From positions 183,337 to 247,336 of the forward strand of contig JBQVOK010000004.1 of assembly GCA_052437175.1 (NCBI GenBank): a stretch of 64,000 nt of DNA, read 5' to 3'. The notes below the pieces were generated by a model. The model saw only the letters and a program-made list of their open reading frames with translations, ran no database searches and was not told where the DNA came from. Of this stretch, positions 1 through 64,000 are shown piece by piece (within the stretch, counting starts at the first letter, position 1; the number at the start of each line of letters is the position of its first letter). Source of the DNA: Flavobacteriales bacterium. GTDB taxonomy: Bacteria > Bacteroidota > Bacteroidia > CAIKAF01. The position numbers were made by a program, and so were the translations under genes.

Positions 1-923
1 GCCACTTCCTCGATGCTCGGGTACTGCGGCAAGGCTGTTCTGCCCGGGCCTTTGCTCTGAGAAACAACGATTTCATCCAGCTGCTGGTCTTCTTTTTTCG
101 CTTTGGCGTTTTTTTCCTGATCGTTGTTGTACGCTTCGCTTTTCGTTCCCTTGTTGTTCCATTTGTAGTTTGTGGCGCCTTCTTTACTGCGCTGTACTTT
201 ATCGGCCTGCACAATGGTATTGGACGCGGAAGTTCTATATATGTTATCGGACACATACCCATTAAAGTCTGCTACCCGAACAGAGTCGGCCAGCTGCACT
301 TTTCTTTCTTCTTCGGGATAGAGTATTTTGCCGGCAGTGACAGGAACTCCGGCGCCATACCCGTACGAAATTTCGGGTTCGGCAGCGAGATCGGCATCAT
401 CTAAGGAACCGGCTACACGGAGTTCTGCGGCGTTCGTGCGGCGCAGGGTATCGGAGGATGCCGGCAGCATAGGGGCTGCTTCGCTGGCCTTCTGAACGCC
501 GGTGGTATTATCGTGTTTCTTAACCACGGCCACATCTTCGTGCATGCTTTGCTTGTTGGAATTCAGCAGGAAGAAGACCGAAACAACGGCTCCTATGGAA
601 ACAGCGGCTATGGCTGTGTATTTAAAGATCTGCATGCGCAGGGCAGAGCCGCCTGTTTTACCAGCAGCAGAGGACGAAGAACCGTTCGAAGAAGTGCCCT
701 GCGGGGCATGTGCGTCAAAATGGCTGAGCACGGCCGAACGCATGGCTTCCGGAAGAGCGGGCACAGGGTCAGGGTCGGGTACGATACTTTGTGCCAGGAA
801 ACGGAACGCCTGCTCATCGATGCCCTGTTCCCGCATAAAGGCCTTGTCTTCTGCACTGAGCTGTGCGAAGGAGCCTTTGCGGAGAAGGGCTTCGATACGT
901 TCTATGTTCTGTTCTTCATTCAC
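1..923 (-). CDS. Putative anti-sigma factor (transmembrane). N-terminal part only; the C-terminus runs past position 1. Probable GTG start at 921-923.
   Basis: Reverse-strand translation gives (V/M)NEEQNIERIEALLRKGSFAQLSAEDKAFMREQGIDEQ..., then a single TM helix (IFKYTAIAAVSIGAVVSVFFLL), then a long extracytoplasmic region. It lies 35 nt downstream of an ECF sigma factor on the same strand, the usual sigma/anti-sigma arrangement. The ORF track missed it because the frame has no ATG before an upstream TAA; GTG is the only plausible start. Confidence 0.55.
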   Translation of the reverse strand, partial: MNEEQNIERIEALLRKGSFAQLSAEDKAFMREQGIDEQAFRFLAQSIVPDPDPVPALPEAMRSAVLSHFDAHAPQGTSSNGSSSSAAGKTGGSALRMQIFKYTAIAAVSIGAVVSVFFLLNSNKQSMHEDVAVVKKHDNTTGVQKASEAAPMLPASSDTLRRTNAAELRVAGSLDDADLAAEPEISYGYGAGVPVTAGKILYPEEERKVQLADSVRVADFNGYVSDNIYRTSASNTIVQADKVQRSKEGATNYKWNNKGTKSEAYNNDQEKNAKAKKEDQQLDEIVVSQSKGPGRTALPQYPSIEEV

Positions 924-958
924 GGTTATTCGTATTTACACATGGCCGGTTTTTTGGT

Positions 959-1537
959 TCAATCAAACTGGAAATCTTTTACCTGTTCACTGATCTTTTT
1001 AATGGCATAGAACAGGCGCGATTTTACGGTGCCTTCGGAAACCTGCGTCACATCGGCTATTTCTTTCAGGCTGAGTTCTTCTTTATAGCGCAGCACAAAA
1101 ACGGTACGGTGTTCTTCGGACAGGGTACCGAGGGTCTGCTGCAGCTTACGTTCAAAATTAGCACTGTCTACCGTACGTTCGGGGTTCTCATAGCCGGTAT
1201 CGGCCAGGCTGCGGCTTACCCCGCTGTCGTCGGCATTTACGTGGTGCCGTATGCTTTGCTTGCGGTACTCATTCTTACACATGTTCGAGGCCAGGGTGTA
1301 TACCCAGGTGGAAAAACGGTACTGCGGGTTGAAAGCACCCGGTTTTTCGGCGATCTTCAGGAAGAGGTCCTGCGTAAAATCGGCTGCCACATCGTCGTTC
1401 TGCCAGAGCATTTTCCGGAAAAAACGGAAGATCCGTTCCGACCAGCGGTCATAAATAGCGGCAAAGGCCAGGCGGTCGCCCTGCGAGGCTTTCTGCATGA
1501 GCTCTTCATCGCTTATATCACTGCTGTAACGGGTCAT
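959..1537 (-). CDS. RNA polymerase ECF-type sigma-70 factor
   Basis: 192 aa with a sigma-70 region 2 (DFTQDLFLKIAEKPGAFNPQYRFSTWVYTLASNMCKNEYRK) and a region 4 helix-turn-helix (LSEEHRTVFVLRYKEELSLKEIADVTQVSEGTVKSRLFYAIKK). Confidence 0.9.
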   Translation of the reverse strand: MTRYSSDISDEELMQKASQGDRLAFAAIYDRWSERIFRFFRKMLWQNDDVAADFTQDLFLKIAEKPGAFNPQYRFSTWVYTLASNMCKNEYRKQSIRHHVNADDSGVSRSLADTGYENPERTVDSANFERKLQQTLGTLSEEHRTVFVLRYKEELSLKEIADVTQVSEGTVKSRLFYAIKKISEQVKDFQFD

Positions 1538-1641
1538 TGCTTCAGGTTACGAAGATAACAAAAAGAACCTATGTTCCATCTGCTTCCTGTACGAGGTACA
1601 AGGTATAACTGCGTTTTAAAAAAAGTAGTATCTTTAGTCGT

Positions 1642-2334
1642 ATGAATTTTCTGAAGGTAGTAGCACTGGCATTGGCCCCTGTACTGGCAGCGGTGGCCCT
1701 GATATACTGGAGAGATAAATGGGAAAAGGAACCTGTCAGACGCCTGGTATTCTGTTTCCTGGGCGGTATGCTCAGCTGTATACCCATCGTAATTATGGAA
1801 CTCACGGCCGACCTTATTTTCAATAAACCGCGCGAAGCCGGTATCGGTGGTATACTGGTCTCTGCCTTTATTTTTGTAGGCCTCATCGAAGAATTCTGGA
1901 AATGGGTGGTGGTGATCCTGCTGGCCTACCGCAGCAAGGACTTTAACGAACCCTACGACGGTATTACCTACTCCGTAATGGTTTCGCTGGGCTTTGCCTT
2001 CGTAGAGAACGTGCTGTACATCAATGCCGGGGGCGTACCTATTGCCGTACTGCGTATGTTCACGGCCATACCGGCACATACCGTGTTCGGCATCATCATG
2101 GGTTTTTACCTGGGCCTGGCCAAACACCGGGACCGCAGACGCAGCCTGCCGTTCGGACTTGCATTACTGATACCCGTACTGATGCACGGTGCCTATGATT
2201 TTGCTTTATTTGTAACAAATTCGGCATACGCCTGGATCGGAGCCGCGGTATCCCTGGTTCTCGGCATCTGGTTTTCGGTGCGTGCCATCCGGATCCACAA
2301 CCAGAATTCACCTTTTAACAAGGAAGAGGTATGA
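1642..2334 (+). CDS. prsW: PrsW-family intramembrane metalloprotease (anti-sigma factor site-1 protease family)
   Basis: 230 aa, polytopic membrane protein carrying the PrsW signature motifs EEFWKW and HGAYDF. Divergent from the ECF sigma/anti-sigma pair. Confidence 0.75.
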   Translation: MNFLKVVALALAPVLAAVALIYWRDKWEKEPVRRLVFCFLGGMLSCIPIVIMELTADLIFNKPREAGIGGILVSAFIFVGLIEEFWKWVVVILLAYRSKDFNEPYDGITYSVMVSLGFAFVENVLYINAGGVPIAVLRMFTAIPAHTVFGIIMGFYLGLAKHRDRRRSLPFGLALLIPVLMHGAYDFALFVTNSAYAWIGAAVSLVLGIWFSVRAIRIHNQNSPFNKEEV

Positions 2335-3380
2335 CATTTGCTGCCAAAAAAATGGGACTGCCGCCGGGAACCATCATTTCCCTGTCAGACGACCGGGGGC
2401 CGGTGCGCATTTCGTACATTAAATATTCAGAGAACGCACTCAGCGAACAGGTCTGCGGCTCCATCGAAGAGGTGTTTGCCCTGCGCGACAGCGGCGAAAC
2501 GGTGTGGGTAAATGTAGAAGGTACATCCGACATCAGCATTTTCGAAAAGATCGTGGAGGCCTACAGCATCGACCGACTGGTGGTGGAAGATATACTGGAC
2601 TGCGATACCCGGCCTAAATTCGAGGTGTTCGAAGGCTATGCCTTTGCGGTGGCTAAAATGCTGTACCGTGAACCCAGCGAGGGCTATGTGCTCGAAGAGC
2701 ATGTTTCTTTCCTGCTCATCGGCAATATGCTGTTTACCTTCCAGTTTAAGCACGGCGATGTGTTCGACAAGGTGCGCGACCGTATCCGCAGCTCCGGCGG
2801 CAGGATCCGGCAACGGAAGTCCGACTACCTGTTCTATGCCCTGCTCGACGTTATGATCGATAATTATTTCTGGGTGCTCGACCTGGTAGAAGAAAACATC
2901 ATCAGCACCGAAGATTCCATACTCAGCAATCCGGCCAAAGAGTCCCTGGGCGATATACGCCGCCTCAAAAAAGAGGCCCTGCTGCTGCGTAAGGCCGTTT
3001 TCCCGCTCAAGGAGGCCGTATTTCTTATGCTGCATGCCGAGGAGAAAGTGTTCGAAAAACGTACCCTCAAATACCTGAAAGAACTGCACGAACACATTGT
3101 ACAGGTGGCCGAAAATACGGAGAACGTGCGCGATATGGCCAACGGACTTATGGACGTGTACATCAGTACCTCCAATACGCGCCTGGGCAACATTACCAAG
3201 GTGCTTACCATTGTGTCGGCCGTGTTTATCCCGCTGAACCTGCTGGCGGGTATCTATGGCATGAACTTCGACGTGCTGCCGCTCAAGGACCATCCCTACG
3301 GTTTTACCATCGTGATCCTTGCCATGGTGCTGATTGCCGCCGTACTTTTCCTGTATTTCCGCTTTAAAAAATGGTTCTGA
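2331..3380 (+). CDS. corA: CorA-family Mg2+/Co2+ transporter
   Basis: 349 aa with two C-terminal TM helices and the diagnostic YGMNF (GMN) motif. The start overlaps the prsW stop by 4 nt (ATGA), indicating translational coupling. Confidence 0.9.
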   Translation: MTFAAKKMGLPPGTIISLSDDRGPVRISYIKYSENALSEQVCGSIEEVFALRDSGETVWVNVEGTSDISIFEKIVEAYSIDRLVVEDILDCDTRPKFEVFEGYAFAVAKMLYREPSEGYVLEEHVSFLLIGNMLFTFQFKHGDVFDKVRDRIRSSGGRIRQRKSDYLFYALLDVMIDNYFWVLDLVEENIISTEDSILSNPAKESLGDIRRLKKEALLLRKAVFPLKEAVFLMLHAEEKVFEKRTLKYLKELHEHIVQVAENTENVRDMANGLMDVYISTSNTRLGNITKVLTIVSAVFIPLNLLAGIYGMNFDVLPLKDHPYGFTIVILAMVLIAAVLFLYFRFKKWF

Positions 3381-3384
3381 CGCT

Positions 3385-3864
3385 ATGGACTTCACATTTT
3401 CCTTCATAACCCGCCTGGAGCTGCTCGAAAAAGAAGCGCACACCGGCCTGTACCTGCCCGAAGAGATCGTGGCCGTGCTGCCTAAAGGCCGCCTGCGTGC
3501 CCAGGGACTGCTCAACGGGGTTACGCCCTTTAACCTGGCCGTGCAGAGCGAACGCTCCGGCGCAAAATTCTTTATGGTAGGCGGTCCCCTGCGCAGGGAA
3601 GCCGGAATAAAACAGGGCGAGGAAGTGCACGTGCAGTTCAGCTGGATCGATACCGAACACCTCGATATCCCCGAAGAATTCCAGGCGGCCCTGGAGCAGG
3701 ACGATGAGGCCCGCGCCATATTTGAGACCTTTACCACAGGCAAAAAACGCGGCCTTATGAACTACATTACCAGCGTAAAGAATGTGGACAGCCGCATAAA
3801 ACGCTCCCTGGAACTGTTGTACAAGATCAAAACGCGGCAGCTTTATTCGGACCGCAGCAGGTAA
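3385..3864 (+). CDS. DUF1905 / YdeI-OmdA-like domain protein
   Basis: ORF 3334..3864. The likely start is the ATG at 3385 (MDFTFSFITRLELLEK...), which avoids overlap with corA. It has an N-terminal DUF1905-like region and a C-terminal YdeI/OmpD-associated-like basic region (KKRGLMNYITSVKNVDSRIKRSLELLYKIKTRQ). Confidence 0.6.
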   Translation: MDFTFSFITRLELLEKEAHTGLYLPEEIVAVLPKGRLRAQGLLNGVTPFNLAVQSERSGAKFFMVGGPLRREAGIKQGEEVHVQFSWIDTEHLDIPEEFQAALEQDDEARAIFETFTTGKKRGLMNYITSVKNVDSRIKRSLELLYKIKTRQLYSDRSR

Positions 3865-3988
3865 GGCCTGCTCCCCGAACCGCAGCACAGGCAAGCGGCC
3901 GGGAAAGCCGGTGTATGCTGTTGAACAAATCAGCTTTTTTACAGGTTTATGCAACTAAATTGGTTTTTGTGTTGTTCCTTAGTGCTGT

Positions 3989-5704
3989 ATGCAAAAGATC
4001 CCGGACTACCACGAAGCAGATGTAATCATTATAGGAGCAGGCATCGGAGGTCTTACCACAGCAGCTGTACTGGCCCGCAGTGGTAAAAGGGTCTGCGTGC
4101 TGGAAATGGATGCACGCCCGGGAGGCTACCTGGCCGGTTTTCAGCGTAAAGATTTCCGTTTTGATACGGCTATCCACTGGCTTAACCAGTGCGGCGAAGG
4201 AGGCCTGGTACACCGCATTTTCGAATGGCTGGGGAGCGATTTTCCGAGGGTAGCCGATCAGAAGATGATCCGCAGGTATAAGGGCGAATCGTTCGATTAT
4301 ATACTTACAAATAACCCGGATGAGCTCCGCGATACCTGGATACGGGAATTTCCTCACGAAAAAAAAGGTATCGAACGTTTTTTTGCCGATGCCCGCAAAC
4401 TGGGCAGGGCCTTTAAAAAAATGGGTACACAGTTCCGTTCTGCCGAAACCATGGGAACGCTCGCCCGGATGGGCTACGGACTTAGAATGCTTCAGTTCGG
4501 AATACCTTTTATGCGTTTCCTGAGGTACTCTGGCAATGAAGGGATACGCAAGGGACTTAACCGCTATTTTAAAGATCCGGACCTGCATAAAGTGTTCTGC
4601 TCGGAACCGGACCTGCTCTCGTGCCTGGTGCCTGTAGGCTGGGCCTATGGTTTTGATTACCAGTTGCCACCCCCGGGCGGGAGCCAGGTATTCCCCGAAT
4701 GGCTGGTGCATCTGCTGCAGGAACTGGGCGGACATGTCTTTTACCAGTGCCGTGCCGAACGTATATGCATCGAGTCGGGGCAGAGCCGGGGTGTAGAGTT
4801 CCTGCACCGCGGAAAAAAGTACAGGTATTCCTCCAGGTATGTAATTGCGGCCTGTGATGTGGAAACACTGTACGAAAAAATGCTGCCGCAGGGAACGATC
4901 CCGGACGCATTCCTGAAAAAGTTGAGATCGGCCTCCCTGTATGCCTCTTCGGTAACCGTTTCACTGGGCCTTAACTGTTGTCCTTCCCTGCTGGGTTTTG
5001 GAGAGGAACTGTTGTTTATATCGAAAGATAACCTGGCACGCAACAGCCATTCCGAAGGTCCGCCGGACCAGGTGGGCATCAGTGTGCTTGCGCCTTCGTT
5101 ACGCGACCCCTCGCTGGCACCGGAAGGTATGGGCACCTTAACGATGTATGCACCTGCCGACTTTGGCTACGCCGATTTCTGGCAGACGGAGGAGGGCACA
5201 GAGGGCGAACGCAAACGCACCGGGGCCTACGATGCCTTTAAGCAGCAATATGCCGCCATACTTATTGCCCGCGTAGAGGCGGCACTGGGAATACAACTAA
5301 CGCCGCATATCGTGTATTGCGATATAGCCACACCCATTACGCACTGGCGGTATACCGGGAACAAGAACGGCAGCATAATGGGGGCAAGACCCGGCTGGGA
5401 AAATATACGTGCCGGGATAGCGCATCATAAAACGCGTATCGGTAACCTGTATCTCAGCGGGCACTGGGCCGAACTGGGAGGCGGGGTACCCATTGCCGTA
5501 AAATCGGGCTTTAATGCGGCCCTGCTGGTCCTTAAGAAAGAAAAACACCCTGCCTGTGCAGCACTGTGCCGCTATGCCGATGGCAAAATGACCCTGGACC
5601 AGGCACAGCAGGCACCCGGACTAAAGCCCTATCTGAATACATTCAGGCCCGGCCTTACACCGGCCCTGCGTAAAATACAGCGAAGCGGGAACATTGGCGC
5701 TTAA
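3989..5704 (+). CDS. NAD(P)/FAD-dependent oxidoreductase, phytoene-desaturase (CrtI/CrtD/CrtN) superfamily
   Basis: 571 aa with an N-terminal Rossmann dinucleotide motif (DVIIIGAGIGGLTTAAVLARSGKRVCVLE) and CrtI-family architecture. Confidence 0.8.
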   Translation: MQKIPDYHEADVIIIGAGIGGLTTAAVLARSGKRVCVLEMDARPGGYLAGFQRKDFRFDTAIHWLNQCGEGGLVHRIFEWLGSDFPRVADQKMIRRYKGESFDYILTNNPDELRDTWIREFPHEKKGIERFFADARKLGRAFKKMGTQFRSAETMGTLARMGYGLRMLQFGIPFMRFLRYSGNEGIRKGLNRYFKDPDLHKVFCSEPDLLSCLVPVGWAYGFDYQLPPPGGSQVFPEWLVHLLQELGGHVFYQCRAERICIESGQSRGVEFLHRGKKYRYSSRYVIAACDVETLYEKMLPQGTIPDAFLKKLRSASLYASSVTVSLGLNCCPSLLGFGEELLFISKDNLARNSHSEGPPDQVGISVLAPSLRDPSLAPEGMGTLTMYAPADFGYADFWQTEEGTEGERKRTGAYDAFKQQYAAILIARVEAALGIQLTPHIVYCDIATPITHWRYTGNKNGSIMGARPGWENIRAGIAHHKTRIGNLYLSGHWAELGGGVPIAVKSGFNAALLVLKKEKHPACAALCRYADGKMTLDQAQQAPGLKPYLNTFRPGLTPALRKIQRSGNIGA

Positions 5705-5731
5705 GCTTCTTTTTGCGTTCTTTGTACCTTC

Positions 5732-6604
5732 ATGAAAGTAGTAGGCTTTACATTTATACGCAATGCGGTAAAGTACGATTATCCCGTGCGGGAGGCCATC
5801 CTGTCCATACTGCCGCTGTGCAGCGAGGTTATTGTGGCCGTGGGTAACTCCGACGACGGCACGCGCGAACTGGTGGAACAGATCGCTCCGGGACGGGTAC
5901 GTATCATTGATACCGTGTGGGACGACAGCCTGCGGGAAGGCGGGCGTGTGCTGGCACAGGAGACCGATAAGGCCTATGCCGCCGTACCCGAAGATGCTGA
6001 CTGGGCTTTTTACATCCAGGGCGATGAAGTACTGCCCGAAAGCGATGCACAGACCGTGCTTAACTTCATGCATACGTATAAGGATGATCAACGGGTGGAC
6101 GGACTGCTGTTCCGTTACCGGCATTTCTACGGATCTTACGATTACACCGGGTCCAGTTCTTCCTGGTACCGCAACGAGATACGGGTAGTGCGCAAACGCG
6201 CCGGTATCTATTCATACCGGGATGCACAGGGCTTTCGCAAGGACAACGACCAGAAGCTGAACGTAGTGGCTATGCCGGCCTACATACACCATTACGGCTG
6301 GGTAAAGGAACCCGCGGCCATGCAGCGCAAGCAGGAAAACTTTCATAAAATGTGGCACGACGATGCCTGGCTCGAAAAACACGTGGCCAAAGCCGAAGAA
6401 TTTGACTACAGCGGTATCGATCAGCTCAAAAGGTATACCGGAGCCCATCCCAGGGTAATGGAGGCGCGTATAGGGCGTAAAAACTGGAAATTCGACTATG
6501 ATATCGCCTTTAACCGTACCTCGTTTAAGGAAAGGGCCAAGAGTTTCCTGCGCAGGTACCTCGGGCTCGATTTCTCCTACCGGAACTACCGGCTTATAAA
6601 ATAA
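5732..6604 (+). CDS. Glycosyltransferase family 2-like protein (CruC/CrtQ-like candidate)
   Basis: 290 aa. GT-A features: an N-terminal beta-strand (VVGFTFIRNA), AVGNSDDGT, and a DxD-like QGDE. It sits 27 nt after the oxidoreductase and 36 nt before the CrtO-like gene. Confidence 0.55.
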   Translation: MKVVGFTFIRNAVKYDYPVREAILSILPLCSEVIVAVGNSDDGTRELVEQIAPGRVRIIDTVWDDSLREGGRVLAQETDKAYAAVPEDADWAFYIQGDEVLPESDAQTVLNFMHTYKDDQRVDGLLFRYRHFYGSYDYTGSSSSWYRNEIRVVRKRAGIYSYRDAQGFRKDNDQKLNVVAMPAYIHHYGWVKEPAAMQRKQENFHKMWHDDAWLEKHVAKAEEFDYSGIDQLKRYTGAHPRVMEARIGRKNWKFDYDIAFNRTSFKERAKSFLRRYLGLDFSYRNYRLIK

Positions 6605-6640
6605 GTTGAATTCAAGCACTTTCAGGATTTCTACATAACA

Positions 6641-7099
6641 ATGATCATCAAAGCTTTTACATTCGGCCTTTCCATAACCATTATTTCCTGGACGGCAGGT
6701 ATGCTTCTTACCGCATTCCTCAGGAATACGGCGTACTACAAACGAAGCAGCCTGAATTTTATAAAGAGCGAGGCCCTGAATAAAGCGATCGGCCTCGGTG
6801 CATTTAAGTGGATCGTAAAAAATACCTTCTTTAAGTACCTGAACCAGAAACTTCAGCTGAAAGGCAGCAGCGGTATGGGCCGGCTGCAGGAACTACGGAA
6901 CGAAATGACCTTTTCGGAAATAAGCCACCTGATCGGGTTTGTATTCGTAACGGTCTTTGCAGCCCTGAAACTCGCAGAGGGGCTCTACCTGCACGCCGCA
7001 GCCTGCATGATCATGAACATACCGCTGAACCTGTATCCGTCTTTATTGCAGCAGCAGAACAAACGGCAGATCGACCGGATAATACGCCGGCACCGCTGA
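6641..7099 (+). CDS. CrtO/CruD-like acyltransferase (glycosyl-4,4'-diaponeurosporenoate acyltransferase family)
   Basis: 152-aa membrane protein. It resembles S. aureus CrtO in size and layout, for example ISHLIGFVFVTVF and the C-terminal NLYPSLLQQQNKRQIDRIIRR versus CrtO ...VQRYNRPRL.... Confidence 0.6.
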   Translation: MIIKAFTFGLSITIISWTAGMLLTAFLRNTAYYKRSSLNFIKSEALNKAIGLGAFKWIVKNTFFKYLNQKLQLKGSSGMGRLQELRNEMTFSEISHLIGFVFVTVFAALKLAEGLYLHAAACMIMNIPLNLYPSLLQQQNKRQIDRIIRRHR

Positions 7100-7146
7100 G
7101 GAATTCCCCGCTCCATGTCCATGCCTCGTAAACAGTCCCTGCAGAA

Positions 7147-7180
7147 ATAAAAAAACCGCCTCCGTAGCGGAAGCGGTTTA
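7147..7180 (-). terminator. Rho-independent terminator (bidirectional hairpin), strongest for the minus-strand gene 7204..8196
   Basis: Hairpin aaaccgcctccgtagcggaagcggttt (7-bp perfect outer stem) followed on the minus strand by a T-run (window sequence ataaaaaaa). Confidence 0.7.
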
Positions 7181-7203
7181 CGTATGGTTTTATTCGTTAG
7201 GCC

Positions 7204-8196
7204 TTATTTGGCAACTACGAATTTTCCTTTGCTGATTTTACCGTCAACATTAATGCTGTATACGTAGATACCGTTGCTGAGGCTGCTCAGGTCCAGGTTA
7301 CGTGTGTAGGTACCGGCACCTTTAACGCCTTCGTTCAGGTTCATTACTACCTGTCCGGCCATATTGGTAACCTGCATGGTCACTTTACCGCCTTCGGTCA
7401 GGTTGTAGTTGATGGTAGCATTGGTAGAAGCCGGGTTCGGGAACAGGCTGAAGCTGTTTTCAGCTACGTTGTTGTCCAGGCCTACGGTTCCGTACTGGAG
7501 GCTTACCGCAGTGAGCAGGTCTGTATCCAGTCCCCATGCTGCAGAAATATAAGCAGGTGTACCGTCGTTCCAGATCTCGAAAGCTCCGTCGCCGCAGCCA
7601 TCTTCAAAAGAGTAAAGTACAACACCTGAAGTAATGGAATCGTTCGCGTTCAGTTTTACTACTTCGAAAGTTACTACGAAGGTAGAAGGAACCGAAACGG
7701 GTGAGGCAAACAGGAACGGAGTAGCGGCCGGACCATTGGGGCCGAATGTGGTGTCGATAGCGGAGATCGCAACCGGCAGACTGGTACCCAGCAGGGTAAC
7801 GGTAGTGTCGGTCGAGTTCAGGCTGTACACTTTGGCTACATAGTTATCCGTAGCTCCTGCAGGGGTCATTACTGCTTTAATGGCAAAGAACCCGATAGCA
7901 CCGGTTACGCTGGCACCCGGCAGGTTGGTAGTGAATACCTGACCTTTTTCGGCATCGGCGAATACGTTCACACCGGTGATGAAACCACCCGGCTGACCGC
8001 CCTGGTTAAAGGTGTATGTGGCCAGGTTTGAGCAGGCTGTGTCGCTTGCTGCACCCGGGAGCAATAAGGTATCGGCTTTGGCTGCGAATGTGTTGCCGAT
8101 GGTACGGCTGGTGGTGGAGGTAATGTTACTTACATTTCTCTGTGCAAAGGCACTAACACTTACAGCAATGGCTGCGATCGTAAAAATTTTCTTCAT
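7204..8196 (-). CDS. Secreted protein of unknown function with a T9SS C-terminal sorting domain
   Basis: 330 aa with a signal peptide (MKKIFTIAAIAVSVSAFAQ) and a C-terminal Por/T9SS CTD (LFPNPASTNATINYNL...NGIYVYSINVDGKISKGKFVVAK). Confidence 0.8.
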   Translation of the reverse strand: MKKIFTIAAIAVSVSAFAQRNVSNITSTTSRTIGNTFAAKADTLLLPGAASDTACSNLATYTFNQGGQPGGFITGVNVFADAEKGQVFTTNLPGASVTGAIGFFAIKAVMTPAGATDNYVAKVYSLNSTDTTVTLLGTSLPVAISAIDTTFGPNGPAATPFLFASPVSVPSTFVVTFEVVKLNANDSITSGVVLYSFEDGCGDGAFEIWNDGTPAYISAAWGLDTDLLTAVSLQYGTVGLDNNVAENSFSLFPNPASTNATINYNLTEGGKVTMQVTNMAGQVVMNLNEGVKGAGTYTRNLDLSSLSNGIYVYSINVDGKISKGKFVVAK

Positions 8197-8244
8197 TTTG
8201 TATATGTTGTTGTGTTAATAACACAAATATAAAGTTTCCTTCTG

Positions 8245-8275
8245 CAATCCCAAATTAAAAGGCATAAAAAAAGGC
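8245..8275 (-). terminator. Rho-independent terminator for gene 8317..9501
   Basis: Perfect hairpin aaggccggtgtgtaccggcctt flanked by an A-run and a T-run. Confidence 0.75.
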
Positions 8276-8316
8276 CGGTGTGTACCGGCCTTTTCGTTAT
8301 CGTAAGTTACGATAAA

Positions 8317-9501
8317 TTATTTGATCAGTTTTCCTGTTGTGCTCTGACCGTCGAGGATCAGGGTATAGAAATAGATACCGGCAGGATACTGGTTGAAGTC
8401 GATAGAACGAACGAATTTACCGTTGGTCAGTGAACCCAGGTTCATACGCTGCAGTTCTTTACCTGTGATATCGGTAATTTTCAGTTCGGCTTTCTCGATG
8501 TTTTTGTTAACGGCAAAGTTGATGTTTGCCATATCGGTTACCGGGTTCGGAGCGGCGTAGATGTAGTTCAGACCGGCAGCAGCGTGCTCTTCGATAGATA
8601 CGTTATCGGCCATAGTTACATAAGCCCACTGAGACCATGTCTGGTAGGGGTTTTCTGCAGCACCGTCAGCATCCTGGTTGTTGTTACAGTCATAGTACCA
8701 TACATAGTCACCGGCAGCGGTCGGAACCAGTACAGAGATCGCCGGAGGCAGAACTACTCTGTAGAAAGCAGACGGGTAGAAGAAAGATTCAAAGATACCG
8801 TCTGTGGTCAGACACTGTGAAGTACCATCTGTAGGATAAGATACAACGGGCATCAGGGTGTCACCGATCGGAGCGCGGTATTCCATACGGATAGCGAAAG
8901 CACCCTGGGCAGAAGCCGGCAGTGTGATGTTCGGCGTAAAGAACAGACGGGTAGTAGGGTAACCTGTACCTGAAGGCTGACCAGACAGGTCAACGTTTGT
9001 AACCAGGGTATCTCTCCAGTAGATATCAGAAGCGGTGGCCTCAACCGGACGACCGTTAGCGTCTACACGTACCAGGGAAACGAAGATAGAGTCGTTTACG
9101 TTAGATGGTGTGGAAGCACTTCTGAAGTGAGCTGTATTGATGAAGATACTGTCGATAGTCATGGAGGTGATGTTCGCGTTCGGTACCAGCTCAAAGTTTG
9201 TGTAGTCCGTAGTACGGGCAATTTGTTTGTAAACCTGGTAAGTAACCCCGAACTCGAAAGAGTCAGCAAAGTTGCGGTTCACAGGAGCCACGAATGTGCT
9301 GTTCGGGTTAGAAAGCAGGTAGCTGTCATAACCTTCGGCATCCACATAGTAAGAACCTGTTGCCTTATCAGAAACAGCGTATTTCTGAGTAGGAGCAACT
9401 CTGTACTTTAAATTAGGCATTGCAGATTGTGTTTGTACCTGGCTGTAGGCTGTAAATCCCAAAGAGGCGCCTAAGGCCAGAAATAGTAATCTTTTCTTCA
9501 T
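8317..9501 (-). CDS. Secreted protein of unknown function with a T9SS C-terminal sorting domain
   Basis: 394 aa with a signal peptide (MKKRLLFLALGASLGFTAYSQ) and a C-terminal T9SS CTD (YAAPNPVTDMANINFAV...AGIYFYTLILDGQSTTGKLIK). Confidence 0.8.
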   Translation of the reverse strand: MKKRLLFLALGASLGFTAYSQVQTQSAMPNLKYRVAPTQKYAVSDKATGSYYVDAEGYDSYLLSNPNSTFVAPVNRNFADSFEFGVTYQVYKQIARTTDYTNFELVPNANITSMTIDSIFINTAHFRSASTPSNVNDSIFVSLVRVDANGRPVEATASDIYWRDTLVTNVDLSGQPSGTGYPTTRLFFTPNITLPASAQGAFAIRMEYRAPIGDTLMPVVSYPTDGTSQCLTTDGIFESFFYPSAFYRVVLPPAISVLVPTAAGDYVWYYDCNNNQDADGAAENPYQTWSQWAYVTMADNVSIEEHAAAGLNYIYAAPNPVTDMANINFAVNKNIEKAELKITDITGKELQRMNLGSLTNGKFVRSIDFNQYPAGIYFYTLILDGQSTTGKLIK

Positions 9502-9619
9502 TTTGCTAATTATTATAAATTTACTCTTACAAATCTATACAATTAAAATGGAACAAACAACTTTTCTGTAACATTACCATACTATTATTTTTAGCCATTG
9601 GTAACGTTTACAGGCCGTC

Positions 9620-11026
9620 TTACATGTTCAAAGCCCTTTTGTCACTGGCATTTAAGGCTGCATCTTTCAGGGCTTCGCTGAAGGTGGGGTGACCGTGACA
9701 AATTCGACCAATATCTTCGGCGCTGGCCCGGAATTCCATGGCAACCACCGCTTCCATGATCAGGTCTGCCGCCCGGGCCCCGATGATATGTACGCCCAGT
9801 ACTTCGTCCGTAGCGGCATCGGCCAGTACTTTTACAAAGCCGTCGGTATCCATGCTGGCACGGGCGCGGCCGCTGGCGATAAAGGGAAATTTACCGCTTT
9901 TGTAGGCCGTTCCTTTTTCTTTCAGCTGTTCTTCGGTATAGCCTACCGCAGCTACTTCGGGCCATGTATATACGATGCCCGGTATCAGCAGGGGATTGAT
10001 GTGCGGTTTTTGGCCGTTCAGGTATTCGGCCACATATACGCCTTCTTCTTCGGCTTTGTGGGCCAGCATCACGCCTTCGATCACGTCGCCGATGGCAAAG
10101 ATACCGGGTACTTTGGTCTCTTTATGGGCATTTACCGGTATACGTCCGCGCTCGTCCGTCTGCAGGCCTGCGTTCTCCAGTCCCAGTTTATCGGTGTAGG
10201 GGCGGCGGCCTACGGCTACCAGGCAGTAATCGCCTTCGATGCTTACCGTTTCGTTATTGGCCATGTTCTCGGCTTTTACCACCACGCCTTCGCCGGTATT
10301 TTCGGCGCCGGTCACCTTATGTTTCAGGTAAAAATCGAAGCCCAGTTTTTTGCATATTTTCTGCAGTTCCTTGCCCAGTTCACGGTCCATGCTGCCAATG
10401 ATACTGTCGGCATATTCCACTACCGAAACCTTGCTGCCGAGGCGTGCATAAACGGAACCCAGCTCGATACCGATCACTCCGCCGCCGATCAGCACCAGGT
10501 GTTTGGGTATCTCTTTCAGTTCCAGGGCCTCCGTAGAGGTGATGATGCGTTTTTTATCGATCGCCAGCCCGGGCAGGGTCGAGGGTTTGGAGCCTGTGGC
10601 AATGATCACTTTTTTAGCGGAGATCTTATCGCTGCTGCCGTCGTCCTTGCTGATGAGCAGGGTAGTGGCGTTCTCGAAGGAACCGTGCCCCGTATATACG
10701 TCGATCTTGTTCTTCTTCATCAGGTAAGCCACCCCGTCGCAGTTGTCCTTTACCACTTTGGCCTTGCGGGCGATCATCTGTGTAAAATCAGGACGCAGGT
10801 TATCCAGCAGAATACCGTGCTGGGCAAAGGAATGACCGGCATTGTAAAAATGTTCCGAAGTATCGAGCAGTGCCTTGGAAGGAATACAGCCTACATTCAG
10901 ACAGGTGCCGCCCAGTGAGGGATACCGTTCGATAATAGCTGTTTTCATTCCTAATTGTGCGCAACGGATGGCGGCAATATATCCACCCGGTCCCGAGCCG
11001 ATCACGGCAACATCATAACTGTTCAT
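9620..11026 (-). CDS. lpd: Dihydrolipoyl dehydrogenase (E3)
   Basis: 468 aa with the FAD motif YDVAVIGSGPGGY and the redox-active disulfide GGTCLNVGCIPSK. Confidence 0.95.
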   Translation of the reverse strand: MNSYDVAVIGSGPGGYIAAIRCAQLGMKTAIIERYPSLGGTCLNVGCIPSKALLDTSEHFYNAGHSFAQHGILLDNLRPDFTQMIARKAKVVKDNCDGVAYLMKKNKIDVYTGHGSFENATTLLISKDDGSSDKISAKKVIIATGSKPSTLPGLAIDKKRIITSTEALELKEIPKHLVLIGGGVIGIELGSVYARLGSKVSVVEYADSIIGSMDRELGKELQKICKKLGFDFYLKHKVTGAENTGEGVVVKAENMANNETVSIEGDYCLVAVGRRPYTDKLGLENAGLQTDERGRIPVNAHKETKVPGIFAIGDVIEGVMLAHKAEEEGVYVAEYLNGQKPHINPLLIPGIVYTWPEVAAVGYTEEQLKEKGTAYKSGKFPFIASGRARASMDTDGFVKVLADAATDEVLGVHIIGARAADLIMEAVVAMEFRASAEDIGRICHGHPTFSEALKDAALNASDKRALNM

Positions 11027-11099
11027 TGTTGAATTACGAAAGATTTAAACAAAGGTAGAATTAACCTTTAGTTTCGAGAAATAAATTTTATCGATGGCC

Positions 11100-11468
11100 T
11101 TATTTGTTCTGCCCTGCCAGTTCACGGGTTTCTGAGGCATCGGCCGCCTCGCCGTCGAGCTGCTGACGGGTACGTTTTTCGAGCAGGATGAACTTCACGA
11201 ACCACATGATCAGGAAGCTCGGTATAAAATCGGTAAAGGGCAGCAGTTCCTCGGCAAAGGTACCCACACCTCCCAGTATACCGGCCCATCCGCCGAACAG
11301 CAGTATATTGGCCAGACCCGCTACCGGGGCCCATACAAAGTCGAACGATTCGCCCAGCGCCGGAAAGATGTACGAGATCATACCGACGGCATCAAAAACG
11401 ATACTCAGGATGAGGGCCAGGCGCTTTCTCTTGTCGAAATTTTTGCTTTGAGCAGGTAATTTTTGCAT
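11100..11468 (-). CDS. DUF4112-like small membrane protein
   Basis: 122 aa with two TM helices (LALILSIVFDAVGMISYIFP and FIPSFLIMWFVKFILL). Confidence 0.6.
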   Translation of the reverse strand: MQKLPAQSKNFDKRKRLALILSIVFDAVGMISYIFPALGESFDFVWAPVAGLANILLFGGWAGILGGVGTFAEELLPFTDFIPSFLIMWFVKFILLEKRTRQQLDGEAADASETRELAGQNK

Positions 11469-11522
11469 ACTTATTGTGTACGTATTTTATGGCGGAATGT
11501 TTCTTAATTAACAGCTATTTTT

Positions 11523-12236
11523 CTACAGTATGCGTATATGTTTCATGAGTTCGTTGCGCATGGTACTGCCGATCGGTATCTCTTCGTCCTGCACCAGTAC
11601 GGCGCCGGGAAGCAGACGGGTAATGTAATCGGTGTTGATGATGTAGGAACGGTGTACGCGTAAAAAACGGCCGGCGGGCAGGTTTTCTTCCACCGATTTC
11701 AGGTTTCGGTTCACAATATAGCGCTGCTGTGCGGTGCAGAGCAGGGTATAGTTGTCTTCGGCCTTTACGAACAGGATATCGCCGAGCCGTACTTTTACCC
11801 AGGCGTGTTTGTCTTTTACGTAAATACTGCCGTTGTCTTGTTCCCCGGTATGCCCGGCATTGTGGCGCAGACGGTGCAGAATGATGTCTACCTGGGTAAG
11901 CAGGTCCGTTTCCTGGAAAGGTTTCAGGATAAAGCCCTCCGGGTCGGTATGTTTTACGCGTTCAATGGTCTTTTCGTCGGCCGAAGAGGTAATGAACACA
12001 AAGGGAATGCCGTGTTTATGGCGCAGGGTATGGGCTATATCTACCCCGTCCAGGGCGCCTTTCAGCATAATGTCGAGCAGTACCAGGTCGGGCCGTTCGG
12101 CGGCAATAGCCGTCATAACCGCGCCGGCTTCGTCGCAGATACCGGTTACGGTATAGCCTTTCTCGCGCAGGAGTATCTCGAGGTGATCGGCAATGAGGGC
12201 CTCATCTTCTACGATGAGTATGCGGGTTGTATTCAT
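11523..12236 (-). CDS. LytTR-family two-component response regulator
   Basis: 237 aa with a receiver domain (ILIVEDEALIADHL...LVLLDIMLKGALDG) and a C-terminal LytTR DNA-binding domain. The start overlaps the upstream kinase stop by 4 nt. Confidence 0.9.
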   Translation of the reverse strand: MNTTRILIVEDEALIADHLEILLREKGYTVTGICDEAGAVMTAIAAERPDLVLLDIMLKGALDGVDIAHTLRHKHGIPFVFITSSADEKTIERVKHTDPEGFILKPFQETDLLTQVDIILHRLRHNAGHTGEQDNGSIYVKDKHAWVKVRLGDILFVKAEDNYTLLCTAQQRYIVNRNLKSVEENLPAGRFLRVHRSYIINTDYITRLLPGAVLVQDEEIPIGSTMRNELMKHIRIL

Positions 12237-14038
12237 GTGTCAGTGAATTGGCCTGTGAAAGGTATAAAAAAAATGTGCCGGGTACCGCCGCTGTATTCGG
12301 TATTCCACACGGCACCGATCTGGCGTACCATACTGCCGATGAGCCGGAATCCGAACGAATCGCCTGTTTGATCGGGGTCTATGCCTTTGCCGTTATCGTA
12401 GACGCTCAGCCTCAGCTGTTCTCCGTGCCGGTGCAGGCTTACACCGATGATCCCTGCCGTATTCTCCCCGAAGGCATATTTAGCGGCATTGGTAAGCAGC
12501 TCGTTGATAATGAGCCCCAGGGGTACGGCGTATTCCAGGGGCAGCTGCAGGGCTTCGATGTCGCTTTCGAAGCGTACGGGAGCGCCGGGCCTGTCGTTTT
12601 CGCCCAGTACTTCGGCTATTTCCTGTATAAAAGGGCGTATGGCCACGCTTTCGGGATTGTCGCCGCTGTACAGCTGCCGGTGTATGCGGCCCATGGTGCC
12701 GATGCGGTGTATGCAGTCGTTGAGGACCGAACGTACCTTTTCGTCGTCCAGGGAACGGGCCTGTAACTGCAGTATGCTCACCACCAGCTGCAGGTTGTTC
12801 TTTACCCGGTGGTGTACTTCGCCCAGCAGTATTTCGCGGTGCCGCAGGTTTTCTTCAATGAGGCGGTTCTTTTCCTGCAACAGGCGGTTATTCCGGCGGT
12901 TCGTACGTATAAGGTAAGCCAGGGCAAGCAGGGTGCCTGAAGCGATGAAGATAAGGAGGGCGAGGATATATACCTGTAATTTTTTTTCGCGCAGTTCCTC
13001 GGCCTGCAGGCGTTGTTTCTGTATGTCCTGCAGGTTGCGGACACGCAGTTCGGCCAGGGCCCGGTCTTTTTTTTCGGTCTCGTACTGCAGGCTCAGGGCG
13101 TTTACCTGGGCCGCCAGCTGTACGTTATAGAGTGAATCGCCGATGCCTGTGCTTTTAAAAAGGTAATGGTAGGCGGAATCGTAACGGTGTAAGCGGGCAT
13201 GATTTCCGGCCAGCTGTTCGTAGCATTCCTTCATTTTTTCGCGCATGCGGAACTGTTCGGCCAGGGCCGCGGCTTTACGGTGCAGGGCCAGGGCGGCGCG
13301 GGGCTGCCCGGTGTGCTGCAGCAGGCTGGCCTCCAGGTTCAGCTGCATGATCTGGTCCTCGGGCTGTTCCGGACCTTCTGACGGTAACTTTTTCAGCTCG
13401 TTCATAATGGTCCGGGCACGGTCATACTGTTCGAGCCGTAAATACATATTCAGCAGGTTGGAGAGCGCGCCGGAGCGCATTTCTTCCATGCCGTTGTTCC
13501 TGTAAATGCTGTCGGCCTGCTGGTAGTAGCGTATGGTGCGCTCGGTGCTGTCGAGGTAGGCATAACAGATGCCCAGGTTTACCATAGAACTGGCGATCCC
13601 TTCCAGGTTCTGGAGCTGTATTTCGGTGTCGAGTGATTTTTTGTGATAGGAAATGGCAAGCGGGTACTGCTTCTGGCTGTAATAGATCAGTCCGAGCCCG
13701 TTGTATACAAAGGCCATATCGGCCAGGTCTTCCAGTGCTTCATACACGGGCAGGGCGCGCAGTGCAAAATAGGTGGCCGAATCTTTGTACCCGAGCAGGT
13801 CGTAGGCTACGGAAAGACGTGCGCTGATGTCGGCACACCATTCTATATTTCGTTCTTTAAGGGCCCTGGAGAGGAGTTGTTTGCCGTAGGGCACTGCCTG
13901 CGGCGGATTTTCAAGGGTCATATTCCAGAGGCTGTCGTTGTGGTGCAGGGCTTCGGGACTCAGTTCGGGCAGTTCCTGGGCAGCCAGTTGTACCGACAGC
14001 AAAAAGAAGAGGAGATAGAAAGGGCAGCGTTTCAGCAT
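12233..14038 (-). CDS. Sensor histidine kinase: signal peptide, TPR repeats, TM helix, HisKA_2 and HATPase domains
   Basis: 601 aa with TPR-like repeats in the N-terminal half, a TM helix (VYILALLIFIASGTLLALAYLI) and a coiled coil. The H-box is EVHHRVKNNLQLVVSILQLQ (HisKA_2-type). The ATPase region is NELLTNAAKYAF...VYDNGKGI. Confidence 0.85.
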   Translation of the reverse strand: MLKRCPFYLLFFLLSVQLAAQELPELSPEALHHNDSLWNMTLENPPQAVPYGKQLLSRALKERNIEWCADISARLSVAYDLLGYKDSATYFALRALPVYEALEDLADMAFVYNGLGLIYYSQKQYPLAISYHKKSLDTEIQLQNLEGIASSMVNLGICYAYLDSTERTIRYYQQADSIYRNNGMEEMRSGALSNLLNMYLRLEQYDRARTIMNELKKLPSEGPEQPEDQIMQLNLEASLLQHTGQPRAALALHRKAAALAEQFRMREKMKECYEQLAGNHARLHRYDSAYHYLFKSTGIGDSLYNVQLAAQVNALSLQYETEKKDRALAELRVRNLQDIQKQRLQAEELREKKLQVYILALLIFIASGTLLALAYLIRTNRRNNRLLQEKNRLIEENLRHREILLGEVHHRVKNNLQLVVSILQLQARSLDDEKVRSVLNDCIHRIGTMGRIHRQLYSGDNPESVAIRPFIQEIAEVLGENDRPGAPVRFESDIEALQLPLEYAVPLGLIINELLTNAAKYAFGENTAGIIGVSLHRHGEQLRLSVYDNGKGIDPDQTGDSFGFRLIGSMVRQIGAVWNTEYSGGTRHIFFIPFTGQFTDT

Positions 14039-14045
14039 GGCCTAA

Positions 14046-14082
14046 AATAAAAAAAGACCGGCGTTTACCGGTCTTTTTTGTG
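14046..14082 (-). terminator. Rho-independent terminator at the end of the nqr operon
   Basis: Hairpin aagaccggcgtttaccggtctt with an A-run and a T-run on both sides. Confidence 0.75.
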
Positions 14083-14092
14083 ATTTATTTTT

Positions 14093-15391
<1,299 letters not shown>

Positions 15392-15421
15392 GTTTTCTTC
15401 TGTTTTTCTTTGGTTCTACAA

Positions 15422-16039
15422 TTACAGTTTGATACCGGCAAAGCTCAGGAACGCCAGTCCCATCAGCCCGGTTAAGATGAACGTGATACCCAGTCCGCGC
15501 AGGGGAGCAGGTACTTTACTATAACGCATTTTTTCGCGTATGGCGGCAATGGCCACAATAGCCAGGAACCAGCCTATACCGGAACCTATACCGAATACCG
15601 ATGCCTCACCGATGGATTCGTACCCGCGCGACTGCATAAAGAGCGCACCGCCCAGGATAGAGCAGTTCACGGCGATCAGCGGCAGGAAGATACCGAGTGA
15701 GTTGTAGAGCGAAGGCGTGAATTTTTCCACCACCATCTCTACCAGCTGCACAATAGCGGCTACTACGGCAATGAACATGATAAAGGACAGGAACGAAAGG
15801 TCTACGTCTTTGAACTGTTCGCCCATCCAGGAAAGGGCTCCGGCTTTCAGTACGTAGTTTTCGAGCAGCCAGTTGATCGGAACGGTGATGCCCAGTACGA
15901 AAATTACGGCTGCACCCAGTCCCAGGGCTGTGGAAACTCTTTTGGATACTGCCAGGTAAGAACACATACCCAGGAAGTAAGCAAAGATCATGTTGTCGAT
16001 AAAGATCGACTTTACAAATATATTTAACAGATTTTCCAT
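15422..16039 (-). CDS. nqrE: Na+-NQR subunit E
   Basis: 205-aa polytopic membrane protein with the conserved NqrE N-terminus ([33 protein letters not shown]). Confidence 0.95.
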
Positions 16040-16058
16040 TCTTCGGTTACTTGTTTAA

Positions 16059-16724
16059 TTAGTCTTCAGCTTCGATCAGTTTGGTATTGCGGCTGCGCTG
16101 TACCCATATAATGATCCCCACCAGCACCAGGGCCATCGGGGGCATCATCATCATACCGTTGTTTACATAGCCGTGTTCGTAGAATGAAGGCGGTACAATG
16201 GTGTACCCCAGTAGTTTACCCGAACCGAACAGTTCGCGGACCACCGCCACGATCACGAGCAGCAGGCCGTAACCGAGTGAGTTGCCCATACCGTCGAGTG
16301 CGGAAGGCCAGGGTTTGTTGGCCATGGCAAAGGCCTCCAGACGGCCCATTACGATACAGTTGGTAATGATCAGTCCCACGAATACAGAAAGCTGTTTGCT
16401 TACATCGTAGGCATAAGCCTTCAGGATCATGTCCACAATAGACACCAGTCCGGCCACGATCACCAGCTGGGCAATGATACGTACCCGGTTGGGTATTACG
16501 TTGCGAAGCATGGATACCACAATGTTACCCATAACCACCACAAAGAATACCCCGGCGAACATAAACAGGGCCGGTTTTACCTGCACGGTAATGGCCAGGG
16601 CCGAGCATATACCCAGTACCTGTACGGTTACGGGGTTGTTGTCATTCAGAGGGTCGGTAAGCAGCTTGACACGCTTCTTACTGAAGATCGCCTCTTTTTC
16701 CTGTTGTACTGCAACTTCTGCCAT
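16059..16724 (-). CDS. nqrD: Na+-NQR subunit D
   Basis: 221-aa membrane protein with the NqrD-type sequence (LTDPLNDNNPVTVQVLGICSALAIT). It sits between nqrC and nqrE. Confidence 0.95.
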   Translation of the reverse strand: MAEVAVQQEKEAIFSKKRVKLLTDPLNDNNPVTVQVLGICSALAITVQVKPALFMFAGVFFVVVMGNIVVSMLRNVIPNRVRIIAQLVIVAGLVSIVDMILKAYAYDVSKQLSVFVGLIITNCIVMGRLEAFAMANKPWPSALDGMGNSLGYGLLLVIVAVVRELFGSGKLLGYTIVPPSFYEHGYVNNGMMMMPPMALVLVGIIIWVQRSRNTKLIEAED

Positions 16725-16728
16725 TGTA

Positions 16729-17568
16729 TTAATGATTTGTCGTTGTTGTTTTGTTTAAAGAATCTGTCGCCGGGGCAGCTGTCGCCAGGCTGTCGGCGGG
16801 AATGCTGTCGTTCGTTGCCGGAACGGGCTCCGGTTTTACCGCGGGGGCTGCGTTCTTCTGCGTTTTAGAATACTCGTAAAACGCGCTGAAGAATTGTTTC
16901 AGCATGTCGTGCAGACCATTCGAGGTAAGGGTTCCGCCGGATACACCGTCTACATTATTGTCGCTGACAGGGGCTGTTCCTTTTTTAATAACGGAAACGG
17001 AAACGAATTCGCCTTTTTCATTGGCAATTTTTTTACCATTGAACTGGGCCGTATACCAGCTTTCCTTGATCTCGGCGCCCAGACCGGGTGTTTCGCCCTT
17101 GTGGTCGAATACCGCGTTGTAAATGGTGTTCATATCGCTCTGCAGGGCCACATAACCCCAGATAGCGTCCCAGAGACCTTTGCCGCGCATGCCCAGGATA
17201 TAGAACGTACTGTCGTTCTTATTGCATACGAACACAGGGAATAGTTTTTCTTCACCTTCTTTTTTCTTCAGCTCGGAAGCCAGGTCGATGTTGAACACAT
17301 TATCGATCTCGCCCTTCATTTTTACCTCGCCTTTTTCGGTGAGGGCAAAGGCGTCGATGACAGACTTTTTATATTCCGCTTCCGCCTGGTCACGTTCTAC
17401 GTTAATGCGGCCTGCCTGCAGGATGTTCTGCATTTTTTCCAGCTTCTGGTTGTTATTCACCGTTTCCTTTGTAAAGCTGAATACCGTTACCAGTGCCACC
17501 GATGTAACCAGTACCAGTATAATGGAAAACATGATCACATAGCCGTTACTTTCCTTATTTAACGCCAT
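16729..17568 (-). CDS. nqrC: Na+-NQR subunit C (FMN-binding)
   Basis: 279 aa with an N-terminal TM helix and the FMN attachment motif SGGTLTS. Confidence 0.9.
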   Translation of the reverse strand: MALNKESNGYVIMFSIILVLVTSVALVTVFSFTKETVNNNQKLEKMQNILQAGRINVERDQAEAEYKKSVIDAFALTEKGEVKMKGEIDNVFNIDLASELKKKEGEEKLFPVFVCNKNDSTFYILGMRGKGLWDAIWGYVALQSDMNTIYNAVFDHKGETPGLGAEIKESWYTAQFNGKKIANEKGEFVSVSVIKKGTAPVSDNNVDGVSGGTLTSNGLHDMLKQFFSAFYEYSKTQKNAAPAVKPEPVPATNDSIPADSLATAAPATDSLNKTTTTNH

Positions 17569-18781
17569 TGGAAGCTAATTTAAAACGTTTAACTCTTTTG
17601 TTGATGTTTGACTGTACCACAAAGTAATCGATAATGGGAGCCATTACGTTGAAGAACAGGATCGAAAGCATTACACCTTCGGGGTAGGCCGGGTTCACCA
17701 CGCGGATGATCACCGCAAAGGCCCCGATACCGAATCCGTAAATGAGCTTTCCGAGTTTGGTCTGTGCGGCCGATACCGGGTCGGTGGCCATGTATACGGC
17801 ACCGAAGGCAAGTCCGCCGAATACCAGGTGGTAATGGGCCGGCATAGCCATGTAGGCATTGCTGCCGGCCACCGCATTAAAGAGCAGTCCCATCGCATAA
17901 GCGCCCAGGAAGGTAGAGAAGATGATTCTCCAGCTGCCAATACCACTGATGATCAGGATAGCTGCACCGATAAGACAGGCCAGGGTAGAGGTTTCTCCGA
18001 TAGAACCGGGGATAAATCCGAAGAAAGCATCGCTGAACACGGTGCCTGTGATATCGGCGCCCGCCACGTTCTTAAAGGTGCCGTTAAATCCGGCGTCGGC
18101 TACCTGTCCCAGCAGGGTGGAGCCGGAATAACCGTCCACGAGACCGTCTTTGATCACTTCGTACCCATTGCGGTCGTTCATGGAAACCCACATATCGCCG
18201 CTCATATAGGTAGGATAAGCAAAGAACAGGAAGGCACGGGCCACCAGGGCCACGTTCAGCACGTTCATACCGGTACCGCCGAAGATCTCTTTACCGATGA
18301 TAACGGCAAAGGCGGCGGCCAGGGCTACCATCCAGAGCGGAATATCGGCGGGGAGAACCAGGGGGATCAGTATGCCCGAAACGAGGTAACCTTCGCTGAT
18401 CGGGTGTTTTTTAATGATACAGAAGGCAAATTCGATACCCAGACCTACGGCATAGGAAACCACCACGATGGGCAGTACCTTCAGGAGGCCGTATAAAAAG
18501 CTGGCGCCCAGTTCGGGCGTCTGTCCCAGTGCCAGGAAATGCTGGTAACCGGTATTGTACATACCGAACAGCAGGCAGGGTACCAGGGCCAGGATCACCA
18601 CGGACATGGTGCGTTTCAGGTCGATGGAATCGCGTACATGCACCCCGTTGTGGGTCACGTGACCGGGTACAAACAGGAAGGTCGCGAAACCATCATAAAG
18701 CGGCCAGAATTTGTGAAGCTTTCCCCCCTCTTTAAAGCTGGGTTCCAGTTTCTTTTCCATGAAATTACGTAACGCTTTCAC
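17555..18781 (-). CDS. nqrB: Na+-NQR subunit B
   Basis: 408-aa polytopic membrane protein. The NqrB FMN-binding site SGST is present. The coordinates overlap nqrC. Confidence 0.95.
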   Translation of the reverse strand: MKALRNFMEKKLEPSFKEGGKLHKFWPLYDGFATFLFVPGHVTHNGVHVRDSIDLKRTMSVVILALVPCLLFGMYNTGYQHFLALGQTPELGASFLYGLLKVLPIVVVSYAVGLGIEFAFCIIKKHPISEGYLVSGILIPLVLPADIPLWMVALAAAFAVIIGKEIFGGTGMNVLNVALVARAFLFFAYPTYMSGDMWVSMNDRNGYEVIKDGLVDGYSGSTLLGQVADAGFNGTFKNVAGADITGTVFSDAFFGFIPGSIGETSTLACLIGAAILIISGIGSWRIIFSTFLGAYAMGLLFNAVAGSNAYMAMPAHYHLVFGGLAFGAVYMATDPVSAAQTKLGKLIYGFGIGAFAVIIRVVNPAYPEGVMLSILFFNVMAPIIDYFVVQSNINKRVKRFKLASNGVK

Positions 18782-18809
18782 TTGTATTTATTTCGTTTTA
18801 CGTTAATTA

Positions 18810-20159
18810 TTATTCGGTTTCCGACATTACAAGGTCCAGACCCCTGCGTACGATGCTCTGTGTCTCGATCTTGGATGTACATACAAATTCGCACAGGGCG
18901 AAATCTTCGGGGGCCACTTCGTAGATACCCAGCTGTTCCATGCGTTCGATATCGTTAGCCAGTATCGACTTCAGCAGGTATACAGGGTAAATGTTCATGG
19001 GAAACACCTTCTCGTATTCGCCGGACACAACAAAGGCACGTTCTTCGCCGTGCTGGTTGGTATTCAGGGTATATTTTTTACCGGGTGTGAGCCAGGAGAA
19101 GAAGGAGCGGTTCAGCGAGAACTTGCCGAAGCCGGGCAGGGCCCAGCCGAAGAGTTCGGGCTCATAGCCTTCGGGGATCACGGTCACCTGGCTGTCGTAA
19201 AAGCCCAGGTTGCCCTCGATGCTCTCCCTGGTGCCGCTGAGTACGTTGCCGCTGATGATGCGTACATTGTTCTCGTGGTTCAGGTTGCCGTTCAGCAGGG
19301 CACGCATAGGTACGCCGGTAATGGCTTTGGCGTAGCGGCGGCGTGTAACCTCGCTGCCGGTAACGGCCACTACACGCAGGGCATTGTAGCGGTTCTCGGT
19401 AAAGAGGCGGCCGATGATCACCACGTCCTGCGGGTTTACCGTCCATACCACTTCACCTTTGTTCACCGGTGAAATATGATGGATCTGTACCCCGGTGTTC
19501 CCGCTCGGGTGCGGACCGGAAATCGTATGAATATCAACGTTTTTAGCTTTCAGGAATATCTCACTCTTGGTACGTGAGGTATGCACGGTAAGGTTTACCG
19601 GGGCTAATTTTGCCAGGACGTCAAGCCCTTTCTGGAATTCCGTACCGTAACCCTGCAGGGCAAAATCGAGGTCCGGAGCCAGCGGATTGCTGTCGAAGGC
19701 CGAAATGTAGATCGCCTTGGGCGCTACGTTCGGGTTTGCGATCACGTCGAACGGACGCTGTTTGATGTAGGGCCACAGACCGTTGGCACAGAGCGCCGCG
19801 ATCAGTTCTTCGCGGGTGGCACCTTCGGCAGAAGGTACGTTTGCCTGCTGGTACTGGGTTTCCTTGTCGGCCAGTATGCGAATGGCCATCAGCTTGCGCT
19901 TGGCACCGCGTACTACCTCGGTAACTTCGCCGCTTACCGGTGAACAGAACTGAATTTCAGGGTGTTTCTTGCTGAAAAACAGAGGTGTTCCGGCTTTTAC
20001 CACATCGCCGGGATTTACCAGACATTTCGGAACGAGTGCATGAAAATCCGTAGGACGGATGACCACTGAGTCCACCGAATCGGGAGATACCGTTACTTTC
20101 TCAGCTTCGCCAACCAACCGGATATCAAGCCCTTTCTTTATTTTTATTGACTTCCCCAT
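18810..20159 (-). CDS. nqrA: Na+-NQR subunit A
   Basis: 449 aa with an NqrA-type N-terminus (MGKSIKIKKGLDIRLVGEAEK...). It is the first gene of the six-gene operon. Confidence 0.95.
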   Translation of the reverse strand: MGKSIKIKKGLDIRLVGEAEKVTVSPDSVDSVVIRPTDFHALVPKCLVNPGDVVKAGTPLFFSKKHPEIQFCSPVSGEVTEVVRGAKRKLMAIRILADKETQYQQANVPSAEGATREELIAALCANGLWPYIKQRPFDVIANPNVAPKAIYISAFDSNPLAPDLDFALQGYGTEFQKGLDVLAKLAPVNLTVHTSRTKSEIFLKAKNVDIHTISGPHPSGNTGVQIHHISPVNKGEVVWTVNPQDVVIIGRLFTENRYNALRVVAVTGSEVTRRRYAKAITGVPMRALLNGNLNHENNVRIISGNVLSGTRESIEGNLGFYDSQVTVIPEGYEPELFGWALPGFGKFSLNRSFFSWLTPGKKYTLNTNQHGEERAFVVSGEYEKVFPMNIYPVYLLKSILANDIERMEQLGIYEVAPEDFALCEFVCTSKIETQSIVRRGLDLVMSETE

Positions 20160-20408
20160 ACGCTTTTACATACGTTGTTTGGTAGATTATTTTGCGGCAA
20201 ACGTACACATTTTTTTATTGGAAAAGAACAAAAATATCCCCAAAAATTGCGGTCGGATACCCAATACATCCCCTTTTTATGCGATGCGTTTCCCTCAGGG
20301 CTTTTTTTTACCATTTGTTTAACGCCGGCCTGTTTTTTATTATGCCCCGTATACCCTACTTTTACCCTCATGTATACGCTAAACCGAAAAATGGAGTTAT
20401 ATTGTCCT

Positions 20409-21680
20409 ATGTTATACCGCTTCGCCCTGTTGCTGCTCGCTGTTGCTTCACCGGCCCTGCTGGAGGCCCGTGTGTTCCGTGACAGTATATATAAGGACAA
20501 CATAGCCACCGTTCAGCTGCTGCGCGAGGGCAAACCTTCCATGGTGCCTTTTGTACAGCTGCATTCCGCCGAAACCTTTTCCCTGCATTTCGATGATCTG
20601 AATGCCGGCAGCGACGTGTATAACTATACCATGGTGATGTGCAATTACGACTGGACACCTTCGCCCCTGGAACCCATCATGTACCTGAACGGTTTTATGC
20701 AGGCCAATATTACCCAGATGGATTTTTCCATGGGTACCAAACAGTCGTATACCCATTATTCCATCGATTTTCCCAATGCCGATATGCGGCCCAAAATGAG
20801 CGGGAACTACGCGCTGGTCGTGTTCCGCCAGTACGATAATACCGATACCGTTTTTGTAAAACGCTTCCGTGTGGTGGAACCCCTGCTGAGCATTACCGGG
20901 CGCACCCGCGACGCCATTAATGCCGAACTGCGCCTCAGTTCGCAGGACGTGGTGTTTGAAATGGACCTGACGGCCATACAGAACGTAAACCCGCGTATGG
21001 ACATTTTTGTGGACATACTGCAGAACGGTCGCGAAGACAATGCCCGCCGCGCTGTAAAACCTGCCATACAGGTAGGCACACAGCTAACCTTCGATAACCT
21101 GGATAATTCGGCCACCTTCCCCGGGGGCAACGAATGGCGCTTCCTGGACCTGCGTACCCTGCGCCAGAAGACCAATATTACCCGCGAGCTTACCGAAAAG
21201 AACGGCCTGGCCTACTCGCAGCTGTTTGCCCTGCCTTCGCGCGGGAATACGGAGTATTCGCCCCTGCCGGACCTGAACGGGGTGTACTACATCGAGACCC
21301 GCGACGGCTTTAACAACAATACCGACGGTGATTACAGCTATGTGCGCTTTGCCCTGGCCTACGACGAAAGTCCGCAGGGAATGGGCGACGTGTACGTAAT
21401 GGGACAGATGTCCGACTACCAGCTTTCGCCCGAGTGGAAAATGGATTACGACTACGACCGCCGCGAGTTCTTCCTGGAAAAGAAGCTCAAGACCGGTTAT
21501 TATAATTTTATGTTTCTGAACACGAGTCCCTATGCCACATACAGCCACACACGCAAATTCGAAGGCGATTTTGCCCGTACCGAAAATACGTACGTGGTAC
21601 TGGTGTATTACCGTGACCGATATCAACGCAACGACCGCCTCATCGGCGTAGCTGCATTTAATACCATTCTGGACAGATGA
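20409..21680 (+). CDS. DUF5103-family secreted protein (candidate T9SS 'plug'-like protein)
   Basis: ORF 20175..21680. I prefer the start at ATG 20409, which yields a signal peptide (MLYRFALLLLAVASPALLEA). The sequence resembles the DUF5103/T9SS-plug family (…NIATVQLLREGKPSMVPFVQLHSAETFSLHFDDLN…). The family assignment rests on recall, not on a search. Confidence 0.5.
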   Translation: MLYRFALLLLAVASPALLEARVFRDSIYKDNIATVQLLREGKPSMVPFVQLHSAETFSLHFDDLNAGSDVYNYTMVMCNYDWTPSPLEPIMYLNGFMQANITQMDFSMGTKQSYTHYSIDFPNADMRPKMSGNYALVVFRQYDNTDTVFVKRFRVVEPLLSITGRTRDAINAELRLSSQDVVFEMDLTAIQNVNPRMDIFVDILQNGREDNARRAVKPAIQVGTQLTFDNLDNSATFPGGNEWRFLDLRTLRQKTNITRELTEKNGLAYSQLFALPSRGNTEYSPLPDLNGVYYIETRDGFNNNTDGDYSYVRFALAYDESPQGMGDVYVMGQMSDYQLSPEWKMDYDYDRREFFLEKKLKTGYYNFMFLNTSPYATYSHTRKFEGDFARTENTYVVLVYYRDRYQRNDRLIGVAAFNTILDR

Positions 21681-22066
21681 CACAGGCCCGACTTACAAAA
21701 GACGTGAACGTGAGCGTTCGAACCCAGTACGATCCCGAACAGAGCGATCCGCGCCGGCATTTTTACTTTTTCCGGTATTTCGTCAGGATCGAGAACAAAA
21801 GCAACCGTGTTCTGCAGCTGCTCTACAGGCACTGGCAGATCACCGACAGCAGCGGCGAATTCCGCGAGGTGGAAGGTTCCGGCGTTATCGGGCAGCAGCC
21901 CGTACTGCACCCCGGCGATCATTTTACCTACGAAAGCGGCTGTAATTTTACTACCGACCTGGGTCTCATGGAAGGCTCCTACCTGATGCAGGACCTCGAA
22001 ACCCAGGAGAACCTGATGGTGGATATCCCCGAATTCCGCATGGAGGTACCCTGGAAGGGCAATTAA
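21677..22066 (+). CDS. apaG: ApaG (DUF525) protein
   Basis: 129 aa matching the ApaG family (YFFRYFVRIENKSNRVLQLLYRHWQITDSSGEFREVEGSGVIGQQPVLHPGD). The start overlaps the upstream stop by 4 nt (ATGA). Confidence 0.9.
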   Translation: MTQARLTKDVNVSVRTQYDPEQSDPRRHFYFFRYFVRIENKSNRVLQLLYRHWQITDSSGEFREVEGSGVIGQQPVLHPGDHFTYESGCNFTTDLGLMEGSYLMQDLETQENLMVDIPEFRMEVPWKGN

Positions 22067-22069
22067 GCT

Positions 22070-22295
22070 ATAAGCTGATAGCCCATAGCTGACACACCGC
22101 TCCGGACTTTCGGATTCCTCGCTCCGGACTATCAGCTTATACCCGCTTAGGACCTCGGACTCTTCGCTCCGGACCATCAGCTTATTTCCGCTCCGGACTT
22201 TCGGACTCCTTACTCTTAACTCCTTGCTACCCGCTTATACCCGCTCCGGACCTCGGACTCCGGACTCTTCACTATAAGCTGATCGCTTCCATCTC
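22070..22295. repeat. Composite intergenic repeat with inverted repeats tataagctgat/atcagcttata plus reiterated cgctccggac(t/c) units
   Basis: tataagctgat occurs at ~22073 and ~22281. Its reverse complement atcagcttat(a/t) occurs at ~22133 and ~22173. The motif (c)cgctccggac is reiterated at least 5 times between 22095 and 22265, with variable spacers. Confidence 0.7.
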
Positions 22296-22339
22296 CACTA
22301 CGGACTATCTTCATAACTTATAACGGTATAGTCTGCACT

Positions 22340-22392
22340 TATAGGCCGTTTACTTAGGTATTTGCCATCAAAAGGCTATCTTTGCACCAAAA
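22340..22392 (+). promoter_or_regulatory. Candidate Bacteroidetes sigma-A promoter for pruA
   Basis: TATCTTTG (TAnnTTTG -7 motif) lies ~20 nt upstream of the pruA ATG, with TTG candidates further upstream. Confidence 0.4.
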
Positions 22393-22401
22393 TTTAAACA
22401 G

Positions 22402-24030
22402 ATGAGTGGTCATTATAAAGTGCCGGTAGCTAAAAACGAACCGGTTAAGTCGTATGCCCCGGGCAGCCCGGAAAGAAAAGCCCTGCAGGCCAAACTGGCC
22501 GAAATGCGTGCCGAGGTACGGGACATACCTATGTTTATAGGCGGCGAAGAAGTGCGTAACGAACAAAAGGTACGTATTTCGCCCCCGCACGATCATGCCC
22601 ATACCCTGGGTTATTTTTACAAGAGCAGCAAGGAAGACGTTACCCGCGCCATTGAAGCTGCCCTGGCTGCCAAAAGCAAATGGGAACAGATGCCCTGGGA
22701 ACACCGCATGAGCATCTTCCTGAAAATGGCCGATCTGATCGCCGGGCCCTACCGCGCCGAACTGAATGCGGCCACTATGCTGGGTCAGTCGAAAAATGCC
22801 TACCAGGCCGAGATCGACAGCGCCTGCGAAATTATCGACTTTCTTCGTTATAATGTGCAGTATATGAGTGAGATATATGCCGAGCAGCCCGAGAGTGGCC
22901 CCGGTATGTGGAACCGCCTGGAATGGCGTCCGCTCGAAGGTTTTGTATACGCACTTACGCCCTTCAACTTTACGGCCATTGCCGGCAACCTGCCCACGTC
23001 CTCGTCTATGGGCGGCAACGTGGTGGTGTGGAAACCGAGCAATACCCAGGTATATTCGGCTCATGTGCTTATGAAGATCTTTAAGGCTGCCGGTCTGCCC
23101 GATGGGGTTATCAATCTCATTTACCCGTCCGGTCCGGACGCGGCCGATGTGGTCTTCAGTCATCCGCAGTTTGCCGGTATTCACTTTACCGGTTCCACCG
23201 AAGTGTTCCAGAACATCTGGAAGACCATCGGCAATAATATTCACAAATACCGTTCTTACCCGCGTATCGTGGGCGAAACCGGTGGTAAGGACTTTGTAGT
23301 GGCTCATGCTTCGGCCGACCCGCAGGAGGTAATTACCGCCCTTTCTCGCGGGGCGTTCGAATACCAGGGTCAGAAGTGCAGCGCTGCTTCACGCGCCTAT
23401 ATCCCCGACACTATGTGGGAAGAGGTAAAGGCAGGACTTATCCGTGACCTGGGAAGTTTTAAAGTGGGCGGCACCGAAGATTTCGGCAATTTCATCAATG
23501 CCGTGATCGACGAAAAATCCTTTGATAAACTGGCCGGTTTCATCGACCGTGCCAAAGCCGACGGCGCCGAGATCGTGGCCGGCGGTACCTACGATAAGAG
23601 CAAAGGCTATTTTATTCAGCCCACGGTGATCCGTACCGAAGACCCGAACTACGTAACCATGTGCGAAGAGCTGTTCGGCCCGGTACTTACCATTTATGTA
23701 TATCCTGCGGCCGAATTCGAAAAAACGCTGGAGATCGTGGACAGCACGTCTATCTACGCCCTCACGGGTGCGGTGCTGGCTACCGACCGCTATGCCATTA
23801 CCCTGGCTACACAAAAGCTGAAACAATCGGCCGGTAACTTCTATATAAACGACAAACCGACCGGTGCCGTGGTAGGTCAGCAGCCTTTTGGCGGGGCCCG
23901 GGGCAGCGGAACCAACGATAAGGCCGGTTCCAAGATCAACCTGTACAAATGGCTCAGTCCGCGTACCATTAAAGAAACATTCGTTCCACCGGTAGATTAC
24001 CGCTACCCCTTCCTGGAACCCGAAAAATAG
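22402..24030 (+). CDS. pruA: L-glutamate gamma-semialdehyde (1-pyrroline-5-carboxylate) dehydrogenase
   Basis: 542-aa aldehyde dehydrogenase of P5CDH type (FIGGEEVRNEQKVRISPPHDHAHTLGYFYKSS...) with catalytic Cys in QGQKCSAASR and Glu in the GETGGKD region. Confidence 0.9.
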   Translation: MSGHYKVPVAKNEPVKSYAPGSPERKALQAKLAEMRAEVRDIPMFIGGEEVRNEQKVRISPPHDHAHTLGYFYKSSKEDVTRAIEAALAAKSKWEQMPWEHRMSIFLKMADLIAGPYRAELNAATMLGQSKNAYQAEIDSACEIIDFLRYNVQYMSEIYAEQPESGPGMWNRLEWRPLEGFVYALTPFNFTAIAGNLPTSSSMGGNVVVWKPSNTQVYSAHVLMKIFKAAGLPDGVINLIYPSGPDAADVVFSHPQFAGIHFTGSTEVFQNIWKTIGNNIHKYRSYPRIVGETGGKDFVVAHASADPQEVITALSRGAFEYQGQKCSAASRAYIPDTMWEEVKAGLIRDLGSFKVGGTEDFGNFINAVIDEKSFDKLAGFIDRAKADGAEIVAGGTYDKSKGYFIQPTVIRTEDPNYVTMCEELFGPVLTIYVYPAAEFEKTLEIVDSTSIYALTGAVLATDRYAITLATQKLKQSAGNFYINDKPTGAVVGQQPFGGARGSGTNDKAGSKINLYKWLSPRTIKETFVPPVDYRYPFLEPEK

Positions 24031-24047
24031 TACCTTAGTTCAGTAAG

Positions 24048-24082
24048 GAAAGGCTTCTCCGAAAGGGGAGGCCTTTTATTTG
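24048..24082 (+). terminator. Probable rho-independent terminator after pruA
   Basis: Imperfect hairpin aggcttctccgaaaggggaggcct followed by tttatttg. Confidence 0.5.
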
Positions 24083-24555
24083 AGCCGTACCCCCAGGCCG
24101 ATGCCTATTTCCCAGCGGCCGTTGCCGGCAGCGGTCTTGGCATTATAATAAACTGGGACCTGTATGGCAAGGATACGCCCATAGCTATATGTAATGCCGG
24201 CACCCAGGTTGGGAGTAACCAGCGAATTGCGTACGGGCGAATGATCTTTTTTAAAGCGTAGTGAAGGCAGCATCCCCAGCATAATCCGCGATTTGCCTAT
24301 GCTCACATTCACATGGGGCCCGGTAAAGTTCAGGAAGGCCCCTTTATCTACATAGCCCGCAATCACGGTACCGTCGAACAGGGCCGGTTTTACTTTTGGA
24401 TGTGTTTTTGCCGTACTGTCGGTAGTATTGTTCTGCGCGCACAGGCTGCTGCCTGCCAGGATGAAAAAAAGGATTATAAAGAAGGGCCGAAAACGGGAAA
24501 CTGCGGGATAAAAGTACATCTGCATATCGTGCCGGTTTTGGGTACAAAACAGCAA
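24076..24555 (-). CDS. Hypothetical secreted protein
   Basis: 159-aa ORF. An internal Met gives a signal peptide (MQMYFYPAVSRFRPFFIILFFILAGSSLCAQ). The C-terminus has alternating hydrophobic beta-like residues (WEIGIGLGVRLK). Confidence 0.45.
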   Translation of the reverse strand: MLFCTQNRHDMQMYFYPAVSRFRPFFIILFFILAGSSLCAQNNTTDSTAKTHPKVKPALFDGTVIAGYVDKGAFLNFTGPHVNVSIGKSRIMLGMLPSLRFKKDHSPVRNSLVTPNLGAGITYSYGRILAIQVPVYYNAKTAAGNGRWEIGIGLGVRLK

Positions 24556-24672
24556 AATATACTTCAGGGACAGCGGGTCTCTGGAAGAAACGGTCGATCT
24601 TTTGTAACAAGACCTTTACTAAATGTGCTGAAAGTGATCTTTGTATTTTTTGGGCTATCTTGCTTTAAATCC

Positions 24673-25114
24673 TTAAAACCCGATGAATACCCGCAGAACG
24701 TTTATCAAAGCCCTGGGCTCGCCGGCCTGGGTTCTGCCCTGGGTACTGACCTGACAGCCGCACCGCGCAGCGTCAAAAGCCAGGGTACTGATCCTTGGCG
24801 GAGGACTGGCCGGTTTAGCGGCTGCGTATACCCTGCAAAAAAGAGGAATACCCTTTATCCTGATCGAAGCACAGAACCGCGTAGGTGGCCGGGTACGCAC
24901 ACACACCATGAAAACAGGGACCCAGGTGGAACTTGGCGCCGAATGGATAGGAAACAGTCATACCCGCCTGCTGGCCCTCTGCAGTGAACTGGAACTGCCC
25001 CTGACCGATAATAGTTTACGCACTGCCCGGTTGCTGCAGAACACCTATACGCCGCCTGCGGAAGATATATACAGTGAGGACCGGACCGGGGAGGCCGCAG
25101 CCGCCATGGTGTAA
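24673..25114 (+). pseudogene. Frameshifted and C-terminally truncated Tat-secreted flavin amine oxidase fragment
   Basis: Frame A reads MNTRRTFIKALGSPAWVLPWVLT*, a twin-arginine signal. The next frame, beginning ~24740, reads ...ASKARVLILGGGLAGLAAAYTLQKRGIPFILIEAQNRVGGRVRTHTMKTGTQVELGAEWIG...AAAAMV*, the FAD-binding N-terminus of an amine oxidase. It ends after only ~125 aa at 25114, where the next gene starts on the opposite strand. Confidence 0.6.
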
Positions 25115-25116
25115 GC

Positions 25117-25509
25117 CTACTCCTCCCTGCGGTCATCCTCGTTGAGGCCCAGCACTTTGTCGAGCAGTCCGTTCACGGCCCAGAGCAGTATGCTAAAGAG
25201 AATGGCCCACCAGAACGACGCTACCTCGATGGAATCCAGCAGCCAGTCGGCAATACCGATCATAAGTGCATTGATCACCAGCAGGAAAAGTCCGAAGGTA
25301 ACCAGCGTAATGGGAAAGGTGAGTACCTTGAGCACCGGCTTTATGAACGTATTGAGCAGGGCCAGTACCAGGGCAAATAACAGCGGGCCCAGCAGGGCGC
25401 TGAATTGCCAGTCGTTCTGTTCAAGAGCCGGGAAAGAAACCCCGGGCAGCAGCCATGCGCATATTACCACACTCAGGGCTGTAATGAGTAGTTTGAGTAT
25501 GAATTTCAT
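25117..25509 (-). CDS. Four-TM 'phage holin 4_2'-family membrane protein
   Basis: 130 aa, four predicted TM helices, acidic C-terminus (NEDDRREE). Confidence 0.6.
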   Translation of the reverse strand: MKFILKLLITALSVVICAWLLPGVSFPALEQNDWQFSALLGPLLFALVLALLNTFIKPVLKVLTFPITLVTFGLFLLVINALMIGIADWLLDSIEVASFWWAILFSILLWAVNGLLDKVLGLNEDDRREE

Positions 25510-25596
25510 AGTACCTGTGTATACGGAACGCGCGGGATAATGTTCTACTGTGGAGGGAAAAAGAATCTTTTGTTCTTTATATACAGCTACTTAAGC

Positions 25597-26919
25597 TTAT
25601 CCTTTTTTGATCACCTTCACGGTTTTGGCACCGGAACGTACAAAATAGAAGCCGGGCTGCAGGTTTTCGGTTGATAACTGGGCCTGGTTACCGTTTATAC
25701 GGGTACTGCTGATCACCTGTCCTACACCGTTGAGTATTTCCAGCAGGTGGCTGTCCTCTTCGCCGCTGAACTTCACGTTCAGCTGTGTGGAAAAAGGCAC
25801 GGGATATACCGAAAATTCAGCATCGGCAGAACCCGGCTGCACCAGTACGCTTACAGGGGCAAAAACCTCGAACTGGCCGTTGTAGTCGGTCTGGCGCAGT
25901 CGGTAGTACCAGGTACCCGCGGTTACGCCGGCATCGGTATAGCTGTATGTTACGGTTTCGTTGGAGTTTCCCTGTCCGCTTACGGTGCCGATCTCTTCCC
26001 AGCTGCTGTTGTCGCTGCTGCGTTCAAGGCTGAAGTACGCGTTATTGCTTTCACTGGCTGTGCTCCAGGTCAGTATCACATCGCGGTCCTGGGATTCGGC
26101 TTCAAAAGAAGTGAGCGATACGGGCAGAGCCACGCTGCAGGACGGACAATCGGTGTAGATCTTCGGAGTGCCATAGGCTGCCGGACCTCCTTTGGTGCTG
26201 CCGCTGCGCTGACAGATAACCAGGGCGGTATCACCGGTGATCGGCTGGTTCAGGTAAATATTCTGTCCCACGCTGATGGCCGCTTTCTGGCTGTTGGCCG
26301 TTACCGCACCGGCACGGTTGTTATTGAGAAACTGGGTCTGCGTGCAACTGCTTTTGCCCAGGCATACACTGCCGGCTGCGGCCTGCGACTGTATACGCAG
26401 TTCGTAAATATTGGCCACGCCTTCATTAGAAAAATAAGCGGTGGATGAGTTCAGTTCCAGGCGGGTGCCGCTGTTGTTCATCTGCAGCACGGCAGAAGGC
26501 CCCAGGTTCATTACATAGTTATTACTGTTCTGCATTACAACAGAGCCCGTGATGGTAAGCAGTCCCCGGTTAATGATGCTGCAGTTGCCGTTCAGGTTAA
26601 AACTTCTGCTCAGGGTAAGGCTGCCACCGTTTTCTACAATGATGCGCCCGCTGTTGAAGTTGAACGAACTGTTGAGCGTAAGGGTACCGCATACCCGTAT
26701 GGTGCCCCCGTTGAGGCTCACATTGCCCAGCGTTCCCGAGCCGGAATAGTAATAGGTTTGTCCGCTGTTTACATTGGTATTACTGCTGAGGGCGCCGTTT
26801 CCACCGCTGCAGGTGGCGGCGGCGGGTGCTGAAAAGCATTGGGCCTGACTGAGGGAAGGTGACGACAATACAAAACACACGGCAGCTACAGCGCCGTATA
26901 ATGCGGTGATTTTATTCAT
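25597..26919 (-). CDS. Secreted protein with a beta-helix-like region, a fibronectin III-like domain and a T9SS C-terminal sorting domain
   Basis: 440 aa. It carries a signal peptide, Asn/Ser/Gly-rich repeats (SLNGGTIRVCGTLTLNSSFNFNSGRIIVENGGSLTL), an FN3-like block (VILTWSTASESNNAYFSLERSSDNSSWEEIGTV) and a T9SS CTD (FSVYPVPFSTQLNVKF...GFYFVRSGAKTVKVIKKG). Confidence 0.8.
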   Translation of the reverse strand: MNKITALYGAVAAVCFVLSSPSLSQAQCFSAPAAATCSGGNGALSSNTNVNSGQTYYYSGSGTLGNVSLNGGTIRVCGTLTLNSSFNFNSGRIIVENGGSLTLSRSFNLNGNCSIINRGLLTITGSVVMQNSNNYVMNLGPSAVLQMNNSGTRLELNSSTAYFSNEGVANIYELRIQSQAAAGSVCLGKSSCTQTQFLNNNRAGAVTANSQKAAISVGQNIYLNQPITGDTALVICQRSGSTKGGPAAYGTPKIYTDCPSCSVALPVSLTSFEAESQDRDVILTWSTASESNNAYFSLERSSDNSSWEEIGTVSGQGNSNETVTYSYTDAGVTAGTWYYRLRQTDYNGQFEVFAPVSVLVQPGSADAEFSVYPVPFSTQLNVKFSGEEDSHLLEILNGVGQVISSTRINGNQAQLSTENLQPGFYFVRSGAKTVKVIKKG

Positions 26920-27144
26920 TACGAATAATAAGGGAAGGTGATAGAAGGTTATTTGACTGTTTCTATGAATTGGTGATAGGGGATATACAAGTATGATGCC
27001 ATATTTTATAGATTAAAGTTATTTCATCATATCTTTTTTCTATTGTATTGAATTTTTAATAAATGTAAATTATGAAAATCGCTTCTGCCGGGCCATTGTC
27101 GCAGAATTCTCTTACTTTGTACACGCAAACCCCTGTTTTTTGTT

Positions 27145-29157
27145 ATGAAAGAGATACTGGAGAAAGCATGTAAGGGAGAAGAAAATTCGCTGGAGCTCAT
27201 GATCCGTCTGGTGGATCATATCCGGCCCGGAAGATTCAGGAAAAAGTCATTTGCCGTTTCGCAGGTACAGAATCTTATAGCCCTGCTCAAAAGTTACCCC
27301 GAACTGAAGGAAGGCCTTCGCAACTGTATACTGGACCTGGTGAATTCCCGCGATCACATGGATCTGCTGGCCGAATCGGGCATCCTTTCCAACGAAGGTT
27401 TTTTTACCGAGACCTTCCGCAAAATATCCTATAAAATATTTCCGCCCGTCCTCGACGACCAGGAGCTGAAAGACGTCATCATCCGTATTTTTCACCGCGA
27501 GTCGGACCACGAATGGATATATGCTGTGCCCGACAGCCTCTGGGCCGAACTTTTTGAAGAGATCGAATTCGGAGACCCTTCGGCCGACCGAAAGGAAGAA
27601 GAGATACAGAATTCCCTGCTCGATTCGGTGCTGTTTGTATCGCACCGCATTGCCGCCATGGGCATAGAACCTGTGCTTACCAACCAGATGCCCGAACTGG
27701 AACAGAGCAGTTCGCCCTTCATCAGTCAGAACAAAAAAATTGTGGCCTTTACCGATAAGGTCCGTGAAGAAGGCATCGCTGCCGAAGGCGTTCAGCGGGA
27801 CTGGCTGCGTATCCATGCCGAACTGATGATCTGCGAGGATGTACTGCATACCCTGCGCAAACAGCGCTATGTGAACGGTACCAGCCTCAGCCTTACCTAC
27901 CTGCTGATACGTCTGCACCAGAGTATCGACCGTATTAAAATTCTCTTCGGACTGCTGTTGCCCGAAGAAAAGAGTGAGCGCCGCAACCAGCGTATCATTT
28001 CCTTTTTTAAGGCTACCGTGCGGCAGGAAAACCTGCGCAACGACCTGGGTAAACACCTTTCCGAGAACCTGGGTATGCTGGCCTACCAGATCACCGAGCA
28101 TGCCGGTAAAACGGGGGAGCACTACATAACGTCTTCGCGCCGGGAATACATTACCATGTTGTATTCGGCCATGAAGGGCGGTTTTATTGTAGGCTTTCTT
28201 ACCGCCATCAAAACGCTTATTTATTACCTGAAGCTGTCGCCCTTTGGCACGGCTTTCCTGTACAGCATGAACTATTCGTTCGGGTTCATTGCCATATTGC
28301 TTACACGGGGTACCCTGGCCACCAAGCAGCCGGCTATGACCGCTGCACACATTGCCGCTTCGCTCGACAGCAAAGACCGCGATAAGGTAGACATACCCGG
28401 CCTTTCCGAACTGATCGTGAAAATATCGCGCAGCCAGCTGATCGCCTTCGTGGGCAACGTACTCATCGCTTTTCCCGTGGGCTATATACTGGCATGGATC
28501 TACTATTTTGTTTTCGGCGAACACCTGGCCGATCCCGAAAAAGCGCATCACATGGTGCATGAACTGCATCCCTGGAAGAGCCCGGCCCTGTTTCATGCCG
28601 GTATTGCCGGGGTGTGTCTCTTTTTGTCGGGACTGATCTCCGGGTATTACGACAATGGGGTTATATTTAATAAGATACCACAGCGTGTACAACAGCATCC
28701 GTTATTGCGCAGAATTATGCCGGCCTCTGTGCTGGAGAAACTGAGCCATTACCTGGAACACAATATGGGCAGCCTGGCCGGTAACTTTTTCCTGGGTATT
28801 TTCCTGGGTACCATGGGCACGCTGGGTACTTTTTTCGGCCTGCCGCTCGATATACGGCATATAACCTTTGCCGCAGGTAATTTCGGACTGGCTGTGGTGG
28901 GGCTGAACCATCAGCTGGGCTGGCAGGAAATACTGATCACTATTGCCGGTATTGTGGGTATAGGCATCATGAACTTTGCCGTAAGCTTTGGCCTGGCCCT
29001 GTTTGTGGCCATCCGCTCGCGCAATGTGAACTTTAAACAAACCCGTGCCCTGATGAACGAGGTCTGGCTGCACGCGCGCCGGAAACCGCTAGATTTTGTA
29101 CGTCCGCCTAAGAATGCCCGGGCCCTGGAACCCGAAATGAGCGAAGAAGAACTGTAG
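27145..29157 (+). CDS. Large polytopic membrane protein of unknown function, possibly the PF10136 family that is misnamed 'site-specific recombinase'
   Basis: 670 aa with a ~330-aa N-terminal soluble region and at least six TM helices in the C-terminal half. The family assignment is a recalled resemblance, not a search result. Confidence 0.6.
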   Translation: MKEILEKACKGEENSLELMIRLVDHIRPGRFRKKSFAVSQVQNLIALLKSYPELKEGLRNCILDLVNSRDHMDLLAESGILSNEGFFTETFRKISYKIFPPVLDDQELKDVIIRIFHRESDHEWIYAVPDSLWAELFEEIEFGDPSADRKEEEIQNSLLDSVLFVSHRIAAMGIEPVLTNQMPELEQSSSPFISQNKKIVAFTDKVREEGIAAEGVQRDWLRIHAELMICEDVLHTLRKQRYVNGTSLSLTYLLIRLHQSIDRIKILFGLLLPEEKSERRNQRIISFFKATVRQENLRNDLGKHLSENLGMLAYQITEHAGKTGEHYITSSRREYITMLYSAMKGGFIVGFLTAIKTLIYYLKLSPFGTAFLYSMNYSFGFIAILLTRGTLATKQPAMTAAHIAASLDSKDRDKVDIPGLSELIVKISRSQLIAFVGNVLIAFPVGYILAWIYYFVFGEHLADPEKAHHMVHELHPWKSPALFHAGIAGVCLFLSGLISGYYDNGVIFNKIPQRVQQHPLLRRIMPASVLEKLSHYLEHNMGSLAGNFFLGIFLGTMGTLGTFFGLPLDIRHITFAAGNFGLAVVGLNHQLGWQEILITIAGIVGIGIMNFAVSFGLALFVAIRSRNVNFKQTRALMNEVWLHARRKPLDFVRPPKNARALEPEMSEEEL

Positions 29158-29263
29158 TTCATAAAAAGGTTTAAAAAAGAAAGCCTTCGATAAACAGTAT
29201 TATTTGTCTGTTCTTTTTCTCAATTGAACGAATAACTTTGCAGGGTTAATCTACAAAAATTCC

Positions 29264-31576
29264 ATGCTGTTGAGAAAGTTATATACATTCCTTATCACCC
29301 TTATATGCATGCCGGCGGCGCTTCTTGCCCAGAAACCGGCCACCATCAAAGGTTTTATTAAGAATGACAAAAACGGGGAGCCGATCTTTTCGGCCAACGT
29401 TAAACTGGAAGGGACCAAGTACGGTATTACTTCGGACGCATCGGGTTTCTTTTCTCTCAACCAGCTGCCTGCAGGTTCTTATACGCTTAAGGTGACCTAC
29501 CTGGGCTATGAGACCATCAGCGAACAGATCACCGTTAAAGAAGGGGAGGCCGTGATTCGGAACTACCTGATGAAGCCTGAGGCCCGGGGCCTTTCGGGTA
29601 CCGTTATCGTTGGGGAAACGGTAAATAAAAAGGAAGATACGCGGGTGTCTACCATCAATATCACGCCCGATGATATAAAACGCCTGCCCACCATGGGTGA
29701 TCCTGACTTTGCGCAGTTCCTGCAGGTGGTACCCGGGGTAAATATGACGGGTGACCAGGGCGGACAGCTGTACATACGCGGGGGTACGCCCGTACAGAAC
29801 AAGCTCCTGCTCGACGGGATGATCATCTACAATCCCTTCCACAGCATCGGGTTGTTCTCCGTGCTCGAAACCGAGGCCATCCGCAGCGCCGAGGTATATA
29901 CGGGCGGTTATAACGCCAACTACGGCGGCCGTATTTCGTCCATTATGGACATTACCACCAAAGACGGGAACCTGAAAAGACATTCCGGCCAGATCTCGGC
30001 CAATACCTTCAGCAGCAAACTGATCCTGGAAGGACCTTTTAAGAAGATCAGCGAAAAATCGAACGTAAGCGCTTCGTACATGATCGCCGGTAAATATTCG
30101 TACCTGCCGTATTCTTCCAAACTGCTGTACCAGTACAGCGATCGCGGTAAAGAAGGCCTGCCCTTCGGTTATGGCGATATTTACGGTAAAATATCACTGA
30201 ATGCCGGTAAGGGAAATAAAGTAAGCATGTTCGGTTTTACGTATACCGACCGTGCCAATTTCCAGGGTATTTCCGATGTAAAATGGAACCAGTACGGCGG
30301 CGGACTGAACTTTACCCTGGTACCGAACAGCAGTAACCTGAAGATTGACGGTAATTTCGGTTACTCCAGCTATAAAATACAGCTGCTCGAGGGCAACAAC
30401 TCGCCCCGTTCCAGCAGCATCAACGGTTTTAACTTCGGTCTTAACTTCAACAGTTTCTTCCGCCGCGACCGCCTCATCTATGGCCTGGAAGTAGTGGGCT
30501 TCAATACCAATTTCAGCTTCTACAATGCGGCCAACCGGGCCATCTCCCAGGAAGAGAACACCACGGAATTTGCCGCCTTTATGCGCTATAAGATGAACCG
30601 TGGTAACTGGGTGTTCGACCCGGGTTTCCGTTTACATTACTATGCTTCGCTCAACAACATTTCGGCAGAACCCCGCCTGGCGGTTAAATACAACGCCTCC
30701 GAGAAATTCCGTATCAAACTCAGCGGCGGTATGTACAGCCAGAACCTGATTGCGGCCAACAGCGACCGCGACGTGGTGAACTTCTTCTACGGTTTCCTGA
30801 GCGGCTCAGACAACCTGCCCAAGACCTTCGACGGCAAACAGGTGCGCACCAAACTACAGAAGGCCCAGCACGCCATTCTCGGTTTCGAGTACGACATTAC
30901 CCGCAACCTGAGCCTGAACCTGGAAGGGTATTACAAGAACTTTCAGCAGCTGACCAACCTGAACCGCGACAAAATTTACGAAGACAATGCCCTCAATGCC
31001 GATAAACCCGACCGTCTCAAGAAAGACTTTATCATTGAGCGCGGTTATGCGGCCGGTCTCGATTTCCTGCTGAACTATAAAACCGACCGCCTGTATATCT
31101 GGGCGGTATATTCGCTTACCTTTACCCGCCGTTACGACGAGATCGATACCTATTACCCGGTGTTCGACCGCCGTCACAACATCAACCTGGTGGCTTCGTA
31201 CCGCCTGGGTAAAAAACGAAACTGGGAGCTGGGCGCACGCTGGAACCTGGGTTCGGGGTTCCCCTTTACACAAACCAGCGGTACGTATGAGCTGCTCGAT
31301 TTCCAGAACGGTATCCAGACCGATTATACCACAGCCAACGGTACCATCGGCACTATTTACGACGATCTCAACGCCGGCCGTCTGCCCTGGTACCACCGCC
31401 TGGACCTGAGTGCCAAATACATGCTCCAGATCAACGAAAGGCTCAACTTTGAGGTGAACCTGGCCGTGACCAATGTATACAACCGTAAGAACGTATTTTA
31501 TATCGACCGTCTCACCTCAGAACGGGTGAACCAGCTGCCGGTACTGCCTACCGTAGGTGTTAAGTTCGGCTGGTAA
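29264..31576 (+). CDS. TonB-dependent outer-membrane receptor with an N-terminal carboxypeptidase-regulatory-like domain
   Basis: 770 aa with a signal peptide, a CarbopepD_reg-like block (IKGFIKNDKNGEPIFSANVKLEGTKYGITSDASGFFSL) and plug motifs (RLPTMGDPDFAQFLQVVPGV). The C-terminal beta-barrel ends in an aromatic residue (GVKFGW). Confidence 0.9.
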   Translation: MLLRKLYTFLITLICMPAALLAQKPATIKGFIKNDKNGEPIFSANVKLEGTKYGITSDASGFFSLNQLPAGSYTLKVTYLGYETISEQITVKEGEAVIRNYLMKPEARGLSGTVIVGETVNKKEDTRVSTINITPDDIKRLPTMGDPDFAQFLQVVPGVNMTGDQGGQLYIRGGTPVQNKLLLDGMIIYNPFHSIGLFSVLETEAIRSAEVYTGGYNANYGGRISSIMDITTKDGNLKRHSGQISANTFSSKLILEGPFKKISEKSNVSASYMIAGKYSYLPYSSKLLYQYSDRGKEGLPFGYGDIYGKISLNAGKGNKVSMFGFTYTDRANFQGISDVKWNQYGGGLNFTLVPNSSNLKIDGNFGYSSYKIQLLEGNNSPRSSSINGFNFGLNFNSFFRRDRLIYGLEVVGFNTNFSFYNAANRAISQEENTTEFAAFMRYKMNRGNWVFDPGFRLHYYASLNNISAEPRLAVKYNASEKFRIKLSGGMYSQNLIAANSDRDVVNFFYGFLSGSDNLPKTFDGKQVRTKLQKAQHAILGFEYDITRNLSLNLEGYYKNFQQLTNLNRDKIYEDNALNADKPDRLKKDFIIERGYAAGLDFLLNYKTDRLYIWAVYSLTFTRRYDEIDTYYPVFDRRHNINLVASYRLGKKRNWELGARWNLGSGFPFTQTSGTYELLDFQNGIQTDYTTANGTIGTIYDDLNAGRLPWYHRLDLSAKYMLQINERLNFEVNLAVTNVYNRKNVFYIDRLTSERVNQLPVLPTVGVKFGW

Positions 31577-31601
31577 ATAATATTCTTTTCTATAATGATC
31601 A

Positions 31602-31636
31602 GAAAAGCCTCCCGTAAAAGGAGGCTTTTTATTTTT
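31602..31636. terminator. Bidirectional rho-independent terminator between convergent genes
   Basis: Perfect hairpin aagcctcccgtaaaaggaggctt with an A-run and a T-run on both sides. Confidence 0.75.
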
Positions 31637-32603
31637 AGTCTTTTTCGTAGTATTCGAAAGCGTCGATGATGTCGAGGTAAACCCCGTCGAAACCGGCATC
31701 CAGTATCTTTTGGGTGTACGATGCAGAATTCCCTGTGATAAGGGCCTTCCATTCCGGTTCCCAGTAAAAGACCTTGTAGTTGCCGGCCCAGTCCGGGTTC
31801 TGACGGTATAGGAACGAAGGCGTTCCCTTTTTCCATTCGTTTTTCCAGTAATAACGGTAATTTTCAGCCTCGCCGATGCTCATATACGAAATAACCAGGC
31901 GCGTGCCGCCGTGTACTTTGGTTTTCAGGGAGGCGATCTCCTGGGGGGTATAGGTTTCGTCGTTAAAAAAGGCATCCATCACGATCAGGTCGTAGTTGGT
32001 CTGCTGCAGGGCATTCAGGAAGGTCTGCTTCGAAGTGTATTTTTCGGGATTGATGAGGTACAGGAAATTGCGGGCCTCGCTCAGCTGGCTCACATTACCG
32101 TTGTGGTGGTTATACGGCTGTACAGGCTGGGAGGGAATATCGTACAGGTTACGCTCATCGGCGGCAAAGGAAATAAAGCCGTGCATTGCGTTCTGCTCGT
32201 AGGAGTGCCACATCTGGCCCGAAGCACTTGTATAATCGGTTACCATAACGGTCTTTCCGGCATCGCGCCAGCGGAACGCCCAGCTCAGCATGTAATTATG
32301 GTCTACGGAGGGCGTGGCGGTATTGTCGGATTTGTAGCCGTAAAACAGGTCTTCGCGTCCGCAGCCATCTACAGCCGCCAGGTATTCCGCGGCCAGCGGT
32401 CCGTCAGGATTACCATCGGTAGTGATCAGCTCCTGGCCATTCTGGGGGATCACGATAAAGTCCGGGTCCTGGCTGCGTGCAAACGCCGATATCTCCTGTA
32501 CGAACTGTCGCATCTCGCCGCGGTAATCCTTTTGCGGAACTTTTTTACAGCCTGCATACAGCAGCGGTGTAAGACACAGAATGGGAAGAAAATAACGTTT
32601 CAT
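31635..32603 (-). CDS. Glycoside hydrolase family 114-like lipoprotein (endo-alpha-1,4-polygalactosaminidase family)
   Basis: 322 aa with lipoprotein signal LYAGC and a TIM-barrel-like GH114 pattern (…DLIVMDAFF… / LVISYMSIGEAENYRYYW… / GFDGVYLDIIDAFEYY). Confidence 0.5.
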   Translation of the reverse strand: MKRYFLPILCLTPLLYAGCKKVPQKDYRGEMRQFVQEISAFARSQDPDFIVIPQNGQELITTDGNPDGPLAAEYLAAVDGCGREDLFYGYKSDNTATPSVDHNYMLSWAFRWRDAGKTVMVTDYTSASGQMWHSYEQNAMHGFISFAADERNLYDIPSQPVQPYNHHNGNVSQLSEARNFLYLINPEKYTSKQTFLNALQQTNYDLIVMDAFFNDETYTPQEIASLKTKVHGGTRLVISYMSIGEAENYRYYWKNEWKKGTPSFLYRQNPDWAGNYKVFYWEPEWKALITGNSASYTQKILDAGFDGVYLDIIDAFEYYEKD

Positions 32604-32652
32604 AAAAATAAAATGCGTAAAATAGAACGCGGAGTAAAGCTACTGCGTATTT

Positions 32653-33684
32653 TTGAGGCCTATGTTTTTCCCGGAAAAAAAAACGGCGGGCATCTTGCTG
32701 CCCATCCTGCTACTTTTGGTATCCTCCTGCGGGTATTACCATACCTGGTTTGTAAAGAACGTGGCAAAGGACGGCTATATTTACATATACAGTTCAAAAC
32801 CCTTTTCGTACAGCATTGAACAAATGCCTGATTCACTCTTTAAGGACCGCGCCGCATTTGTGGCCTCTGTGTACCGTTCGGGCGATACCAGTGAATGGCG
32901 CCCCGGCCGTTACCAGGTAAAAAAAGGCATGAAGGACCGGGATGTGATCAACCTGCTGAAAAGCGGCAGCCAGCAACCGGTAAAGGTAGTGCTTACCTAC
33001 GCCCGCCTGCGCGAAACGATCGCAGGGCGTGTGCCCAACAAGATCGAGGCCGATTCCGCCTCCCTGATGAAAGCCATGAACGACCGGCGTTTCCTGGATT
33101 CCCTGGGTACCGATACGGGAAATGTGATCGGGCTGTTCATCCCCAATACCTATGAATTGTACTGGAATACGGATGCCTATGGCTTTATGCGCCGTATGAA
33201 GAAGGAATACGACCGTTTCTGGAATACCGGGCGCCTGGAAAAAGCGCGTAAACTGGGCCTCACAAAAGAACAGGTGACCATACTGGGCTCCATTGTGCAG
33301 AGCGAACAGAGCCGTATCGCTTCGGAATGGCCCCGTATTGCCGGGTTGTACCTGAATCGCCTGCGTATTGGTATGCCCCTGCAGTCGGACCCTACCGTGC
33401 TTTTTGCCCTGCGTAAGTTCACGGCCAGCCGGGTGTACTATGCCGACCTGGAAGTTCATTCGCCCTACAACACCTATAAAAACAGCGGTTTACCCCCGGG
33501 GCCCATCTGTATGGTGCAGCCGGGTGTGCTGGATGCCGTGCTGGATGCCGAAGAGCATACATACCTGTACATGTGCGCCTCCGAAGCGCTGGACGGTACA
33601 CATAAATTTGCCGCTACCCTGGCCGAGCATACCCGCAATGCAAGGGCTTTTCAGCGGGCGCTGAACCGGCGCAATATACGTTAA
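32653..33684 (+). CDS. mltG: Endolytic murein transglycosylase MltG (YceG-like)
   Basis: 343 aa with N-terminal TM helix and a YceG-like domain (…LGSIVQSEQSRIASEWPRIAGLYLNRLRIGMPLQSDPTVLFAL…SPYNTYKNSGLPPGPI). Confidence 0.9.
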   Translation: MRPMFFPEKKTAGILLPILLLLVSSCGYYHTWFVKNVAKDGYIYIYSSKPFSYSIEQMPDSLFKDRAAFVASVYRSGDTSEWRPGRYQVKKGMKDRDVINLLKSGSQQPVKVVLTYARLRETIAGRVPNKIEADSASLMKAMNDRRFLDSLGTDTGNVIGLFIPNTYELYWNTDAYGFMRRMKKEYDRFWNTGRLEKARKLGLTKEQVTILGSIVQSEQSRIASEWPRIAGLYLNRLRIGMPLQSDPTVLFALRKFTASRVYYADLEVHSPYNTYKNSGLPPGPICMVQPGVLDAVLDAEEHTYLYMCASEALDGTHKFAATLAEHTRNARAFQRALNRRNIR

Positions 33685-33743
33685 CAAGTAAACCCCGGCA
33701 GGGGGTGCTGACGGGGTTTGCGGCTAAAATGGGGGTTTTAGCC

Positions 33744-34607
33744 CTAACCTAAGTAAGATTTAAGCTGTTTGCTGCGGCTTTGCTGTTTGAGGCGGCGGAT
33801 GGCCTTTTCTTTGATCTGGCGTACACGTTCGCGTGTGAGGTCAAATTTTTCGCCGATCTCTTCCAGTGTCATCGCCGGTTTGCCTTCCAGTCCGAAAAAC
33901 AGGCGCACTACGTCCGATTCGCGTGGGGTAAGTGTGCTCAGGGCACGCTCAATTTCCTTTTTCAGGGAATCGTGCAGCAGTCCGTCTTCGGGATTGGGGC
34001 TGTCTTCGCCGCGTACCACATCGTACATATTGGCCTCTTCGCCGTCTACCAGCGGGGCGTCCATACTTACGTGCTTACCGGCATTCATCATACTTTCTTT
34101 CACTTCCTCGGGCGAAAGTTCCAGGGCTTCGGCAATTTCCTCGGCCGAGGGTTCTCTTTCGAACTCCTGTTCCAGGGTGGAAAAAGTACGATTGATCTTA
34201 TTCAGTGATCCGATCTTATTGAGCGGGAGGCGCACAATACGCGCCTGTTCGGCAAGGGCCTGCAGAATAGACTGACGGATCCACCACACGGCATAGGAAA
34301 TGAATTTAAAGCCACGGGTTTCGTCAAAACGTTGGGCCGCCTTGATGAGCCCCAGGTTCCCTTCATTTACCAGGTCGGGAAGGCTGAGTCCCTGGTTCTG
34401 GTACTGTTTGGCCACAGAAACCACGAAACGCAGGTTGGCTTTTACAAGACGTTCAAGGGCATACTGGTCTCCCTTTCGGATGCGTGAAGCAAGTTCCACT
34501 TCCTGATCGGCGGTAATAAGATCCACTTTACCGATTTCCTGGAGATATTTATCAAAGGAAGCGGTGTCACGGTTTGTTACTTGTTTTGAAATTTTAAGCT
34601 GACGCAT
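33744..34607 (-). CDS. rpoD: Primary RNA polymerase sigma factor (short Bacteroidetes-type sigma-A)
   Basis: 287 aa with regions 1.2, 2, 3 and 4 (…[33 protein letters not shown]…[12 protein letters not shown]…[27 protein letters not shown]). Confidence 0.95.
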
Positions 34608-34694
34608 GCAATTGGGGTTTTCACTAAGTATACGTGAAAAAATGCCTGCGGTTTCTTTTTAATATTAAATTTTTGTAATTAGGGCCGCGCCGTA

Positions 34695-36086
34695 CTATAA
34701 TACAAAACGCAGCAGGGCAAAGAATCCGCCCGCCAGTAACATGGTCACGGGCAGCGTCAGCAGCCAGGCGATGGCAATATTCCGGATGGTGCCTTTCTGA
34801 AGATTTTTCATACCGTTGCTGGCCACCATACTTCCGGCGATACCCGACGAAAGTACCTGTGTGGTGGATACGGGCAGTCCCGTTGCCGTAGCCAGCTGTA
34901 TGGTAGTGGCGGCAACCAGTTCGGCACCGGCACCCTGCGCATAGGAGAGGTGTTCTTTACCGATCTTTTCGCCAATGGTCTTTACGATACGTTTCCAGCC
35001 GATCATGGTACCGATACCGAGGCAGAGGGCGATCATAACGGCTACCCAGAACGGTGCGTACTCGATGGGCATACTGATCTTTTTGGCGGCTTTGCCCAGG
35101 TGTGCATCGGGCAGGGCTGCCAGTACGGCCGGGTCTTCGTTCATTTTAGAAAGTGCCGAAGAGGCGTCGTAGGTGCTTTTGCGTATATCCTGTACCTGCT
35201 CGGCATTGAGGCCGTCAAAATTGCTGCGTCCGGCCAGGGAACTGTCCAGGTGGGCCAGGTTTTTACGGGCTTTCTGGTAATTTTTGTTATCGAGCAGGGA
35301 GGCGGGGGCTTTATCGAGCGTAGCTGAAATGCTTACAATTTCGCGGTGCAGGGCCGTTACGTCGGTAGAATGGTCCAGTGCAAATTTGGCGGGAACAATG
35401 GCCACCAGGATCATCATAACCAGGCCGATGCCTTTTTGTCCGTCGTTACTTCCGTGTGCCACACTTACCGCGCCGCAGGTGCCGATCAGCGTCCAGCGGA
35501 TATACCAGGGCGGGGTAGCGGTCTTATCCGGTTCGGAGAACAGTTTGGGATTTTTTATGAACCTGCGCGCCAGTTTCAGCAACAGCAAGGTGCCCGTAAA
35601 CCCGACAAGAGGCGATATCAGCAGGCTGAGACCTACCTGTGTGGCCTTACCCCAGTTAACACCCTGGGCCAGGTCTATGTTTTCAATGAGTGAATAGGCA
35701 ATACCCACACCCAGTATGGAACCGATGAGCGTATGCGAGGAAGAAGCGGGGATGCCCAGGTACCAGGTGCCCAGGTTCCATACAATGGCTGCCAGCAGCA
35801 GCGACAGGATCATGGCAATATTATGCATCAGGTCCTGGTCGGTAAGTACCCCGGCCGGTAACAGTTTAATGATACCCATGGCCACGGCCGTACCGCCGAT
35901 CAGTACCCCGGCAAAGTTGAACAGGCCGCTGTAAATAACAGCCACCACCGGTTTCAGTGAATTGGTATAGATTACGGTAGCTACGGCATTGGCCGTATCG
36001 TGAAACCCGTTGATAAATTCAAATACACATGCGCACAGTAAGCACAGCAGTAACAGGAGTGTTAAATCAGCATCTAATCCGAACAT
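34695..36086 (-). CDS. pit: Inorganic phosphate transporter, PiT family
   Basis: 463 aa with the duplicated PHO4 signature (GFHDTANAVATVIYT… and …AHGSNDGQKGIGL…). Confidence 0.9.
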   Translation of the reverse strand: MFGLDADLTLLLLLCLLCACVFEFINGFHDTANAVATVIYTNSLKPVVAVIYSGLFNFAGVLIGGTAVAMGIIKLLPAGVLTDQDLMHNIAMILSLLLAAIVWNLGTWYLGIPASSSHTLIGSILGVGIAYSLIENIDLAQGVNWGKATQVGLSLLISPLVGFTGTLLLLKLARRFIKNPKLFSEPDKTATPPWYIRWTLIGTCGAVSVAHGSNDGQKGIGLVMMILVAIVPAKFALDHSTDVTALHREIVSISATLDKAPASLLDNKNYQKARKNLAHLDSSLAGRSNFDGLNAEQVQDIRKSTYDASSALSKMNEDPAVLAALPDAHLGKAAKKISMPIEYAPFWVAVMIALCLGIGTMIGWKRIVKTIGEKIGKEHLSYAQGAGAELVAATTIQLATATGLPVSTTQVLSSGIAGSMVASNGMKNLQKGTIRNIAIAWLLTLPVTMLLAGGFFALLRFVL

Positions 36087-36375
36087 GCTTTTAAAATGTG
36101 GTGCAATATTACTACCTCCAATGTTAAGCCAATGTTAAGAAATGAGGTTGCCGGAAGCTGCAAACGCCATTTCAGCTGGCTTTTCATTCTGCAATGTACC
36201 GTTTTTTTTGCCGGGTGGTGCAGCCAGGAAAAAGGCATGTTTTTTGTATACATTCAAGGGTCTGTACGTCCGAAAATGCCTGTTAGATAGTGTTTTGGGT
36301 CCCGATCCGGATAAAAGGTATGTAAGCATACAGTATTTTTGCTATCTTTATCTAATTAACGTTAACATTGCAACC

Positions 36376-37389
36376 ATGGAACGTCCGGTACAGCATCTTC
36401 CGTATTTCAGCCTGCAACAGTATACCGAACAGGATTTCGGTACCCTGGCAAAGCTGAAGATCCGACTGATAAAATGGTTTTTCATCATATCCAAGGCAAT
36501 GGTCTTCCGGTATGATTATGCAGACGATAAATACCGCAAGGGGATGGATTTTCTGACCTCGTTCCTGGGCTATCCGAAAAAACGGGTAAAGATATCGCCC
36601 TTTCGTATGGGAAATATGGCGGCCGAATGGATTGAACCGGATAATATGAAGAACGATCATGTGATCCTGTACATGCACGGCGGGGCCTATAATCACGGTT
36701 CCATGCGTTCGCACCGGAATATTGTAACGCGCCTGGCCCTGGAATGCAAATGCCGGGTGTTGATCTTTGAGTACCGCCTGGCCCCGGAATTTCCTTTTCC
36801 GGCGGCGGTGGAAGATGCGGTGGCGGCCTACAGCTACCTGCGTTTACAGGGCATCCCGGCCGAAAAGATCATTTTCTCGGGCGACAGTGCGGGCGGAGGG
36901 CTTTGCCTGGCTACGGCACTGCAGCTGCGCGATCATCACCTGCCGCTGCCCCTGGCCATTGCCTGTTTCTCGCCCTGGGGCGACCTGGAATGTTCGCATC
37001 CCGACGTGGCCTCCCGCGAGAAACGCGACCCTTTTATCGATATTAAGGCCGTACGCCTCTGGGGCGAGAAATATGCCAAAGGTACGCTGAAGCACCCCCT
37101 GGCTTCCCCCATCTACGGCAGTTATGAAGATTTTTGTCCGCTGCTGATCCAGATCGGCGAAGACGAAGTATTGTATTACGATACAGAACGCATCCGCGAA
37201 CGCTTTGCCGAAAAAAACATTCCGTGCAGGGTAGAGTCCTACGAAAGCATGATCCATGTTTTCCAGATGTTTGGCGGTTTTTTACCGCAGGCCGATCAAT
37301 CTTTCGAAAACGTTGCTACCTTTATCGAAGAAGTAAAAAAAACGGCTCTGACGCAAACCTCAAACATTAATTCTACCCAAACCGCATGA
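36376..37389 (+). CDS. Alpha/beta-hydrolase fold-3 esterase/lipase
   Basis: ORF 36142..37389. I prefer the start at ATG 36376 (MERPVQHL…). It has the oxyanion motif HGGAY and the nucleophile elbow GDSAGG. Confidence 0.85.
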   Translation: MERPVQHLPYFSLQQYTEQDFGTLAKLKIRLIKWFFIISKAMVFRYDYADDKYRKGMDFLTSFLGYPKKRVKISPFRMGNMAAEWIEPDNMKNDHVILYMHGGAYNHGSMRSHRNIVTRLALECKCRVLIFEYRLAPEFPFPAAVEDAVAAYSYLRLQGIPAEKIIFSGDSAGGGLCLATALQLRDHHLPLPLAIACFSPWGDLECSHPDVASREKRDPFIDIKAVRLWGEKYAKGTLKHPLASPIYGSYEDFCPLLIQIGEDEVLYYDTERIRERFAEKNIPCRVESYESMIHVFQMFGGFLPQADQSFENVATFIEEVKKTALTQTSNINSTQTA

Positions 37390-39845
37390 AGTTTTTCAAA
37401 TTCTTTCTTTCGGCAGTTATTCTCACAGCCCTTACCGTTCTTCTCAACAACAGTCTTAAAGTAAACAACACCTTTGTGCCTCCGCTGGGCAAACTGGTGG
37501 ATCCGGTGAACGGTTTCTGGGCCAATATGGAACCGGCACAGCCGCAGTTCCAGAAAGCGCTGAAGATGGACGGGCTTGAGGGAGAAGTGCACATATACTG
37601 GGATGAGCGCCTGGTGCCCCACGTGTTTGCACAGACTACCCGCGATATGTTCTTTGCCCAGGGTTTTGTAACGGCTTCCATGCGCCTGTGGCAGATGGAT
37701 TTCCAGACGCGTGCCGCCGCCGGCCGCCTGTCCGAAGTGCTGTATCCCACACTGGGCGAAAAAGTATTGAAATTCGACCGCCTGCAGCGCCGAAACGGTA
37801 TGCTCAGCTCGGCTAAGGCCAGCGCCGCCGAAATGATGAAGGACCCGCTCACGGCCATGGTGGCACAGGCCTACAGCGACGGGATCAATGCCTATATCGA
37901 ACGCCTTTCGTACCGCAACCTGCCCCTGGAATACAAACTCCTGAACTACCGCCCCGAAAAATGGTCGCCCCTGAAAAGCGCCCTGCTGCTGAAATACATG
38001 GCACAGATGCTTACCGACAACGACGGCGACCTGGGTATTGCCAATGCCTACAAACTCTTTGATAAGGAAGACGCCGATTTTCTCTATACGCGTTTTCCGC
38101 AGGGGACCACAGACCCGATCATCCCTTCGGGAACGCCCTGGAATTTTAATGTACCGCGCGACTCTGCCGCCCTGGCCGATTCGCTTCCCGCCGCGGCGCC
38201 ATCCGTAGCCGGCTTTTACCCCGAAATGGAAAACCCTTTTTATTTCGAAGGTATAGGCAGTAATAACTGGGCCGTAACAGGGGCCAAATCGAGATCGGGT
38301 AAGCCCATCCTGTGCAACGACCCGCACCTGGCCCTTAACCTGCCGTCCATCTGGTTCGAGATACAGCTGTGCAGCCCGGAATATAATGTGTACGGTGCCT
38401 CACTGCCGGGTTCGCCCTGTGTGATCTCGGGTTTTAACAACAATATTGCCTGGGGCGTGACCAATGGTACCCGCGACGTGCGCGACTGGTACGAGGTGGA
38501 ATGGAAAGACGCCTCTAAAAGTGAGTACAAATGGAACGGAGCCTGGGAAAAAACGGAATTTGAACAGGATACCATTCATATAAAAGGCAGGGACCCGCTG
38601 GTGCAGCGTATTCCCGTTACCCGTATGGGCCGCGTGGTGTACGAAGACAGCCTGATGACCGAAGGTTTCGGCCGCGACCTGGCCATGAACTGGACGGCCT
38701 TTATCCCGGCCAACGAGCTCAAGACCTTTATACTGATGAACAAGGCGGCGAACCATGCCGATTACATAACAGCCCTGGATAATTTCGGCTGTCCGGCCCA
38801 GAATTTTGTGTTTGCCTGTGCCAACGGCGATATCGCCATCAAACAGCAGGGCGCTCACCTCAAATACCCTGCGGGAACACACTGGGGCGTTATGAAAGGC
38901 GGTACTTCGGAAGGCTTCATCAGCGAGGTTATTCCCTACAGCCAGAACCCACACGTGCTGAACCCGGCCCGCGGTTTTGTGAGTTCGGCCAACCAGCATC
39001 CCACCGATTCTACCTATCCTTACATTTACGATGGTATGTTCGAGCATTACCGTAACCGCCGGATCAATTACCTGCTTACACAGAATTCGGGCATGGATGT
39101 GGAGTTTATGAAAACCATGCAGAATGATAATTACAATACCATTGCCTCGGAATACCTGCCCCTGATGCTGTCGTACGTTACGCCGGCCGACTGGAGCGGG
39201 CACGACAACTGGCTGGGTATCCTGAAAAGCTGGAACTACTTTAACGACGCCGGACAGGTGGCGCCGGCCATTTTCGAAAGCTGGCTGCGGCACTTCAAAG
39301 CCATGACCTACGACGAATGGGATGGCGTAAAAGGTGAAAAACAGTTGCCCGGCACCTACAGCACCTGGCTGTTGCTGAAAGACAAACCCTTTTCGAAGGT
39401 TTTTGATATAAAGAATACCGCCGCGGTGGAAGACGGAAAGGCCATCTGCCGCCTGTCTCTGGCGAGAGCCCTGGCCGACCTGGATTCCCTGAGCAAAGGA
39501 GACAGCGAGGCCCTGCAATGGTATAAGTTCAAAAACACCTCAGTACAGCATATCCTGCAGCTGAAACCGTTCAGCCGTTTCGGCATCAAAACGGGCGGTA
39601 ACTATTCCATTATCAATGCCTGCAGTGACCGATGGGGGCCGTCCTGGCGGATGATCGTATCTTTCGAGAACGGAGTTAAGGCATTCGGGATCTATCCCGG
39701 CGGACAAAGCGGTAACCCGGGCAGTGCCTATTATGCCAATATGATCGAAGACTGGGCCGGCGGCCGTTACTATGAACTGAAGTTCTTTAAGAATGCCGAT
39801 GAAGCCGCTGCGGCACAAACCCAGCATCAGAAATATTTTCACTAA
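37386..39845 (+). CDS. Penicillin-acylase (S45) family Ntn-hydrolase; possible N-acyl-homoserine-lactone or beta-lactam acylase
   Basis: 819 aa with a signal peptide. The beta-subunit N-terminal nucleophile context is GIGSNNWAVTGAKSRSGKPILCNDPHL. The start overlaps the esterase stop by 4 nt. Confidence 0.85.
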   Translation: MKFFKFFLSAVILTALTVLLNNSLKVNNTFVPPLGKLVDPVNGFWANMEPAQPQFQKALKMDGLEGEVHIYWDERLVPHVFAQTTRDMFFAQGFVTASMRLWQMDFQTRAAAGRLSEVLYPTLGEKVLKFDRLQRRNGMLSSAKASAAEMMKDPLTAMVAQAYSDGINAYIERLSYRNLPLEYKLLNYRPEKWSPLKSALLLKYMAQMLTDNDGDLGIANAYKLFDKEDADFLYTRFPQGTTDPIIPSGTPWNFNVPRDSAALADSLPAAAPSVAGFYPEMENPFYFEGIGSNNWAVTGAKSRSGKPILCNDPHLALNLPSIWFEIQLCSPEYNVYGASLPGSPCVISGFNNNIAWGVTNGTRDVRDWYEVEWKDASKSEYKWNGAWEKTEFEQDTIHIKGRDPLVQRIPVTRMGRVVYEDSLMTEGFGRDLAMNWTAFIPANELKTFILMNKAANHADYITALDNFGCPAQNFVFACANGDIAIKQQGAHLKYPAGTHWGVMKGGTSEGFISEVIPYSQNPHVLNPARGFVSSANQHPTDSTYPYIYDGMFEHYRNRRINYLLTQNSGMDVEFMKTMQNDNYNTIASEYLPLMLSYVTPADWSGHDNWLGILKSWNYFNDAGQVAPAIFESWLRHFKAMTYDEWDGVKGEKQLPGTYSTWLLLKDKPFSKVFDIKNTAAVEDGKAICRLSLARALADLDSLSKGDSEALQWYKFKNTSVQHILQLKPFSRFGIKTGGNYSIINACSDRWGPSWRMIVSFENGVKAFGIYPGGQSGNPGSAYYANMIEDWAGGRYYELKFFKNADEAAAAQTQHQKYFH

Positions 39846-39863
39846 ACACCCGAGACCCGAGAT

Positions 39864-40214
39864 ATGAAACGTTTTTTAATTACAACCATACTTACCGCCC
39901 TGGTAGCTTTTGGCCTGGAATGGCTGCTGCCCTGGTGGATCATTGCCATTGTGCCTTTTGTATTCTGTGCCTTTGTACTTCCCAAACCGGGGCAGGCCTT
40001 CCTGTCGGGTTTCCTGGCCATTGGTCTTATGTGGGCGGGCACGGCCGCCTGGCGCATGAGCGAGGGTAGTCCCGAGTTCGTGGCGGCCCTTTCCGAAGTA
40101 ATTACGCTGCCTCCGCAGGCCTCCTGGTTCTTCCTGGTAACGGTTTTTGTGGGTGCACTTATCGGTGGACTAAGCGGACTAAGCGGTGCCCTGCTGGCCC
40201 GGATGCGCTCCTGA
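39864..40214 (+). CDS. Small membrane protein of unknown function
   Basis: 116 aa, three to four TM helices, placed 19 nt after the acylase. Confidence 0.55.
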   Translation: MKRFLITTILTALVAFGLEWLLPWWIIAIVPFVFCAFVLPKPGQAFLSGFLAIGLMWAGTAAWRMSEGSPEFVAALSEVITLPPQASWFFLVTVFVGALIGGLSGLSGALLARMRS

Positions 40215-40311
40215 CCTATTCGGTTTGGCCCGGGGCTGAATGATCTTTTGAGTATCATGATCCCGGCGGGCAGGGTTCCGGAAGCTGACACGGGGTAACG
40301 GCATAGTTCTC

Positions 40312-41085
40312 TTATTCTATGGTGTAGAAATAGTCGCGGGTAAAGGCCGGATTAAGCCGGTTGTAAAAGGCAATGATCAGGTTCAGCTTGTTCTGCAGGG
40401 CCGGGTAATGCGATACCGCATCCCAGAAACCGGGATTGGGCGCAAAAATATTCTCGGCAAAGGAGTTGAAGTCATTTTCCATGTCCGACTGGGCGTACTG
40501 GTACAGGAAACCGTGCTTCCAGTACAGGGAATCGAATACGGTGCCGGCACTCACGGACTGCAGGGCATATACGCCGCCTTTGCCGTACGGTGCGGTATTG
40601 TTGTGTACCCAGGCGCCGGTATCCAGGTCGGCCGGGAAATTGCGCAGCAGCACACTCGAAAATTCATGATGGAACACCTGTTCGATATAGCTGTCGGTAT
40701 AACCCAGCGATACGCCATTATTGGTCAGGTACACGGCATCCAGCGAATTGGTGCCCCCGAAGGGCTGCCCGTAGAAACGGATGGTTTTTAATACATACAC
40801 CTTTTTAATGTTTTGCTGCAGCACGGCTACGGGGTATTTGGCCATGGCCTTTTTTACGAGTTCGGCACTGCGGTCCCGTTCTTCGCGGTCGAGACTGCTG
40901 CATTCCGCTGCAATTTCGGGCGTTTGCCAGTAGGCCGGAAAGGTCTCCGCACTGCACTCAAAATAAATGGGGATGCCGCTGCGTTTGTCCAGCACTTTTT
41001 TAAATGCCTTACTTTCGTTATCCGTCTGTGCGGGCAGGTGAAACGGGATAAGGATGAAAAAGATGAAGAGGAGTTTTTTACTCAT
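40312..41085 (-). CDS. Hypothetical secreted protein
   Basis: 257 aa with a signal peptide (LLFIFFILIPFHLPAQ). It overlaps the upstream gene by 4 nt. No recognisable family. Confidence 0.6.
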   Translation of the reverse strand: MSKKLLFIFFILIPFHLPAQTDNESKAFKKVLDKRSGIPIYFECSAETFPAYWQTPEIAAECSSLDREERDRSAELVKKAMAKYPVAVLQQNIKKVYVLKTIRFYGQPFGGTNSLDAVYLTNNGVSLGYTDSYIEQVFHHEFSSVLLRNFPADLDTGAWVHNNTAPYGKGGVYALQSVSAGTVFDSLYWKHGFLYQYAQSDMENDFNSFAENIFAPNPGFWDAVSHYPALQNKLNLIIAFYNRLNPAFTRDYFYTIE

Positions 41086-41765
41086 AGATAAACGGATTTT
41101 ATACGTACGGAGCCCATCAGCTGCAACAGTACTTTACGTTGTGATATTCTGCCGTCGGGAGCTATAAAAGTGAGCGGGCCATAGGTTTCGGAAAGCAGGC
41201 TGTCCTGCGGATCGATCCAGACACCACAGCGGCCTTCGGTACCTTTCTTCGGGAAGACCAGTTTGCGGTACTGCCGGTACATGGTATCGGCGCGGAAACT
41301 ATAGTCGCGCATGTGTTCGGGCAGCTGAACCGGAACTTCGAACACGGTTTCGTTGTAGCGGCATACGGCGTTGTACTGCGGACGTCTGCAGTCGTTGTAA
41401 ACGGGGTAGTAGTCCAGCAGTTGTATATCCGGCCGCGGGCCGCCGCTGAACAGTCCCTTGCTGATGATGTGGTTCAGCGCATTGCCGTACCATTCGTTGG
41501 AGGCAAAAAATTCGGAAGGCGTTTCGGGCAGATCGCTTACATAGGGGCCGCAGCCGTAATAAATAACAAGACTGTCGTTGTACAGGCAACCGGCCTGTCC
41601 GTCGGAACCCCTGGCACGGGAATGGGAAAGCCCATCGGGAAGGCGGAATTCATAGATCCCGGCGCTTATGATCTGCTGTCTGGGCTGCGCAGGAGCCGAC
41701 CTGTGCTGGTAGCCCCAGAGTGCAATGATGAGGATAGCGGTGATTTTTTTTATAAAGATCAGCAT
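41082..41765 (-). CDS. Hypothetical secreted, Cys-containing protein
   Basis: 227 aa with an N-terminal hydrophobic segment (ITAILIIALWGY) and six or more Cys residues. No recognisable family. Confidence 0.55.
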   Translation of the reverse strand: MLIFIKKITAILIIALWGYQHRSAPAQPRQQIISAGIYEFRLPDGLSHSRARGSDGQAGCLYNDSLVIYYGCGPYVSDLPETPSEFFASNEWYGNALNHIISKGLFSGGPRPDIQLLDYYPVYNDCRRPQYNAVCRYNETVFEVPVQLPEHMRDYSFRADTMYRQYRKLVFPKKGTEGRCGVWIDPQDSLLSETYGPLTFIAPDGRISQRKVLLQLMGSVRIKSVYL

Positions 41766-41774
41766 AGGCGTGGT

Positions 41775-42362
41775 TTATTTCATATTCATCAATGTCCAGT
41801 TGTCCAGGATTCTTTTGAACTGTTCACCGGTGATCTGGCTGTAATGAACACGGCCTGAAGCTGCAGCAGAGGTTAGGTCTATATGGGTATAGCGGGTTTT
41901 ATGCTGGCGATAGTCATACTCGGTAACGAGCATCTGGTCCCCCTCCCTGAAAAAGTCCGTTTCCGTTTCGGGACCAAGCAGGTTATATGTAACGGATTTA
42001 CGTATATGAATGTTTCGTTTTTCTGGCCGGGAATACGGATATGTGTAAATTTTAAGGTAGCGGTCACCGTTATTTTCCTGCAGTGACCAGTTGTCTTCAA
42101 TAAGCGGTATCCCTTTCTGCAGGCGCTGTGCATTATAGTTACGGTCGTTTACGCAGAGCGGGAAAAGATCTTTCTGAAAAAAAGGACTGCCCAGTACAAA
42201 AAGCAGCAATAGCAATGCCGGTACACCCATACTGTGGATGCTGCGGGTAAAAGCCTTTTTGCCGGCTTTGTAATCGAACCAGTACGCAAGACCTATGGCT
42301 GCCAGCGGCAGCCCGAATAAAAGGGCAAGGCACAGGTATACCAGGAGCTTATCATTCATCAT
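41775..42362 (-). CDS. Hypothetical membrane protein
   Basis: 195 aa with two N-terminal TM helices. It lies 9 nt upstream of the next gene. Confidence 0.55.
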   Translation of the reverse strand: MMNDKLLVYLCLALLFGLPLAAIGLAYWFDYKAGKKAFTRSIHSMGVPALLLLLFVLGSPFFQKDLFPLCVNDRNYNAQRLQKGIPLIEDNWSLQENNGDRYLKIYTYPYSRPEKRNIHIRKSVTYNLLGPETETDFFREGDQMLVTEYDYRQHKTRYTHIDLTSAAASGRVHYSQITGEQFKRILDNWTLMNMK

Positions 42363-42436
42363 TTGGGGCGTAAAAAAAGGTCCGTCCCGTAAGGACGAAC
42401 CTAAAATACAAAAAATTACGCAAACTTTTCCGCTTT

Positions 42437-43180
42437 TCAGGCGAGGGTCTGCAAAAGTTCGGTACGTTCGTTGGTGGTGGTATCCAGTATCCCGATGCGT
42501 TTAAAGGAGATAAAGGAGCCCATGTCGTAATCCCCGTTGATAAAGATGGCCCCGGCCAGGATCACGTGTCTGCAGGTGAACTTGGTACCGGCCACCAGTT
42601 CTTCGATCTTCTGGTCGATGGCGTCGTACATGATACCGGTAGCCTCCAGCACAGGATTTTCGGCGGTAATGATGCGGTTCTCGTGCTGGTACAGGATCTG
42701 TTCAATGATGTTCATCTGGTGGTCGGAGAGCGAGCGTTTGCCCGGCTCTATACGCCGCGCCCGCAGTTTGGCTATGGCCGCATGTACGGGATAACTGCAG
42801 GGCGAATAACTGATCTGTCCCGAACGCAGTACGGCCCCGATATTGGCATCTTTGGTAACCCCGGTATTGGGCGCATACAGGATGCAGGCCGCCCCGTCTT
42901 CGGGTACGTGCTGTGCAAACATCTGCATGCCGGTTTTGCCCGCAAAGGGATACCCGCACAAACCGCCCATCCGGAAAGGCCCCAGCATCTGCAGGGCATT
43001 GGCAGGATATTGTACGGAGTTTATTTCGTCGGAACCTATACTATCAGCATATACCAGCTGGGCAGGTTTGTAACCCGCATGATCGGATATCATCTGCAGC
43101 AGCATGGTTATGGCATCTTCACTTGCGAGCGCATCAGGATAAAATCGTCTAACCGTTTCTAAATGCTTTTTATTACTCAT
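42437..43180 (-). CDS. Hypothetical cytoplasmic protein
   Basis: 247 aa with no signal peptide. It lies 74 nt upstream of the three-gene unknown cluster. I could not assign a family. Confidence 0.55.
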   Translation of the reverse strand: MSNKKHLETVRRFYPDALASEDAITMLLQMISDHAGYKPAQLVYADSIGSDEINSVQYPANALQMLGPFRMGGLCGYPFAGKTGMQMFAQHVPEDGAACILYAPNTGVTKDANIGAVLRSGQISYSPCSYPVHAAIAKLRARRIEPGKRSLSDHQMNIIEQILYQHENRIITAENPVLEATGIMYDAIDQKIEELVAGTKFTCRHVILAGAIFINGDYDMGSFISFKRIGILDTTTNERTELLQTLA

Positions 43181-43314
43181 GATTACTGTTATTTACAAAA
43201 CTCGGAGCGGGTATGATGGCAGGGTTTTGTAATAGCAGGCCTGTGTCATGAATAAGGTATGCGCATTACCTCTATCCGTATTATACTGAAATTGGCTGCG
43301 CCGGGTTACATTTT

Positions 43315-44316
43315 CTACATTAAAATATTGTTTACAGGCGTTATCGGTTTGGGTAAATCGCTCTCATTCAGCATTTCGCGCAGGTCTATTTCGATGCTGC
43401 GGCTCAGGGCGGTGATGGGTACGTCGTTCGGACCGCCTTCGAAAGGGTTCTCCGTACTTTCGCCCACCTGTTCCATAGAGGTAAAGATCCAGGAAACCAG
43501 CACGCTGAACGGGATGGTGAACCATACGCAGTAATCGCCGATCTTGTTGAACTCGTTCAGCATACCGAAAGGCAGAATGCATACGAATATCCAGATAAAG
43601 AACAGGTTAATGCTGGCGAACTGGCGCGGGTAGGGGAAGTTCTTGATGCGTTCGGACCTGCCCTGTTGTTCGTAGAGGTCGGCCAGGCGGCGTTCCAGCT
43701 CTACAAAACGGTAGTTTTCCAGGCTTCCGTTCCGGTTCAGGAGGCGCAGTTGTTCCGACTGGATGGCAATGATCTGCGTGGCAGGATTGGCCCTGTGCTG
43801 TACCTGTGCAAACTCGGCTTCCGAAAGGTAAGGCCGCACGGCTTCTGCAAAGGGCATCTGCTGTTCGGGTACTTTAAAATGGCGGTGGTATTCTACGTTG
43901 TAGGATTTGTTCTGGTTTTCCCAGGAACGCGGGCTGCGCAGCTGGTAACGCAGGGCCGTAAGCCAGGCTATATGCCGGTATACCAGGGTTCTGTGTACTT
44001 CGGCGTCGGCAGTGGCATCGCCGCTCTGGATAAAATCGCGCACCATAATGCCCCAGCTTCTGCTGCTGTTTACTACGGCTCCCCATATCTGCCGGGCCTC
44101 CCAGAGGCGGTTGTAGGTCTGGGTGTTTTTAAAGCCCACGATAAAAGCGGCACCCGTACCTACCAGGGCTACCGGAACCCAGGGTATGCCCAGCCAGTGC
44201 CAGCCGAAAACGGCAAAAAGTACGGTGGGAATGGTGGAAATAAGTACGAGGATAAAAATGTTGACCTTGGTCCAGACAAGGAATTCTTTCAGTTTATAAT
44301 GGCTTCCGGTATGCAT
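43315..44316 (-). CDS. Bestrophin-family (UPF0187) anion channel homologue
   Basis: ORF 43315..44397. I prefer the start at the Met of MHTGSHYKLKEF (44316), which removes the overlap with the upstream NhaP. It has TM helices at the N-terminus and in the last third, a bestrophin-like layout. The family call rests on pattern recall. Confidence 0.5.
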   Translation of the reverse strand: MHTGSHYKLKEFLVWTKVNIFILVLISTIPTVLFAVFGWHWLGIPWVPVALVGTGAAFIVGFKNTQTYNRLWEARQIWGAVVNSSRSWGIMVRDFIQSGDATADAEVHRTLVYRHIAWLTALRYQLRSPRSWENQNKSYNVEYHRHFKVPEQQMPFAEAVRPYLSEAEFAQVQHRANPATQIIAIQSEQLRLLNRNGSLENYRFVELERRLADLYEQQGRSERIKNFPYPRQFASINLFFIWIFVCILPFGMLNEFNKIGDYCVWFTIPFSVLVSWIFTSMEQVGESTENPFEGGPNDVPITALSRSIEIDLREMLNESDLPKPITPVNNILM

Positions 44317-44329
44317 ATTCCGTAACGGT

Positions 44330-45931
44330 TTAGAGTGTAAGACGGGCTTCGTCGAGGTCGAGCTGGTTTTCCTGCTTGCGTACCACTTCGTGTTCAAAAA
44401 TGCGTTCGTGGTGAATTTTGGCCAGTTCGCTGCGCTGTGCCTGTATCAGGTCCAGCAGTACCCGGTTGTATTGCTCGATCCCGGCCTTTTCCATGGTATC
44501 GCATTCCAGCGATTCCAGGCGCTGGTGGGTAAGACTGATGTCGTTCTCGAGGCGTTTTTTCAGGTTCTCTACCAGTTCGTTGGCCGAAATATGCGGGGCG
44601 TGTGCCTGGTTAAGCCGTTCCAGGGCCGAACGCATGAGGCGCAGGCGTATGGCGGCTTCCTGTTCTTCTACGGGGATCAGGTCGTCGATCTCGCGTATAT
44701 GAGCCCAGCGGATAATGAAGGGCAGGCTCAGGCCCTGTACCACCAGGGTTACCAGGATCACCACAAAGGTGATGAACAGGATGAGATTGCGCTGTGGAAA
44801 ATGCTGGCCGTTATCCAGCAGCATGGGCACCGAAAGTGCCGAAGCCAGCGATACCACTCCGCGCATACCCGCCCAGCTGATGAGCAGGGGCCCCTGCCAG
44901 CCCGGACTGGGTTCCTTGGCCCGGATCGATTTGCTGAGCCAGCGGGGTACAAAGGCCGCCGGGTATACCCAGATAAAACGGATAAGAATGGTAATAGCGC
45001 TGATAATAAGTCCGTAACGTATGCCCTCGCTGATGGAGTACCCGTTGAGACCTTCTACAATAATAGGCAGTTCGAGCCCGATAAGAATGAAAATAATGCC
45101 GTTGAGGATAAAAATAACGGTAGACCATACGCTTACCGTCTGCAGGCGCGACTGGTGATTGAAAATGACATTGCTGCGGTACGAAAGAAAGAGTCCGCCG
45201 CTTACCACAGCCATTACCCCGGAAAAGTGGAACTGCTCTGCCCCGATGTACATAATGTAGGGGGCCATAAAGGTAAGTGCCGTATCGATGTTTGACGTAG
45301 TAGGAAAGTAGCGGTGGATCACATAAAAGACCATGGCCACGGCCAGTCCGCACACAATACCCATGCCGGCCACGATAAAGAAATCGGAAACGGCCTCCCG
45401 CAGGGTGAAATGCCCGGTGAGTACGGCTGCCAGTGCAAAGCGGAACACAATGAGGCTGGACGCGTCGTTGATGAGGCTTTCGCCTTCGAGGATGGTCACC
45501 ACACGTTTGGGAATCTTGATGCCTTTGAGCACCGAGGTGGCCGCCACGGCATCGGGGGGCGAAATGATGCCGCCCAGCAGGAAACCCATGGCCAGGGTAA
45601 ACCCGGGGATCATCTGGCTGGAGACCAGGGCTACTATGCAGGAGGTAAAGATCACCAGCCCGAAGGCCAGCAGCCCGATGGGGCGTTTCCATTTCCAGAA
45701 ATCGTTCCATGAGGTGTACCAGGCCGCTTCATAGAGAATGGGCGGCAGAAAGATGATAAAGACCAGCTCCGGGTCCAGTTCAATATGCGGAATGCCCGGT
45801 ATCAGGCTGATGATAAGGCCTCCCAGTACCAGGAATATCGGGTAGGATATACGTAGTTTCTGCCCCAGCATCACCAGCATGGAAACAGCAAAGAGAAGCG
45901 AAATGATGAGAAGTATCGTATGGTGAAGCAT
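44330..45931 (-). CDS. Na+/H+ (cation/proton) antiporter, CPA1/NhaP type
   Basis: 533 aa with 10-12 TM helices followed by a ~130-aa cytoplasmic tail. The N-terminus resembles NhaP/CPA1 (…FLVLGGLIISLIP…PPILYEAAWYTSW…). Confidence 0.85.
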   Translation of the reverse strand: MLHHTILLIISLLFAVSMLVMLGQKLRISYPIFLVLGGLIISLIPGIPHIELDPELVFIIFLPPILYEAAWYTSWNDFWKWKRPIGLLAFGLVIFTSCIVALVSSQMIPGFTLAMGFLLGGIISPPDAVAATSVLKGIKIPKRVVTILEGESLINDASSLIVFRFALAAVLTGHFTLREAVSDFFIVAGMGIVCGLAVAMVFYVIHRYFPTTSNIDTALTFMAPYIMYIGAEQFHFSGVMAVVSGGLFLSYRSNVIFNHQSRLQTVSVWSTVIFILNGIIFILIGLELPIIVEGLNGYSISEGIRYGLIISAITILIRFIWVYPAAFVPRWLSKSIRAKEPSPGWQGPLLISWAGMRGVVSLASALSVPMLLDNGQHFPQRNLILFITFVVILVTLVVQGLSLPFIIRWAHIREIDDLIPVEEQEAAIRLRLMRSALERLNQAHAPHISANELVENLKKRLENDISLTHQRLESLECDTMEKAGIEQYNRVLLDLIQAQRSELAKIHHERIFEHEVVRKQENQLDLDEARLTL

Positions 45932-45973
45932 GCCGAAAGATAAGGGAAAACCGTAAGACTGGAAAAGGCTGTT

Positions 45974-46585
45974 CTATAACGGGGCCACGGTGTTGCGCGT
46001 AAGCTTCAGGTCGCGGATATACCCGTCCTCGAGGCTGTACACCCAGCCGTGAATATAGGGATATTCACCTTTTTCCCATTCGTCCTGGATAAAGGAGACC
46101 ATCGACAGGTTCTTTACCTGTTCCTGTACGTTCAGCTCCACATAGCGGTCAGATTTTTTCTGCGGGTCGCTGATCAGCTCCAGCTCCTCCTTATGCAGCA
46201 TGCCCACATTGCGTATATGCGAGAGCCAGTTGTTCAGGAAACCATAGTTGTCGCCGGTTATCGCCGCGTTCACACCTCCGCAGCCGTAGTGGCCGCATAC
46301 GATAATGTGTTTTATTTTCAGGTGTTTAACGGCGAAATACACCACGCTCAGCATGTTCATATCGGTATGCACCACCATATTGGCAATATTACGGTGTACA
46401 AAAATAGAACCCGGCAGGTGATTGGTTACTTCGGTGGCGGGTACGCGGCTGTCGGAACAACCGATCCACAGGAACTGCGGGTTTTGTCCTTTCGACAGCT
46501 GATCAAAAAAGTCGGGAATGGTCTCATTCATTTTTTTCACCCATTCCTTGTTTCCTTCCAGGAGTTTTTTTATCAATTCGGCCAT
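45974..46585 (-). CDS. Beta-class carbonic anhydrase
   Basis: 203 aa with zinc ligands in CSDSR…HxxCGG context (WIGCSDSRVPATEV … IIVCGHYGCGGVNAA). Confidence 0.9.
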   Translation of the reverse strand: MAELIKKLLEGNKEWVKKMNETIPDFFDQLSKGQNPQFLWIGCSDSRVPATEVTNHLPGSIFVHRNIANMVVHTDMNMLSVVYFAVKHLKIKHIIVCGHYGCGGVNAAITGDNYGFLNNWLSHIRNVGMLHKEELELISDPQKKSDRYVELNVQEQVKNLSMVSFIQDEWEKGEYPYIHGWVYSLEDGYIRDLKLTRNTVAPL

Positions 46586-46683
46586 TGTTTTTTTTTGGCA
46601 ATATAGGAATTCGGTTTACGTCACCGGGCATATACCCGAAAAATTCAGGGGCAGGGAACGGCACTGCACCGGTGTACAGGCTT

Positions 46684-48006
46684 TTAGGGAGTGTGGCCGG
46701 GCATGCCTTTTTTACGGTTGAAGAGCAGGATAAACAGCAGGGTACTCAACCCGGTAAGCAAAGGGTAATAGAGTACGGCAATAAGTTCAGAGGCCGGTAC
46801 GGCAAACCCGGCCAGCGTGAGCGCCGTAAGCACCTGTGCCCCGTAGGGAAGCAGGCCCTGTACCGAACAGGTTATGGTATCCAGTATACTGGCGCTTTTG
46901 CGCAGATCGACATTGTTTTTAACGGCGATCTCGCGGGCTACGGGCCCGGTGATCAGTATGGCGATGGTATTATTGGCCAGGCAGGCATTTACGCCCGCCG
47001 CCAGTGCCGCAATACCCAGGGAGGCCCTGCGTGGCGAACCGCTGTGCCGGTCCAGGCGCTGCAGCAAGAACTGTATGCCGCCGTGGTAGCTGATCAGGCC
47101 TGTTATTCCGCCGATGAGTATACAAATAACGCACAGCTCATACATACCCGCCATACCCGTATTTACCGAAGCCATACCCTGCAGCAGCAACAGGCTGCCC
47201 CGGTACATACCCAGGGCCAGGCTTAGCAGAATACCGCATACTAAGGTCCACAGTACGTTAAGGCCGCAGAGGGCCAGCACAAAAATGACTGCGTAGGGCA
47301 GCATGGTAAGCAGGTCGTAAACTCCGGCTGCCGGAAGTTCCTGCCTTTGTGTACCGTAAAATATGTACAGGGCGATCGTAAGGAGCGCGGCGGGCAGTAC
47401 CACCATAACGTTGAGACGGAACTTATCGCGCATGTTCACGCCCTGCGTACGTGTGGCGGCAATGGTGGTATCAGAAATGAAAGAGAGATTATCGCCGAAC
47501 ATGGCCCCGCCGATCACCGCAGCCAGGGCGGGAGCCAGGCTGTCTGGCACGCTCTGGCTCAAGCCAGCGGCAATAGGTGTAACTGCGGCAATGGTGCCCA
47601 CCGAGGTGCCCAGAGAAAGCGAAATAAAGGCCGCAATGACAAAAAGTCCGGCCACGAAGGTCCCCGGCGACAGGTAGTGCAGGGCGAACTGTACCACAGA
47701 ATCAACGGCGCCGATGTCTTTGCTCAGTTGCCCGAAAGCCCCGGCCAGTATAAAAATAAGGCACATAAGCATAAGATCGCTGTGACCGGCTCCCCGGCAG
47801 AATTCCTGCAGACGCAGGGCAAAAGGCACCGAAGGGAACTGAAGTAAACCGATGACGGCGGTCAGCAGAAAGACCACCGGCACCGGTAGTTGATAAAAGT
47901 CGCCGAAGGCAATGCCGGCGCCCAGGTAGATGAGAACAAAGAGCAGCAGCGGCAGCAGGGCCAGCGGGTTGCCTTTTTCGGAGCGGAGTGTGCTTTCAGA
48001 GCTCAT
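46684..48006 (-). CDS. NhaC-family Na+/H+ antiporter
   Basis: 440 aa with about 12 TM helices. Confidence 0.6.
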   Translation of the reverse strand: MSSESTLRSEKGNPLALLPLLLFVLIYLGAGIAFGDFYQLPVPVVFLLTAVIGLLQFPSVPFALRLQEFCRGAGHSDLMLMCLIFILAGAFGQLSKDIGAVDSVVQFALHYLSPGTFVAGLFVIAAFISLSLGTSVGTIAAVTPIAAGLSQSVPDSLAPALAAVIGGAMFGDNLSFISDTTIAATRTQGVNMRDKFRLNVMVVLPAALLTIALYIFYGTQRQELPAAGVYDLLTMLPYAVIFVLALCGLNVLWTLVCGILLSLALGMYRGSLLLLQGMASVNTGMAGMYELCVICILIGGITGLISYHGGIQFLLQRLDRHSGSPRRASLGIAALAAGVNACLANNTIAILITGPVAREIAVKNNVDLRKSASILDTITCSVQGLLPYGAQVLTALTLAGFAVPASELIAVLYYPLLTGLSTLLFILLFNRKKGMPGHTP

Positions 48007-48014
48007 GCAGCGCT

Positions 48015-49085
48015 TTAGCGATGGAAACGCAGGGGGATAAGTGAATACGCGATCATGCCCTGCACCTGGCGACGGACGCGACGCAGACGCACTTTGTTCC
48101 GGGGCCCGATGCGGTAACGCCGCACATTGGTAAGCAGTACGCCGGCCAGGATCACGCTGAGCCCGTAAAACTGGCTGCCGCTGATGGTCTCGTCCAGGAA
48201 GAGCCAGCCCGCGATCACGGCCACCACCGGGTTAATATAGGTGTGTGTGCTTACGATGGCCGGTGTACGCACACTCAGCAGCCATATATAGGACAGGTAG
48301 GCAATAATGGAGCCGAAGAACACCAGGAAACCCAGTCCGGCCCAGGCGCTTAGTGGTACCCGTGCCGCTGAGAAACTATTCCATTCACCGCGGAACGCAG
48401 CAATGAGCATACTGGCCACACCGGCCATCAGCAACTGCTGGGAGCTGTTCATAACCGTTGAGCCTTTGGCCGGGTAATTGCGGGAGAAGATAGAACCGAT
48501 CACCCAGGAAACGGAACTCAGCGCCAGTACAATGAAGGCTATGGCACGCTGACTGCCTTCGCCGTGCGTATGGCCGCTCACACTGTCTTTGAGAAAGAGC
48601 CAGAGCCCGATGAACCCGATCACCAGCCCCATGATGATAAAGGGATCGGCAAAATAATGTTTCCAGTTCTTGCGGTCGATGGCAATGAACCAGAAGGGGC
48701 CGGTGGCAATGGCAATGGCGGCTTCGGTAGAGCTCACGTATTGTTCGCCCCAGGCCACCAGTCCGGTACCGCCGGTAAGGATGAGTATGCCGGTAAGGGC
48801 ATTACGGCCCCAGTCGCGAAGGCTCAGACGGCGTTCCCCGCTGCCGTATTTCCAGGCAAAAAGCAGCAGGCCGGCCGCCAGGAAGCGGAACCCTGAAAGA
48901 ATAAAAGGCGGGAACCCTTTAAGGCCGTACATTACCGCCAGGAAGGTAGAGCCCCATATAATAAAAATGCTGGCGAAGGCAAGCGGTATCGCTCTCTTCT
49001 GTATTGTATTCTGTAACATAGATATCGTTTTATTTGAATGAAAAAAGTCCCGCGGTACAGTAGCACGGCGGGACTCTTTAACCAA
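48015..49085 (-). CDS. EamA/DMT-family transporter
   Basis: Two EamA repeats with 10 TM helices. The true start may be the internal Met (MLQNTIQKRAIP…) at ~49019. Confidence 0.8.
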   Translation of the reverse strand: MVKESRRATVPRDFFHSNKTISMLQNTIQKRAIPLAFASIFIIWGSTFLAVMYGLKGFPPFILSGFRFLAAGLLLFAWKYGSGERRLSLRDWGRNALTGILILTGGTGLVAWGEQYVSSTEAAIAIATGPFWFIAIDRKNWKHYFADPFIIMGLVIGFIGLWLFLKDSVSGHTHGEGSQRAIAFIVLALSSVSWVIGSIFSRNYPAKGSTVMNSSQQLLMAGVASMLIAAFRGEWNSFSAARVPLSAWAGLGFLVFFGSIIAYLSYIWLLSVRTPAIVSTHTYINPVVAVIAGWLFLDETISGSQFYGLSVILAGVLLTNVRRYRIGPRNKVRLRRVRRQVQGMIAYSLIPLRFHR

Positions 49086-49647
49086 TTAAAGAAAAAGTAT
49101 TATAAGCCGTGCTTCGTATATATGTGCATTCGCCAACATTTCATATTGTTGTCGTTTGCCCGCAGGTTCGGTCGGATCGTGTTGCCGTGGATCATCGCTT
49201 TCATGTCTGTTACTTTCTGTTTATGTCAAAAAAAAAAACGCCCCGGAATTACCCGGAGCGTTTCTATATAAAGTACGTATCTGACGAATTTATACAGGTT
49301 TTATCCGGTAACGTGCACACATACACATACGTGACCACATCTTCGGGGAAGCAGGCATGCACGGAGCGTTATGTGTTAATGTTGTTTTCACCGGGAACGG
49401 TTGTTTTTCTGTTTCGGGGGCAAAAGTATATTAAATTATTTATCCTACCAAACAAGTAGGATAAGTAAAATGCATATTTTACATAAAATTTACCGAAGAG
49501 GCCCCTGAAAACTTTCCGGGTGAAATTACCTGTATTTGGGGTATACAATGGCAGGGTTTTAAGTTTACAATTGTGTTTAACTATTTGTTTATCAATAAAT
49601 TGATATTGTATTTTTTTTCGTATATAAAAGAAGGCCATCTAAACTTA

Positions 49648-49684
49648 ATTTGCAGGAGTCCTTTTTAGTCGCTTATATTTGTTC
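49648..49684 (+). promoter_or_regulatory. Candidate Bacteroidetes sigma-A promoter for the tail-collar gene array
   Basis: -33 TTG at 49650-49652 and -7 TATATTTG at 49674-49681 with a 21-nt spacer, about 45 nt upstream of the ATG at 49728. Confidence 0.5.
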
Positions 49685-49727
49685 ACCATTAAAGAATCTA
49701 AATCGTTTAACCATTTAACCTGAGCCT

Positions 49728-50267
49728 ATGGAAGGTACAATCGGAGAAATCCGCCTTTTTGCCGCTACATTCGCACCAAAAAACTGGTGGTATTGTGACG
49801 GCTCGATTATCGCAATCAGATCCAATACGGCACTGTATTCCATTCTGGGTACCACTTATGGTGGCGACGGAGTGCAGACATTTGCCTTACCCGATCTGAA
49901 AGGACGTTCAGCTCTGGGAGCAGGGCAGGGTAACGGCCTCAGCTACTATCCCCTGGGAGCCATGACGGGAGTGAACAATGTAACGCTGCTGTCATCGAAC
50001 CTGCCGCCGCACACGCACACGGCAACCAACAACATTGTTATTCCGGCTTATTCGGATGAAGGCACGGCCAGCACGCCGGCCAACAATGTACTGGCCGCAA
50101 AAGGTCAGATGTATACGAACCTGGCGGGTGATACGAACCTGCATCCGATTCCGTATAACGTAACCGTTGGAATCGCCGGTGCCAGTCAGCCGCTTACGAT
50201 CACACAGCCGGCACTGGGTATGAACTACGTTATCTGTATGTACGGTGTTTTCCCGGCCAGACAGTAA
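49728..50267 (+). CDS. Phage-tail-collar domain (MdpB-like) protein, paralog 1
   Basis: 179 aa with a collar-domain N-terminus (IGEIRLFAATFAPKNWWYCDGS…YSILGTTYGGDGVQTFALPDLKGR) and an HxH motif (LPPHTHTA). Confidence 0.85.
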   Translation: MEGTIGEIRLFAATFAPKNWWYCDGSIIAIRSNTALYSILGTTYGGDGVQTFALPDLKGRSALGAGQGNGLSYYPLGAMTGVNNVTLLSSNLPPHTHTATNNIVIPAYSDEGTASTPANNVLAAKGQMYTNLAGDTNLHPIPYNVTVGIAGASQPLTITQPALGMNYVICMYGVFPARQ

Positions 50268-50326
50268 TTGTGTCCACAGATCTTATTCAGCAAGTTACAC
50301 CTTAACTTATTAAACATTAAAATTTT

Positions 50327-50869
50327 ATGGAAGGTTATATAGGAGAAGTACGCCTGTTTGCAGGTAATTTTGCCCCGCGCAGCTGGGCGTTCTGCGACGG
50401 CAGCTCCATGAGCATATCAGAATATTCTGCCCTGTACGCTATTATCGGCGATACATTCGGCGGCAACGGTGTTACCAGTTTTGACCTGCCCGACCTGCGC
50501 AGCCGCGTGGCCGTAGGTGCAGGAACAGGTCCCGGCCTTACGCCCATTGCACTGGGTCAGGCTGCCGGAACAGAAACGGCAAGTATGTCGGTATCCCAGA
50601 TGCCCGCACACAATCACTTTGCTTCGGCCGTAGTTTCGATGCCGGCATACAGCGGTACCGATACACAGGGAACGCCCACCAATAACTACCTGGCCGGACT
50701 GGCCGGCGCTTATTCGGCAGAAGTGCCCGATTCGCACCTGGCTCCCATTGCGGCCCCGGTAGCACTGAGCACGGCGGGCGCGGGTATCCCGTTCCCGATC
50801 ATACAGCCGATCACGGCTCTTAATTACATTATTTGCGTGGAAGGTATTTTCCCCAGCAGAAACAATTAA
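50327..50869 (+). CDS. Phage-tail-collar domain (MdpB-like) protein, paralog 2
   Basis: 180 aa with the same architecture and an HxH motif (MPAHNHFA). Confidence 0.85.
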   Translation: MEGYIGEVRLFAGNFAPRSWAFCDGSSMSISEYSALYAIIGDTFGGNGVTSFDLPDLRSRVAVGAGTGPGLTPIALGQAAGTETASMSVSQMPAHNHFASAVVSMPAYSGTDTQGTPTNNYLAGLAGAYSAEVPDSHLAPIAAPVALSTAGAGIPFPIIQPITALNYIICVEGIFPSRNN

Positions 50870-50906
50870 TCCTTAACACAACAATTCTCAAAACCTTTTT
50901 GAAATT

Positions 50907-51452
50907 ATGGAAGGAACAATGTCAGAAATCCGCCTTTTTGCCGGGAATTTCGAACCGAAATCCTGGGCATACTGTGCCGGACAACTTTTACCGATAAATA
51001 CCAACCAGGCCCTGTTCAGCCTGCTGGGAACCACATACGGAGGTAACGGGATCCAGACCTTTGCGCTGCCCGACATGCGTGGCCGCATACCTATGGGAAC
51101 CGGCAATGCAGCCGGAATAAACACATACCAGCTGGGCGAAGTGAACGGTGTGAACAACGTAACGGCCACCATGGCCAATCTGCCCGCTCATACCCATAGT
51201 CCGGCTCCCGGCCTGGCACTGAGTATCCCGGCCTATTCAGATTCCGGGGATGTGGGAACACCTACCGGCAATCACCTGGCGGCTCTCGGCGGACTGTATT
51301 CCAACAAAACGCCGGACACCACCATGAAGCCGATCAGCACCAGTGTAACCGTAAGTGTTACCGGGTCTAACCAGCCGATGAGCCTGATGCAGCCTTATCT
51401 CGGAATGAATTATATAATCTGCCTGTATGGAATTTTTCCTTCCAGAGGATAA
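50907..51452 (+). CDS. Phage-tail-collar domain (MdpB-like) protein, paralog 3
   Basis: 181 aa with the same architecture and an HxH motif (LPAHTHSP). It is about 55% identical to paralog 1 by eye. Confidence 0.85.
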   Translation: MEGTMSEIRLFAGNFEPKSWAYCAGQLLPINTNQALFSLLGTTYGGNGIQTFALPDMRGRIPMGTGNAAGINTYQLGEVNGVNNVTATMANLPAHTHSPAPGLALSIPAYSDSGDVGTPTGNHLAALGGLYSNKTPDTTMKPISTSVTVSVTGSNQPMSLMQPYLGMNYIICLYGIFPSRG

Positions 51453-51528
51453 ACATCCGAAATTACATTAATCCGGGTTCCCCTGGCGGTGCAAAAACCG
51501 TCGGGGGATTCCCTGTTATAACTGATAC

Positions 51529-52659
51529 ATGAGAATAGCTTTACTTTTACCCCGCTCCATGCTGTACCCGTCCCTGTCTTTTGACATGATGGACGGACTT
51601 AAGTCGGGCCTGAAAAGAACAGGTCTGGATGCCCGGTATGAGGTAGTTTCGGCCAGTATAGGCCTGGCTGCCAAAAACGAGGAGATCTATGCCCGTTGCG
51701 AGCAGGTACTGCTCGACGGTGCCGATGTGGTAGTGGCGTATATGAACCCGCTTTCGGCCGAGTATGTGCATGCTCTCTTCCAGAGCTCAGGCAAACGCCT
51801 GGTGGTGCTCGACAGCGGGTATCATTTCCCGGCATTCCAGGGAAAACTTTCCCATGCCTGGTTCCTTTCTTTACAAGGTAATCTTTGCTGCCGCACCATT
51901 ATGCAGAAGGCTGCTGCGGATGGTTACCGCAATTTTGCACTCAGCTGTTCCTTCTACGATGCGGGTTACCGTCCTTCGTACAGCTACACCACGGCGGCCG
52001 AAGATAAAGGCGGTACCGTGGGCCTGAGCCATATCACACCGCTGCGCCGGGCCGAGTTTAGCCTGGAACGCCTGGCCGAATACCTGGGAGAAAATAAAGA
52101 TGCCGCAATGCTGGCTTCTTTCTGCGGCGATATGGCCGAAGATTTTTTCCGGGAAAGCAGCCGCCTGGAGCTGAGTACCACTTACGATACCTACGGCGCC
52201 GCATTTACGGCTGAGGAAGAATGGCTGGCCAAAATACCCTATCCGGGTAAGGACTGGGATGCGGCCGTTCCGTGGGCCAAAAGCATTGCCACGCCGGCAA
52301 ACGAAGCGTTTGTAAGTACCCTGGAAAGCATCCGCGAAAATAAAGCCAACCTGTTTTCACTGCTGGGCTGGGAAGCCGCCCTTTTTATAGCCGCCACGGA
52401 AACCGGCAGCCCGGAAGGGATCGTTCTGGATTCGCCCCGCGGCCGCGTGCAGATAAATCCCGACACCCAGTTCTCGGAAGCACCGGTATATTTTGCACGG
52501 GTAACGAAGAACGAAGAAACGGGTAACTGCCGCCTTAGCGATGTACGCGATGCCGGAGACCTGCAGGAAGAACGCAGACTGCTGCAGCGCGATATCGATT
52601 ATATACAGACCACAACGGCCAATTCATGGCTGAACGCATACGCCTGCCTGGACTCATGA
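51529..52659 (+). CDS. Signal-less PBP1-fold ligand-binding protein (LivK/AmiC-like), function unknown
   Basis: 376 aa. The N-terminal pattern RIALLLPRS…GLKSGLKRTG…YEVVSAS…ADVVVAYMNPLSAEYVHALFQSSGKRLVVLDSG resembles type-1 periplasmic-binding-protein cores, but there is no signal peptide. Confidence 0.5.
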   Translation: MRIALLLPRSMLYPSLSFDMMDGLKSGLKRTGLDARYEVVSASIGLAAKNEEIYARCEQVLLDGADVVVAYMNPLSAEYVHALFQSSGKRLVVLDSGYHFPAFQGKLSHAWFLSLQGNLCCRTIMQKAAADGYRNFALSCSFYDAGYRPSYSYTTAAEDKGGTVGLSHITPLRRAEFSLERLAEYLGENKDAAMLASFCGDMAEDFFRESSRLELSTTYDTYGAAFTAEEEWLAKIPYPGKDWDAAVPWAKSIATPANEAFVSTLESIRENKANLFSLLGWEAALFIAATETGSPEGIVLDSPRGRVQINPDTQFSEAPVYFARVTKNEETGNCRLSDVRDAGDLQEERRLLQRDIDYIQTTTANSWLNAYACLDS

Positions 52660-53588
52660 GTAACACCCGCCCGCATATAGCTCTTCTCTGTAACAACCGT
52701 ATGGCTGTTCCCGCCCTGCAGACCCTGCATGGTATGGGATTGCTCTGTGCAATAGGCGTGCCGGAGAACAATGCGGATATTATGGATTTCTGTTCTGTTT
52801 TTGCTGCACAGACGGGTATTCCCCTGCAACTTTTCCGTAAAGAGGATTTAGCTGCGCAGCTGAACAACTGGCTGGAGACCAGCCGGGCTGAGACCGTGTT
52901 TATGATGACCTTCCCCTGGAAAATACCGGCTGAGGTACTTTCAGGACAGGCAAAATTCTACAATTTTCATTACGGATTATTACCGGAGATGCGTGGTGCA
53001 GACCCGGTTTTTGAGTCCCTGCGCCAGCAGAAAAAAGAAACGGGCATTACGGTGCATGCGGTTGAAAAAGGTATCGACCGCGGACCGGTGCTTTTTCGTC
53101 AGCCTTTGCCGCTGAGTGCAGATATGACACATGGATTGCTGTGTACCCAGCTGGCTTACCTGGGTGCACGCATCATTCCCGAAGTGCTGAATTCGCTTCA
53201 GCATACAGGGCAGGCACAGGATGAAAGCGGGGCCCGTTATTTCAAAAGGCCGGGTCTGGCCGAAGTATGTGTACGCTGGGAAAGCCAGGATGCCGCTGCG
53301 GCCGCCGCACTGGCCCGGGCCTGTAACCCCTGGAACAAAGGGGCCTATACACAATGGAACGGCTGGAACGTACGCATTGTGGAAGCTACGCCGGTACAGG
53401 CAGACGCAAACGGAGCCCTGCCCGGTACGGTACTTTCCATCGACCGCGAGGGCGGACTTTGCGTGCAATGCAAAGACAATACGCAACTTAAAATCGATAT
53501 TATTTATACCGACGAAGGATTTATGTCCGGACACCGGCTCCTGAGCTTCGGAATGAAGAAAGGCGATCGTTTTACCACTATTCAATAA
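52656..53588 (+). CDS. Fmt-like N10-formyl-tetrahydrofolate-dependent formyltransferase (N- and C-terminal domains), not the canonical Met-tRNA formyltransferase
   Basis: Start taken at MSNTRPHIALL… (52656), which overlaps the upstream stop by 4 nt. The catalytic Asn and His sit in FYNFHYGLLPEMRGADP and the Asp in HAVEKGIDRGPVL. A C-terminal Fmt-like domain is present (…CNPWNKGAYTQWNGWNVRI…). It lacks the Fmt N-terminal GTPxFA / PDRPxGRG signatures. Confidence 0.75.
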   Translation: MSNTRPHIALLCNNRMAVPALQTLHGMGLLCAIGVPENNADIMDFCSVFAAQTGIPLQLFRKEDLAAQLNNWLETSRAETVFMMTFPWKIPAEVLSGQAKFYNFHYGLLPEMRGADPVFESLRQQKKETGITVHAVEKGIDRGPVLFRQPLPLSADMTHGLLCTQLAYLGARIIPEVLNSLQHTGQAQDESGARYFKRPGLAEVCVRWESQDAAAAAALARACNPWNKGAYTQWNGWNVRIVEATPVQADANGALPGTVLSIDREGGLCVQCKDNTQLKIDIIYTDEGFMSGHRLLSFGMKKGDRFTTIQ

Positions 53589-53611
53589 ATCACTTATCCA
53601 AAATCTCAAAC

Positions 53612-56600
53612 ATGAAACATTACGTACATTCTGCATCCAAGGCGTTTCTGCTTTTCTGCCTGCTTGCAGCAGCGATTTTGCAGGGCCGCGATCTTAAGGC
53701 CCAGACGAGCCTTGCTGCGGGCGATATCGCCTTCACGGGGTACAACTCCAACGCATCGCCTGCGGCAGGTGATACCATCGCTTTTGTGCTGCTTACCAAT
53801 ATTTCGGCCAGTACGCAGATCAGCATTACCGACCGCGGTTATAACGGCAGCGGCTGGGTGGGCGCGGGTTCCACAGAAGGGACCATTACCTGGACCACCG
53901 GTTCGGCCTTACCCTGGGGCACAGAGATCTATATCTGCGGCCTTTCGGCGCGGGTATACAACCCGGTATCAGGTACCTTTACCTCCAACGGTAGTGTAAC
54001 GCTTACAGAAGGAACCTCTCCGAACGGACTGTCCATCTCGAACGTGGGCGACCAGTTCATTGCCTTCCAGGGTGGTGGCGGATCTATTACGGGCGGCGGC
54101 GTTACGATCATTGCCGGTCTGCACTTTCTTACCTGTAATGCCAATACCAGCACGGCAACCTGGGACGGAGCGGGTTGTACCATCGGTCCCAATTCATCCG
54201 TTATGCCTCCCGGTCTTACCGGAGGTACCAATGCTTTTTATACAGGCACCATGCCCGGCGGCATACTGCCGACCATCGCCCGTTTTAACTGTACGGGAAC
54301 CCCGGCGACCACGCCTGCACAGATCCGCACGGCCGTTATGAACCAGGCCAACTGGACCCTTGCCAATTCTGCACTTTCCATGCCTTCCAAATGTGTATTT
54401 GTAAGTTCTACCCCGGTGATCAATGCACACCCGCAGAACCGCACCATTTGTAACAACGGCAATACCACCATGTCTATTTCGGCCATAGGGGCCACATCTT
54501 ATCAATGGTATGTGAATACCGGTGCCGGTTTCAATATGGTTCCGGCCGGAGCACCCTACAGCGGTATAAATACCAACACACTTACCATAACAGGGGGTAC
54601 CACGTCTATGAACGGCTACCAGTACCGTTGTGTAGCTACCAACGGCTCAGGCTCAGCCACCAGTAACCCGTCTACACTCACCGTAATTACAGTAACCACA
54701 ACGGGTAGCAGCACGAACGTAAGCTGTATCGGCGGCAATAACGGCAGCGCCACGGTGGTTGCTTCCGGCGGAATTTTGCCCTATACGTACAGCTGGAGCC
54801 CGAGCGGCGGCACAGCAGCCACGGCCAGCGGACTTGCTGCAGATAACTATTCCGTGCTGGTAACCGACAATATAGGATGCCAGGCCACACGGGCCTTTAA
54901 TATTACGGAACCGGCTTCCGGTATGAGCGCTACGATCTCTAAAACCGATGTAAGCTGCAACGGCGGCGGTAACGGAACGGCAACCGTGGTAGTATCGGGC
55001 GGTACTACACCGTATACCTACAGCTGGTCGCCGAGCGGCGGCACCAATGCTACAGCTACCGGTCTCAGCCAGGGAACCTACACGGTAACCGTAACCGATA
55101 ACGGTGGTTGCCAGATCACCCGTAGTATTACCGTAAACCAGCCGGCTACGGCCCTGGGCGGAACTACTTCTAAAACGGACGTAAGCTGCAACGGCGGTGG
55201 CAACGGAACGGCTACGGTAGTAGCTTCCGGCGGTACCACACCGTATACCTACAGCTGGTCACCAAGCGGTGGCACCAATGCTACGGCTACGGGTCTCAGC
55301 CAGGGAACCTACACGGTAACGGTAACCGATTTTAACGGTTGCCAGATCACGCGCAGCGCTACGGTAAACCAGCCTGCTACGGCCCTGGGTGGAACTACTT
55401 CTAAAACAGATGTAAGTTGTAATATGGGTAGCAACGGAACAGCTACGGTAGTAGCTTCCGGCGGTACTACACCGTATACCTACAGCTGGTCGCCAAGCGG
55501 CGGCACCAATGCTACGGCTACGGGTCTTGCTGCGGGTACCTACACGGTAACGGTAACCGATTTTAACGGTTGCCAGATCACGCGCAGCGCTACGGTAACC
55601 CAACCGGCAACGGCCCTGGGCGGAAGCATTTCTAAAACGGATGTAAGCTGCAACGGTGGTAGCAACGGAACAGCCACAGTAGTAGCTTCCGGTGGTACTA
55701 CACCCTATACCTACAGCTGGAGCCCGAGCGGCGGCACCAATGCCACGGCTACAGGTCTTGCGCAGGGTTCCTACACAGTAACGGTAACCGATTTTAACGG
55801 TTGCCAGATCACGCGCAGCGCTACGGTAACCCAACCGGCAACGGCCCTGGATGGTACCATTTCTCAAACCGACGTAAGCTGTACCGGTGGATCTAACGGA
55901 ACGGCTACGGTAGTAGCATCCGGCGGAACTACACCGTATACCTACAGCTGGAGCCCGAGCGGTGGCACCAATGCCACGGCAACGGGTCTTGCGCAGGGCA
56001 CTTATACGGTAACAGTAACCGATTTTAACGGTTGCCAGATCACGCGCAGCACTACGGTAAATCAACCGGCTACCGCCCTGGACGGTACCACTTCTAAAAC
56101 GGATGTAAGCTGTAATGGAGGTAGCAACGGAACGGCCACAGTAGTAGCCTCCGGTGGTACAGGAACCTATACCTACAGCTGGGCACCGAGCGGTGGCACC
56201 AATGCCACGGCAACGGGTCTTGCCGCCGGTACCTACACGGTAACGGTAACCGATAACAATAGCTGCCAGATCACCCGTACCGTAACGGTAAATCAGCCTG
56301 CGGCCCTTGACGGTACTACCTCTAAAACGGATGTAAGCTGCAACGGCGGAGCCAACGGCACGGCCACGGTGGTTGCTTCCGGTGGTACTACGCCCTATAC
56401 CTACAGCTGGTCACCGAGCGGTGGTACCAATGCTACGGCAACGGGTCTTTCACAGGGTACATATACCGTAACGGTAACCGATAACAATACCTGTCAGATC
56501 ACCCGCACGGTAACGGTAAATCAGCCTGCGGCCCTCGATGGCACTATTTCCAAAACGGATGTAAGCTGCAACGGCGGAAGCAACGGAACGGCCACAGTAG

Positions 56601-59600
56601 CAGTGTCCGGCGGTACTACACCCTATACCTACAGCTGGGCTCCTTCGGGCGGAACGGCTGCTACGGCTACGGGTCTTGCCCAGGGCACTTACACGGTAAC
56701 CGTAACCGATAACAATACCTGCCAGATCACCCGTACGGTAACGGTAAATGAACCTGCTGCCATGGTGCTTACCCCGTCTCACACCGATGTAAGCTGTAAC
56801 GGCGGCGGTAACGGAACAGCTACCGTAACGGTAAGCGGCGGCGCTACTCCATACAGCTACAGCTGGTCGCCATCGGGCGGAACGGCTGCTACAGCTACCG
56901 GTCTTGCCGCAGGCACGTACACGGTAACTGTGACCGACAACAATACCTGCCAGGCTACGCAAAGCATTACGGTAAATCAGCCTTCTGCCATCAGCCTTAC
57001 GCCTTCACATACGGATGTAAGCTGCAATGGCGGTTCTAACGGTACGGCCACGGTAACAGCCAGTGGTGGTGTGGGGCCTTACAGCTACAGCTGGAGCCCG
57101 AGCGGCGGCACAGCAGCTACGGCCACGGGTTTGGCTGCGGGTACGTACACCGTAACCGTAACCGATAACAATACCTGCCAGGCTACGCAAAGCATTACGG
57201 TAAATCAGCCTTCTGCCATCAGTCTTACGCCTTCACATACGGATGTAAGTTGTAACGGAGGTTCTAATGGTACGGCCACAGTAACAGCCAGCGGTGGTGT
57301 GGGTCCTTACAGCTACAGCTGGAGCCCGAGCGGTGGTACCAATGCCACGGCCACGGGTTTGGCAGCGGGTACGTACACGGTAACGGTAACCGATAACAAT
57401 ACCTGCCAGGCTACGCAAAGCATTGCGGTAAGTCAGCCTGCTGCCCTTAGTATAACACCTTCGCATACGGATGTAAGCTGTAATGGCGGTTCTAACGGTA
57501 CGGCCACGGCTACGGTAAGCGGTGGTGTAGGTCCCTACAGCTACAGCTGGTCGCCATCAGGCGGCACCAATGCCACAGCTACAGGTCTTGCGGCAGGCAC
57601 GTATACGGTAACGGTAACGGATAACAATACCTGCCAGGCTACGCAAAGCATTACGGTAAATCAGCCTGCTGCGATCAGCCTTACTCCCTCACATACGGAT
57701 GTAAGCTGCAATGGCGGTTCTAACGGTACGGCCACGGTAACAGCCAGTGGTGGTGTGGGTCCTTACAGCTACAGCTGGAGCCCGAGCGGCGGAACGGCTG
57801 CTACAGCTACAGGTCTTGCTGCAGGTACGTATACGGTAACTGTGACCGATAACAATACCTGCCAGGCTACACAGAGCGTTACCATTACAGAGCCCTCGGC
57901 TTTCAGTGTAACGCCTTCGCACACGAATGTAAGCTGTAACGGCGGCAGCAACGGTACAGCCACGGTAACGGTAAGCGGCGCCACGGCACCGTACAGCTAC
58001 AGCTGGTCGCCATCAGGCGGCACCAATGCCACGGCTACGGGTCTTGCCGCAGGCACCTACACGGTAACCATCACCGATAATAATACCTGCCAGACCACAC
58101 AGAGCATTACCATCACGCAGCCTTCGGCTTTCAGCGTAACACCTTCGCATACCAATGTAAGCTGTAACGGCGGCGGCAACGGCACGGCCACGGTAACGGT
58201 AAGCGGTGCTACAGCGCCATACAGCTACAGTTGGTCGCCATCGGGCGGCACCAATGCCACAGCTACAGGTCTTGCCGCAGGCACGTATACGGTAACCATC
58301 ACGGATGACAATACCTGCCAGACGACACAGAGCATTACCATCACGCAGCCTTCGGCCTTCAGCATCACGGCTTCACAGACAGATATACTCTGCAATGGAG
58401 CCTCTACCGGTACGGCCACGGTAACGGTGAGCGGCGCTACGGCTCCCTATACCTACAGCTGGAGTCCTTCAGGCGGTACAGCGGCTACGGCCAGCGGTCT
58501 TTCTGCAGGTACGTATACGGTGACCATCACCGACAGCAATATGTGCCAGGCCACACAAAGCTTCAGCCTGCTGCAGCCCCTGGCCTTCAGTATTACGGGC
58601 AGTCAGACCAATATCAGCTGTAACGGCGATTCTACAGGTACGGCCACCGTAACGGTAAGCGGCGCCACAGCCCCGTATACCTACAGCTGGAGTCCTTACG
58701 GCGGTACAGCGGCCACGGCTGCGGGTCTTGTAGCGGGTACCTACACGGTAACGGTTACCGACAGCAACCTGTGCCAGACCACACAAAACTTTACCCTGAC
58801 CGAGAGCCCGGCCCTGGCCGTTCAGGTTTCATCGGCAGACCTAAGCTGCTTCGGTGCTAACAACGGTTATGCAGCCGTAACGGTAAGCGGCGGCGTAGGT
58901 CCGTATACTTACAGCTGGACCGGTGGCGGAGCAACGGATTCTATCGGCGGACTTACCGCAGGTGTGTATACCGTAACCATTACCGATTCCCTGTTCTGTA
59001 CCACACAAGCAAATGTTACGATAAACGAACCTGCCGAACTGACCCTGCAGATGTGGCAGCAGAATATTTCCTGCACAGGTAACGGCGCCGACGGTATGGC
59101 TGCCGTAACCGTAAGCGGCGGAACTACCCCGTACAACTACAGCTGGACGCCGGGTGCCCAGACAAACGACAGCCTCAGTAACCTGGCCGCCGGTACCTAC
59201 ACGGTACTGGTTACCGATGACAATGGCTGCAGTGCTACAGACAGCGTTGTGATAGACGGCCCCGAGCAGTTCCAGGCAACGCAGAATGTAAGTATCTGCC
59301 AGGGCCAGAGTTACAGCATCGGAAACAGTACCTACACAGCGGGTGGTACGTATACCGATACACTGCTTACAGCCGCCGGCTGCGACAGCGTGGTAACAAC
59401 CATACTGACCGTAAATACCGTAAATGCGACCATTACCAATAACGATCCCACACTGCTGGCTTCTGCAGGTGGCACAGACTACAAATGGATGAACTGCGAA
59501 ACCGGTCAGCTCATCGGTGGCGCCACATCGCAGAGTTACACAGCCACAGCCAACGGCAGCTATGCGGTGATCATAACACAGAACGGATGTACCGATACTT

Positions 59601-59872
59601 CGGCATGCGCGGACATTGTACGCGTATCGCTGAACGAAATACCGGACGGTTCTGTAAACTTCTTCCCGAACCCGACCCGTGGTTCCATCACGGTAAAAAC
59701 GGACGGTATCATCGTGAAGAAGACTGAACTGATGGACATCACCGGTAAACAACACCCGGTGATCCAGAACGGAAACAGCCTGGACCTTTCGGCACTGCAA
59801 AACGGGGTATACCTCGTGCGCATCACCGATGTAAATGGCAGGCAGTACACTTCACGTATCGTGAAGATCTAA
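53612..59872 (+). CDS. Giant cell-surface adhesin with about 20 tandem SprB-type repeats and a T9SS C-terminal sorting domain
   Basis: 2086 aa with a signal peptide. About 20 repeats of 75-78 aa follow the pattern TDVSCNGG(S/G)NGTATV..SGG..PYTYSWSPSGGT(N/A)ATATGL..GTYTVTVTDNN.CQ. The C-terminal CTD is FFPNPTRGSITVKTDG…NGVYLVRITDVNGRQYTSRIVKI. Confidence 0.9.
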   Translation: MKHYVHSASKAFLLFCLLAAAILQGRDLKAQTSLAAGDIAFTGYNSNASPAAGDTIAFVLLTNISASTQISITDRGYNGSGWVGAGSTEGTITWTTGSALPWGTEIYICGLSARVYNPVSGTFTSNGSVTLTEGTSPNGLSISNVGDQFIAFQGGGGSITGGGVTIIAGLHFLTCNANTSTATWDGAGCTIGPNSSVMPPGLTGGTNAFYTGTMPGGILPTIARFNCTGTPATTPAQIRTAVMNQANWTLANSALSMPSKCVFVSSTPVINAHPQNRTICNNGNTTMSISAIGATSYQWYVNTGAGFNMVPAGAPYSGINTNTLTITGGTTSMNGYQYRCVATNGSGSATSNPSTLTVITVTTTGSSTNVSCIGGNNGSATVVASGGILPYTYSWSPSGGTAATASGLAADNYSVLVTDNIGCQATRAFNITEPASGMSATISKTDVSCNGGGNGTATVVVSGGTTPYTYSWSPSGGTNATATGLSQGTYTVTVTDNGGCQITRSITVNQPATALGGTTSKTDVSCNGGGNGTATVVASGGTTPYTYSWSPSGGTNATATGLSQGTYTVTVTDFNGCQITRSATVNQPATALGGTTSKTDVSCNMGSNGTATVVASGGTTPYTYSWSPSGGTNATATGLAAGTYTVTVTDFNGCQITRSATVTQPATALGGSISKTDVSCNGGSNGTATVVASGGTTPYTYSWSPSGGTNATATGLAQGSYTVTVTDFNGCQITRSATVTQPATALDGTISQTDVSCTGGSNGTATVVASGGTTPYTYSWSPSGGTNATATGLAQGTYTVTVTDFNGCQITRSTTVNQPATALDGTTSKTDVSCNGGSNGTATVVASGGTGTYTYSWAPSGGTNATATGLAAGTYTVTVTDNNSCQITRTVTVNQPAALDGTTSKTDVSCNGGANGTATVVASGGTTPYTYSWSPSGGTNATATGLSQGTYTVTVTDNNTCQITRTVTVNQPAALDGTISKTDVSCNGGSNGTATVAVSGGTTPYTYSWAPSGGTAATATGLAQGTYTVTVTDNNTCQITRTVTVNEPAAMVLTPSHTDVSCNGGGNGTATVTVSGGATPYSYSWSPSGGTAATATGLAAGTYTVTVTDNNTCQATQSITVNQPSAISLTPSHTDVSCNGGSNGTATVTASGGVGPYSYSWSPSGGTAATATGLAAGTYTVTVTDNNTCQATQSITVNQPSAISLTPSHTDVSCNGGSNGTATVTASGGVGPYSYSWSPSGGTNATATGLAAGTYTVTVTDNNTCQATQSIAVSQPAALSITPSHTDVSCNGGSNGTATATVSGGVGPYSYSWSPSGGTNATATGLAAGTYTVTVTDNNTCQATQSITVNQPAAISLTPSHTDVSCNGGSNGTATVTASGGVGPYSYSWSPSGGTAATATGLAAGTYTVTVTDNNTCQATQSVTITEPSAFSVTPSHTNVSCNGGSNGTATVTVSGATAPYSYSWSPSGGTNATATGLAAGTYTVTITDNNTCQTTQSITITQPSAFSVTPSHTNVSCNGGGNGTATVTVSGATAPYSYSWSPSGGTNATATGLAAGTYTVTITDDNTCQTTQSITITQPSAFSITASQTDILCNGASTGTATVTVSGATAPYTYSWSPSGGTAATASGLSAGTYTVTITDSNMCQATQSFSLLQPLAFSITGSQTNISCNGDSTGTATVTVSGATAPYTYSWSPYGGTAATAAGLVAGTYTVTVTDSNLCQTTQNFTLTESPALAVQVSSADLSCFGANNGYAAVTVSGGVGPYTYSWTGGGATDSIGGLTAGVYTVTITDSLFCTTQANVTINEPAELTLQMWQQNISCTGNGADGMAAVTVSGGTTPYNYSWTPGAQTNDSLSNLAAGTYTVLVTDDNGCSATDSVVIDGPEQFQATQNVSICQGQSYSIGNSTYTAGGTYTDTLLTAAGCDSVVTTILTVNTVNATITNNDPTLLASAGGTDYKWMNCETGQLIGGATSQSYTATANGSYAVIITQNGCTDTSACADIVRVSLNEIPDGSVNFFPNPTRGSITVKTDGIIVKKTELMDITGKQHPVIQNGNSLDLSALQNGVYLVRITDVNGRQYTSRIVKI

Positions 59873-59901
59873 AGACGGAGATTTTGTATGCTTGAATAAG
59901 G

Positions 59902-59932
59902 GAGCGGGGCAGTAATGTCCCGCTTTCTTTAT
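59902..59932 (+). terminator. Rho-independent terminator after the adhesin gene
   Basis: Hairpin agcggggcagtaatgtcccgct followed by ttctttatat. Confidence 0.6.
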
Positions 59933-60053
59933 ATATGGAGATCCCGAAAGCTACATCGTCGTATATAAGGCATTACGTATAGGCCAGCTCCTGCGGGCAG
60001 GCACATATTGTCTTTAACAGGCAGACAGCAACTATGTATGGTATATGGCCGGA

Positions 60054-60752
60054 TCAGTGGGGTTCCGGCCGGTCTTTGCCACCCCGCAGACGGGGTTCAT
60101 AGTACAGGATATTACTCCAGTCGCCGATGCCCAGTATAAACCATTTTTCCTGTTCGATCTTGGCTATTTCCTGTTCCAGGGCAGTGGTATCGGCAAGCTC
60201 TTTAGGACCGAATAATTTCTGCAGCAAACCGGCAGGCCTGCGCTGCTCTTCCAGTTGTTTCTGTAAAGCCTGAAGGCGCAGGTTAAAGATATCCACTTCG
60301 GTATAAAAATCGGCGATGAGGTCGTCGATATTCTGTATTTCTTCGTGCAGTTCGGCGTTCTGTTTTTCCGGTCCGTTGTCACCCATCTCAAACAGCTCGG
60401 CACATTCCAGGATCATATAATCCAGGTGGTTTTCTTCGTTGTTCAGAAAGGCCCGGGTACGGCTGATGTGGAGGCGGAGTTCCGTTTCGGGATAGATGTT
60501 GCGGGCGCTGAGCTCTTCCAGGAAGCGGAAAAGACGGTCGCGTCCCTCTTTGTAACGGCCGCGTATGGCAATGGCATCATCATAATCCCATATCACGGAA
60601 CGGCATATCTTCGGGTCGGCGCTTACAAGGATCTGGAAGGGAAGGGGTAAATAGTAATTGTATTCAGCAATACCACGCGAACGACCGCCTGCTTTATGAG
60701 GATTTTCCGCCGGATCGAAATCCAGGGCATATAAATAACTTCGGTTTGCCAT
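60054..60752 (-). CDS. Hypothetical cytoplasmic protein
   Basis: 232 aa with no signal peptide and an acidic, coiled-coil-prone C-terminal half. No recognisable family. It is followed upstream by a 344-bp AT-rich non-coding region. Confidence 0.55.
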   Translation of the reverse strand: MANRSYLYALDFDPAENPHKAGGRSRGIAEYNYYLPLPFQILVSADPKICRSVIWDYDDAIAIRGRYKEGRDRLFRFLEELSARNIYPETELRLHISRTRAFLNNEENHLDYMILECAELFEMGDNGPEKQNAELHEEIQNIDDLIADFYTEVDIFNLRLQALQKQLEEQRRPAGLLQKLFGPKELADTTALEQEIAKIEQEKWFILGIGDWSNILYYEPRLRGGKDRPEPH

Positions 60753-61096
60753 TGAGCTTGCAGGTGAGTAAATTAAAGTTTTTGATTTTCAGGTTTTTAG
60801 AGTTGGTATTGTATTTTAGAAGGTGCTAAAATATTCATTTTACAGCATATTTTTGAAACCTTTAGATAATAATCTGCGTTTAATAGAACATACCCCTTGT
60901 TTATATACACAACGTATTTGTGTACTTTATCTTTTGATAAATCAGTTTCTTACACTTTTTCTTATTAGGTAAATCCCTGCGTGCTCATAACACAGAGTTC
61001 TTGCATTTTATGACTTTTAAGAAAAATGGGAATTTTTTAATGTATTCTTATTTAATCTGTTGGATAAGTAACTGTATTAATTAAAATAGATTTATT

Positions 61097-61534
61097 ATGA
61101 GAACTATGCAGATTTTATTGGCGGGAGTCCTGTCAGTGGCATTTTTAACCGCTTGTAACGGACAGCAGGACAAAAAAGTGGAACAGGCCAAACAGGATGT
61201 GAAAGAGGCGGAAGAAAAGCTGGATGAAGCCCGTGCCAAAGCTAACGCTGAGTACGAAGCTTATAAAGCCGACGTAAACGAACGTATCGCGGAAAACGAG
61301 CGTAAGATCGCCAACCTCCGCGAAGACATGAAAAACAGTAAAAAAGAGGTGAAAAAAGAGTACCGTGACCAGGTAGACAAACTCGAAGTAAAAAACAACG
61401 AACTCAAAAAAGAGATCGGTGAATTTCAGAATACTTCGGACGAAAAATGGCAGGCCTTCAAGCGTGAGTTCAATCACGATATGGATGAACTGGGCAAGGC
61501 TTTCAACGACCTGGGTAAGGATAATGCAAAATAG
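61097..61534 (+). CDS. Coiled-coil lipoprotein of unknown function
   Basis: 145 aa with the lipobox LTAC and a highly charged K/E-rich helical sequence. Confidence 0.7.
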   Translation: MRTMQILLAGVLSVAFLTACNGQQDKKVEQAKQDVKEAEEKLDEARAKANAEYEAYKADVNERIAENERKIANLREDMKNSKKEVKKEYRDQVDKLEVKNNELKKEIGEFQNTSDEKWQAFKREFNHDMDELGKAFNDLGKDNAK

Positions 61535-61583
61535 ATTTCCCCACGTTTTGTAGAGAGAAAAAAATAACTTAAAAACAGTAATC

Positions 61584-61739
61584 ATGGGAAATATATTGTA
61601 TATAATCGCAGTAGTACTCGTTATAGCCTGGGCCATCGGGTTCCTGGGTTATCACGCAGGAAGCATTATTCATATTCTGCTCGTAATCGCGGCCATTGCC
61701 ATACTCCTTAGACTGATCAGGGGCAGCCGTGAAGTATAA
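61584..61739 (+). CDS. lmo0937-family small membrane protein (51 aa). It is below the 60-aa cut-off of the ORF track.
   Basis: MGNILYIIAVVLVIAWAIGFLGYHAGSIIHILLVIAAIAILLRLIRGSREV, the GxxIHILLVIAxIAxLLRxI pattern of this widespread two-TM mini-protein family. Confidence 0.7.
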   Translation: MGNILYIIAVVLVIAWAIGFLGYHAGSIIHILLVIAAIAILLRLIRGSREV

Positions 61740-61959
61740 AACGTTTTTCGAATCTTATTACACTACGAAAACTACCAGCAGGGTGAACTATAAAAGTTGA
61801 CTGATAGGAGGGCCGGCAAGTCCGGTTCGGAGTTGGTAATACAGTTTAGGGCGCTATTTACAGCGCCCTTTTTTCGTTAAGATCATCGTATTTTTTTTAC
61901 ATACAACCAGAAGTCCCCGGCTTTGCAAAAAGTGCGGGGATTTTTTGGGCTCACAGGCA

Positions 61960-61992
61960 ATAAAAAACCCCGGTCTTACCAACCGGGGTCTG
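61960..61992 (-). terminator. Rho-independent terminator after minus-strand gene 62012..>64000
   Basis: Perfect hairpin accccggtcttaccaaccggggt with a T-run on the minus strand (window aaaaaa upstream). Confidence 0.75.
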
Positions 61993-62011
61993 CTATTTGT
62001 AATTGAACTTC

Positions 62012-64000
62012 TTAATGGTTTTTGATCACTTTTTTCACCAGTACCTTGTCGCCCGAATAGATACGTACAAAGTAGATACCGTCGCTCAGGTGCTGTATCG
62101 GGAAATAGATGTTCCCGTTCTGCTGGCTGCTTTGGATGCCGATCTGTGCACCCAGGTCGTTGTACAGCTCTACACGGTCGATCTGTATTCCCTCGGCTTG
62201 GATGTACACATCGCCATGGGTCGGGTTCGGGAAGAGTGTTACGGAAGCGGCTGTTTCCTCGTCTACACCCAGGCAGCCGTATACTTCTACGTGTTGTTCG
62301 GTGGAAGCGGTACAACCATTTGCATCCGTATAGGTGTAGGTAAGCACGTAGTTGCCGTTACCGGTTCCCGGATCGAATGCGCCGCCGCTTACCCCGGTAC
62401 CGCTGTAGATACCGCCTGCCGGTGCACCCTGGGTCAGGGCAAAGGCCGGGTTCAGGTTACACTGGTCGGCGATCGGTCCGAAGGAAACCACCGGAAGGGC
62501 ATTCACCGTTATGGTCTGGCTGGCGCTGGCATTACAGTTTCCGGCTGCGTTGTCGCTTACGGTATAACTGGTCGTTGCCGAAGGGCTCACCGTGATGCTG
62601 TTACCGCTGATATTACCCGGCTGCCAGGTGTAGCTGCCGTTGCCGTTCACCGAAAGGGTCACATCTTCACCGGCACATACTGCATTGCTGCTGGTATGTA
62701 TGGTGAGTGAAGGCGAGGCAAGCACCGAAACGGTAAGAGAGGCCGTATTTGTACAGTTGTTATTGTCGGTACCGGTTACCGTGTAGGAGGTCGTTGCCGA
62801 CGGACTTACGGTAATGCTGCTGCCGCCCAGGTTGCCCGGTGTCCATACGTAAGAAACGGCTCCGCTGGCATTCAGCGTGGTGCTGCTTCCGGCGCATATC
62901 GACGGGTTTACAGCCGATGCCTGTACGTTGGGCAGGCTGTTCACGGTAATAGTAATCGTAGTGGTATCGCTGCAGTTCCCGTTTAAGCCGATCAGCTGGT
63001 AGGTAGTGCTGGTAGCCGGACTCACCGAAATGCTGGCGCCGGTCATATTACCCGGCGTCCAAAGGTACGAAGTGGCTCCGCTTGCCGTAAGCGTGGTGTT
63101 TTCACCTGCGCACAGTATGGCATCCGCAGTAGCGGCGCTTACGGAAGGTGTATTCTGTACGTTCACGGTTACAGCGGCCGTACTCTGACATCCGTTTGCA
63201 TCGGTGCCCGTAACGGTATAGGTAGTGGTAGCTGTCGGATATACGGTAACATTGCTGCCGCTTATAGCGCCCGGGTTCCAGTTGTATGAAACGGCTCCGC
63301 CGGCCGTGAGCACTGTAGCCGCACCGGCACAAACCGAGCTCTGTGATGCGCTGGCATTTACCTGGGCCGGAGTGTTTACCTGGATCAGGATGGAAGCAGA
63401 TGCAGAACAGCCATTCGCCGTGGTGCCCGTAACGGTGTACGAAGTAGTGGTTGCCGGAGAAACCGTGCTGATGGTACCTGTAGCGTTGTTGTGTTGCCAC
63501 AGGTATGAATTGGCTCCGCTTACGTTCAGTACCACCGTTTCGCCGGCGCAGATGCTGTTGTCGCTGGCGGTAAGGGTTAATGCAGAGGCGTTATTTACAA
63601 CCTGTACCGTAACCGTGGCGGTAGTGCTGCAGCCGTTGTCGGTTCCCGTTACCACGTAGGTGGTGGTCGAGGACGGCGTTACGCTGATGCTGCTGCCGGT
63701 AAGGTTGCCCGGCTGCCAGCTGTAGGAGGATGCTCCTGTGGCCGTAAGTGTGGCCGATGCGCCCTGGCAGATACTCGTATTGGACGTGTAGGCCTGTACA
63801 TTGGGTGCGGTCTGTACCTGCACGGTAAAGCTGGCCTGGGATGAACAACCGCTGCTGTTGCTGTGACCACTTACCGTGTATACGGTGGTAGAACCCGGTG
63901 CTACACTGATGCTGCTGCCGGTAAGATTGCCCGGCATCCAGGTATAGGTATCGGCGCCGCTGGCCGTAAGGGTAGTGGTAGTACCGGCACAGATGCTGGC
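62012..64000 (-). CDS. Large Ig-like-repeat cell-surface protein with a T9SS C-terminal sorting domain; the N-terminal part extends beyond the window
   Basis: At least 641 aa. It has about eight repeats of ~75 aa of the form …Q.GNL(T/S)GSSI(S/T)V.P..TT.Y.VTGTD.NGC… and a C-terminal CTD (VTLFPNPTHGDVYIQAEG…DGIYFVRIYSGDKVLVKKVIKNH). Confidence 0.85.
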   Translation of the reverse strand, partial: ASICAGTTTTLTASGADTYTWMPGNLTGSSISVAPGSTTVYTVSGHSNSSGCSSQASFTVQVQTAPNVQAYTSNTSICQGASATLTATGASSYSWQPGNLTGSSISVTPSSTTTYVVTGTDNGCSTTATVTVQVVNNASALTLTASDNSICAGETVVLNVSGANSYLWQHNNATGTISTVSPATTTSYTVTGTTANGCSASASILIQVNTPAQVNASASQSSVCAGAATVLTAGGAVSYNWNPGAISGSNVTVYPTATTTYTVTGTDANGCQSTAAVTVNVQNTPSVSAATADAILCAGENTTLTASGATSYLWTPGNMTGASISVSPATSTTYQLIGLNGNCSDTTTITITVNSLPNVQASAVNPSICAGSSTTLNASGAVSYVWTPGNLGGSSITVSPSATTSYTVTGTDNNNCTNTASLTVSVLASPSLTIHTSSNAVCAGEDVTLSVNGNGSYTWQPGNISGNSITVSPSATTSYTVSDNAAGNCNASASQTITVNALPVVSFGPIADQCNLNPAFALTQGAPAGGIYSGTGVSGGAFDPGTGNGNYVLTYTYTDANGCTASTEQHVEVYGCLGVDEETAASVTLFPNPTHGDVYIQAEGIQIDRVELYNDLGAQIGIQSSQQNGNIYFPIQHLSDGIYFVRIYSGDKVLVKKVIKNH

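Follow-up and report, generated by a model that had tools for sequence, protein, structure and literature searches.

A gene order conserved in Bacteroidota places phage-type collar paralogs, a PBP-fold protein and a formyltransferase upstream of a giant T9SS surface protein

Introduction

In F. johnsoniae, the adhesin operons sprCDBF and remA carry genes for giant SprB-repeat surface proteins, which the T9SS exports, alongside dedicated accessory genes. Collar proteins are familiar from quite different settings, among them the receptor-binding tip of the T4 short tail fibre gp12 and phage "minor tail proteins." The virophage DSLV2 carries three consecutive, co-oriented PF07484 genes whose products, ~19 kDa each, were found by experiment to assemble into a heterotrimer (1:1:1) able to bind Synechococcus cells (PMC12724248). 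Free-standing, signal-less cellular collars also occur, as RhiB of the Rhizobium rhiABC system and MrpB of Microcystis mrpAB (COG4675). The mrpAB genes adjoin mrpC, which encodes a secreted, O-glycosylated pilin and whose gene cluster includes a cytoplasmic O-GlcNAc transferase. Type-I binding proteins such as AmiC, UrtA and those of the LivJ type, and the N-formyltransferases Fmt and ArnA, are also among the closest described relatives of the locus analyzed here.

This locus, a six-gene cassette, lies in a 64-kb stretch of Flavobacteriales DNA that we call the window. A preliminary description proposed that no characterised system combines its parts, and our searches of the literature and of PADLOC likewise found none: we found no published account of the cassette and no literature expression, localisation or mutant data for it, and no PADLOC or NCBIfam model of it.

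Results

Six open reading frames occupy positions 49728-59872 on the plus strand, in agreement with the preliminary description, whose domain assignments were all recovered by Pfam and NCBIfam profile matches. Its gene spacings of 59, 37 and -4 nt also stood, while those given as 77 and 24 nt are 76 and 23 nt. The 4-nt overlap presupposes that the formyltransferase begins at the ATG at 52656 (310 aa) and not at the longest-ORF start at 52626 (320 aa), a choice favoured by ortholog lengths of 309-312 aa. Upstream the six genes are bordered by EamA and Na+/H+ antiporter genes and downstream by a DUF7822 gene, all of them encoded on the minus strand, so that the six form an isolated co-directional block. 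A terminator scan of this block returned no terminator-like site between the six genes and one weak plus-strand site within the giant gene (54882-54896), and GC content is 0.51-0.59 across cassette windows versus 0.52 for the whole window. The block follows an AT-rich leader on the plus strand (49086..49727; GC 0.37) that measures 642 bp, close to the 640 bp first claimed. The promoter reported within it is present as a Bacteroidota-type promoter-like motif, with TTTG 21 nt upstream of TATATTTG (49674-49681, plus strand), the latter placed 54 nt ahead of the first ATG; L008, the closest relative, has exactly the same motif, yet it is not conserved ahead of the cassette in other genera, occurring in 22/78 upstream regions and there anywhere within 300 nt.

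The first three genes, all on the plus strand, encode collar paralogs A (49728..50267, 179 aa), B (50327..50869, 180 aa) and C (50907..51452, 181 aa), which match Pfam Collar PF07484 with E values of 7e-24, 5e-26 and 4e-26, respectively. An HxH motif is present in all three, at residues 95/97 (50010-50018) in A, and recurs in 133/133 long collars of a distant set and in at least 95% of those in the genome set. Sequence homology to the T4 gp12 tip and to phage tail proteins spans the whole ~180 aa (33-39% identity to phage tail-tip proteins), with the HxH motif and the Cys of the WxFCxG motif retained; in contrast to these relatives, the collars here are free-standing products of one to three tandem cellular genes, with no fibre shaft, virion or other phage genes. 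They also differ from the DSLV2 proteins in their cellular setting, where their neighbours are a PBP-fold protein, a formyltransferase and a T9SS protein, and from the Rhi and Mrp systems, since the cassette has these partners in place of any RhiA/MrpA or RhiC/MrpC homolog, although IMG names the F. johnsoniae collar ortholog a "microcystin-dependent protein." By sequence comparison the three collars are ancient positional orthologs, with position and orthology agreeing in 236/237 cases. Their most variable part is the tip region (residues ~100-150), their N-termini vary by subfamily (MEGTI..., MSTEPF..., MPYIGE...), and they have no invariant Lys. The analogy with gp12 and the DSLV2 triplet makes it somewhat likely that they form a trimer or heterotrimer.

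The fourth gene (51529..52659, plus strand) encodes a 376-aa type-I PBP-fold protein (Peripla_BP_6, 34.6 bits; Peripla_BP_5, 28.5 bits). Its AF2 model is a confident type-I PBP fold (pLDDT 89.4), for which Foldseek against the PDB returned 4zpj, 4eyg, UrtA and AmiC with TM scores of 0.65-0.80. These results uphold the earlier view of a signal-less protein resembling AmiC, and extend the likeness to UrtA and LivJ-type proteins. It shares its fold with all three and, having no signal peptide, its cytoplasmic location with AmiC; in contrast to them, it shows ~15% identity, has no AmiR/ANTAR partner and no transporter genes (permease or ATPase) nearby, and forms a separate subfamily that is recognised by GWxNxYLC at the C-terminus. 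The motif NSWLNAYACLDS, also C-terminal, is invariant. Its nearest ordinary relatives are substrate-binding proteins for aromatic acids, urea and amides. Invariant residues follow beta-strands 1, 3, 4, 5, 7 and 8 in the loops that line the interlobe cleft (alignment A1 with the AF2 model). Only 141/185,579 species genomes contain this protein, and no viral contig encodes one.

The fifth gene (52656..53588, plus strand) starts 4 nt before the end of its neighbour's stop codon and encodes an Fmt/ArnA-class N-formyltransferase with Formyl_trans_N and Formyl_trans_C domains. In common with Fmt and the N-terminal formyltransferase of ArnA it has a two-domain architecture, an HxxLLPxxRG-type motif and the Asn/His/Asp triad, which the triad alignment places at Asn103 (52962-52964), His105 (52968-52970) and Asp141 (53076-53078), all on the plus strand. 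The triad, claimed previously for the window copy, is kept in 129/129 orthologs (78 genome loci, the window copy and 50 metagenome loci), being invariant in alignments of 78/78 and 51/51 sequences. Its top PDB sequence matches are 1fmt (E 6e-21) and ArnA (E 2e-12), yet it falls below the equivalog cutoffs of both Fmt and ArnA (for Fmt, 103 bits against a TIGR00460 cutoff of 201.5). The alignment with E. coli Fmt begins only past loop 1 and leaves the Fmt loop-1 region unaligned, and the C-domain is acidic, with a median pI of 5.65. Unlike Fmt and ArnA, the enzyme is rare and tied to a PBP-fold partner. Given its rarity, its acidic C-domain and its score below the Fmt cutoff, we conclude, as had been suggested, that it is not the housekeeping Fmt; these sequence features indicate that it probably acts on a non-tRNA amine. 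In every cassette variant examined, the collars, the PBP-like protein and the formyltransferase are devoid of signal peptide, lipobox and CTD.

The last gene (53612..59872, plus strand) encodes a 2086-aa surface protein with a Sec signal peptide, an N-terminal tip domain, an Ig domain, ~20 SprB repeats (twenty stretches in the domain search) and, at aa 2018-2086, a type A T9SS C-terminal sorting domain (59663..59869, plus strand; Por_Secre_tail E 4.6e-21; TIGR04183 81.3 bits against a cutoff of 23). For the tip domain (aa 32-266, 53705..54409, plus strand), neither Pfam nor the PDB gave a sequence match; its predicted fold is a lamin-tail/DUF4876-like beta-sandwich, and in 68/75 species loci the gene downstream encodes the domain too. 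Like sprCDBF and remA, the cassette encodes a giant SprB-repeat T9SS protein with accessory genes; the window copy differs from them in the type A CTD and the missing PorP/SprF neighbour, and from sprCDBF in that the accessory proteins are cytoplasmic and unrelated to SprC, SprD and SprF. We rejected the reading of this protein as an SprB-type gliding adhesin, given that its CTD is type A, not type B, and that no PorP/SprF gene adjoins it.

The same gene order is found in well over 100 Bacteroidota species, among them the model organism F. johnsoniae (ABQ07054-ABQ07059). Its repeated occurrence, in 80 species genomes and in 80 loci from metagenomes, places the arrangement far beyond chance. 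Among loci from the 80 species genomes, three collars lie upstream in 78/79, the formyltransferase comes next in 75/76, and a same-strand SprB-repeat giant follows the formyltransferase in 71/75, leaving four without one; the synteny on which the preliminary description had staked its main refutation test is thus strongly positive. A more distant metagenome subfamily has the same plan with one, two or three collars (collars in 64/65, Fmt-like enzyme in 53/55 and T9SS giant in 34/36). Gene order and strand are constant over Flavobacteriia, Chitinophagia and many metagenome lineages, the 4-nt PBP/Fmt overlap is seen repeatedly, and the genes flanking the cassette differ among F. johnsoniae, Taibaiella, Fluviicola and the window. 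These observations make it very likely that the six genes are one conserved, operon-like Bacteroidota module and a functional unit.

Two variants help to delimit its core. Locus L104 has no formyltransferase, and its T9SS protein is a 669-aa protein with a type A CTD; in Fulvitalea a sulfotransferase, whose gene stops 3 nt ahead of the first collar gene, replaces the formyltransferase, and the giant has a type B CTD plus SprF. The PBP-like protein is always found with collars, even where the enzyme is missing or swapped. The core therefore consists of the collars, the PBP-like protein and the T9SS protein, and the enzyme is not essential to it.

Discussion

The conserved cassette could be read as two units travelling together, a cytoplasmic module that, for example, makes or senses an N-formylated metabolite, and a giant that is only co-regulated or adjacent. 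The missing export signals of all five upstream proteins, the small-molecule ligands bound by ordinary relatives of the PBP-like protein (aromatic acids, urea, amides) and the four species loci of 75 that have no same-strand giant agree with this reading, which we nonetheless consider unlikely: a T9SS-CTD neighbour is kept in 71/75 and 34/36 loci, even where the tip domain, the repeats or the CTD are of another type (Fulvitalea, L104), a persistence that makes a functional link hard to avoid. It is improbable that the enzyme instead modifies proteins, with the formyltransferase or sulfotransferase acting on the collars, or on the giant before export, and the PBP-like protein helping to assemble or chaperone the collar trimer. 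Such a role would suit the constant company of collars and PBP-like protein, whatever becomes of the enzyme, and the 3-nt spacing of the Fulvitalea sulfotransferase gene from the collars; however, no Lys is invariant in the collars and each subfamily has an N-terminus of its own, so that no conserved amine acceptor is evident, and we know of no Fmt-class enzyme that N-formylates proteins.

An origin in phage biology, as a prophage or tailocin tail-fibre remnant or as an anti-phage receptor-binding mimic that masks or senses the cell's own receptors, would account for full-length homology to phage tail tips at 33-39% identity and for a tip region that varies most. We regard it as decidedly improbable, as no further phage gene lies near the cassette in the window or in the F. 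johnsoniae, Taibaiella and Fluviicola loci, the PBP-like protein is on no viral contig, PADLOC gives no match, and cassette GC (0.51-0.59) is close to that of the window (0.52); the ancient positional orthology of the collars argues instead for a long-resident cellular module. Annotation pipelines call the orthologs "methionyl-tRNA formyltransferase" and [quoted passage not shown] which would make this an ordinary locus of housekeeping Fmt, ABC-transporter binding protein and unrelated neighbours. That is scarcely credible: it is contradicted by the missed Fmt equivalog cutoff (PGAP names the ortholog only "formyltransferase family protein"), by the rarity of the cassette compared with an Fmt that is near-universal in bacteria, by a PBP-like protein with neither signal peptide nor permease or ATPase genes nearby, and by strict synteny.

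The module may decorate or mature a surface fibre, as the preliminary description proposed, but three facts complicate this view: the giant is not an SprB-type gliding adhesin, some variants dispense with the formyltransferase, and export signals are missing from the formyltransferase, the PBP-like protein and the collars, yet the giant is exported. Any physical contact with the fibre would thus depend on an export route of an unknown kind; otherwise the tie would have to be indirect, for instance through a small molecule or a glycan that has been modified. The cassette contains no glycosyltransferase, flippase or aminotransferase, which we also count against a surface-fibre role.

In the mechanism that we propose, the collars would form a trimer around a metal ion held by HxH, in the window possibly an A:B:C heterotrimer comparable to the virophage triplet, and its variable tip would bind a glycan or other surface ligand. 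The PBP-like protein may hold a small polar ligand in its cleft, in complex with the translationally coupled formyltransferase, which would transfer a formyl group from N10-formyl-tetrahydrofolate to an amine of a sugar precursor or small molecule, not of tRNA, as an exchangeable tailoring step. The type A CTD would tether the giant to the cell surface, with the conserved lamin-tail-like domain displayed at the far end. Taken whole, this explanation seems to us about evenly balanced between right and wrong, and its assignment of an accessory role for the surface fibre is tentative and somewhat doubtful. On this proposal, the five signal-less proteins would be accessory factors to a surface fibre through which these Bacteroidota may adhere and recognise other cells or substrates.

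Results

The cassette of six plus-strand genes at 49728-59872, which encodes three collar proteins, a PBP-like protein, an Fmt-like protein and a giant protein, is retained in two Bacteroidota classes and in a divergent subfamily from metagenomes. Flavobacterium, Chryseobacterium and Taibaiella have numerous homologs of both the PBP-like and the Fmt-like protein, many of them on common contigs, and all five homolog loci with called genes (F. johnsoniae, Taibaiella lutea, two Fluviicola-type contigs and one JGI metagenome contig) present the order of three collars, PBP-like, Fmt-like and SprB-repeat T9SS protein, with flanking genes that vary among them. Scanning 185,579 species genomes returned 141 PBP-like relatives, and synteny was counted in the loci of the best 80 of these by searching six-frame translations with the window proteins. 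The taxa represented among the best 80 are Flavobacterium, Chryseobacterium and other Weeksellaceae, Fluviicola, Taibaiella, Flavipsychrobacter and Chitinophagaceae MAGs, and the closest PBP-like relative in this set belongs to a 'Bacteroidia bacterium' MAG (96% identity). Triple collars lie immediately upstream of the PBP-like gene in 78 of 79 species loci and an Fmt-like gene immediately downstream in 75 of 76. The SprB-repeat giant gene comes next on the same strand in 71 of 75, so that synteny with such a gene, on which the preliminary description had staked its grouping, holds in relatives; the giant protein has the shared N-terminal domain in 68 of 75. The exceptions comprise an AraC-type gene, an unannotated gene and convergent giant fibre-like genes. 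Conservation, and not just spacing, thus provides strong evidence that the cassette genes form one functional module, whose gene order is kept about as strictly as could be expected of any accessory cassette.

Several individual loci depart from the common plan in their details. A Flavipsychrobacter MAG (L080) carries, in place of the same-strand SprB-repeat gene, a convergent fibre-like gene on the minus strand (12250-14400), whose product exceeds 716 aa and includes repeats like ...GQVLGYNGTSVAWTTPSSG..., and whose reading frame is interrupted by the contig end. Two Fluviicola-type loci (L005, 12093-13412; L072, 12048-13409) encode an additional protein of ~440 aa between the Fmt-like and giant genes, which consists of the N-terminal tip domain and a T9SS C-terminal sorting domain (CTD) and resembles a stalk-less giant protein. 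On an F. johnsoniae-like Logan contig (L002), the third collar gene lies in two reading frames (9355-9932), owing to either a frameshift or a mistake in assembly; the cassette is otherwise intact.

The wider family was delimited by an exhaustive profile search with the PBP-like protein, which gave 146 clusters (50% identity) at E <= 1e-30 that fall into two groups, one of ~380 aa without a signal peptide and the other of ~430 aa with twin-arginine signals, whose members resemble ordinary ABC-transporter binding proteins. Both groups have a GWxNxYLC-type motif at the extreme C-terminus (profile matches P0312-P0460), and this tail is of low confidence in the AlphaFold2 model of the window protein. 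A metagenome scan, seeded with a 10-sequence alignment of a distant signal-less subfamily whose seed shares 23-36% identity with the other signal-less members of its alignment, recovered 80 loci with the plan of the cassette: at least one upstream collar in 64 of 65, an Fmt-like gene next in 53 of 55 and then a large same-strand open reading frame in 34 of 36. These loci hold one collar copy in 7 cases, two in 22 and three in 15. An IS1595-family transposase gene was seen in one metagenome locus (L120, 6269-7255), within a 4.6-kb stretch between the collars and the PBP-like gene.

Two variants define what is constant. The 325-kb plasmid pFA3 of Fulvitalea axinellae (L088, NZ_AP025317.1 200654-219778), whose PBP-like member shares 25% identity with that of the window, encodes a sulfotransferase, two collars, the PBP-like protein, a giant protein of 2844 aa that has a type B CTD, and PorP/SprF; it contains no formyltransferase, and the sulfotransferase takes the place of that enzyme. 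In a second locus (L104), which has no enzyme at all, three collars and the PBP-like protein are joined by a protein of 669 aa with a type A CTD. What stays constant is therefore the collars and the PBP-like protein, together with a protein exported by the T9SS, and the group-transfer enzyme, as judged from these gene contents, is mostly a formyltransferase and is exchangeable or dispensable.

In the window, the six open reading frames lie where the preliminary description placed them, and its spacings of 59, 37 and -4 nt are correct, whereas those given as 77 and 24 nt are 76 and 23 nt. The overlap of -4 nt between the PBP-like and Fmt-like genes requires an ATG at 52656, a start consistent with the ortholog lengths of 309-312 aa, and the recurrence of this 4-nt overlap suggests that the two genes may be translationally coupled. 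No intrinsic terminators were predicted between the cassette genes. Opposite-strand neighbours bound the cassette on both sides, with EamA and Na+/H+ antiporter genes upstream and a DUF7822 gene (60054-60752, minus strand) downstream, convergent with the giant gene. The AT-rich leader, described earlier as about 640 bp, measures 642 bp (49086-49727; GC 0.37), is 94% identical between the window and its closest relative (L008), and contains TTTG-N21-TATATTTG, which ends 46 nt upstream of the first ATG; a conserved Bacteroidota promoter motif was not found upstream of the cassette in other genera, and Rfam gave no match to known RNA elements in the leader or the whole window. On the minus strand of the leader lies a strong terminator-like hairpin (49234-49265) with 14 pairs, of which 7 are G-C, and a T-run after it; the EamA gene on this strand starts at 49085, and the hairpin is upstream of that start. 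A small minus-strand transcript or open reading frame (49369-49638, 89 aa) may therefore exist in the leader, antisense to the cassette promoter region. Beyond the cassette, a plus-strand open reading frame of 145 aa (61097-61534) in an AT-rich stretch (GC ~0.40) has weak coiled-coil-type Pfam matches only.

The three collar genes (49728-50267, 50327-50869 and 50907-51452) encode proteins of 179, 180 and 181 aa, assigned to Collar (PF07484) at 84-91 bits against a cutoff of 24, which all match T4 gp12 by sequence and align over their full length with phage tail proteins. Their domain score, their HxH motif, which is invariant, and their free-standing length of ~180 aa place them with the PF07484 / COG4675 proteins of the RhiB-MrpB type, and the IMG label of the F. 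johnsoniae ortholog is 'microcystin-dependent protein'; in Microcystis, mrpAB presumably adjoins mrpC. Each protein starts at the domain itself and finishes with GIFPSRN; signal peptide and CTD are both absent. For 236 of 237 collars from 80 genomes the nearest relative in another genome occupies the same position in the triplet (identity 0.58-0.60 within positions versus 0.46-0.48 between them), and this positional orthology implies that the triplication is ancient and that every copy has been retained. Residues ~100-150 are the most variable part (identity 0.44 versus 0.61-0.69 elsewhere). N-terminal formylation of the collars, suggested by an MEG start invariant in 12 aligned sequences, was set aside because other subfamilies start MSTEPF... 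or MPYIGE.... The closest experimental parallel is the virophage DSLV2, in which, as here, three PF07484 genes are consecutive and co-oriented, and whose three proteins co-purify as a 1:1:1 heterotrimer and bind Synechococcus cells (PMC12724248). By analogy with that heterotrimer, we infer that the collars form a trimer, heterotrimeric in this cassette, with an axial metal ion and a ligand-binding tip, and the one- and two-collar variants imply that collar stoichiometry must be flexible.

The PBP-like protein (376 aa; 51529-52659) has weak Pfam matches to Peripla_BP_6 and Peripla_BP_5 and a confident AlphaFold2 model (pLDDT 89.4, pTM 0.90), which upholds the PBP1-like fold without a signal peptide that had been proposed: beta-strand 1 begins at residue 2 and thus leaves no export signal. 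The structural matches of the model are type-I binding proteins whose ligands are aromatic acids, urea, amides (AmiC) or branched-chain amino acids (TM 0.65-0.80, ~15% identity), among them 4zpj by Foldseek (E 3e-18, TM 0.79). Alignment and model together position the invariant residues (S10/Y13/P14, Y71/N73/P74, D95/G97, S141/D144/R148, G200/D201 and E230/W232) directly after strands 1, 3, 4, 5, 7 and 8. In the type-I PBP fold, the loops after these strands line the ligand cleft, and we infer from the modelled positions that the protein probably has a conserved small polar ligand. Permease or ATPase transporter genes were found near the PBP-like gene in none of the gene-called loci, and a role as an ABC-transporter binding protein was ruled out by this absence and by that of a signal peptide. 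The comparison with AmiC-type sensors stands as to fold and cytoplasmic location but not as to partners, for no AmiR/ANTAR protein is present and the constant neighbours are the collars and the formyltransferase.

The Fmt-like protein (52656-53588), which comprises Formyl_trans_N and Formyl_trans_C domains, keeps the Asn-His-Asp triad noted in the preliminary description: N103, H105 and D141 are invariant in 78 of 78 sequences of the set from species genomes and in 51 of 51 of the distant metagenome set, both counts including the window copy, as is the LLPxxRG motif, and this invariance makes it likely that the enzyme is active. E. coli Fmt binds the acceptor arm of tRNA through two basic elements, the loop-1 insertion and the C-terminal domain. 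The earlier reading that such signatures are missing here agrees with a phmmer alignment to 1fmt that begins past loop 1, at query residue 47 and Fmt residue 52, and with an acidic C-domain (median pI 5.65, net charge -2). The score against the TIGR00460 Fmt equivalog is 103.3 bits, below the cutoff of 201.5, and the distribution is not that of a near-universal single-copy gene, as the PBP-like marker occurs in 141 of 185,579 species genomes and the Fmt-like gene adjoins it in 75 of 76 loci. A housekeeping Fmt was ruled out by the equivalog score, the loop-1 alignment, the acidic C-domain and the rarity of the PBP-like marker. Scores against the ArnA model (69 bits, cutoff 777) and the dTDP-sugar formyltransferase model (18.7, cutoff 238) are also low, and sugar-nucleotide aminotransferase, dehydrogenase or other sugar-pathway genes were not found in or beside the cassette. 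The substrate would presumably be an amine of a sugar precursor or small molecule.

The giant protein (53612-59872) is, as described earlier, an SprB-repeat T9SS protein of 2086 aa (PF13573, 20 stretches, E 3e-207) with a type A sorting domain (TIGR04183, 81.3 bits against a cutoff of 23) and also carries Ig-like domains. Its N-terminus, MKHYVHSASKAFLLFCLLAAAILQGRDLKAQ, reads by eye as a Sec signal peptide, so that it has both features of T9SS type A cargo, this signal and the C-terminal TIGR04183 domain. A CTD of type A marks a protein for export by the T9SS and, in most cases, for covalent attachment to the cell surface, whereas an SprB-type gliding adhesin has a type B CTD and an adjacent PorP/SprF gene. 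With neither a type B CTD nor an SprF neighbour, the giant protein is not an SprB-type gliding adhesin; it shares the SprB repeats with such adhesins. A type B CTD and SprF do occur in the Fulvitalea variant. Its N-terminal tip domain (53705-54409, aa 32-266), predicted to be lamin-tail / DUF4876-like, had no match in sequence searches of Pfam and PDB. A second protein with a type A CTD, of 641 aa and with Ig_7 (CHU_C-associated) domains, is encoded at 62012-63937 on the minus strand and resembles the SprB-repeat region of the giant protein.

Discussion

The literature and databases searched gave no description of the cassette, in keeping with the earlier statement that no characterised system combines these parts. 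The component families are known and their assembly is new. As an operon, the cassette is of the kind that joins a T9SS surface protein to dedicated accessory genes. Our preferred reading, which we hold tentatively, is that the five signal-less proteins would assist a specialised fibre or adhesin at the cell surface as its accessory factors, with the collars forming a lectin-like trimer and the PBP-like protein and its enzyme providing a step of chemical tailoring that can be exchanged. The chief obstacle is one of topology, in that nothing visible in the accessory proteins would take them to the surface.

Other explanations are less probable. The collars, PBP-like protein and enzyme might be one of two units that are only co-regulated, or the enzyme might modify the collars themselves; that the locus is an ordinary one is very unlikely. 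A phage-related or defence role would draw on the likeness of the collars to phage tail proteins; PADLOC matched none of the five upstream proteins to a known anti-phage system, and the PBP-like protein was not found among viral contigs. A prophage or tailocin remnant was rejected, given that there are no nearby phage genes and no viral contig with the PBP-like gene. We consider it unlikely, if conceivable, that the cassette is an undescribed surface apparatus or modification system in which a signal-less RBP-like trimer is functionally coupled to the T9SS-anchored giant fibre via the PBP-fold partner and an exchangeable formyl- or sulfotransferase. Such coupling could proceed by non-classical export, with the trimer docking on the lamin-tail-like tip of the fibre, or a novel formyl or sulfo modification could make or cap the ligand of the trimer or control the anchoring of T9SS cargo.

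Flavobacterium johnsoniae UW101, a genetically tractable T9SS model, carries the cassette, which makes these hypotheses directly testable; four of its orthologs were identified by exact look-up (ABQ07054, ABQ07057, ABQ07058 and ABQ07059), and gene order suggests that ABQ07055 and ABQ07056 are the remaining two. The cassette joins three open questions, namely the role of free-standing cellular 'tail collar' proteins (RhiB/MrpB, COG4675), the targets of Fmt paralogs whose substrate is not tRNA, and the way in which the many giant T9SS repeat proteins gain specific functions. If the cassette does prove to be a new surface apparatus, it would offer the first functional handle on the RhiB/MrpB family (COG4675), which was described in 1992.

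Follow-up and report, generated by a model that had tools for sequence, protein, structure and literature searches.

The stretch of DNA analysed here, a window of 64,000 nucleotides from a Flavobacteriales bacterium, carries on its forward strand a run of six genes that opens with three small proteins of the Collar family (Pfam PF07484). We refer to these as ColA (49728..50267, + strand; 179 aa), ColB (50327..50869, + strand; 180 aa) and ColC (50907..51452, + strand; 181 aa). Their Collar matches have E-values of 7e-24, 5e-26 and 4e-26, and, as their scores of 84, 90.8 and 91.2 bits lie far above the gathering cut-off of 24, they are not due to chance. An earlier note, made from the sequence alone, had described three paralogues of these lengths with a Collar core and had likened them to MdpB-like phage-tail-collar proteins. 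Both descriptions hold, the proteins being of the COG4675, RhiB/"MdpB" type, and no NCBIfam model matched either the collars or the periplasmic-binding-protein-like (PBP-like) protein encoded downstream of them. The note was also right that the paralogues are diverged, although their actual identities (46% for A-B, 54% for A-C and 44% for B-C) span 44-54% and thus run slightly lower than the 50-55% it gave. The shared start that it pointed out is likewise real, but reads MEG(T/Y)(I/M)(G/S)E(I/V)RLFA, with I or V at a position given there as I. ColB, with a pI of 4.6, is the most acidic copy.

Each of the three is a standalone collar plus head module. The collar strand begins 5 residues from the N-terminus, with no N-terminal shaft or adaptor, and in each reading frame the start is the earliest codon after a stop that could serve as one, which makes an N-terminal extension or signal peptide impossible in ColA, ColB and ColC; the statement that none has a signal peptide is therefore correct. 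Reading of the ORFs and Pfam searches found neither a Sec signal peptide nor a type IX secretion system (T9SS) C-terminal sorting domain in any collar. Near the C-terminus of all three lies the motif MNYV/IIC, which marks a split collar whose last strand sits ~100 residues downstream; in ColC it reads MNYIIC and resembles the LNYIIK with which T4 gp12 ends.

The resemblance to gp12 extends well beyond this strand. In hhalign, the profile of the collar family matched T4 gp12 with a probability of 95.5% (E 1.4e-8) over gp12 residues 344-461, and the alignment laid LPAHTH over MSYHKH, with template positions 116 and 118 corresponding to gp12 residues 445 and 447. We take His445 and His447 to be zinc ligands in the gp12 structure, and by this homology the metal expected at the collar motif is presumably zinc; iron is the gp37 case. 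The HxH motifs of the three copies, one in each (PPHTH in ColA, PAHNH in ColB and PAHTH in ColC), fall at a single position, just as the earlier note had it; in the alignment P93, H95 and H97 are invariant, and PxHxH is present in 140 of the 141 collar proteins from 47 orthologous loci. Its further suggestion that HxH acts as a metal staple is made plausible by the placement of the motif on the two gp12 histidines. A profile match to the long tail fibre of A-1(L) (8kec) likewise includes the motif, as LPsHqH.

What the collars have in common with the C-terminal collar and receptor-binding head of gp12 (PDB 1ocy, 1pdi, 5iv5) is the order of their elements: an N-terminal collar strand, WxxC, the GTxYGG...LPDxRG core, HxH and a final NYII strand, all within modules of similar length (~180-190 aa). 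Unlike gp12, they have no shaft and no baseplate-attachment part, they comprise three diverged paralogous chains rather than one, and they are chromosomal rather than phage-borne. The heads also part company, as hhalign gave no alignment past residue ~110. Judged by these profile comparisons, each protein appears to be the collar plus head of a phage tail fibre, equivalent to gp12 residues ~340-527. Among orthologues the head is less conserved than the collar, and its most variable block, at ~131-150, is where variation would be expected of a binding face. An AF2 model of monomeric ColC, built from a 55-sequence alignment, reached a pLDDT of 54, a poor result that would fit an obligate intertwined oligomer.

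The collars are followed by three further co-oriented genes, with intergenic gaps of 76, -4 and 23 nt from ColC through to the last of them. The first encodes the PBP-like protein (51529..52659, + strand; 376 aa), which has a type I periplasmic-binding-protein fold (Peripla_BP_6, E 2e-8), weak similarity to PDB 4evs and 4f06, no signal peptide and a conserved C-terminus, WLNAYACLDS. It is 56-62% identical to the copies in Flavobacterium and Chryseobacterium and belongs to a family of 267 clusters, with 151 representatives at E<=1e-30; Tat signal peptides occur on one long branch of that family. A role as an LIV-type ABC substrate-binding protein was considered and rejected, given that the protein has no signal peptide and that no cassette contains ABC genes, and the resemblance to such proteins is at the level of the fold only. 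The next gene encodes a formyltransferase-like (Fmt-like) protein (52656..53588, + strand; ~310 aa counted from M11 of a frame that opens at 52626) whose start codon, inferred from relatives, makes it share 4 nt with the PBP-like gene at the latter's stop codon. It shares with Fmt and with the formyltransferase domain of ArnA the two-domain arrangement (Formyl_trans_N plus Formyl_trans_C) and the N-x-H...D catalytic residues, which align with those of its best solved-structure match, E. coli Fmt (1fmt, E 6e-21). It is nevertheless neither Fmt nor ArnA by the curated models, scoring 103.3 bits against a cut-off of 201.5 for the TIGR00460 fmt equivalog and 69 bits against a cut-off of 777 for ArnA.

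The sixth gene encodes a giant T9SS cargo protein (53612..59872, + strand; 2086 aa) with a Sec signal peptide, an N-terminal domain (aa 31-266, 53702-54409) that is conserved across genera at 51-61% identity, an Ig_3 domain, ~20 SprB repeats (SprB E 3e-207 in 20 stretches) and a type A C-terminal sorting domain (CTD; aa 2018-2082, ~59663-59857; Por_Secre_tail E 5e-21). The combination of Sec signal and sorting domain expected of T9SS cargo is thus present in the giant and in no collar. The N-terminal domain was modelled well by AF2 (pLDDT 85, pTM 0.87), and no solved fold matched the model; a word-indexed search with this domain returned 16 proteins, mostly partial. In its SprB repeats, Sec signal and T9SS sorting domain the giant is like SprB and RemA, the T9SS adhesins of F. 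johnsoniae. SprB, however, uses a type B CTD with an adjacent SprF-like shuttle (PMC12618676), whereas the giant has a type A CTD and a conserved N-terminal domain of its own, and sprC, sprD and sprF are not adjacent to it.

The earlier note had regarded the collars as a free-standing array. They prove instead to be the first half of a conserved six-gene cassette, in which the order A-B-C-PBP-FMT-giant is found in 26/26 loci from genomes or close relatives, A-B-C-PBP in 47/47 orthologous loci, and FMT comes next in 45 of these. Every one of the 47 has exactly three collars in fixed order, with no gains or losses, while the flanking genes vary between genera. Hosts include Flavobacterium (with F. 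johnsoniae UW101, where the PBP-like gene product is ABQ07057.1), Chryseobacterium and the lineage of the window. A genome-contig scan with the PBP-like alignment, using strict peptide patterns, yielded 16 loci. Among 35 metagenome loci with at least 2.5 kb either side of the collar array, PBP or FMT was present in 33, both in 30 and the giant's N-terminal domain in 29, and exactly three collars were found in 20/20 metagenome loci of the orthologous type; since these loci were fetched with collar N-terminus patterns, the co-occurrence counts describe close relatives and not the whole Collar family, which exceeds 8000 clusters.

The orthologues of ColA, ColB and ColC form three positional clades across genera and classes; the triplication is thus ancient, as the earlier note proposed. 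Across genomes, identity is 60-65% at the same position and 47-51% between positions, and nothing points to concerted evolution among the collars. Purifying selection acts on all five small genes, with dN/dS of 0.02-0.12; in comparisons with two related loci, L001 and L008, ColA gave 0.02-0.08 and ColB 0.06-0.08, and the three collars evolve at similar, slow rates.

The phage origin of the Collar domain raises the question of whether the cassette is what is left of a decaying prophage, tailocin or contractile injection system, a reading that might also draw on the eCIS_core-domain genes lying upstream in one Flavobacterium locus. Those neighbours were not seen in other genera, however, and tail, baseplate, capsid and integrase genes were seen neither in the window nor in related loci. 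The cassette sits in a chromosomal setting: the window contains housekeeping genes and no tRNA genes. The ORF inventory of the 64 kb revealed no phage-like gene, nor did Pfam analysis of the cassette flanks and of a close relative, and megablast of 38000-62000 against 50,697 phage records returned no match, all in agreement with the earlier view that no phage structural genes are nearby. Homologues do occur in 489 phage records, all below 41% identity, where they form the C-terminus of a fibre or a separate tail protein of 189 aa, and viral contigs carry one collar (64 loci), two (5), three (8), six (1) or nine (1), with neither a PBP nor an FMT partner on any of them. A decaying remnant would thus have to be reconciled with a cassette kept across classes at dN/dS of 0.02-0.12, whose closest relatives in phages or viruses do not exceed 47% identity and are without the partner genes. 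We regard the probability of this reading as close to nil, and a prophage remnant as effectively refuted; the consistent embedding of homologues in prophage tail modules, which would have pointed the other way, was looked for and not found. Cassette collar genes should accordingly no longer count as prophage signals in Bacteroidota genomes. PADLOC matched no family to any of the five small proteins, so a known anti-phage defence system was rejected as well.

What, then, might a chromosomal set of three fibre tips be doing? The interpretation we favour, tentatively and with a probability of roughly 45%, is that ColA, ColB and ColC are a captured fibre-tip heterotrimer: a metal-stapled knob that works together with the giant surface fibre in an adhesion operon. 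According to this model, a fibre-tip module without a shaft was taken up by bacteria long ago, and its three descendants would now assemble into one intertwined 1:1:1 knob, with the six histidines of its three HxH pairs brought together on the trimer axis as one metal site. The giant SprB-repeat fibre would be placed on the cell surface through the type IX secretion system, where knob and fibre together may recognise a ligand, probably a glycan, for cell-surface adhesion, and the PBP-like protein and Fmt-like N-acyltransferase may serve as dedicated maturation or escort factors.

The assembly state is the first point at which this model could fail. T4 gp12, gp37 and most phage fibres are homotrimers, and the three collars could similarly form three homotrimers, each with its own ligand specificity, to provide a repertoire of free lectin-like knobs, as the earlier note envisaged. 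The paralogues are after all only 44-54% identical and each has conserved residues specific to its position, and variant loci exist with two or five copies. Independent specificities should gain and lose copies, however, whereas three are kept in 47/47 loci across classes and all three evolve at similar, slow rates. The virophage DSLV2 provides a precedent that points the same way: its three consecutive, co-oriented PF07484 genes encode proteins of ~19 kDa (~180 aa each) that co-purify as a 1:1:1 heterotrimer, also seen by EM, and that bind LPS and Synechococcus cells (PMC12724248). In this sole tested case, a tandem triplet of the same size is a heterotrimer. The viral contigs with three, six or nine collars count on the same side. 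The constancy of three copies in fixed order, together with this precedent, leads us to favour a single A/B/C heterotrimer and to consider three distinct specificities less likely; we would call a set of separate homotrimers an unlikely outcome, if one to be taken seriously. The comparison has its limits, as the DSLV2 genes adjoin capsid genes and are accompanied by no PBP-like, Fmt-like or giant gene, while the collars of the window are chromosomal. The earlier remark that such arrays are functionally uncharacterised accordingly still applies to the bacterial cassette but not to tandem collar triplets in general (PMC12724248).

The second point concerns location. Sec, Tat and T9SS signals were found on none of the collar, PBP-like and Fmt-like proteins of the window or of any Bacteroidota locus, and an extracellular role for them would therefore need some further export route. 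Alternatively, the collars may stay in the cytoplasm with the PBP-like and Fmt-like proteins, as acyltransferase substrates or as a scaffold on which some product is made or modified. The giant would then not be a physical partner; regulation might explain its place next to them, or it might benefit downstream. This would account for the five small proteins without export signals in Bacteroidota, and the 4-nt overlap of PBP and FMT suggests translational coupling. Some features of loci outside the orthologous set can also be read this way. Rearranged, diverged loci, whose retention of the same four component types counts for the knob-and-fibre model, have two, three or five collars (two in five of the variants, five in one), a PBP only 20-38% identical and extra enzymes of a tailoring kind (Asp/Asn beta-hydroxylase-like, PKHD-type 2OG oxygenase, carbamoyltransferase, APS kinase). 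In other lineages a GNAT acetyltransferase replaces Fmt, and collar residue 2 follows the enzyme type, being E or D with Fmt and A or S with GNAT.

Outside Bacteroidota, however, three collars and a GNAT are found with a PBP that carries a clear twin-arginine signal and with a giant DUF11/SLH or other secreted protein, which suggests an extracytoplasmic destination for at least the PBP component. A large secreted surface protein adjoins the cassette in three unrelated lineages, and all characterised collar plus head relatives are extracellular receptor-binding devices. A purely cytoplasmic system is, in our estimation, unlikely on balance, though it merits continued attention. The variant loci bear on the heterotrimeric knob too: copy numbers of two and five mean that a strict A/B/C trimer is not universal, and the giant differs in domain content by lineage (SprB repeats, cadherin-like/CHU_C, EGF/ephrin-receptor-like, DUF11/SLH), so being "a large surface protein" may be all that defines the partner, or the genes may be adjacent for some other reason.

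A more elaborate version of the knob-and-fibre model would take in both the enzyme swap and the twin-arginine signal. It pictures a cross-phylum, non-viral system of four parts, typically three collar paralogues, a PBP-like escort, an N-acyltransferase and a giant surface protein, in which the acyltransferase would cap the alpha-amino group of the collar N-termini. At Fmt-type loci the collars start ME or MD, such that Met might be retained and formylated; at GNAT-type loci they start MA or MS, such that Ala or Ser might be exposed and acetylated. The PBP-like protein would then escort the heterotrimer, already folded and loaded with metal, to the surface, with Tat "hitch-hiking" as the route in those lineages whose PBP-like protein has a twin-arginine signal, and the giant fibre would there be armed with the heterotrimer as a recognition tip of phage origin. 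We offer this scheme as a speculation that is more probably wrong than right by a wide measure. Were N-terminal capping nonetheless true, it would reveal a new protein modification enzyme, with a paralogue of Fmt modifying the N-terminus of a protein, an activity that would be new.

The collars could also be imagined to act away from the cell, as a released lectin-like weapon or signal directed at foreign surface glycans and unrelated to the giant, in the manner of a fibre-tip-only bacteriocin analogue or a RhiB-like factor. Collar-domain proteins occur in exoproteomes (Ruegeria, PMC4949626), one is encoded in the quorum-sensing-controlled rhiABCD operon of Rhizobium, and the module binds LPS in phages and virophages. 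Against this, the cassette contains no lysis, immunity or toxin gene, its five small proteins have no match in PADLOC, the collars have no killing domain (their 180 aa are all collar plus head), and it would go unexplained why they are so strictly linked to PBP, FMT and the giant, making a released agent improbable.

The comparison with the rhi operon is still instructive. RhiB of Rhizobium leguminosarum and MrpB of Microcystis (COG4675, "microcystin-dependent protein") are likewise standalone Collar proteins in cellular, non-phage operons, and rhiABCD includes the opacity-type outer-membrane barrel RhiD, much as some Flavobacterium cassettes close with a ~280-aa beta-barrel gene. In the rhi operon there is only one collar gene, it is accompanied by the unrelated RhiA and RhiC, and control is by LuxR/LuxI; none of these features is found in the window. 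The genes by the cassette are an EamA transporter, an NhaC-type antiporter, a carbonic anhydrase, the PBP-like, Fmt-like and giant T9SS genes and DUF7822; rhiA, rhiC and rhiR/rhiI are not among the assigned neighbours, an absence that for RhiA and RhiC, which have no Pfam model, rests on the identities of those neighbours.

Our literature search found no published description of the cassette and no paper that connects T9SS, gliding or F. johnsoniae with collar proteins, and the supplements of three F. johnsoniae papers do not mention the cassette genes. In bacterial chromosomes, few "phage tail protein" annotations are commoner than those of Collar-domain proteins, whose cellular role is a question dating from rhiB, in 1992. 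One large branch is now tied to fixed partners, namely a PBP-like protein, an N-acyltransferase and a giant surface fibre. Bacteroidota show this association, and at least two further lineages show an altered form of it. If the heterotrimeric-tip model is true, a receptor-binding device of viral origin has been domesticated by bacteria and serves them in surface recognition of their own, and the presence of the cassette in F. johnsoniae UW101, a genetically tractable model for T9SS and gliding, makes this directly testable.

A final observation concerns expression. Rfam searches of the intergenic region upstream of ColA gave sub-threshold noise only. The region does contain a putative Bacteroidota-type promoter (49650..49681, + strand), consisting of TTG at 49650-49652, a 21-nt spacer and TATATTTG at 49674-49681, ~46 nt upstream of the ColA ATG; we assume it to be a promoter from its match to what we take to be the TTG / TAnnTTTG consensus. 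Both L008 and L001, the more diverged of the two, keep the TATATTTGTTCACCATTAA block, whereas the intergenic region is otherwise divergent.

The three tandem collar genes, ColA (49728-50267, 179 aa), ColB (50327-50869, 180 aa) and ColC (50907-51452, 181 aa), are open reading frames on the + strand whose products match the Pfam Collar domain (PF07484) with E values of 7e-24 to 4e-26, well over the gathering score, and the trio of paralogs described in the earlier note is thus real. As that note also held, the HxH motif occupies the same position in every copy, P-x-H-x-H being invariant in one aligned column block, and the proteins lack a signal peptide, which is excluded because each opens MEG(T/Y)(I/M)(G/S)E(I/V)RLFA at the first possible start codon past a stop. 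The copies are diverged paralogs as proposed, although the measured identities (A-B 46%, A-C 54%, B-C 44%) fall slightly below the 50-55% first quoted. What did not survive is the description of the array as free-standing: three more same-strand genes adjoin it 3', with gaps of 76, -4 and 23 nt, in an order kept across genera. They encode a 376-aa PBP-like protein (51529-52659) that lacks a signal peptide and has the type I periplasmic-binding-protein (PBP) fold; an Fmt-like two-domain formyltransferase (52656-53588), which keeps the catalytic N-x-H...D residues and scores far under the fmt and ArnA equivalog cut-offs; and a giant 2086-aa SprB-repeat T9SS cargo protein (53612-59872). No terminator-like sites lie between the cassette genes on the + strand, and a conserved putative -33/-7 promoter motif, assigned by the Bacteroidota-type consensus, is found ~46 nt 5' of ColA.

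The order ColA-ColB-ColC-PBP-FMT-giant is identical in metagenome close relatives and a 96%-identical 'Bacteroidia bacterium' MAG, in Flavobacterium pectinovorum, F. hungaricum, F. artemisiae, F. araucananum and F. johnsoniae UW101 (PBP-like, ABQ07057.1), and in many Chryseobacterium species and a Weeksellaceae MAG, while the flanking genes vary from genus to genus. In total, 47 loci have the orthologous A-B-C-PBP order, with FMT next in 45, and the six genes very probably form one conserved unit. Measured against two close relatives, the collars have dN/dS values of 0.02-0.12, and PBP and FMT values of 0.08-0.10; column conservation of the collars (0.62-0.66) is on par with PBP at 0.67 and FMT at 0.60, with the head less conserved than the collar part and residues ~131-150 forming the most variable block. 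A neighbour-joining tree resolves the collars into three clades by position, with a mean same-position identity across genomes of 60-65% and a between-position identity of 47-51%, whether within one genome or between genomes. The triplication is therefore ancient, as first suggested, predating the split of these lineages, with no gene conversion. Some Flavobacterium cassettes carry a gene for a ~280-aa outer-membrane beta-barrel after the giant, which is absent in the window. Only in the F. pectinovorum genome (L004, 1-3903) is the cassette preceded upstream by three genes with the eCIS_core domain (PF13699), one of which also has an endonuclease domain, probably by coincidence.

Scanning metagenomes with the collar alignment as seed gave 79 loci; these were fetched by N-terminal collar patterns, and their figures describe this branch, not all Collar proteins. 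Of the 79, 35 loci extend at least 2.5 kb either side of the array: a PBP-like or Fmt-like gene is present in 33, both in 30, and the giant N-terminal domain in 29. All 20 orthologous-type loci have three collars, and the 13 diverged loci have three (seven loci), two (five) or five (one). Gene order in diverged loci is changeable (for example PBP-FMT-3 collars-giant), PBP-like identity drops to 20-38%, the giant has other domains, and tailoring enzymes appear as neighbours (Asp/Asn beta-hydroxylase-like cupins, PKHD-type 2OG oxygenases, NodU-type carbamoyltransferases and APS kinase). Diverged cassettes also have, directly 5' of the collars, a gene for a conserved protein of ~165-185 aa that lacks a Pfam match and shows the C-terminal motif LQWxGMT...PYPxMxxW (L058, 4943-5488, - strand; L086, 6308-6829; L093, 7338-7892; L072, 6912-7409), absent from the window.

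An exhaustive profile search places 151 representatives in the PBP-like family at E<=1e-30 and 604 at E<=1e-10, among them a large branch of 410-442 aa with unmistakable twin-arginine signal peptides. The extreme C-terminus, W-x-N-x-Y-x-C/G-hydrophobic plus at most two residues, is kept from Bacteroidota to this Tat-signal branch, which suggests a functional motif. Three Tat-signal proteins sit on contigs long enough to show neighbours. In the GC-rich locus L189, which has spore genes, the Tat-PBP is accompanied by a GNAT acetyltransferase, DUF6916, three collars without signals and a >2100-aa surface protein that bears DUF11 repeats and an SLH domain; in L192/L193 its companions are three collars, GNAT, DUF6916 and a large secreted protein; and in L191 a collar gene follows the Tat-PBP at the contig end. 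The ~100-aa DUF6916 thus occurs in two unrelated GNAT-/Tat-type loci (L189, 10799-11107; L192, 12566-12895, - strand). In locus L067, five collars occur together with a Tat-PBP, Fmt and a 1890-aa EGF/ephrin-receptor-like protein.

Among solved structures, a single collar copy is related by sequence only to the T4 short tail fibre gp12 and a related Gp12. Compared by profile with gp12 residues 330-527, the collars match at 95.5% probability (E 1.4e-8), and their HxH aligns to template positions 116 and 118, gp12 His445 and His447, which supply the six Zn-binding histidines of the gp12 trimer. All three proteins also have, close to the C-terminus, an MNYIIC strand that matches the end of the gp12 chain (...LNYIIKVKE). 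Each 180-aa protein therefore corresponds to a shaftless fibre tip, made up of collar plus head. A 62-sequence profile additionally matches the cyanophage A-1(L) long tail fibre (8kec; PMC10966104) across the collar and the LPxHxH motif. Phage homologues (489 records, every one <41% identical) either form the C-terminal end of a larger minor tail protein, as in Clayda5 gp17, or stand alone as a 189-aa tail protein, as in LittleFortune gp41. Viral contigs carry one (64 loci), two (5), three (8), six (1) or nine (1) collars, at most 47% identical, and none has PBP or FMT partner genes. Two putative viral contigs, L109 (IMG/VR, 5456 nt, nine copies) and L118 (six), are nearly all tandem standalone collars, both counts being multiples of three. 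Lacking phage context, the window array is not the prophage remnant that the earlier note had allowed for, nor, lacking a shaft as well, a set of virion fibres. We classify it as a domesticated fibre-tip triplet inside a conserved operon undescribed so far.

The best-supported reading of the collar mechanism, to which we give a probability of roughly 0.55, is that ColA, ColB and ColC would assemble into one heterotrimeric knob. It draws on the three copies in fixed order with no gain or loss, the equal constraint on the three genes, the HxH in every chain, the poor collar monomer model and, above all, virophage DSLV2, in which three consecutive ~19 kDa PF07484 proteins were demonstrated experimentally to assemble into a 1:1:1 heterotrimer and to bind Synechococcus cells as such, probably via LPS (PMC12724248). 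The DSLV2 gene arrangement is alike but its context is not. RhiB/MrpB belong to the same COG as the window collars, whose surroundings contain none of the rhi partner genes.

The collars sit next to a giant secreted surface protein across three types of envelope system (T9SS type A CTD, T9SS CHU_C and SLH), and this persistent adjacency suggests that the knob would serve surface recognition jointly with the giant fibre. That the collars act outside the cell in this way is a tentative proposal, and export is its weak point: the Bacteroidota cassette has no export signals besides the giant's. In other lineages the Tat signal on the PBP-like protein suggests that a pre-folded complex may be exported. 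Collar-domain proteins have been detected in soil metaproteomes, Pedobacter included, and in a Ruegeria exoproteome; a literature search found no paper on collar proteins with T9SS, gliding or F. johnsoniae. The giant N-terminal domain (aa 31-266; 51-61% identity between genera) is modelled confidently (pLDDT 85, pTM 0.87), with no solved structural relative found for the model. The giant gene is internally repetitive over long stretches (self-matches at 65-71% identity spanning 1300-1600 aa, many near-identical SprB units), which makes it prone to mis-assembly or recombination; orthologues range from ~2083 to >3000 aa.

In Tat-type loci a non-homologous N-acetyltransferase (GNAT) stands in place of Fmt. 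Of the 111 distinct collar N-termini taken from searched cellular loci, nearly all of which carry Fmt, 105 have E/D as residue 2, in a scan whose pattern favoured MEG starts; residue 2 is A/S in 7/7 collars of the three Tat-type loci and mixed on viral contigs. Met would be retained before E/D and removed before A/S. The enzyme swap and residue-2 trend are suggestive of N-terminal capping of the collars, although the pairing could equally be a lineage effect.

Upstream of ColA, a 640-nt AT-rich spacer holds a strong terminator-like hairpin (49234-49265, - strand; 14 pairs then a T-run), with only sub-threshold Rfam matches; hairpin and spacer are kept in the close relative L008, not in L001. 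The sole minus-strand ORF upstream of the hairpin (49369-49638, 89 aa) looks non-coding. Beyond the spacer, NhaC-type antiporter and EamA transporter genes (46684-49085, - strand) are missing at the same position in the ~90-95%-identical L001-L003, which indicates a recent insertion or deletion beside the cassette. Next come genes for an LCIB-type carbonic anhydrase (PF18599), a bestrophin-like channel, a Na+/H+ exchanger and a beta-carbonic anhydrase (42437-46585, - strand; identities taken by position in L001), a set that recalls algal CO2-concentrating components and is unusual for a Bacteroidia genome. T9SS-sorting-type C-termini occur on further minus-strand proteins at 7204-8196, 8317-9501, 25597-26919 and 62012-64000, the last with Ig-like repeats distantly similar to those of the giant.

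Follow-up and report, generated by a model that had tools for sequence, protein, structure and literature searches.

Methionyl-tRNA formyltransferase (Fmt; equivalog model TIGR00460, PDB 1FMT/2FMT) is a two-domain enzyme with a Formyl_trans_N domain and a C-terminal beta-barrel. In the 2FMT complex, basic residues of loop 1 recognise the acceptor stem of the initiator tRNA. The N-terminal UDP-Ara4N formyltransferase domain of ArnA (ArnA-N; PDB 2BLN, 5J63) has the same two-domain fold, lacks loop 1 and the GTPxFA motif of Fmt, and is a precedent for a non-tRNA acceptor. To our knowledge, the characterised members of the fold other than Fmt all act on small molecules, and we know of no Fmt-family enzyme that formylates a protein N-terminus post-translationally. 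Two other described proteins are relevant here. Tips of the type found in gp12, the short tail fibre of phage T4 (PDB 1OCY, 1H6W), bind LPS sugars, and the collar region at the gp12 tip has an HxH motif that reportedly binds metal on the trimer axis (Thomassen et al. 2003, cited in PMC4949626). AmiC (PDB 1PEA/1QNL) is a cytoplasmic amide sensor of the type I PBP fold, and its gene is coupled to that of a regulator such as AmiR.

The formyltransferase gene described here (FT; 52656..53588, + strand) lies in a 64-kb window, by which we mean the whole stretch of DNA that was analysed. By ORF, Pfam, alignment and AlphaFold model it encodes an Fmt/ArnA-fold protein of 310 aa. Its start ATG at 52656 overlaps the TGA of a 376-aa ORF (51529-52659) as ATGA, and a start with this -4 overlap is kept in 41 of 55 related loci, so that the tight coupling of the two genes proposed in a sequence-only reading is real. 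The same reading gave FT 320 aa. This is the length of the longest ORF, from an in-frame ATG at 52626, but the upstream ATG is confined to the window's own lineage, and since the -4 start is the conserved one, the likely product is the 310-aa protein. The motifs quoted at that stage (LLCNNRMAV, VPENNAD, FYNFHYGLLPEMRG, GIDRGPVL and ACNPWNKGA) were all located in the translation, and those of the family include FTMTFPWK, YNFHYGLLPEMRG and ACNPWNKGAYT. Formyl_trans_N (PF00551, 53.7 bits, E = 2.9e-14) and Formyl_trans_C (PF02911, 52.1 bits, E = 8e-14) both match above gathering thresholds. The suggested likeness to Fmt over the full length, including the C-terminal domain, was borne out by the AlphaFold model (pLDDT 96.3), which superposes full-length on Fmt and ArnA-N with TM values of 0.82-0.87.

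The catalytic triad expected in FT (Asn103, His105, Asp141) is intact, and the folate-site motif, which is of the SLLP type, reads NFHYGLLPEMRG. Neither the triad nor the xLLP motif varies among 92 clade members that have 28-56% identity to the window FT. Given this invariance and the confidence of the model (pLDDT 96), the enzyme looks active. Collected at E<=1e-30 and clustered at 50% identity, the family has at least 210 clusters, which together with the conserved synteny places the observation far beyond chance. One apparent natural fusion of the PBP-fold protein and FT (P0331, 444 aa) was set aside, as its N-terminal extension is unrelated to the PBP family and probably reflects an over-called start.

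Fmt is the top-scoring characterised relative of FT (TIGR00460 E = 1.2e-29, 1fmt E = 5.8e-21), and one could suppose that FT is simply a divergent form of the organism's housekeeping Met-tRNAfMet formyltransferase. The window holds no other fmt. A tblastn search with E. coli Fmt (an approximate query, of which residues 52-273 agree with the aligned Fmt sequence) matched only FT genes within the window and the compared loci, and neither a canonical fmt nor def was found in the window or in any compared locus. The two enzymes also have in common the Asn/His/Asp triad, the xLLPxxRG folate-site motif and the NPW that opens the C domain. However, FT scores 103.5 bits on TIGR00460, half of the curated cutoff of 201.5 bits, and none of the 92 clade members reaches this cutoff, the best E-value among them being 2.6e-44 (~150 bits). 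Loop 1 of Fmt (PDRPAGRGKK) is deleted in FT; the positions of the E. coli R-G-K-K are gaps in 147-151 of 151 FT clade sequences. In place of the GTPxFA motif (GTPDFA in Fmt) the FT family has a conserved motif of its own, (L)CNNRMAxPA. Unlike housekeeping Fmt, FT is encoded beside collar genes in an accessory operon, and a pattern-based scan of 185,579 species genomes found it in just 46. The net charge of the C-terminal domain, taken as a proxy for tRNA binding, was +1 in E. coli and on average -2.6 (sd 2.3) in the FT family and did not discriminate. It is hardly conceivable, then, that FT is the housekeeping enzyme. As the failed cutoff, the deleted loop and the replaced motif indicate, FT appears to be a non-housekeeping relative of Fmt, for which action on Met-tRNAfMet is very unlikely, and the original view of a non-canonical enzyme with a different substrate holds. 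Because the gene belongs to an accessory cassette and one copy is plasmid-borne in Spirosoma, FT would be an extra copy beside a canonical fmt. Public names for the family are either generic ('formyltransferase family protein', the current NCBI name) or wrong ('methionyl-tRNA formyltransferase', the label in some pipelines).

Other enzymes of the fold do not account for FT either. The model of FT is structurally equidistant from ArnA-N and Fmt, with a full-length TM of 0.82-0.86 to ArnA-N. FT differs from ArnA-N in that the two share only ~20-23% identity and FT lacks a fused decarboxylase; arn-like neighbours were absent from more than 55 loci, and the score on the ArnA model NF005998 was 69.2 bits against a cutoff of 777. 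Sugar N-formyltransferases of the WlaRD, VioF, FdtF and WbtJ type reach a TM of only 0.63-0.71, and genes for sugar nucleotides (dTDP/GDP-amino-sugars) are absent from the core cassette. FT scores 42.5 bits on the PurN model (cutoff 150.1) and 17.8 bits on that of PurU (cutoff 286), and it has an additional C-terminal domain compared with single-domain PurN and ACT-fused PurU. A phage or defence origin was rejected, as no relatives of FT were found on viral contigs and no cassette protein had a PADLOC match; the only PHROGs match of FT is a generic PurN-like family.

The hydrolase domain of FDH is a close structural neighbour of FT (TM 0.76-0.81). FT might accordingly have no transferase role and act as a 10-formyl-THF hydrolase or one-carbon regulator, like this domain or PurU, or as an idle scaffold for collar assembly. 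This is quite improbable. That the triad and the folate-site motif have stayed unchanged through deep divergence speaks for catalysis, the PurU matches are marginal, and in other phyla FT is replaced by an N-acetyltransferase (see below), which points to acyl transfer and not to folate hydrolysis.

The genes around FT form a cassette. Upstream are three tail-collar paralogs on the + strand, each with PF07484 and HxH: the first (49728..50267, 179 aa, no signal peptide) begins with MEGTIGEI, the second (50327..50869, 180 aa) with MEGYIGEV and the third (50907..51452, 181 aa) with MEGTMSEI. They score 84-91 bits as PF07484 (COG4675/MdpB type) against a cutoff of 24 and match T4 gp12 and PHROG tail-fibre families, paralog 3 aligning with the gp12 collar region. 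HxH is present in all aligned collar paralogs. They share the collar region and HxH with the gp12 tip and differ from it in being stand-alone proteins of ~180 aa that lack a fibre shaft and whose three paralogous genes lie in operons on chromosomes or plasmids. Downstream, a giant secreted adhesin-like protein of 2086 aa (53612..59872, + strand) starts 23 nt past the FT stop. A signal peptide, SprB repeats and a C-terminal sorting domain of T9SS type A were recognised in it, along with a conserved N-terminal domain of ~265 aa that belongs to no assigned family. The sequence-only reading had missed the collar triad and this adhesin, as well as the acetyltransferase that takes the place of FT elsewhere. 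A scan for promoters and terminators, which is not designed for Bacteroidota promoters, gave background level.

This order (three collars, PBP-like, FT, giant T9SS adhesin) is fixed in more than 50 Bacteroidota loci. In the reference genomes recovered by the pattern-based scan it was the same at 46 of 46 loci, with 1:1:1 orthology of the collars, and Flavobacterium johnsoniae has the same arrangement (ABQ07054-ABQ07059, with the collars at ABQ07054-56, the PBP-like protein at ABQ07057 and FT at ABQ07058). The cassette persists at 32-37% FT identity (L056, L059, L061 and L062), where there are 3, 9 or at least 8 collar genes, yet a single FT. It is rearranged in L043, and the Spirosoma plasmid carries collars, FT and a large protein. 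Peptide- or protein-modifying families (2OG oxygenase, Asp/Arg hydroxylase) adjoin the collars in L062 and L043. The FT-clade members of L052, L057 and L058 have no collar genes nearby; L052, like L053, L054 and L055, is a short contig. We found no published description of the cassette in the literature. Taking the cassette together with the state of the active site, we conclude with high confidence that FT is an active, folate-dependent, two-domain N-formyltransferase that is distinct from the housekeeping enzyme and has the tailoring role in an operon conserved in Bacteroidota. Its probable target is an amine on a cassette product, which it would cap.

The 376-aa ORF upstream of FT (51529..52659, + strand) is predicted by Pfam and by its model to be a cytoplasmic type I PBP-fold protein without a signal peptide. 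It belongs to Peripla_BP_6 (34.6 bits, cutoff 31.7), and its model (pLDDT 91; Foldseek E = 2e-17) resembles LIVBP-, UrtA- and AmiC-type type I PBPs over the whole length (TM 0.7-0.8, maximum 0.79). The fold begins at residue 2, which leaves no room for a signal peptide, in line with the earlier description of the gene as signal-less. No transporter genes were found near it in any locus examined. There is thus no support for 'branched-chain amino acid transport SBP', its label in databases, and the role of an ABC-transporter solute-binding protein was rejected for these reasons, there being neither permease nor ATPase neighbours. Like the PBP partner, AmiC lacks both a signal peptide and transporter genes, and it shares the fold, as do LIVBP-type SBPs (TM ~0.7-0.8). 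The partner differs from them in its low identity (10-17%), its own conserved cleft residues, its invariant C-terminal tail and its coupling to an enzyme gene. The invariant residues (S10, Y13, D19, Y71, D95, S96, H99, S141, D144, D201, D205, E230 and W232), placed by means of a secondary-structure map, appear to lie on the loops that follow beta-strands; in this fold such loops form the lining of the ligand cleft. The tail (NSWLNAYACLDS; consensus N[ST]W[LF]N[AS]Y[AP]CL[DE]S) is predicted to be disordered.

It had been suggested that the PBP-fold protein is an obligate partner that presents the substrate to FT. This idea is weakened by two lineages: Spirosoma has FT and collars and no PBP-fold protein, and Fulvitalea has a clear PBP homolog and collars and no FT. 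The PBP-fold protein may rather be a frequent, dispensable accessory (an adaptor, sensor or assembly factor) that would be made in step with FT through the stop/start overlap.

In other phyla a different enzyme holds the place of FT. In 10 lineages the slot is occupied by a dedicated GNAT N-acetyltransferase, and the operon includes a collar triad beside a giant Ig-like surface protein and this enzyme. The collar-linked GNATs are mutually homologous. RimI is their best NCBIfam match (top for 7/7) and was rejected as an assignment, because 24-41 bits lie under the cutoff of 86 and reflect only generic GNAT similarity. Compared with FT they have an unrelated fold and use acetyl-CoA rather than 10-formyl-THF, and the reaction predicted from their sequences is analogous, in that an amine receives a small acyl group. 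Since a GNAT holds the same slot elsewhere, FT would be a non-orthologous replacement for an amine-acylating enzyme. The ligand-binding partners also vary, PBP-like in Bacteroidota and Deinococcus and beta-propeller-like in alpha-proteobacteria. In Deinococcus a PBP-like gene overlaps the GNAT gene; the PBP-like proteins there show only marginal homology to the window PBP family by hhalign (probability 22-44%), although one of them is a Peripla_BP_6 member by Pfam. A beta-propeller-like protein is in the PBP slot in alpha-proteobacteria, which rules out a PBP-like protein in every lineage.

The operon type spans Bacteroidota, Proteobacteria, Firmicutes and Deinococcota. The large proteins of the cassettes are not homologous between lineages. 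Where their export route could be identified it was particular to the phylum: those of Bacteroidota have a T9SS sorting domain, that of Rhizobium an autotransporter domain. This spread suggests a general surface apparatus derived from a domesticated phage receptor-binding tip.

The second residue of the collars tracks the type of transferase. It is E or D in 152 of 152 window-type collars linked to FT and bulky or charged in 22 of 25 distant ones, whereas a small residue is found in 19 of 21 GNAT-linked collars and in a further 8 of 9. FT-linked collars thus begin with M-E/D/L and GNAT-linked collars mostly with M-S/A/T. Judging from these sequences, the former would almost always retain Met and the latter have Ser, Ala or Thr. 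Counted by lineage the split is 5/6 for FT and 0/10 for GNAT (Fisher p=0.0014), a figure in which phylogeny is a confounder, since every FT lineage belongs to Bacteroidota. Some loci depart from the pattern: in L043, FT goes with collars starting MA, MS and MA; Fulvitalea and Deinococcus QL22 have ME/MD collars and no acyltransferase that we could see; and Deinococcus KNUC1210 has MA collars and no adjacent GNAT.

Because of this correlation we propose, tentatively and with a little less than even confidence, that the acceptor of FT is the alpha-amino group of the N-terminal residue of the collar proteins. FT would formylate the retained Met1, a reaction with the same chemistry as that on Met-tRNA, and the GNATs would acetylate the Ser, Ala or Thr exposed after Met excision. 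Either route would give an uncharged acyl-X-(E/D)-P/G... N-terminus on a presumed collar heterotrimer. Capped collars might then form a widespread heterotrimeric 'fibre-tip' acting together with the giant adhesins of the surface. In its fullest form, FT would be a post-translational protein N-terminal formyltransferase, a descendant of Fmt switched to collar Met1 and a twin of the Rim-like GNAT, whose capping is required for maturation of the fibre-tip; this fuller account is rather unlikely to be right. Against an acceptor at the collar N-terminus are the missing precedent in the Fmt family and the three FTs without nearby collars.

The ligand-binding partners and the sulfotransferase and carbamoyltransferase genes near collar triads are just as compatible with an acceptor that is a small molecule or a glycan. 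It is possible, though we regard it as doubtful, that FT formylates such an amine (candidates are an amino sugar, a sugar nucleotide, an amino acid or a polyamine), which the cytoplasmic PBP-like protein binds, presents or senses, and that the product decorates the collar/adhesin apparatus or is recognised by it. The confident PBP fold with its invariant residues on presumed cleft loops would be explained, as would the conserved overlap of the PBP and FT genes and its counterpart with GNAT in Deinococcus. Small molecules are the substrates of the characterised non-Fmt relatives (ArnA, FDH, HypX and the sugar N-formyltransferases), the sulfotransferase, carbamoyltransferase and methyltransferase near the triads resemble glycan tailoring, and binding of LPS sugars by gp12-type tips would also fit. 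However, FT and the PBP-fold protein each occur without the other in Spirosoma and Fulvitalea. The core cassette holds no other biosynthetic genes (aminotransferase, glycosyltransferase or nucleotidyltransferase) for a dedicated amino sugar, the match to the sugar N-formyltransferase model NF005755 is very weak (18.8 bits, cutoff 238), and the relation between transferase type and the second collar residue is left unexplained.

The acceptor could also be another protein of the cassette, namely a Lys or processed N-terminus of the adhesin, or the tail region of the PBP-fold protein. A large secreted protein is always adjacent to FT, and the FT relatives of L053, where the contig ends inside an upstream PBP-like gene, and of L057, which is without collar genes, adjoin T9SS cargo. 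The PBP tail is invariant and predicted to be disordered. We consider this reading improbable: the adhesin is a Sec/T9SS substrate exported unfolded, for which modification in the cytoplasm would be unusual, the large proteins of different lineages are not homologous, and the PBP tail has no conserved Lys and is kept where FT is absent.

Our analysis distinguishes a deep clade of formyltransferases from Fmt proper and links this clade to a conserved operon. If a protein N-terminus is indeed formylated by FT, the activity would have no precedent outside translation initiation, and the interchangeability of an Fmt-like enzyme and a GNAT would be explained. Whichever acceptor holds, F. johnsoniae UW101, which is genetically tractable, carries the cassette. 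Tail-collar domains are also seen in other settings: a collar protein has been reported in the exoproteome of Ruegeria, and RhiB carries a tail-collar domain.

The formyltransferase gene (FT) occupies 52656-53588 (+), as the sequence-only reading had placed it, directly downstream of a gene at 51529-52659 (+) for a 376-aa protein with a type I periplasmic binding protein fold (PBP-like protein). In the raw sequence and in the ORFs called in all six frames, the TGA of the PBP-like ORF overlaps an FT ATG at 52656 (ctcATGAgt), and translation from this ATG gives 310 aa. An alternative ATG at 52626 gives the longest ORF, which is the origin of the 320 aa reported in that reading. Among 55 related loci, the PBP/FT junction has the -4 (ATGA) start in 41, TAATG in 7 and a gap of at most 8 nt in 5, with the start not callable in 2. 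Because the -4 start is so common and the upstream ATG is confined to the window's own lineage, the product is most likely 310 aa, not 320. All quoted FT motifs were found in the translation, and ORFs, Pfam and AlphaFold models confirmed a non-canonical gene of the Fmt fold overlapping a PBP-like gene.

FT matches the Pfam families Formyl_trans_N (53.7 bits) and Formyl_trans_C (52.1 bits), and its AlphaFold model has a pLDDT of 96.3. Foldseek put the model at the same distance from Fmt (TM 0.82-0.87) as from the formyltransferase domain of ArnA (TM 0.82-0.86, counting full-length matches), ahead of the hydrolase domain of 10-formyl-THF dehydrogenase, HypX and the sugar N-formyltransferases. 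Against the NCBI fmt equivalog model FT scored 103.5 bits (cutoff 201.5), and none of 92 diverse FT-clade members scanned came near this cutoff (best E-value 2.6e-44). The family was aligned to ArnA and to E. coli Fmt; residues 52-273 of the Fmt reference agree with a printed alignment. The family keeps the catalytic Asn-x-His...Asp and the xLLPxxRG motif, but has CNNRMAxPA where Fmt has GTPDFA, and loop 1 of Fmt (PDRPAGRGKK) is deleted; 147-151 of 151 FT-clade sequences have gaps where its R-G-K-K residues align. In Fmt, loop 1 recognises the initiator tRNA (2FMT complex). When 1.84 billion cluster representatives were searched exhaustively, at least 210 clusters matched at E<=1e-30; among the best 150, nearly all are about 310 aa long and match end to end. 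Asn103, His105 and Asp141 do not vary even in relatives of only 28% identity. The family is a deep, distinct clade that is presumably catalytically active. Membership tests for Fmt, ArnA, sugar N-formyltransferases and PurN/PurU all failed. FT shares the class of mode of action of Fmt and ArnA but lacks the features that define Fmt. The proposal that it is a non-Fmt enzyme is borne out by the sub-cutoff fmt score, the loop-1 deletion and the replaced GTPDFA. No canonical fmt was found within the 64-kb window or in any locus sequence retrieved for comparison.

Upstream of FT, three genes in tandem encode proteins of about 180 aa with the Pfam domain Phage Tail Collar (84-91 bits), which match phage tail-fibre PHROGs and, in T4, the short tail fibre gp12 at its collar region. 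All three collars in the window keep an HxH motif and none has a signal peptide. A 2086-aa giant protein with a signal peptide, SprB repeats and a T9SS type A sorting domain starts 23 nt after the FT stop (53612, +), and its N-terminus is a domain of about 265 aa without family assignment (no Pfam or PHROG match at 53612-54400, residues 1 to ~265). Scanning a single genome for each species recovered 46 loci in Chryseobacterium, Flavobacterium, Taibaiella, one Weeksellaceae MAG and one Chitinophagales MAG. Many draft contigs include just the first 1-3 kb of the giant gene, which is repetitive. The order collar1-collar2-collar3-PBP-FT-giant N-terminus is kept in 45 of the 46, with the collar paralogs 1:1:1 orthologous; locus L043 is rearranged. 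In F. johnsoniae UW101 the cassette is ABQ07054 to ABQ07059. The giant N-terminal domain is 50-58% identical across genera and tied to the cassette.

More distant FT relatives vary in context. The cassette of L059 (Fluviicola, 36% FT identity) has three collars, PBP, FT and an SprB protein, and L062 (37%) has three collars, PBP and FT, preceded by 2OG oxygenase, Asp/Arg hydroxylase family and sulfotransferase-like genes. L043 (35%) has PBP, FT and three collars. L056 (33%) has nine collars, PBP, FT and a 1137-aa protein; L061 (32%) has at least eight collars, PBP, FT and an 856-aa protein. In L053 (41%), PBP and FT are directly followed by a 450-aa protein (1379-2731) consisting of the giant N-terminal domain and sorting region alone. 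A Spirosoma plasmid (L060, 33%) has three collars, FT and a 1487-aa CBM/Ig protein but no PBP, and L052, L057 and L058 (33-37%) have no collar genes nearby. Because collar genes come in threes with one FT, and distant loci hold 3, 9 or at least 8 of them per single FT, FT is, on gene counts, not a stoichiometric structural partner of the collars. The two loci with eight or nine collars also carry a GH25 lysozyme gene right after the large secreted protein (L056:13461-14114, L061:9956-10588).

The PBP-like protein matches Peripla_BP_6 at 34.6 bits (cutoff 31.7), and its model (pLDDT 91.1) superposes on LIVBP-, UrtA- and AmiC-type binding proteins (TM 0.7-0.8). The first beta-strand starts at residue 2, and therefore a signal peptide is absent; the protein shares the AmiC/LIVBP fold but is not a transport binding protein. 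The family has an invariant C-terminal tail (52621-52659), N[ST]W[LF]N[AS]Y[AP]CL[DE]S-COOH, which is predicted to be disordered (pLDDT <50) and through which the protein probably docks onto, or is recognised by, some partner. In Fulvitalea, also of the Bacteroidota, collars and a PBP-like gene occur with a sulfotransferase and a giant T9SS protein, and FT is absent. Its PBP-like protein is an unambiguous homolog (hhalign probability 99.7%) and retains the tail (...GWLNAYMCVD) although no FT gene follows. Since Spirosoma has FT without PBP and Fulvitalea PBP without FT, each is dispensable for the other. Coupling to a cytoplasmic PBP-fold protein stands, but the idea that it is an essential presenter of the substrate is probably wrong.

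A tblastn search of one collar protein against 72,556 plasmids matched 57 records, most with exactly three copies. In annotated or ORF-called neighbourhoods a GNAT N-acetyltransferase directly adjoins the triad in ten lineages: Rhizobium, Deinococcus ficus, Paenibacillus, Aminobacter, Comamonas, Pontibrevibacter, Azospirillum, Pseudoalteromonas, Ensifer and Tritonibacter. Nine of them also have a neighbouring protein of roughly 900 aa or more (in Rhizobium an Ig-repeat autotransporter), Azospirillum being the exception, and in the plasmid loci (L063-L067, L069, L072, L075-L077) the large protein is Ig-like, an autotransporter or a beta-helix. These GNATs are homologous across phyla (34-61% identity in the pairs checked), and RimI was the top but weak model match for all seven tested. 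In Deinococcus ficus a Peripla_BP_6 gene overlaps the GNAT gene. In alpha-proteobacteria a beta-propeller-like protein, not PBP, lies between collars and GNAT; it is a shared 400-490-aa protein (L077:7106-8329 and L066:7056-8540; 29% identity, E 2e-37) with weak FG-GAP/tectonin-like matches, in the slot of the PBP-like gene of Bacteroidota and Deinococcus. What recurs across Bacteroidota and other phyla is thus a triad of collars with a transferase for a small group and a large surface protein, and in Bacteroidota the Fmt-like FT corresponds to the GNAT of the other phyla. Triad, GNAT and giant protein appear to form a general, undescribed module. The sequence-only reading was incomplete here, having missed the collar triad, the giant adhesin and the GNAT counterpart.

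In several lineages, genes for tailoring enzymes also cluster around the collar triads: 2OG-Fe(II) oxygenases, Asp/Arg beta-hydroxylase family proteins, sulfotransferases, carbamoyltransferases of NodU type, methyltransferases, and lasso-peptide-like PqqD, B2 and asparagine-synthetase genes (L062:3646-5840; L043:2011-5459; L070:8176-11921; L072:480-4716 and 8222-10894; L073:8992-10702). These may extensively modify a cassette product. The collars of the Tateyamaria omphalii plasmid (L070:5890-7836; about 200-212 aa) have N-terminal extensions resembling signal peptides; elsewhere collars are signal-less.

With intact catalytic residues, the Fmt-defining features missing, a conserved operon and a GNAT in the equivalent slot elsewhere, FT is very probably a cassette-dedicated, non-Fmt amine formyltransferase. 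We infer that it moves formyl from 10-formyl-THF to an amine of something that the cassette makes or handles. The second residue of the collars differs between contexts. It is E or D in 152/152 window-type collars and E, L, D, F, K or R in 22/25 distant FT-linked collars (A, S, A in L043), whereas GNAT-linked collars have S, A, T or G in 19/21 of a first set and S, T or A in 8/9 of a second. By lineage, the collar class split 5/6 (FT) versus 0/10 (GNAT) (Fisher p=0.0014). Under the methionine-aminopeptidase rule, second residues of the E/D type keep Met1, whereas those of the Ser/Ala/Thr type are exposed after Met removal; the N-termini are one residue apart (M-E/D-P/G-... with FT, M-S/A-E-P-F... 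with GNAT). This pattern fits N-terminal capping. FT, as an Fmt descendant, would formylate the alpha-amine of the collar Met, the reaction that its ancestor carries out on tRNA, and the GNAT would acetylate the Ser/Ala N-terminus; RimI, RimJ and RimL acetylate such N-termini. Collar formylation by FT is proposed tentatively. The association may be partly phylogenetic because all FT lineages are within one phylum, L043 is an exception, second residues are mixed in loci without an acyltransferase, and three FT relatives have no collars nearby. We know of no Fmt-like formylation of a protein N-terminus; if true, it would be a categorically new activity. The main rival, only somewhat less likely, is the model first suggested, in which FT would formylate a small amine that the PBP-like protein binds. 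In its favour, conserved PBP-like residues lie on cleft-lining loops, the PBP/FT overlap is conserved, the Deinococcus PBP-like gene overlaps its GNAT, and to our knowledge every characterised non-Fmt member of the fold acts on a small molecule.

No description of the cassette was found in the literature. A Pfam tail-collar protein is present in the Ruegeria pomeroyi exoproteome (PMC4949626), and RhiB of the Rhizobium rhi operon carries a collar domain (PMC13133039). The cassette is of interest as an undescribed system of several phyla, with a falsifiable mechanism, in a tractable model organism.

Elsewhere in the window, 42437-48006 (-) encodes a carbonic-anhydrase-like protein of LCIB type, a bestrophin-family channel, an Na+/H+ exchanger, a beta-carbonic anhydrase (45974-46585) and an Na+/H+ antiporter (Pfam from the identical contig L047), which looks like a CO2/bicarbonate/ion-handling cluster. 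Convergent with the giant gene are a DUF7822 protein just downstream (60054-60752, -) and a second T9SS cargo protein (62012-63937, -) with four Ig_7 'CHU_C-associated' domains and a Por_Secre_tail.
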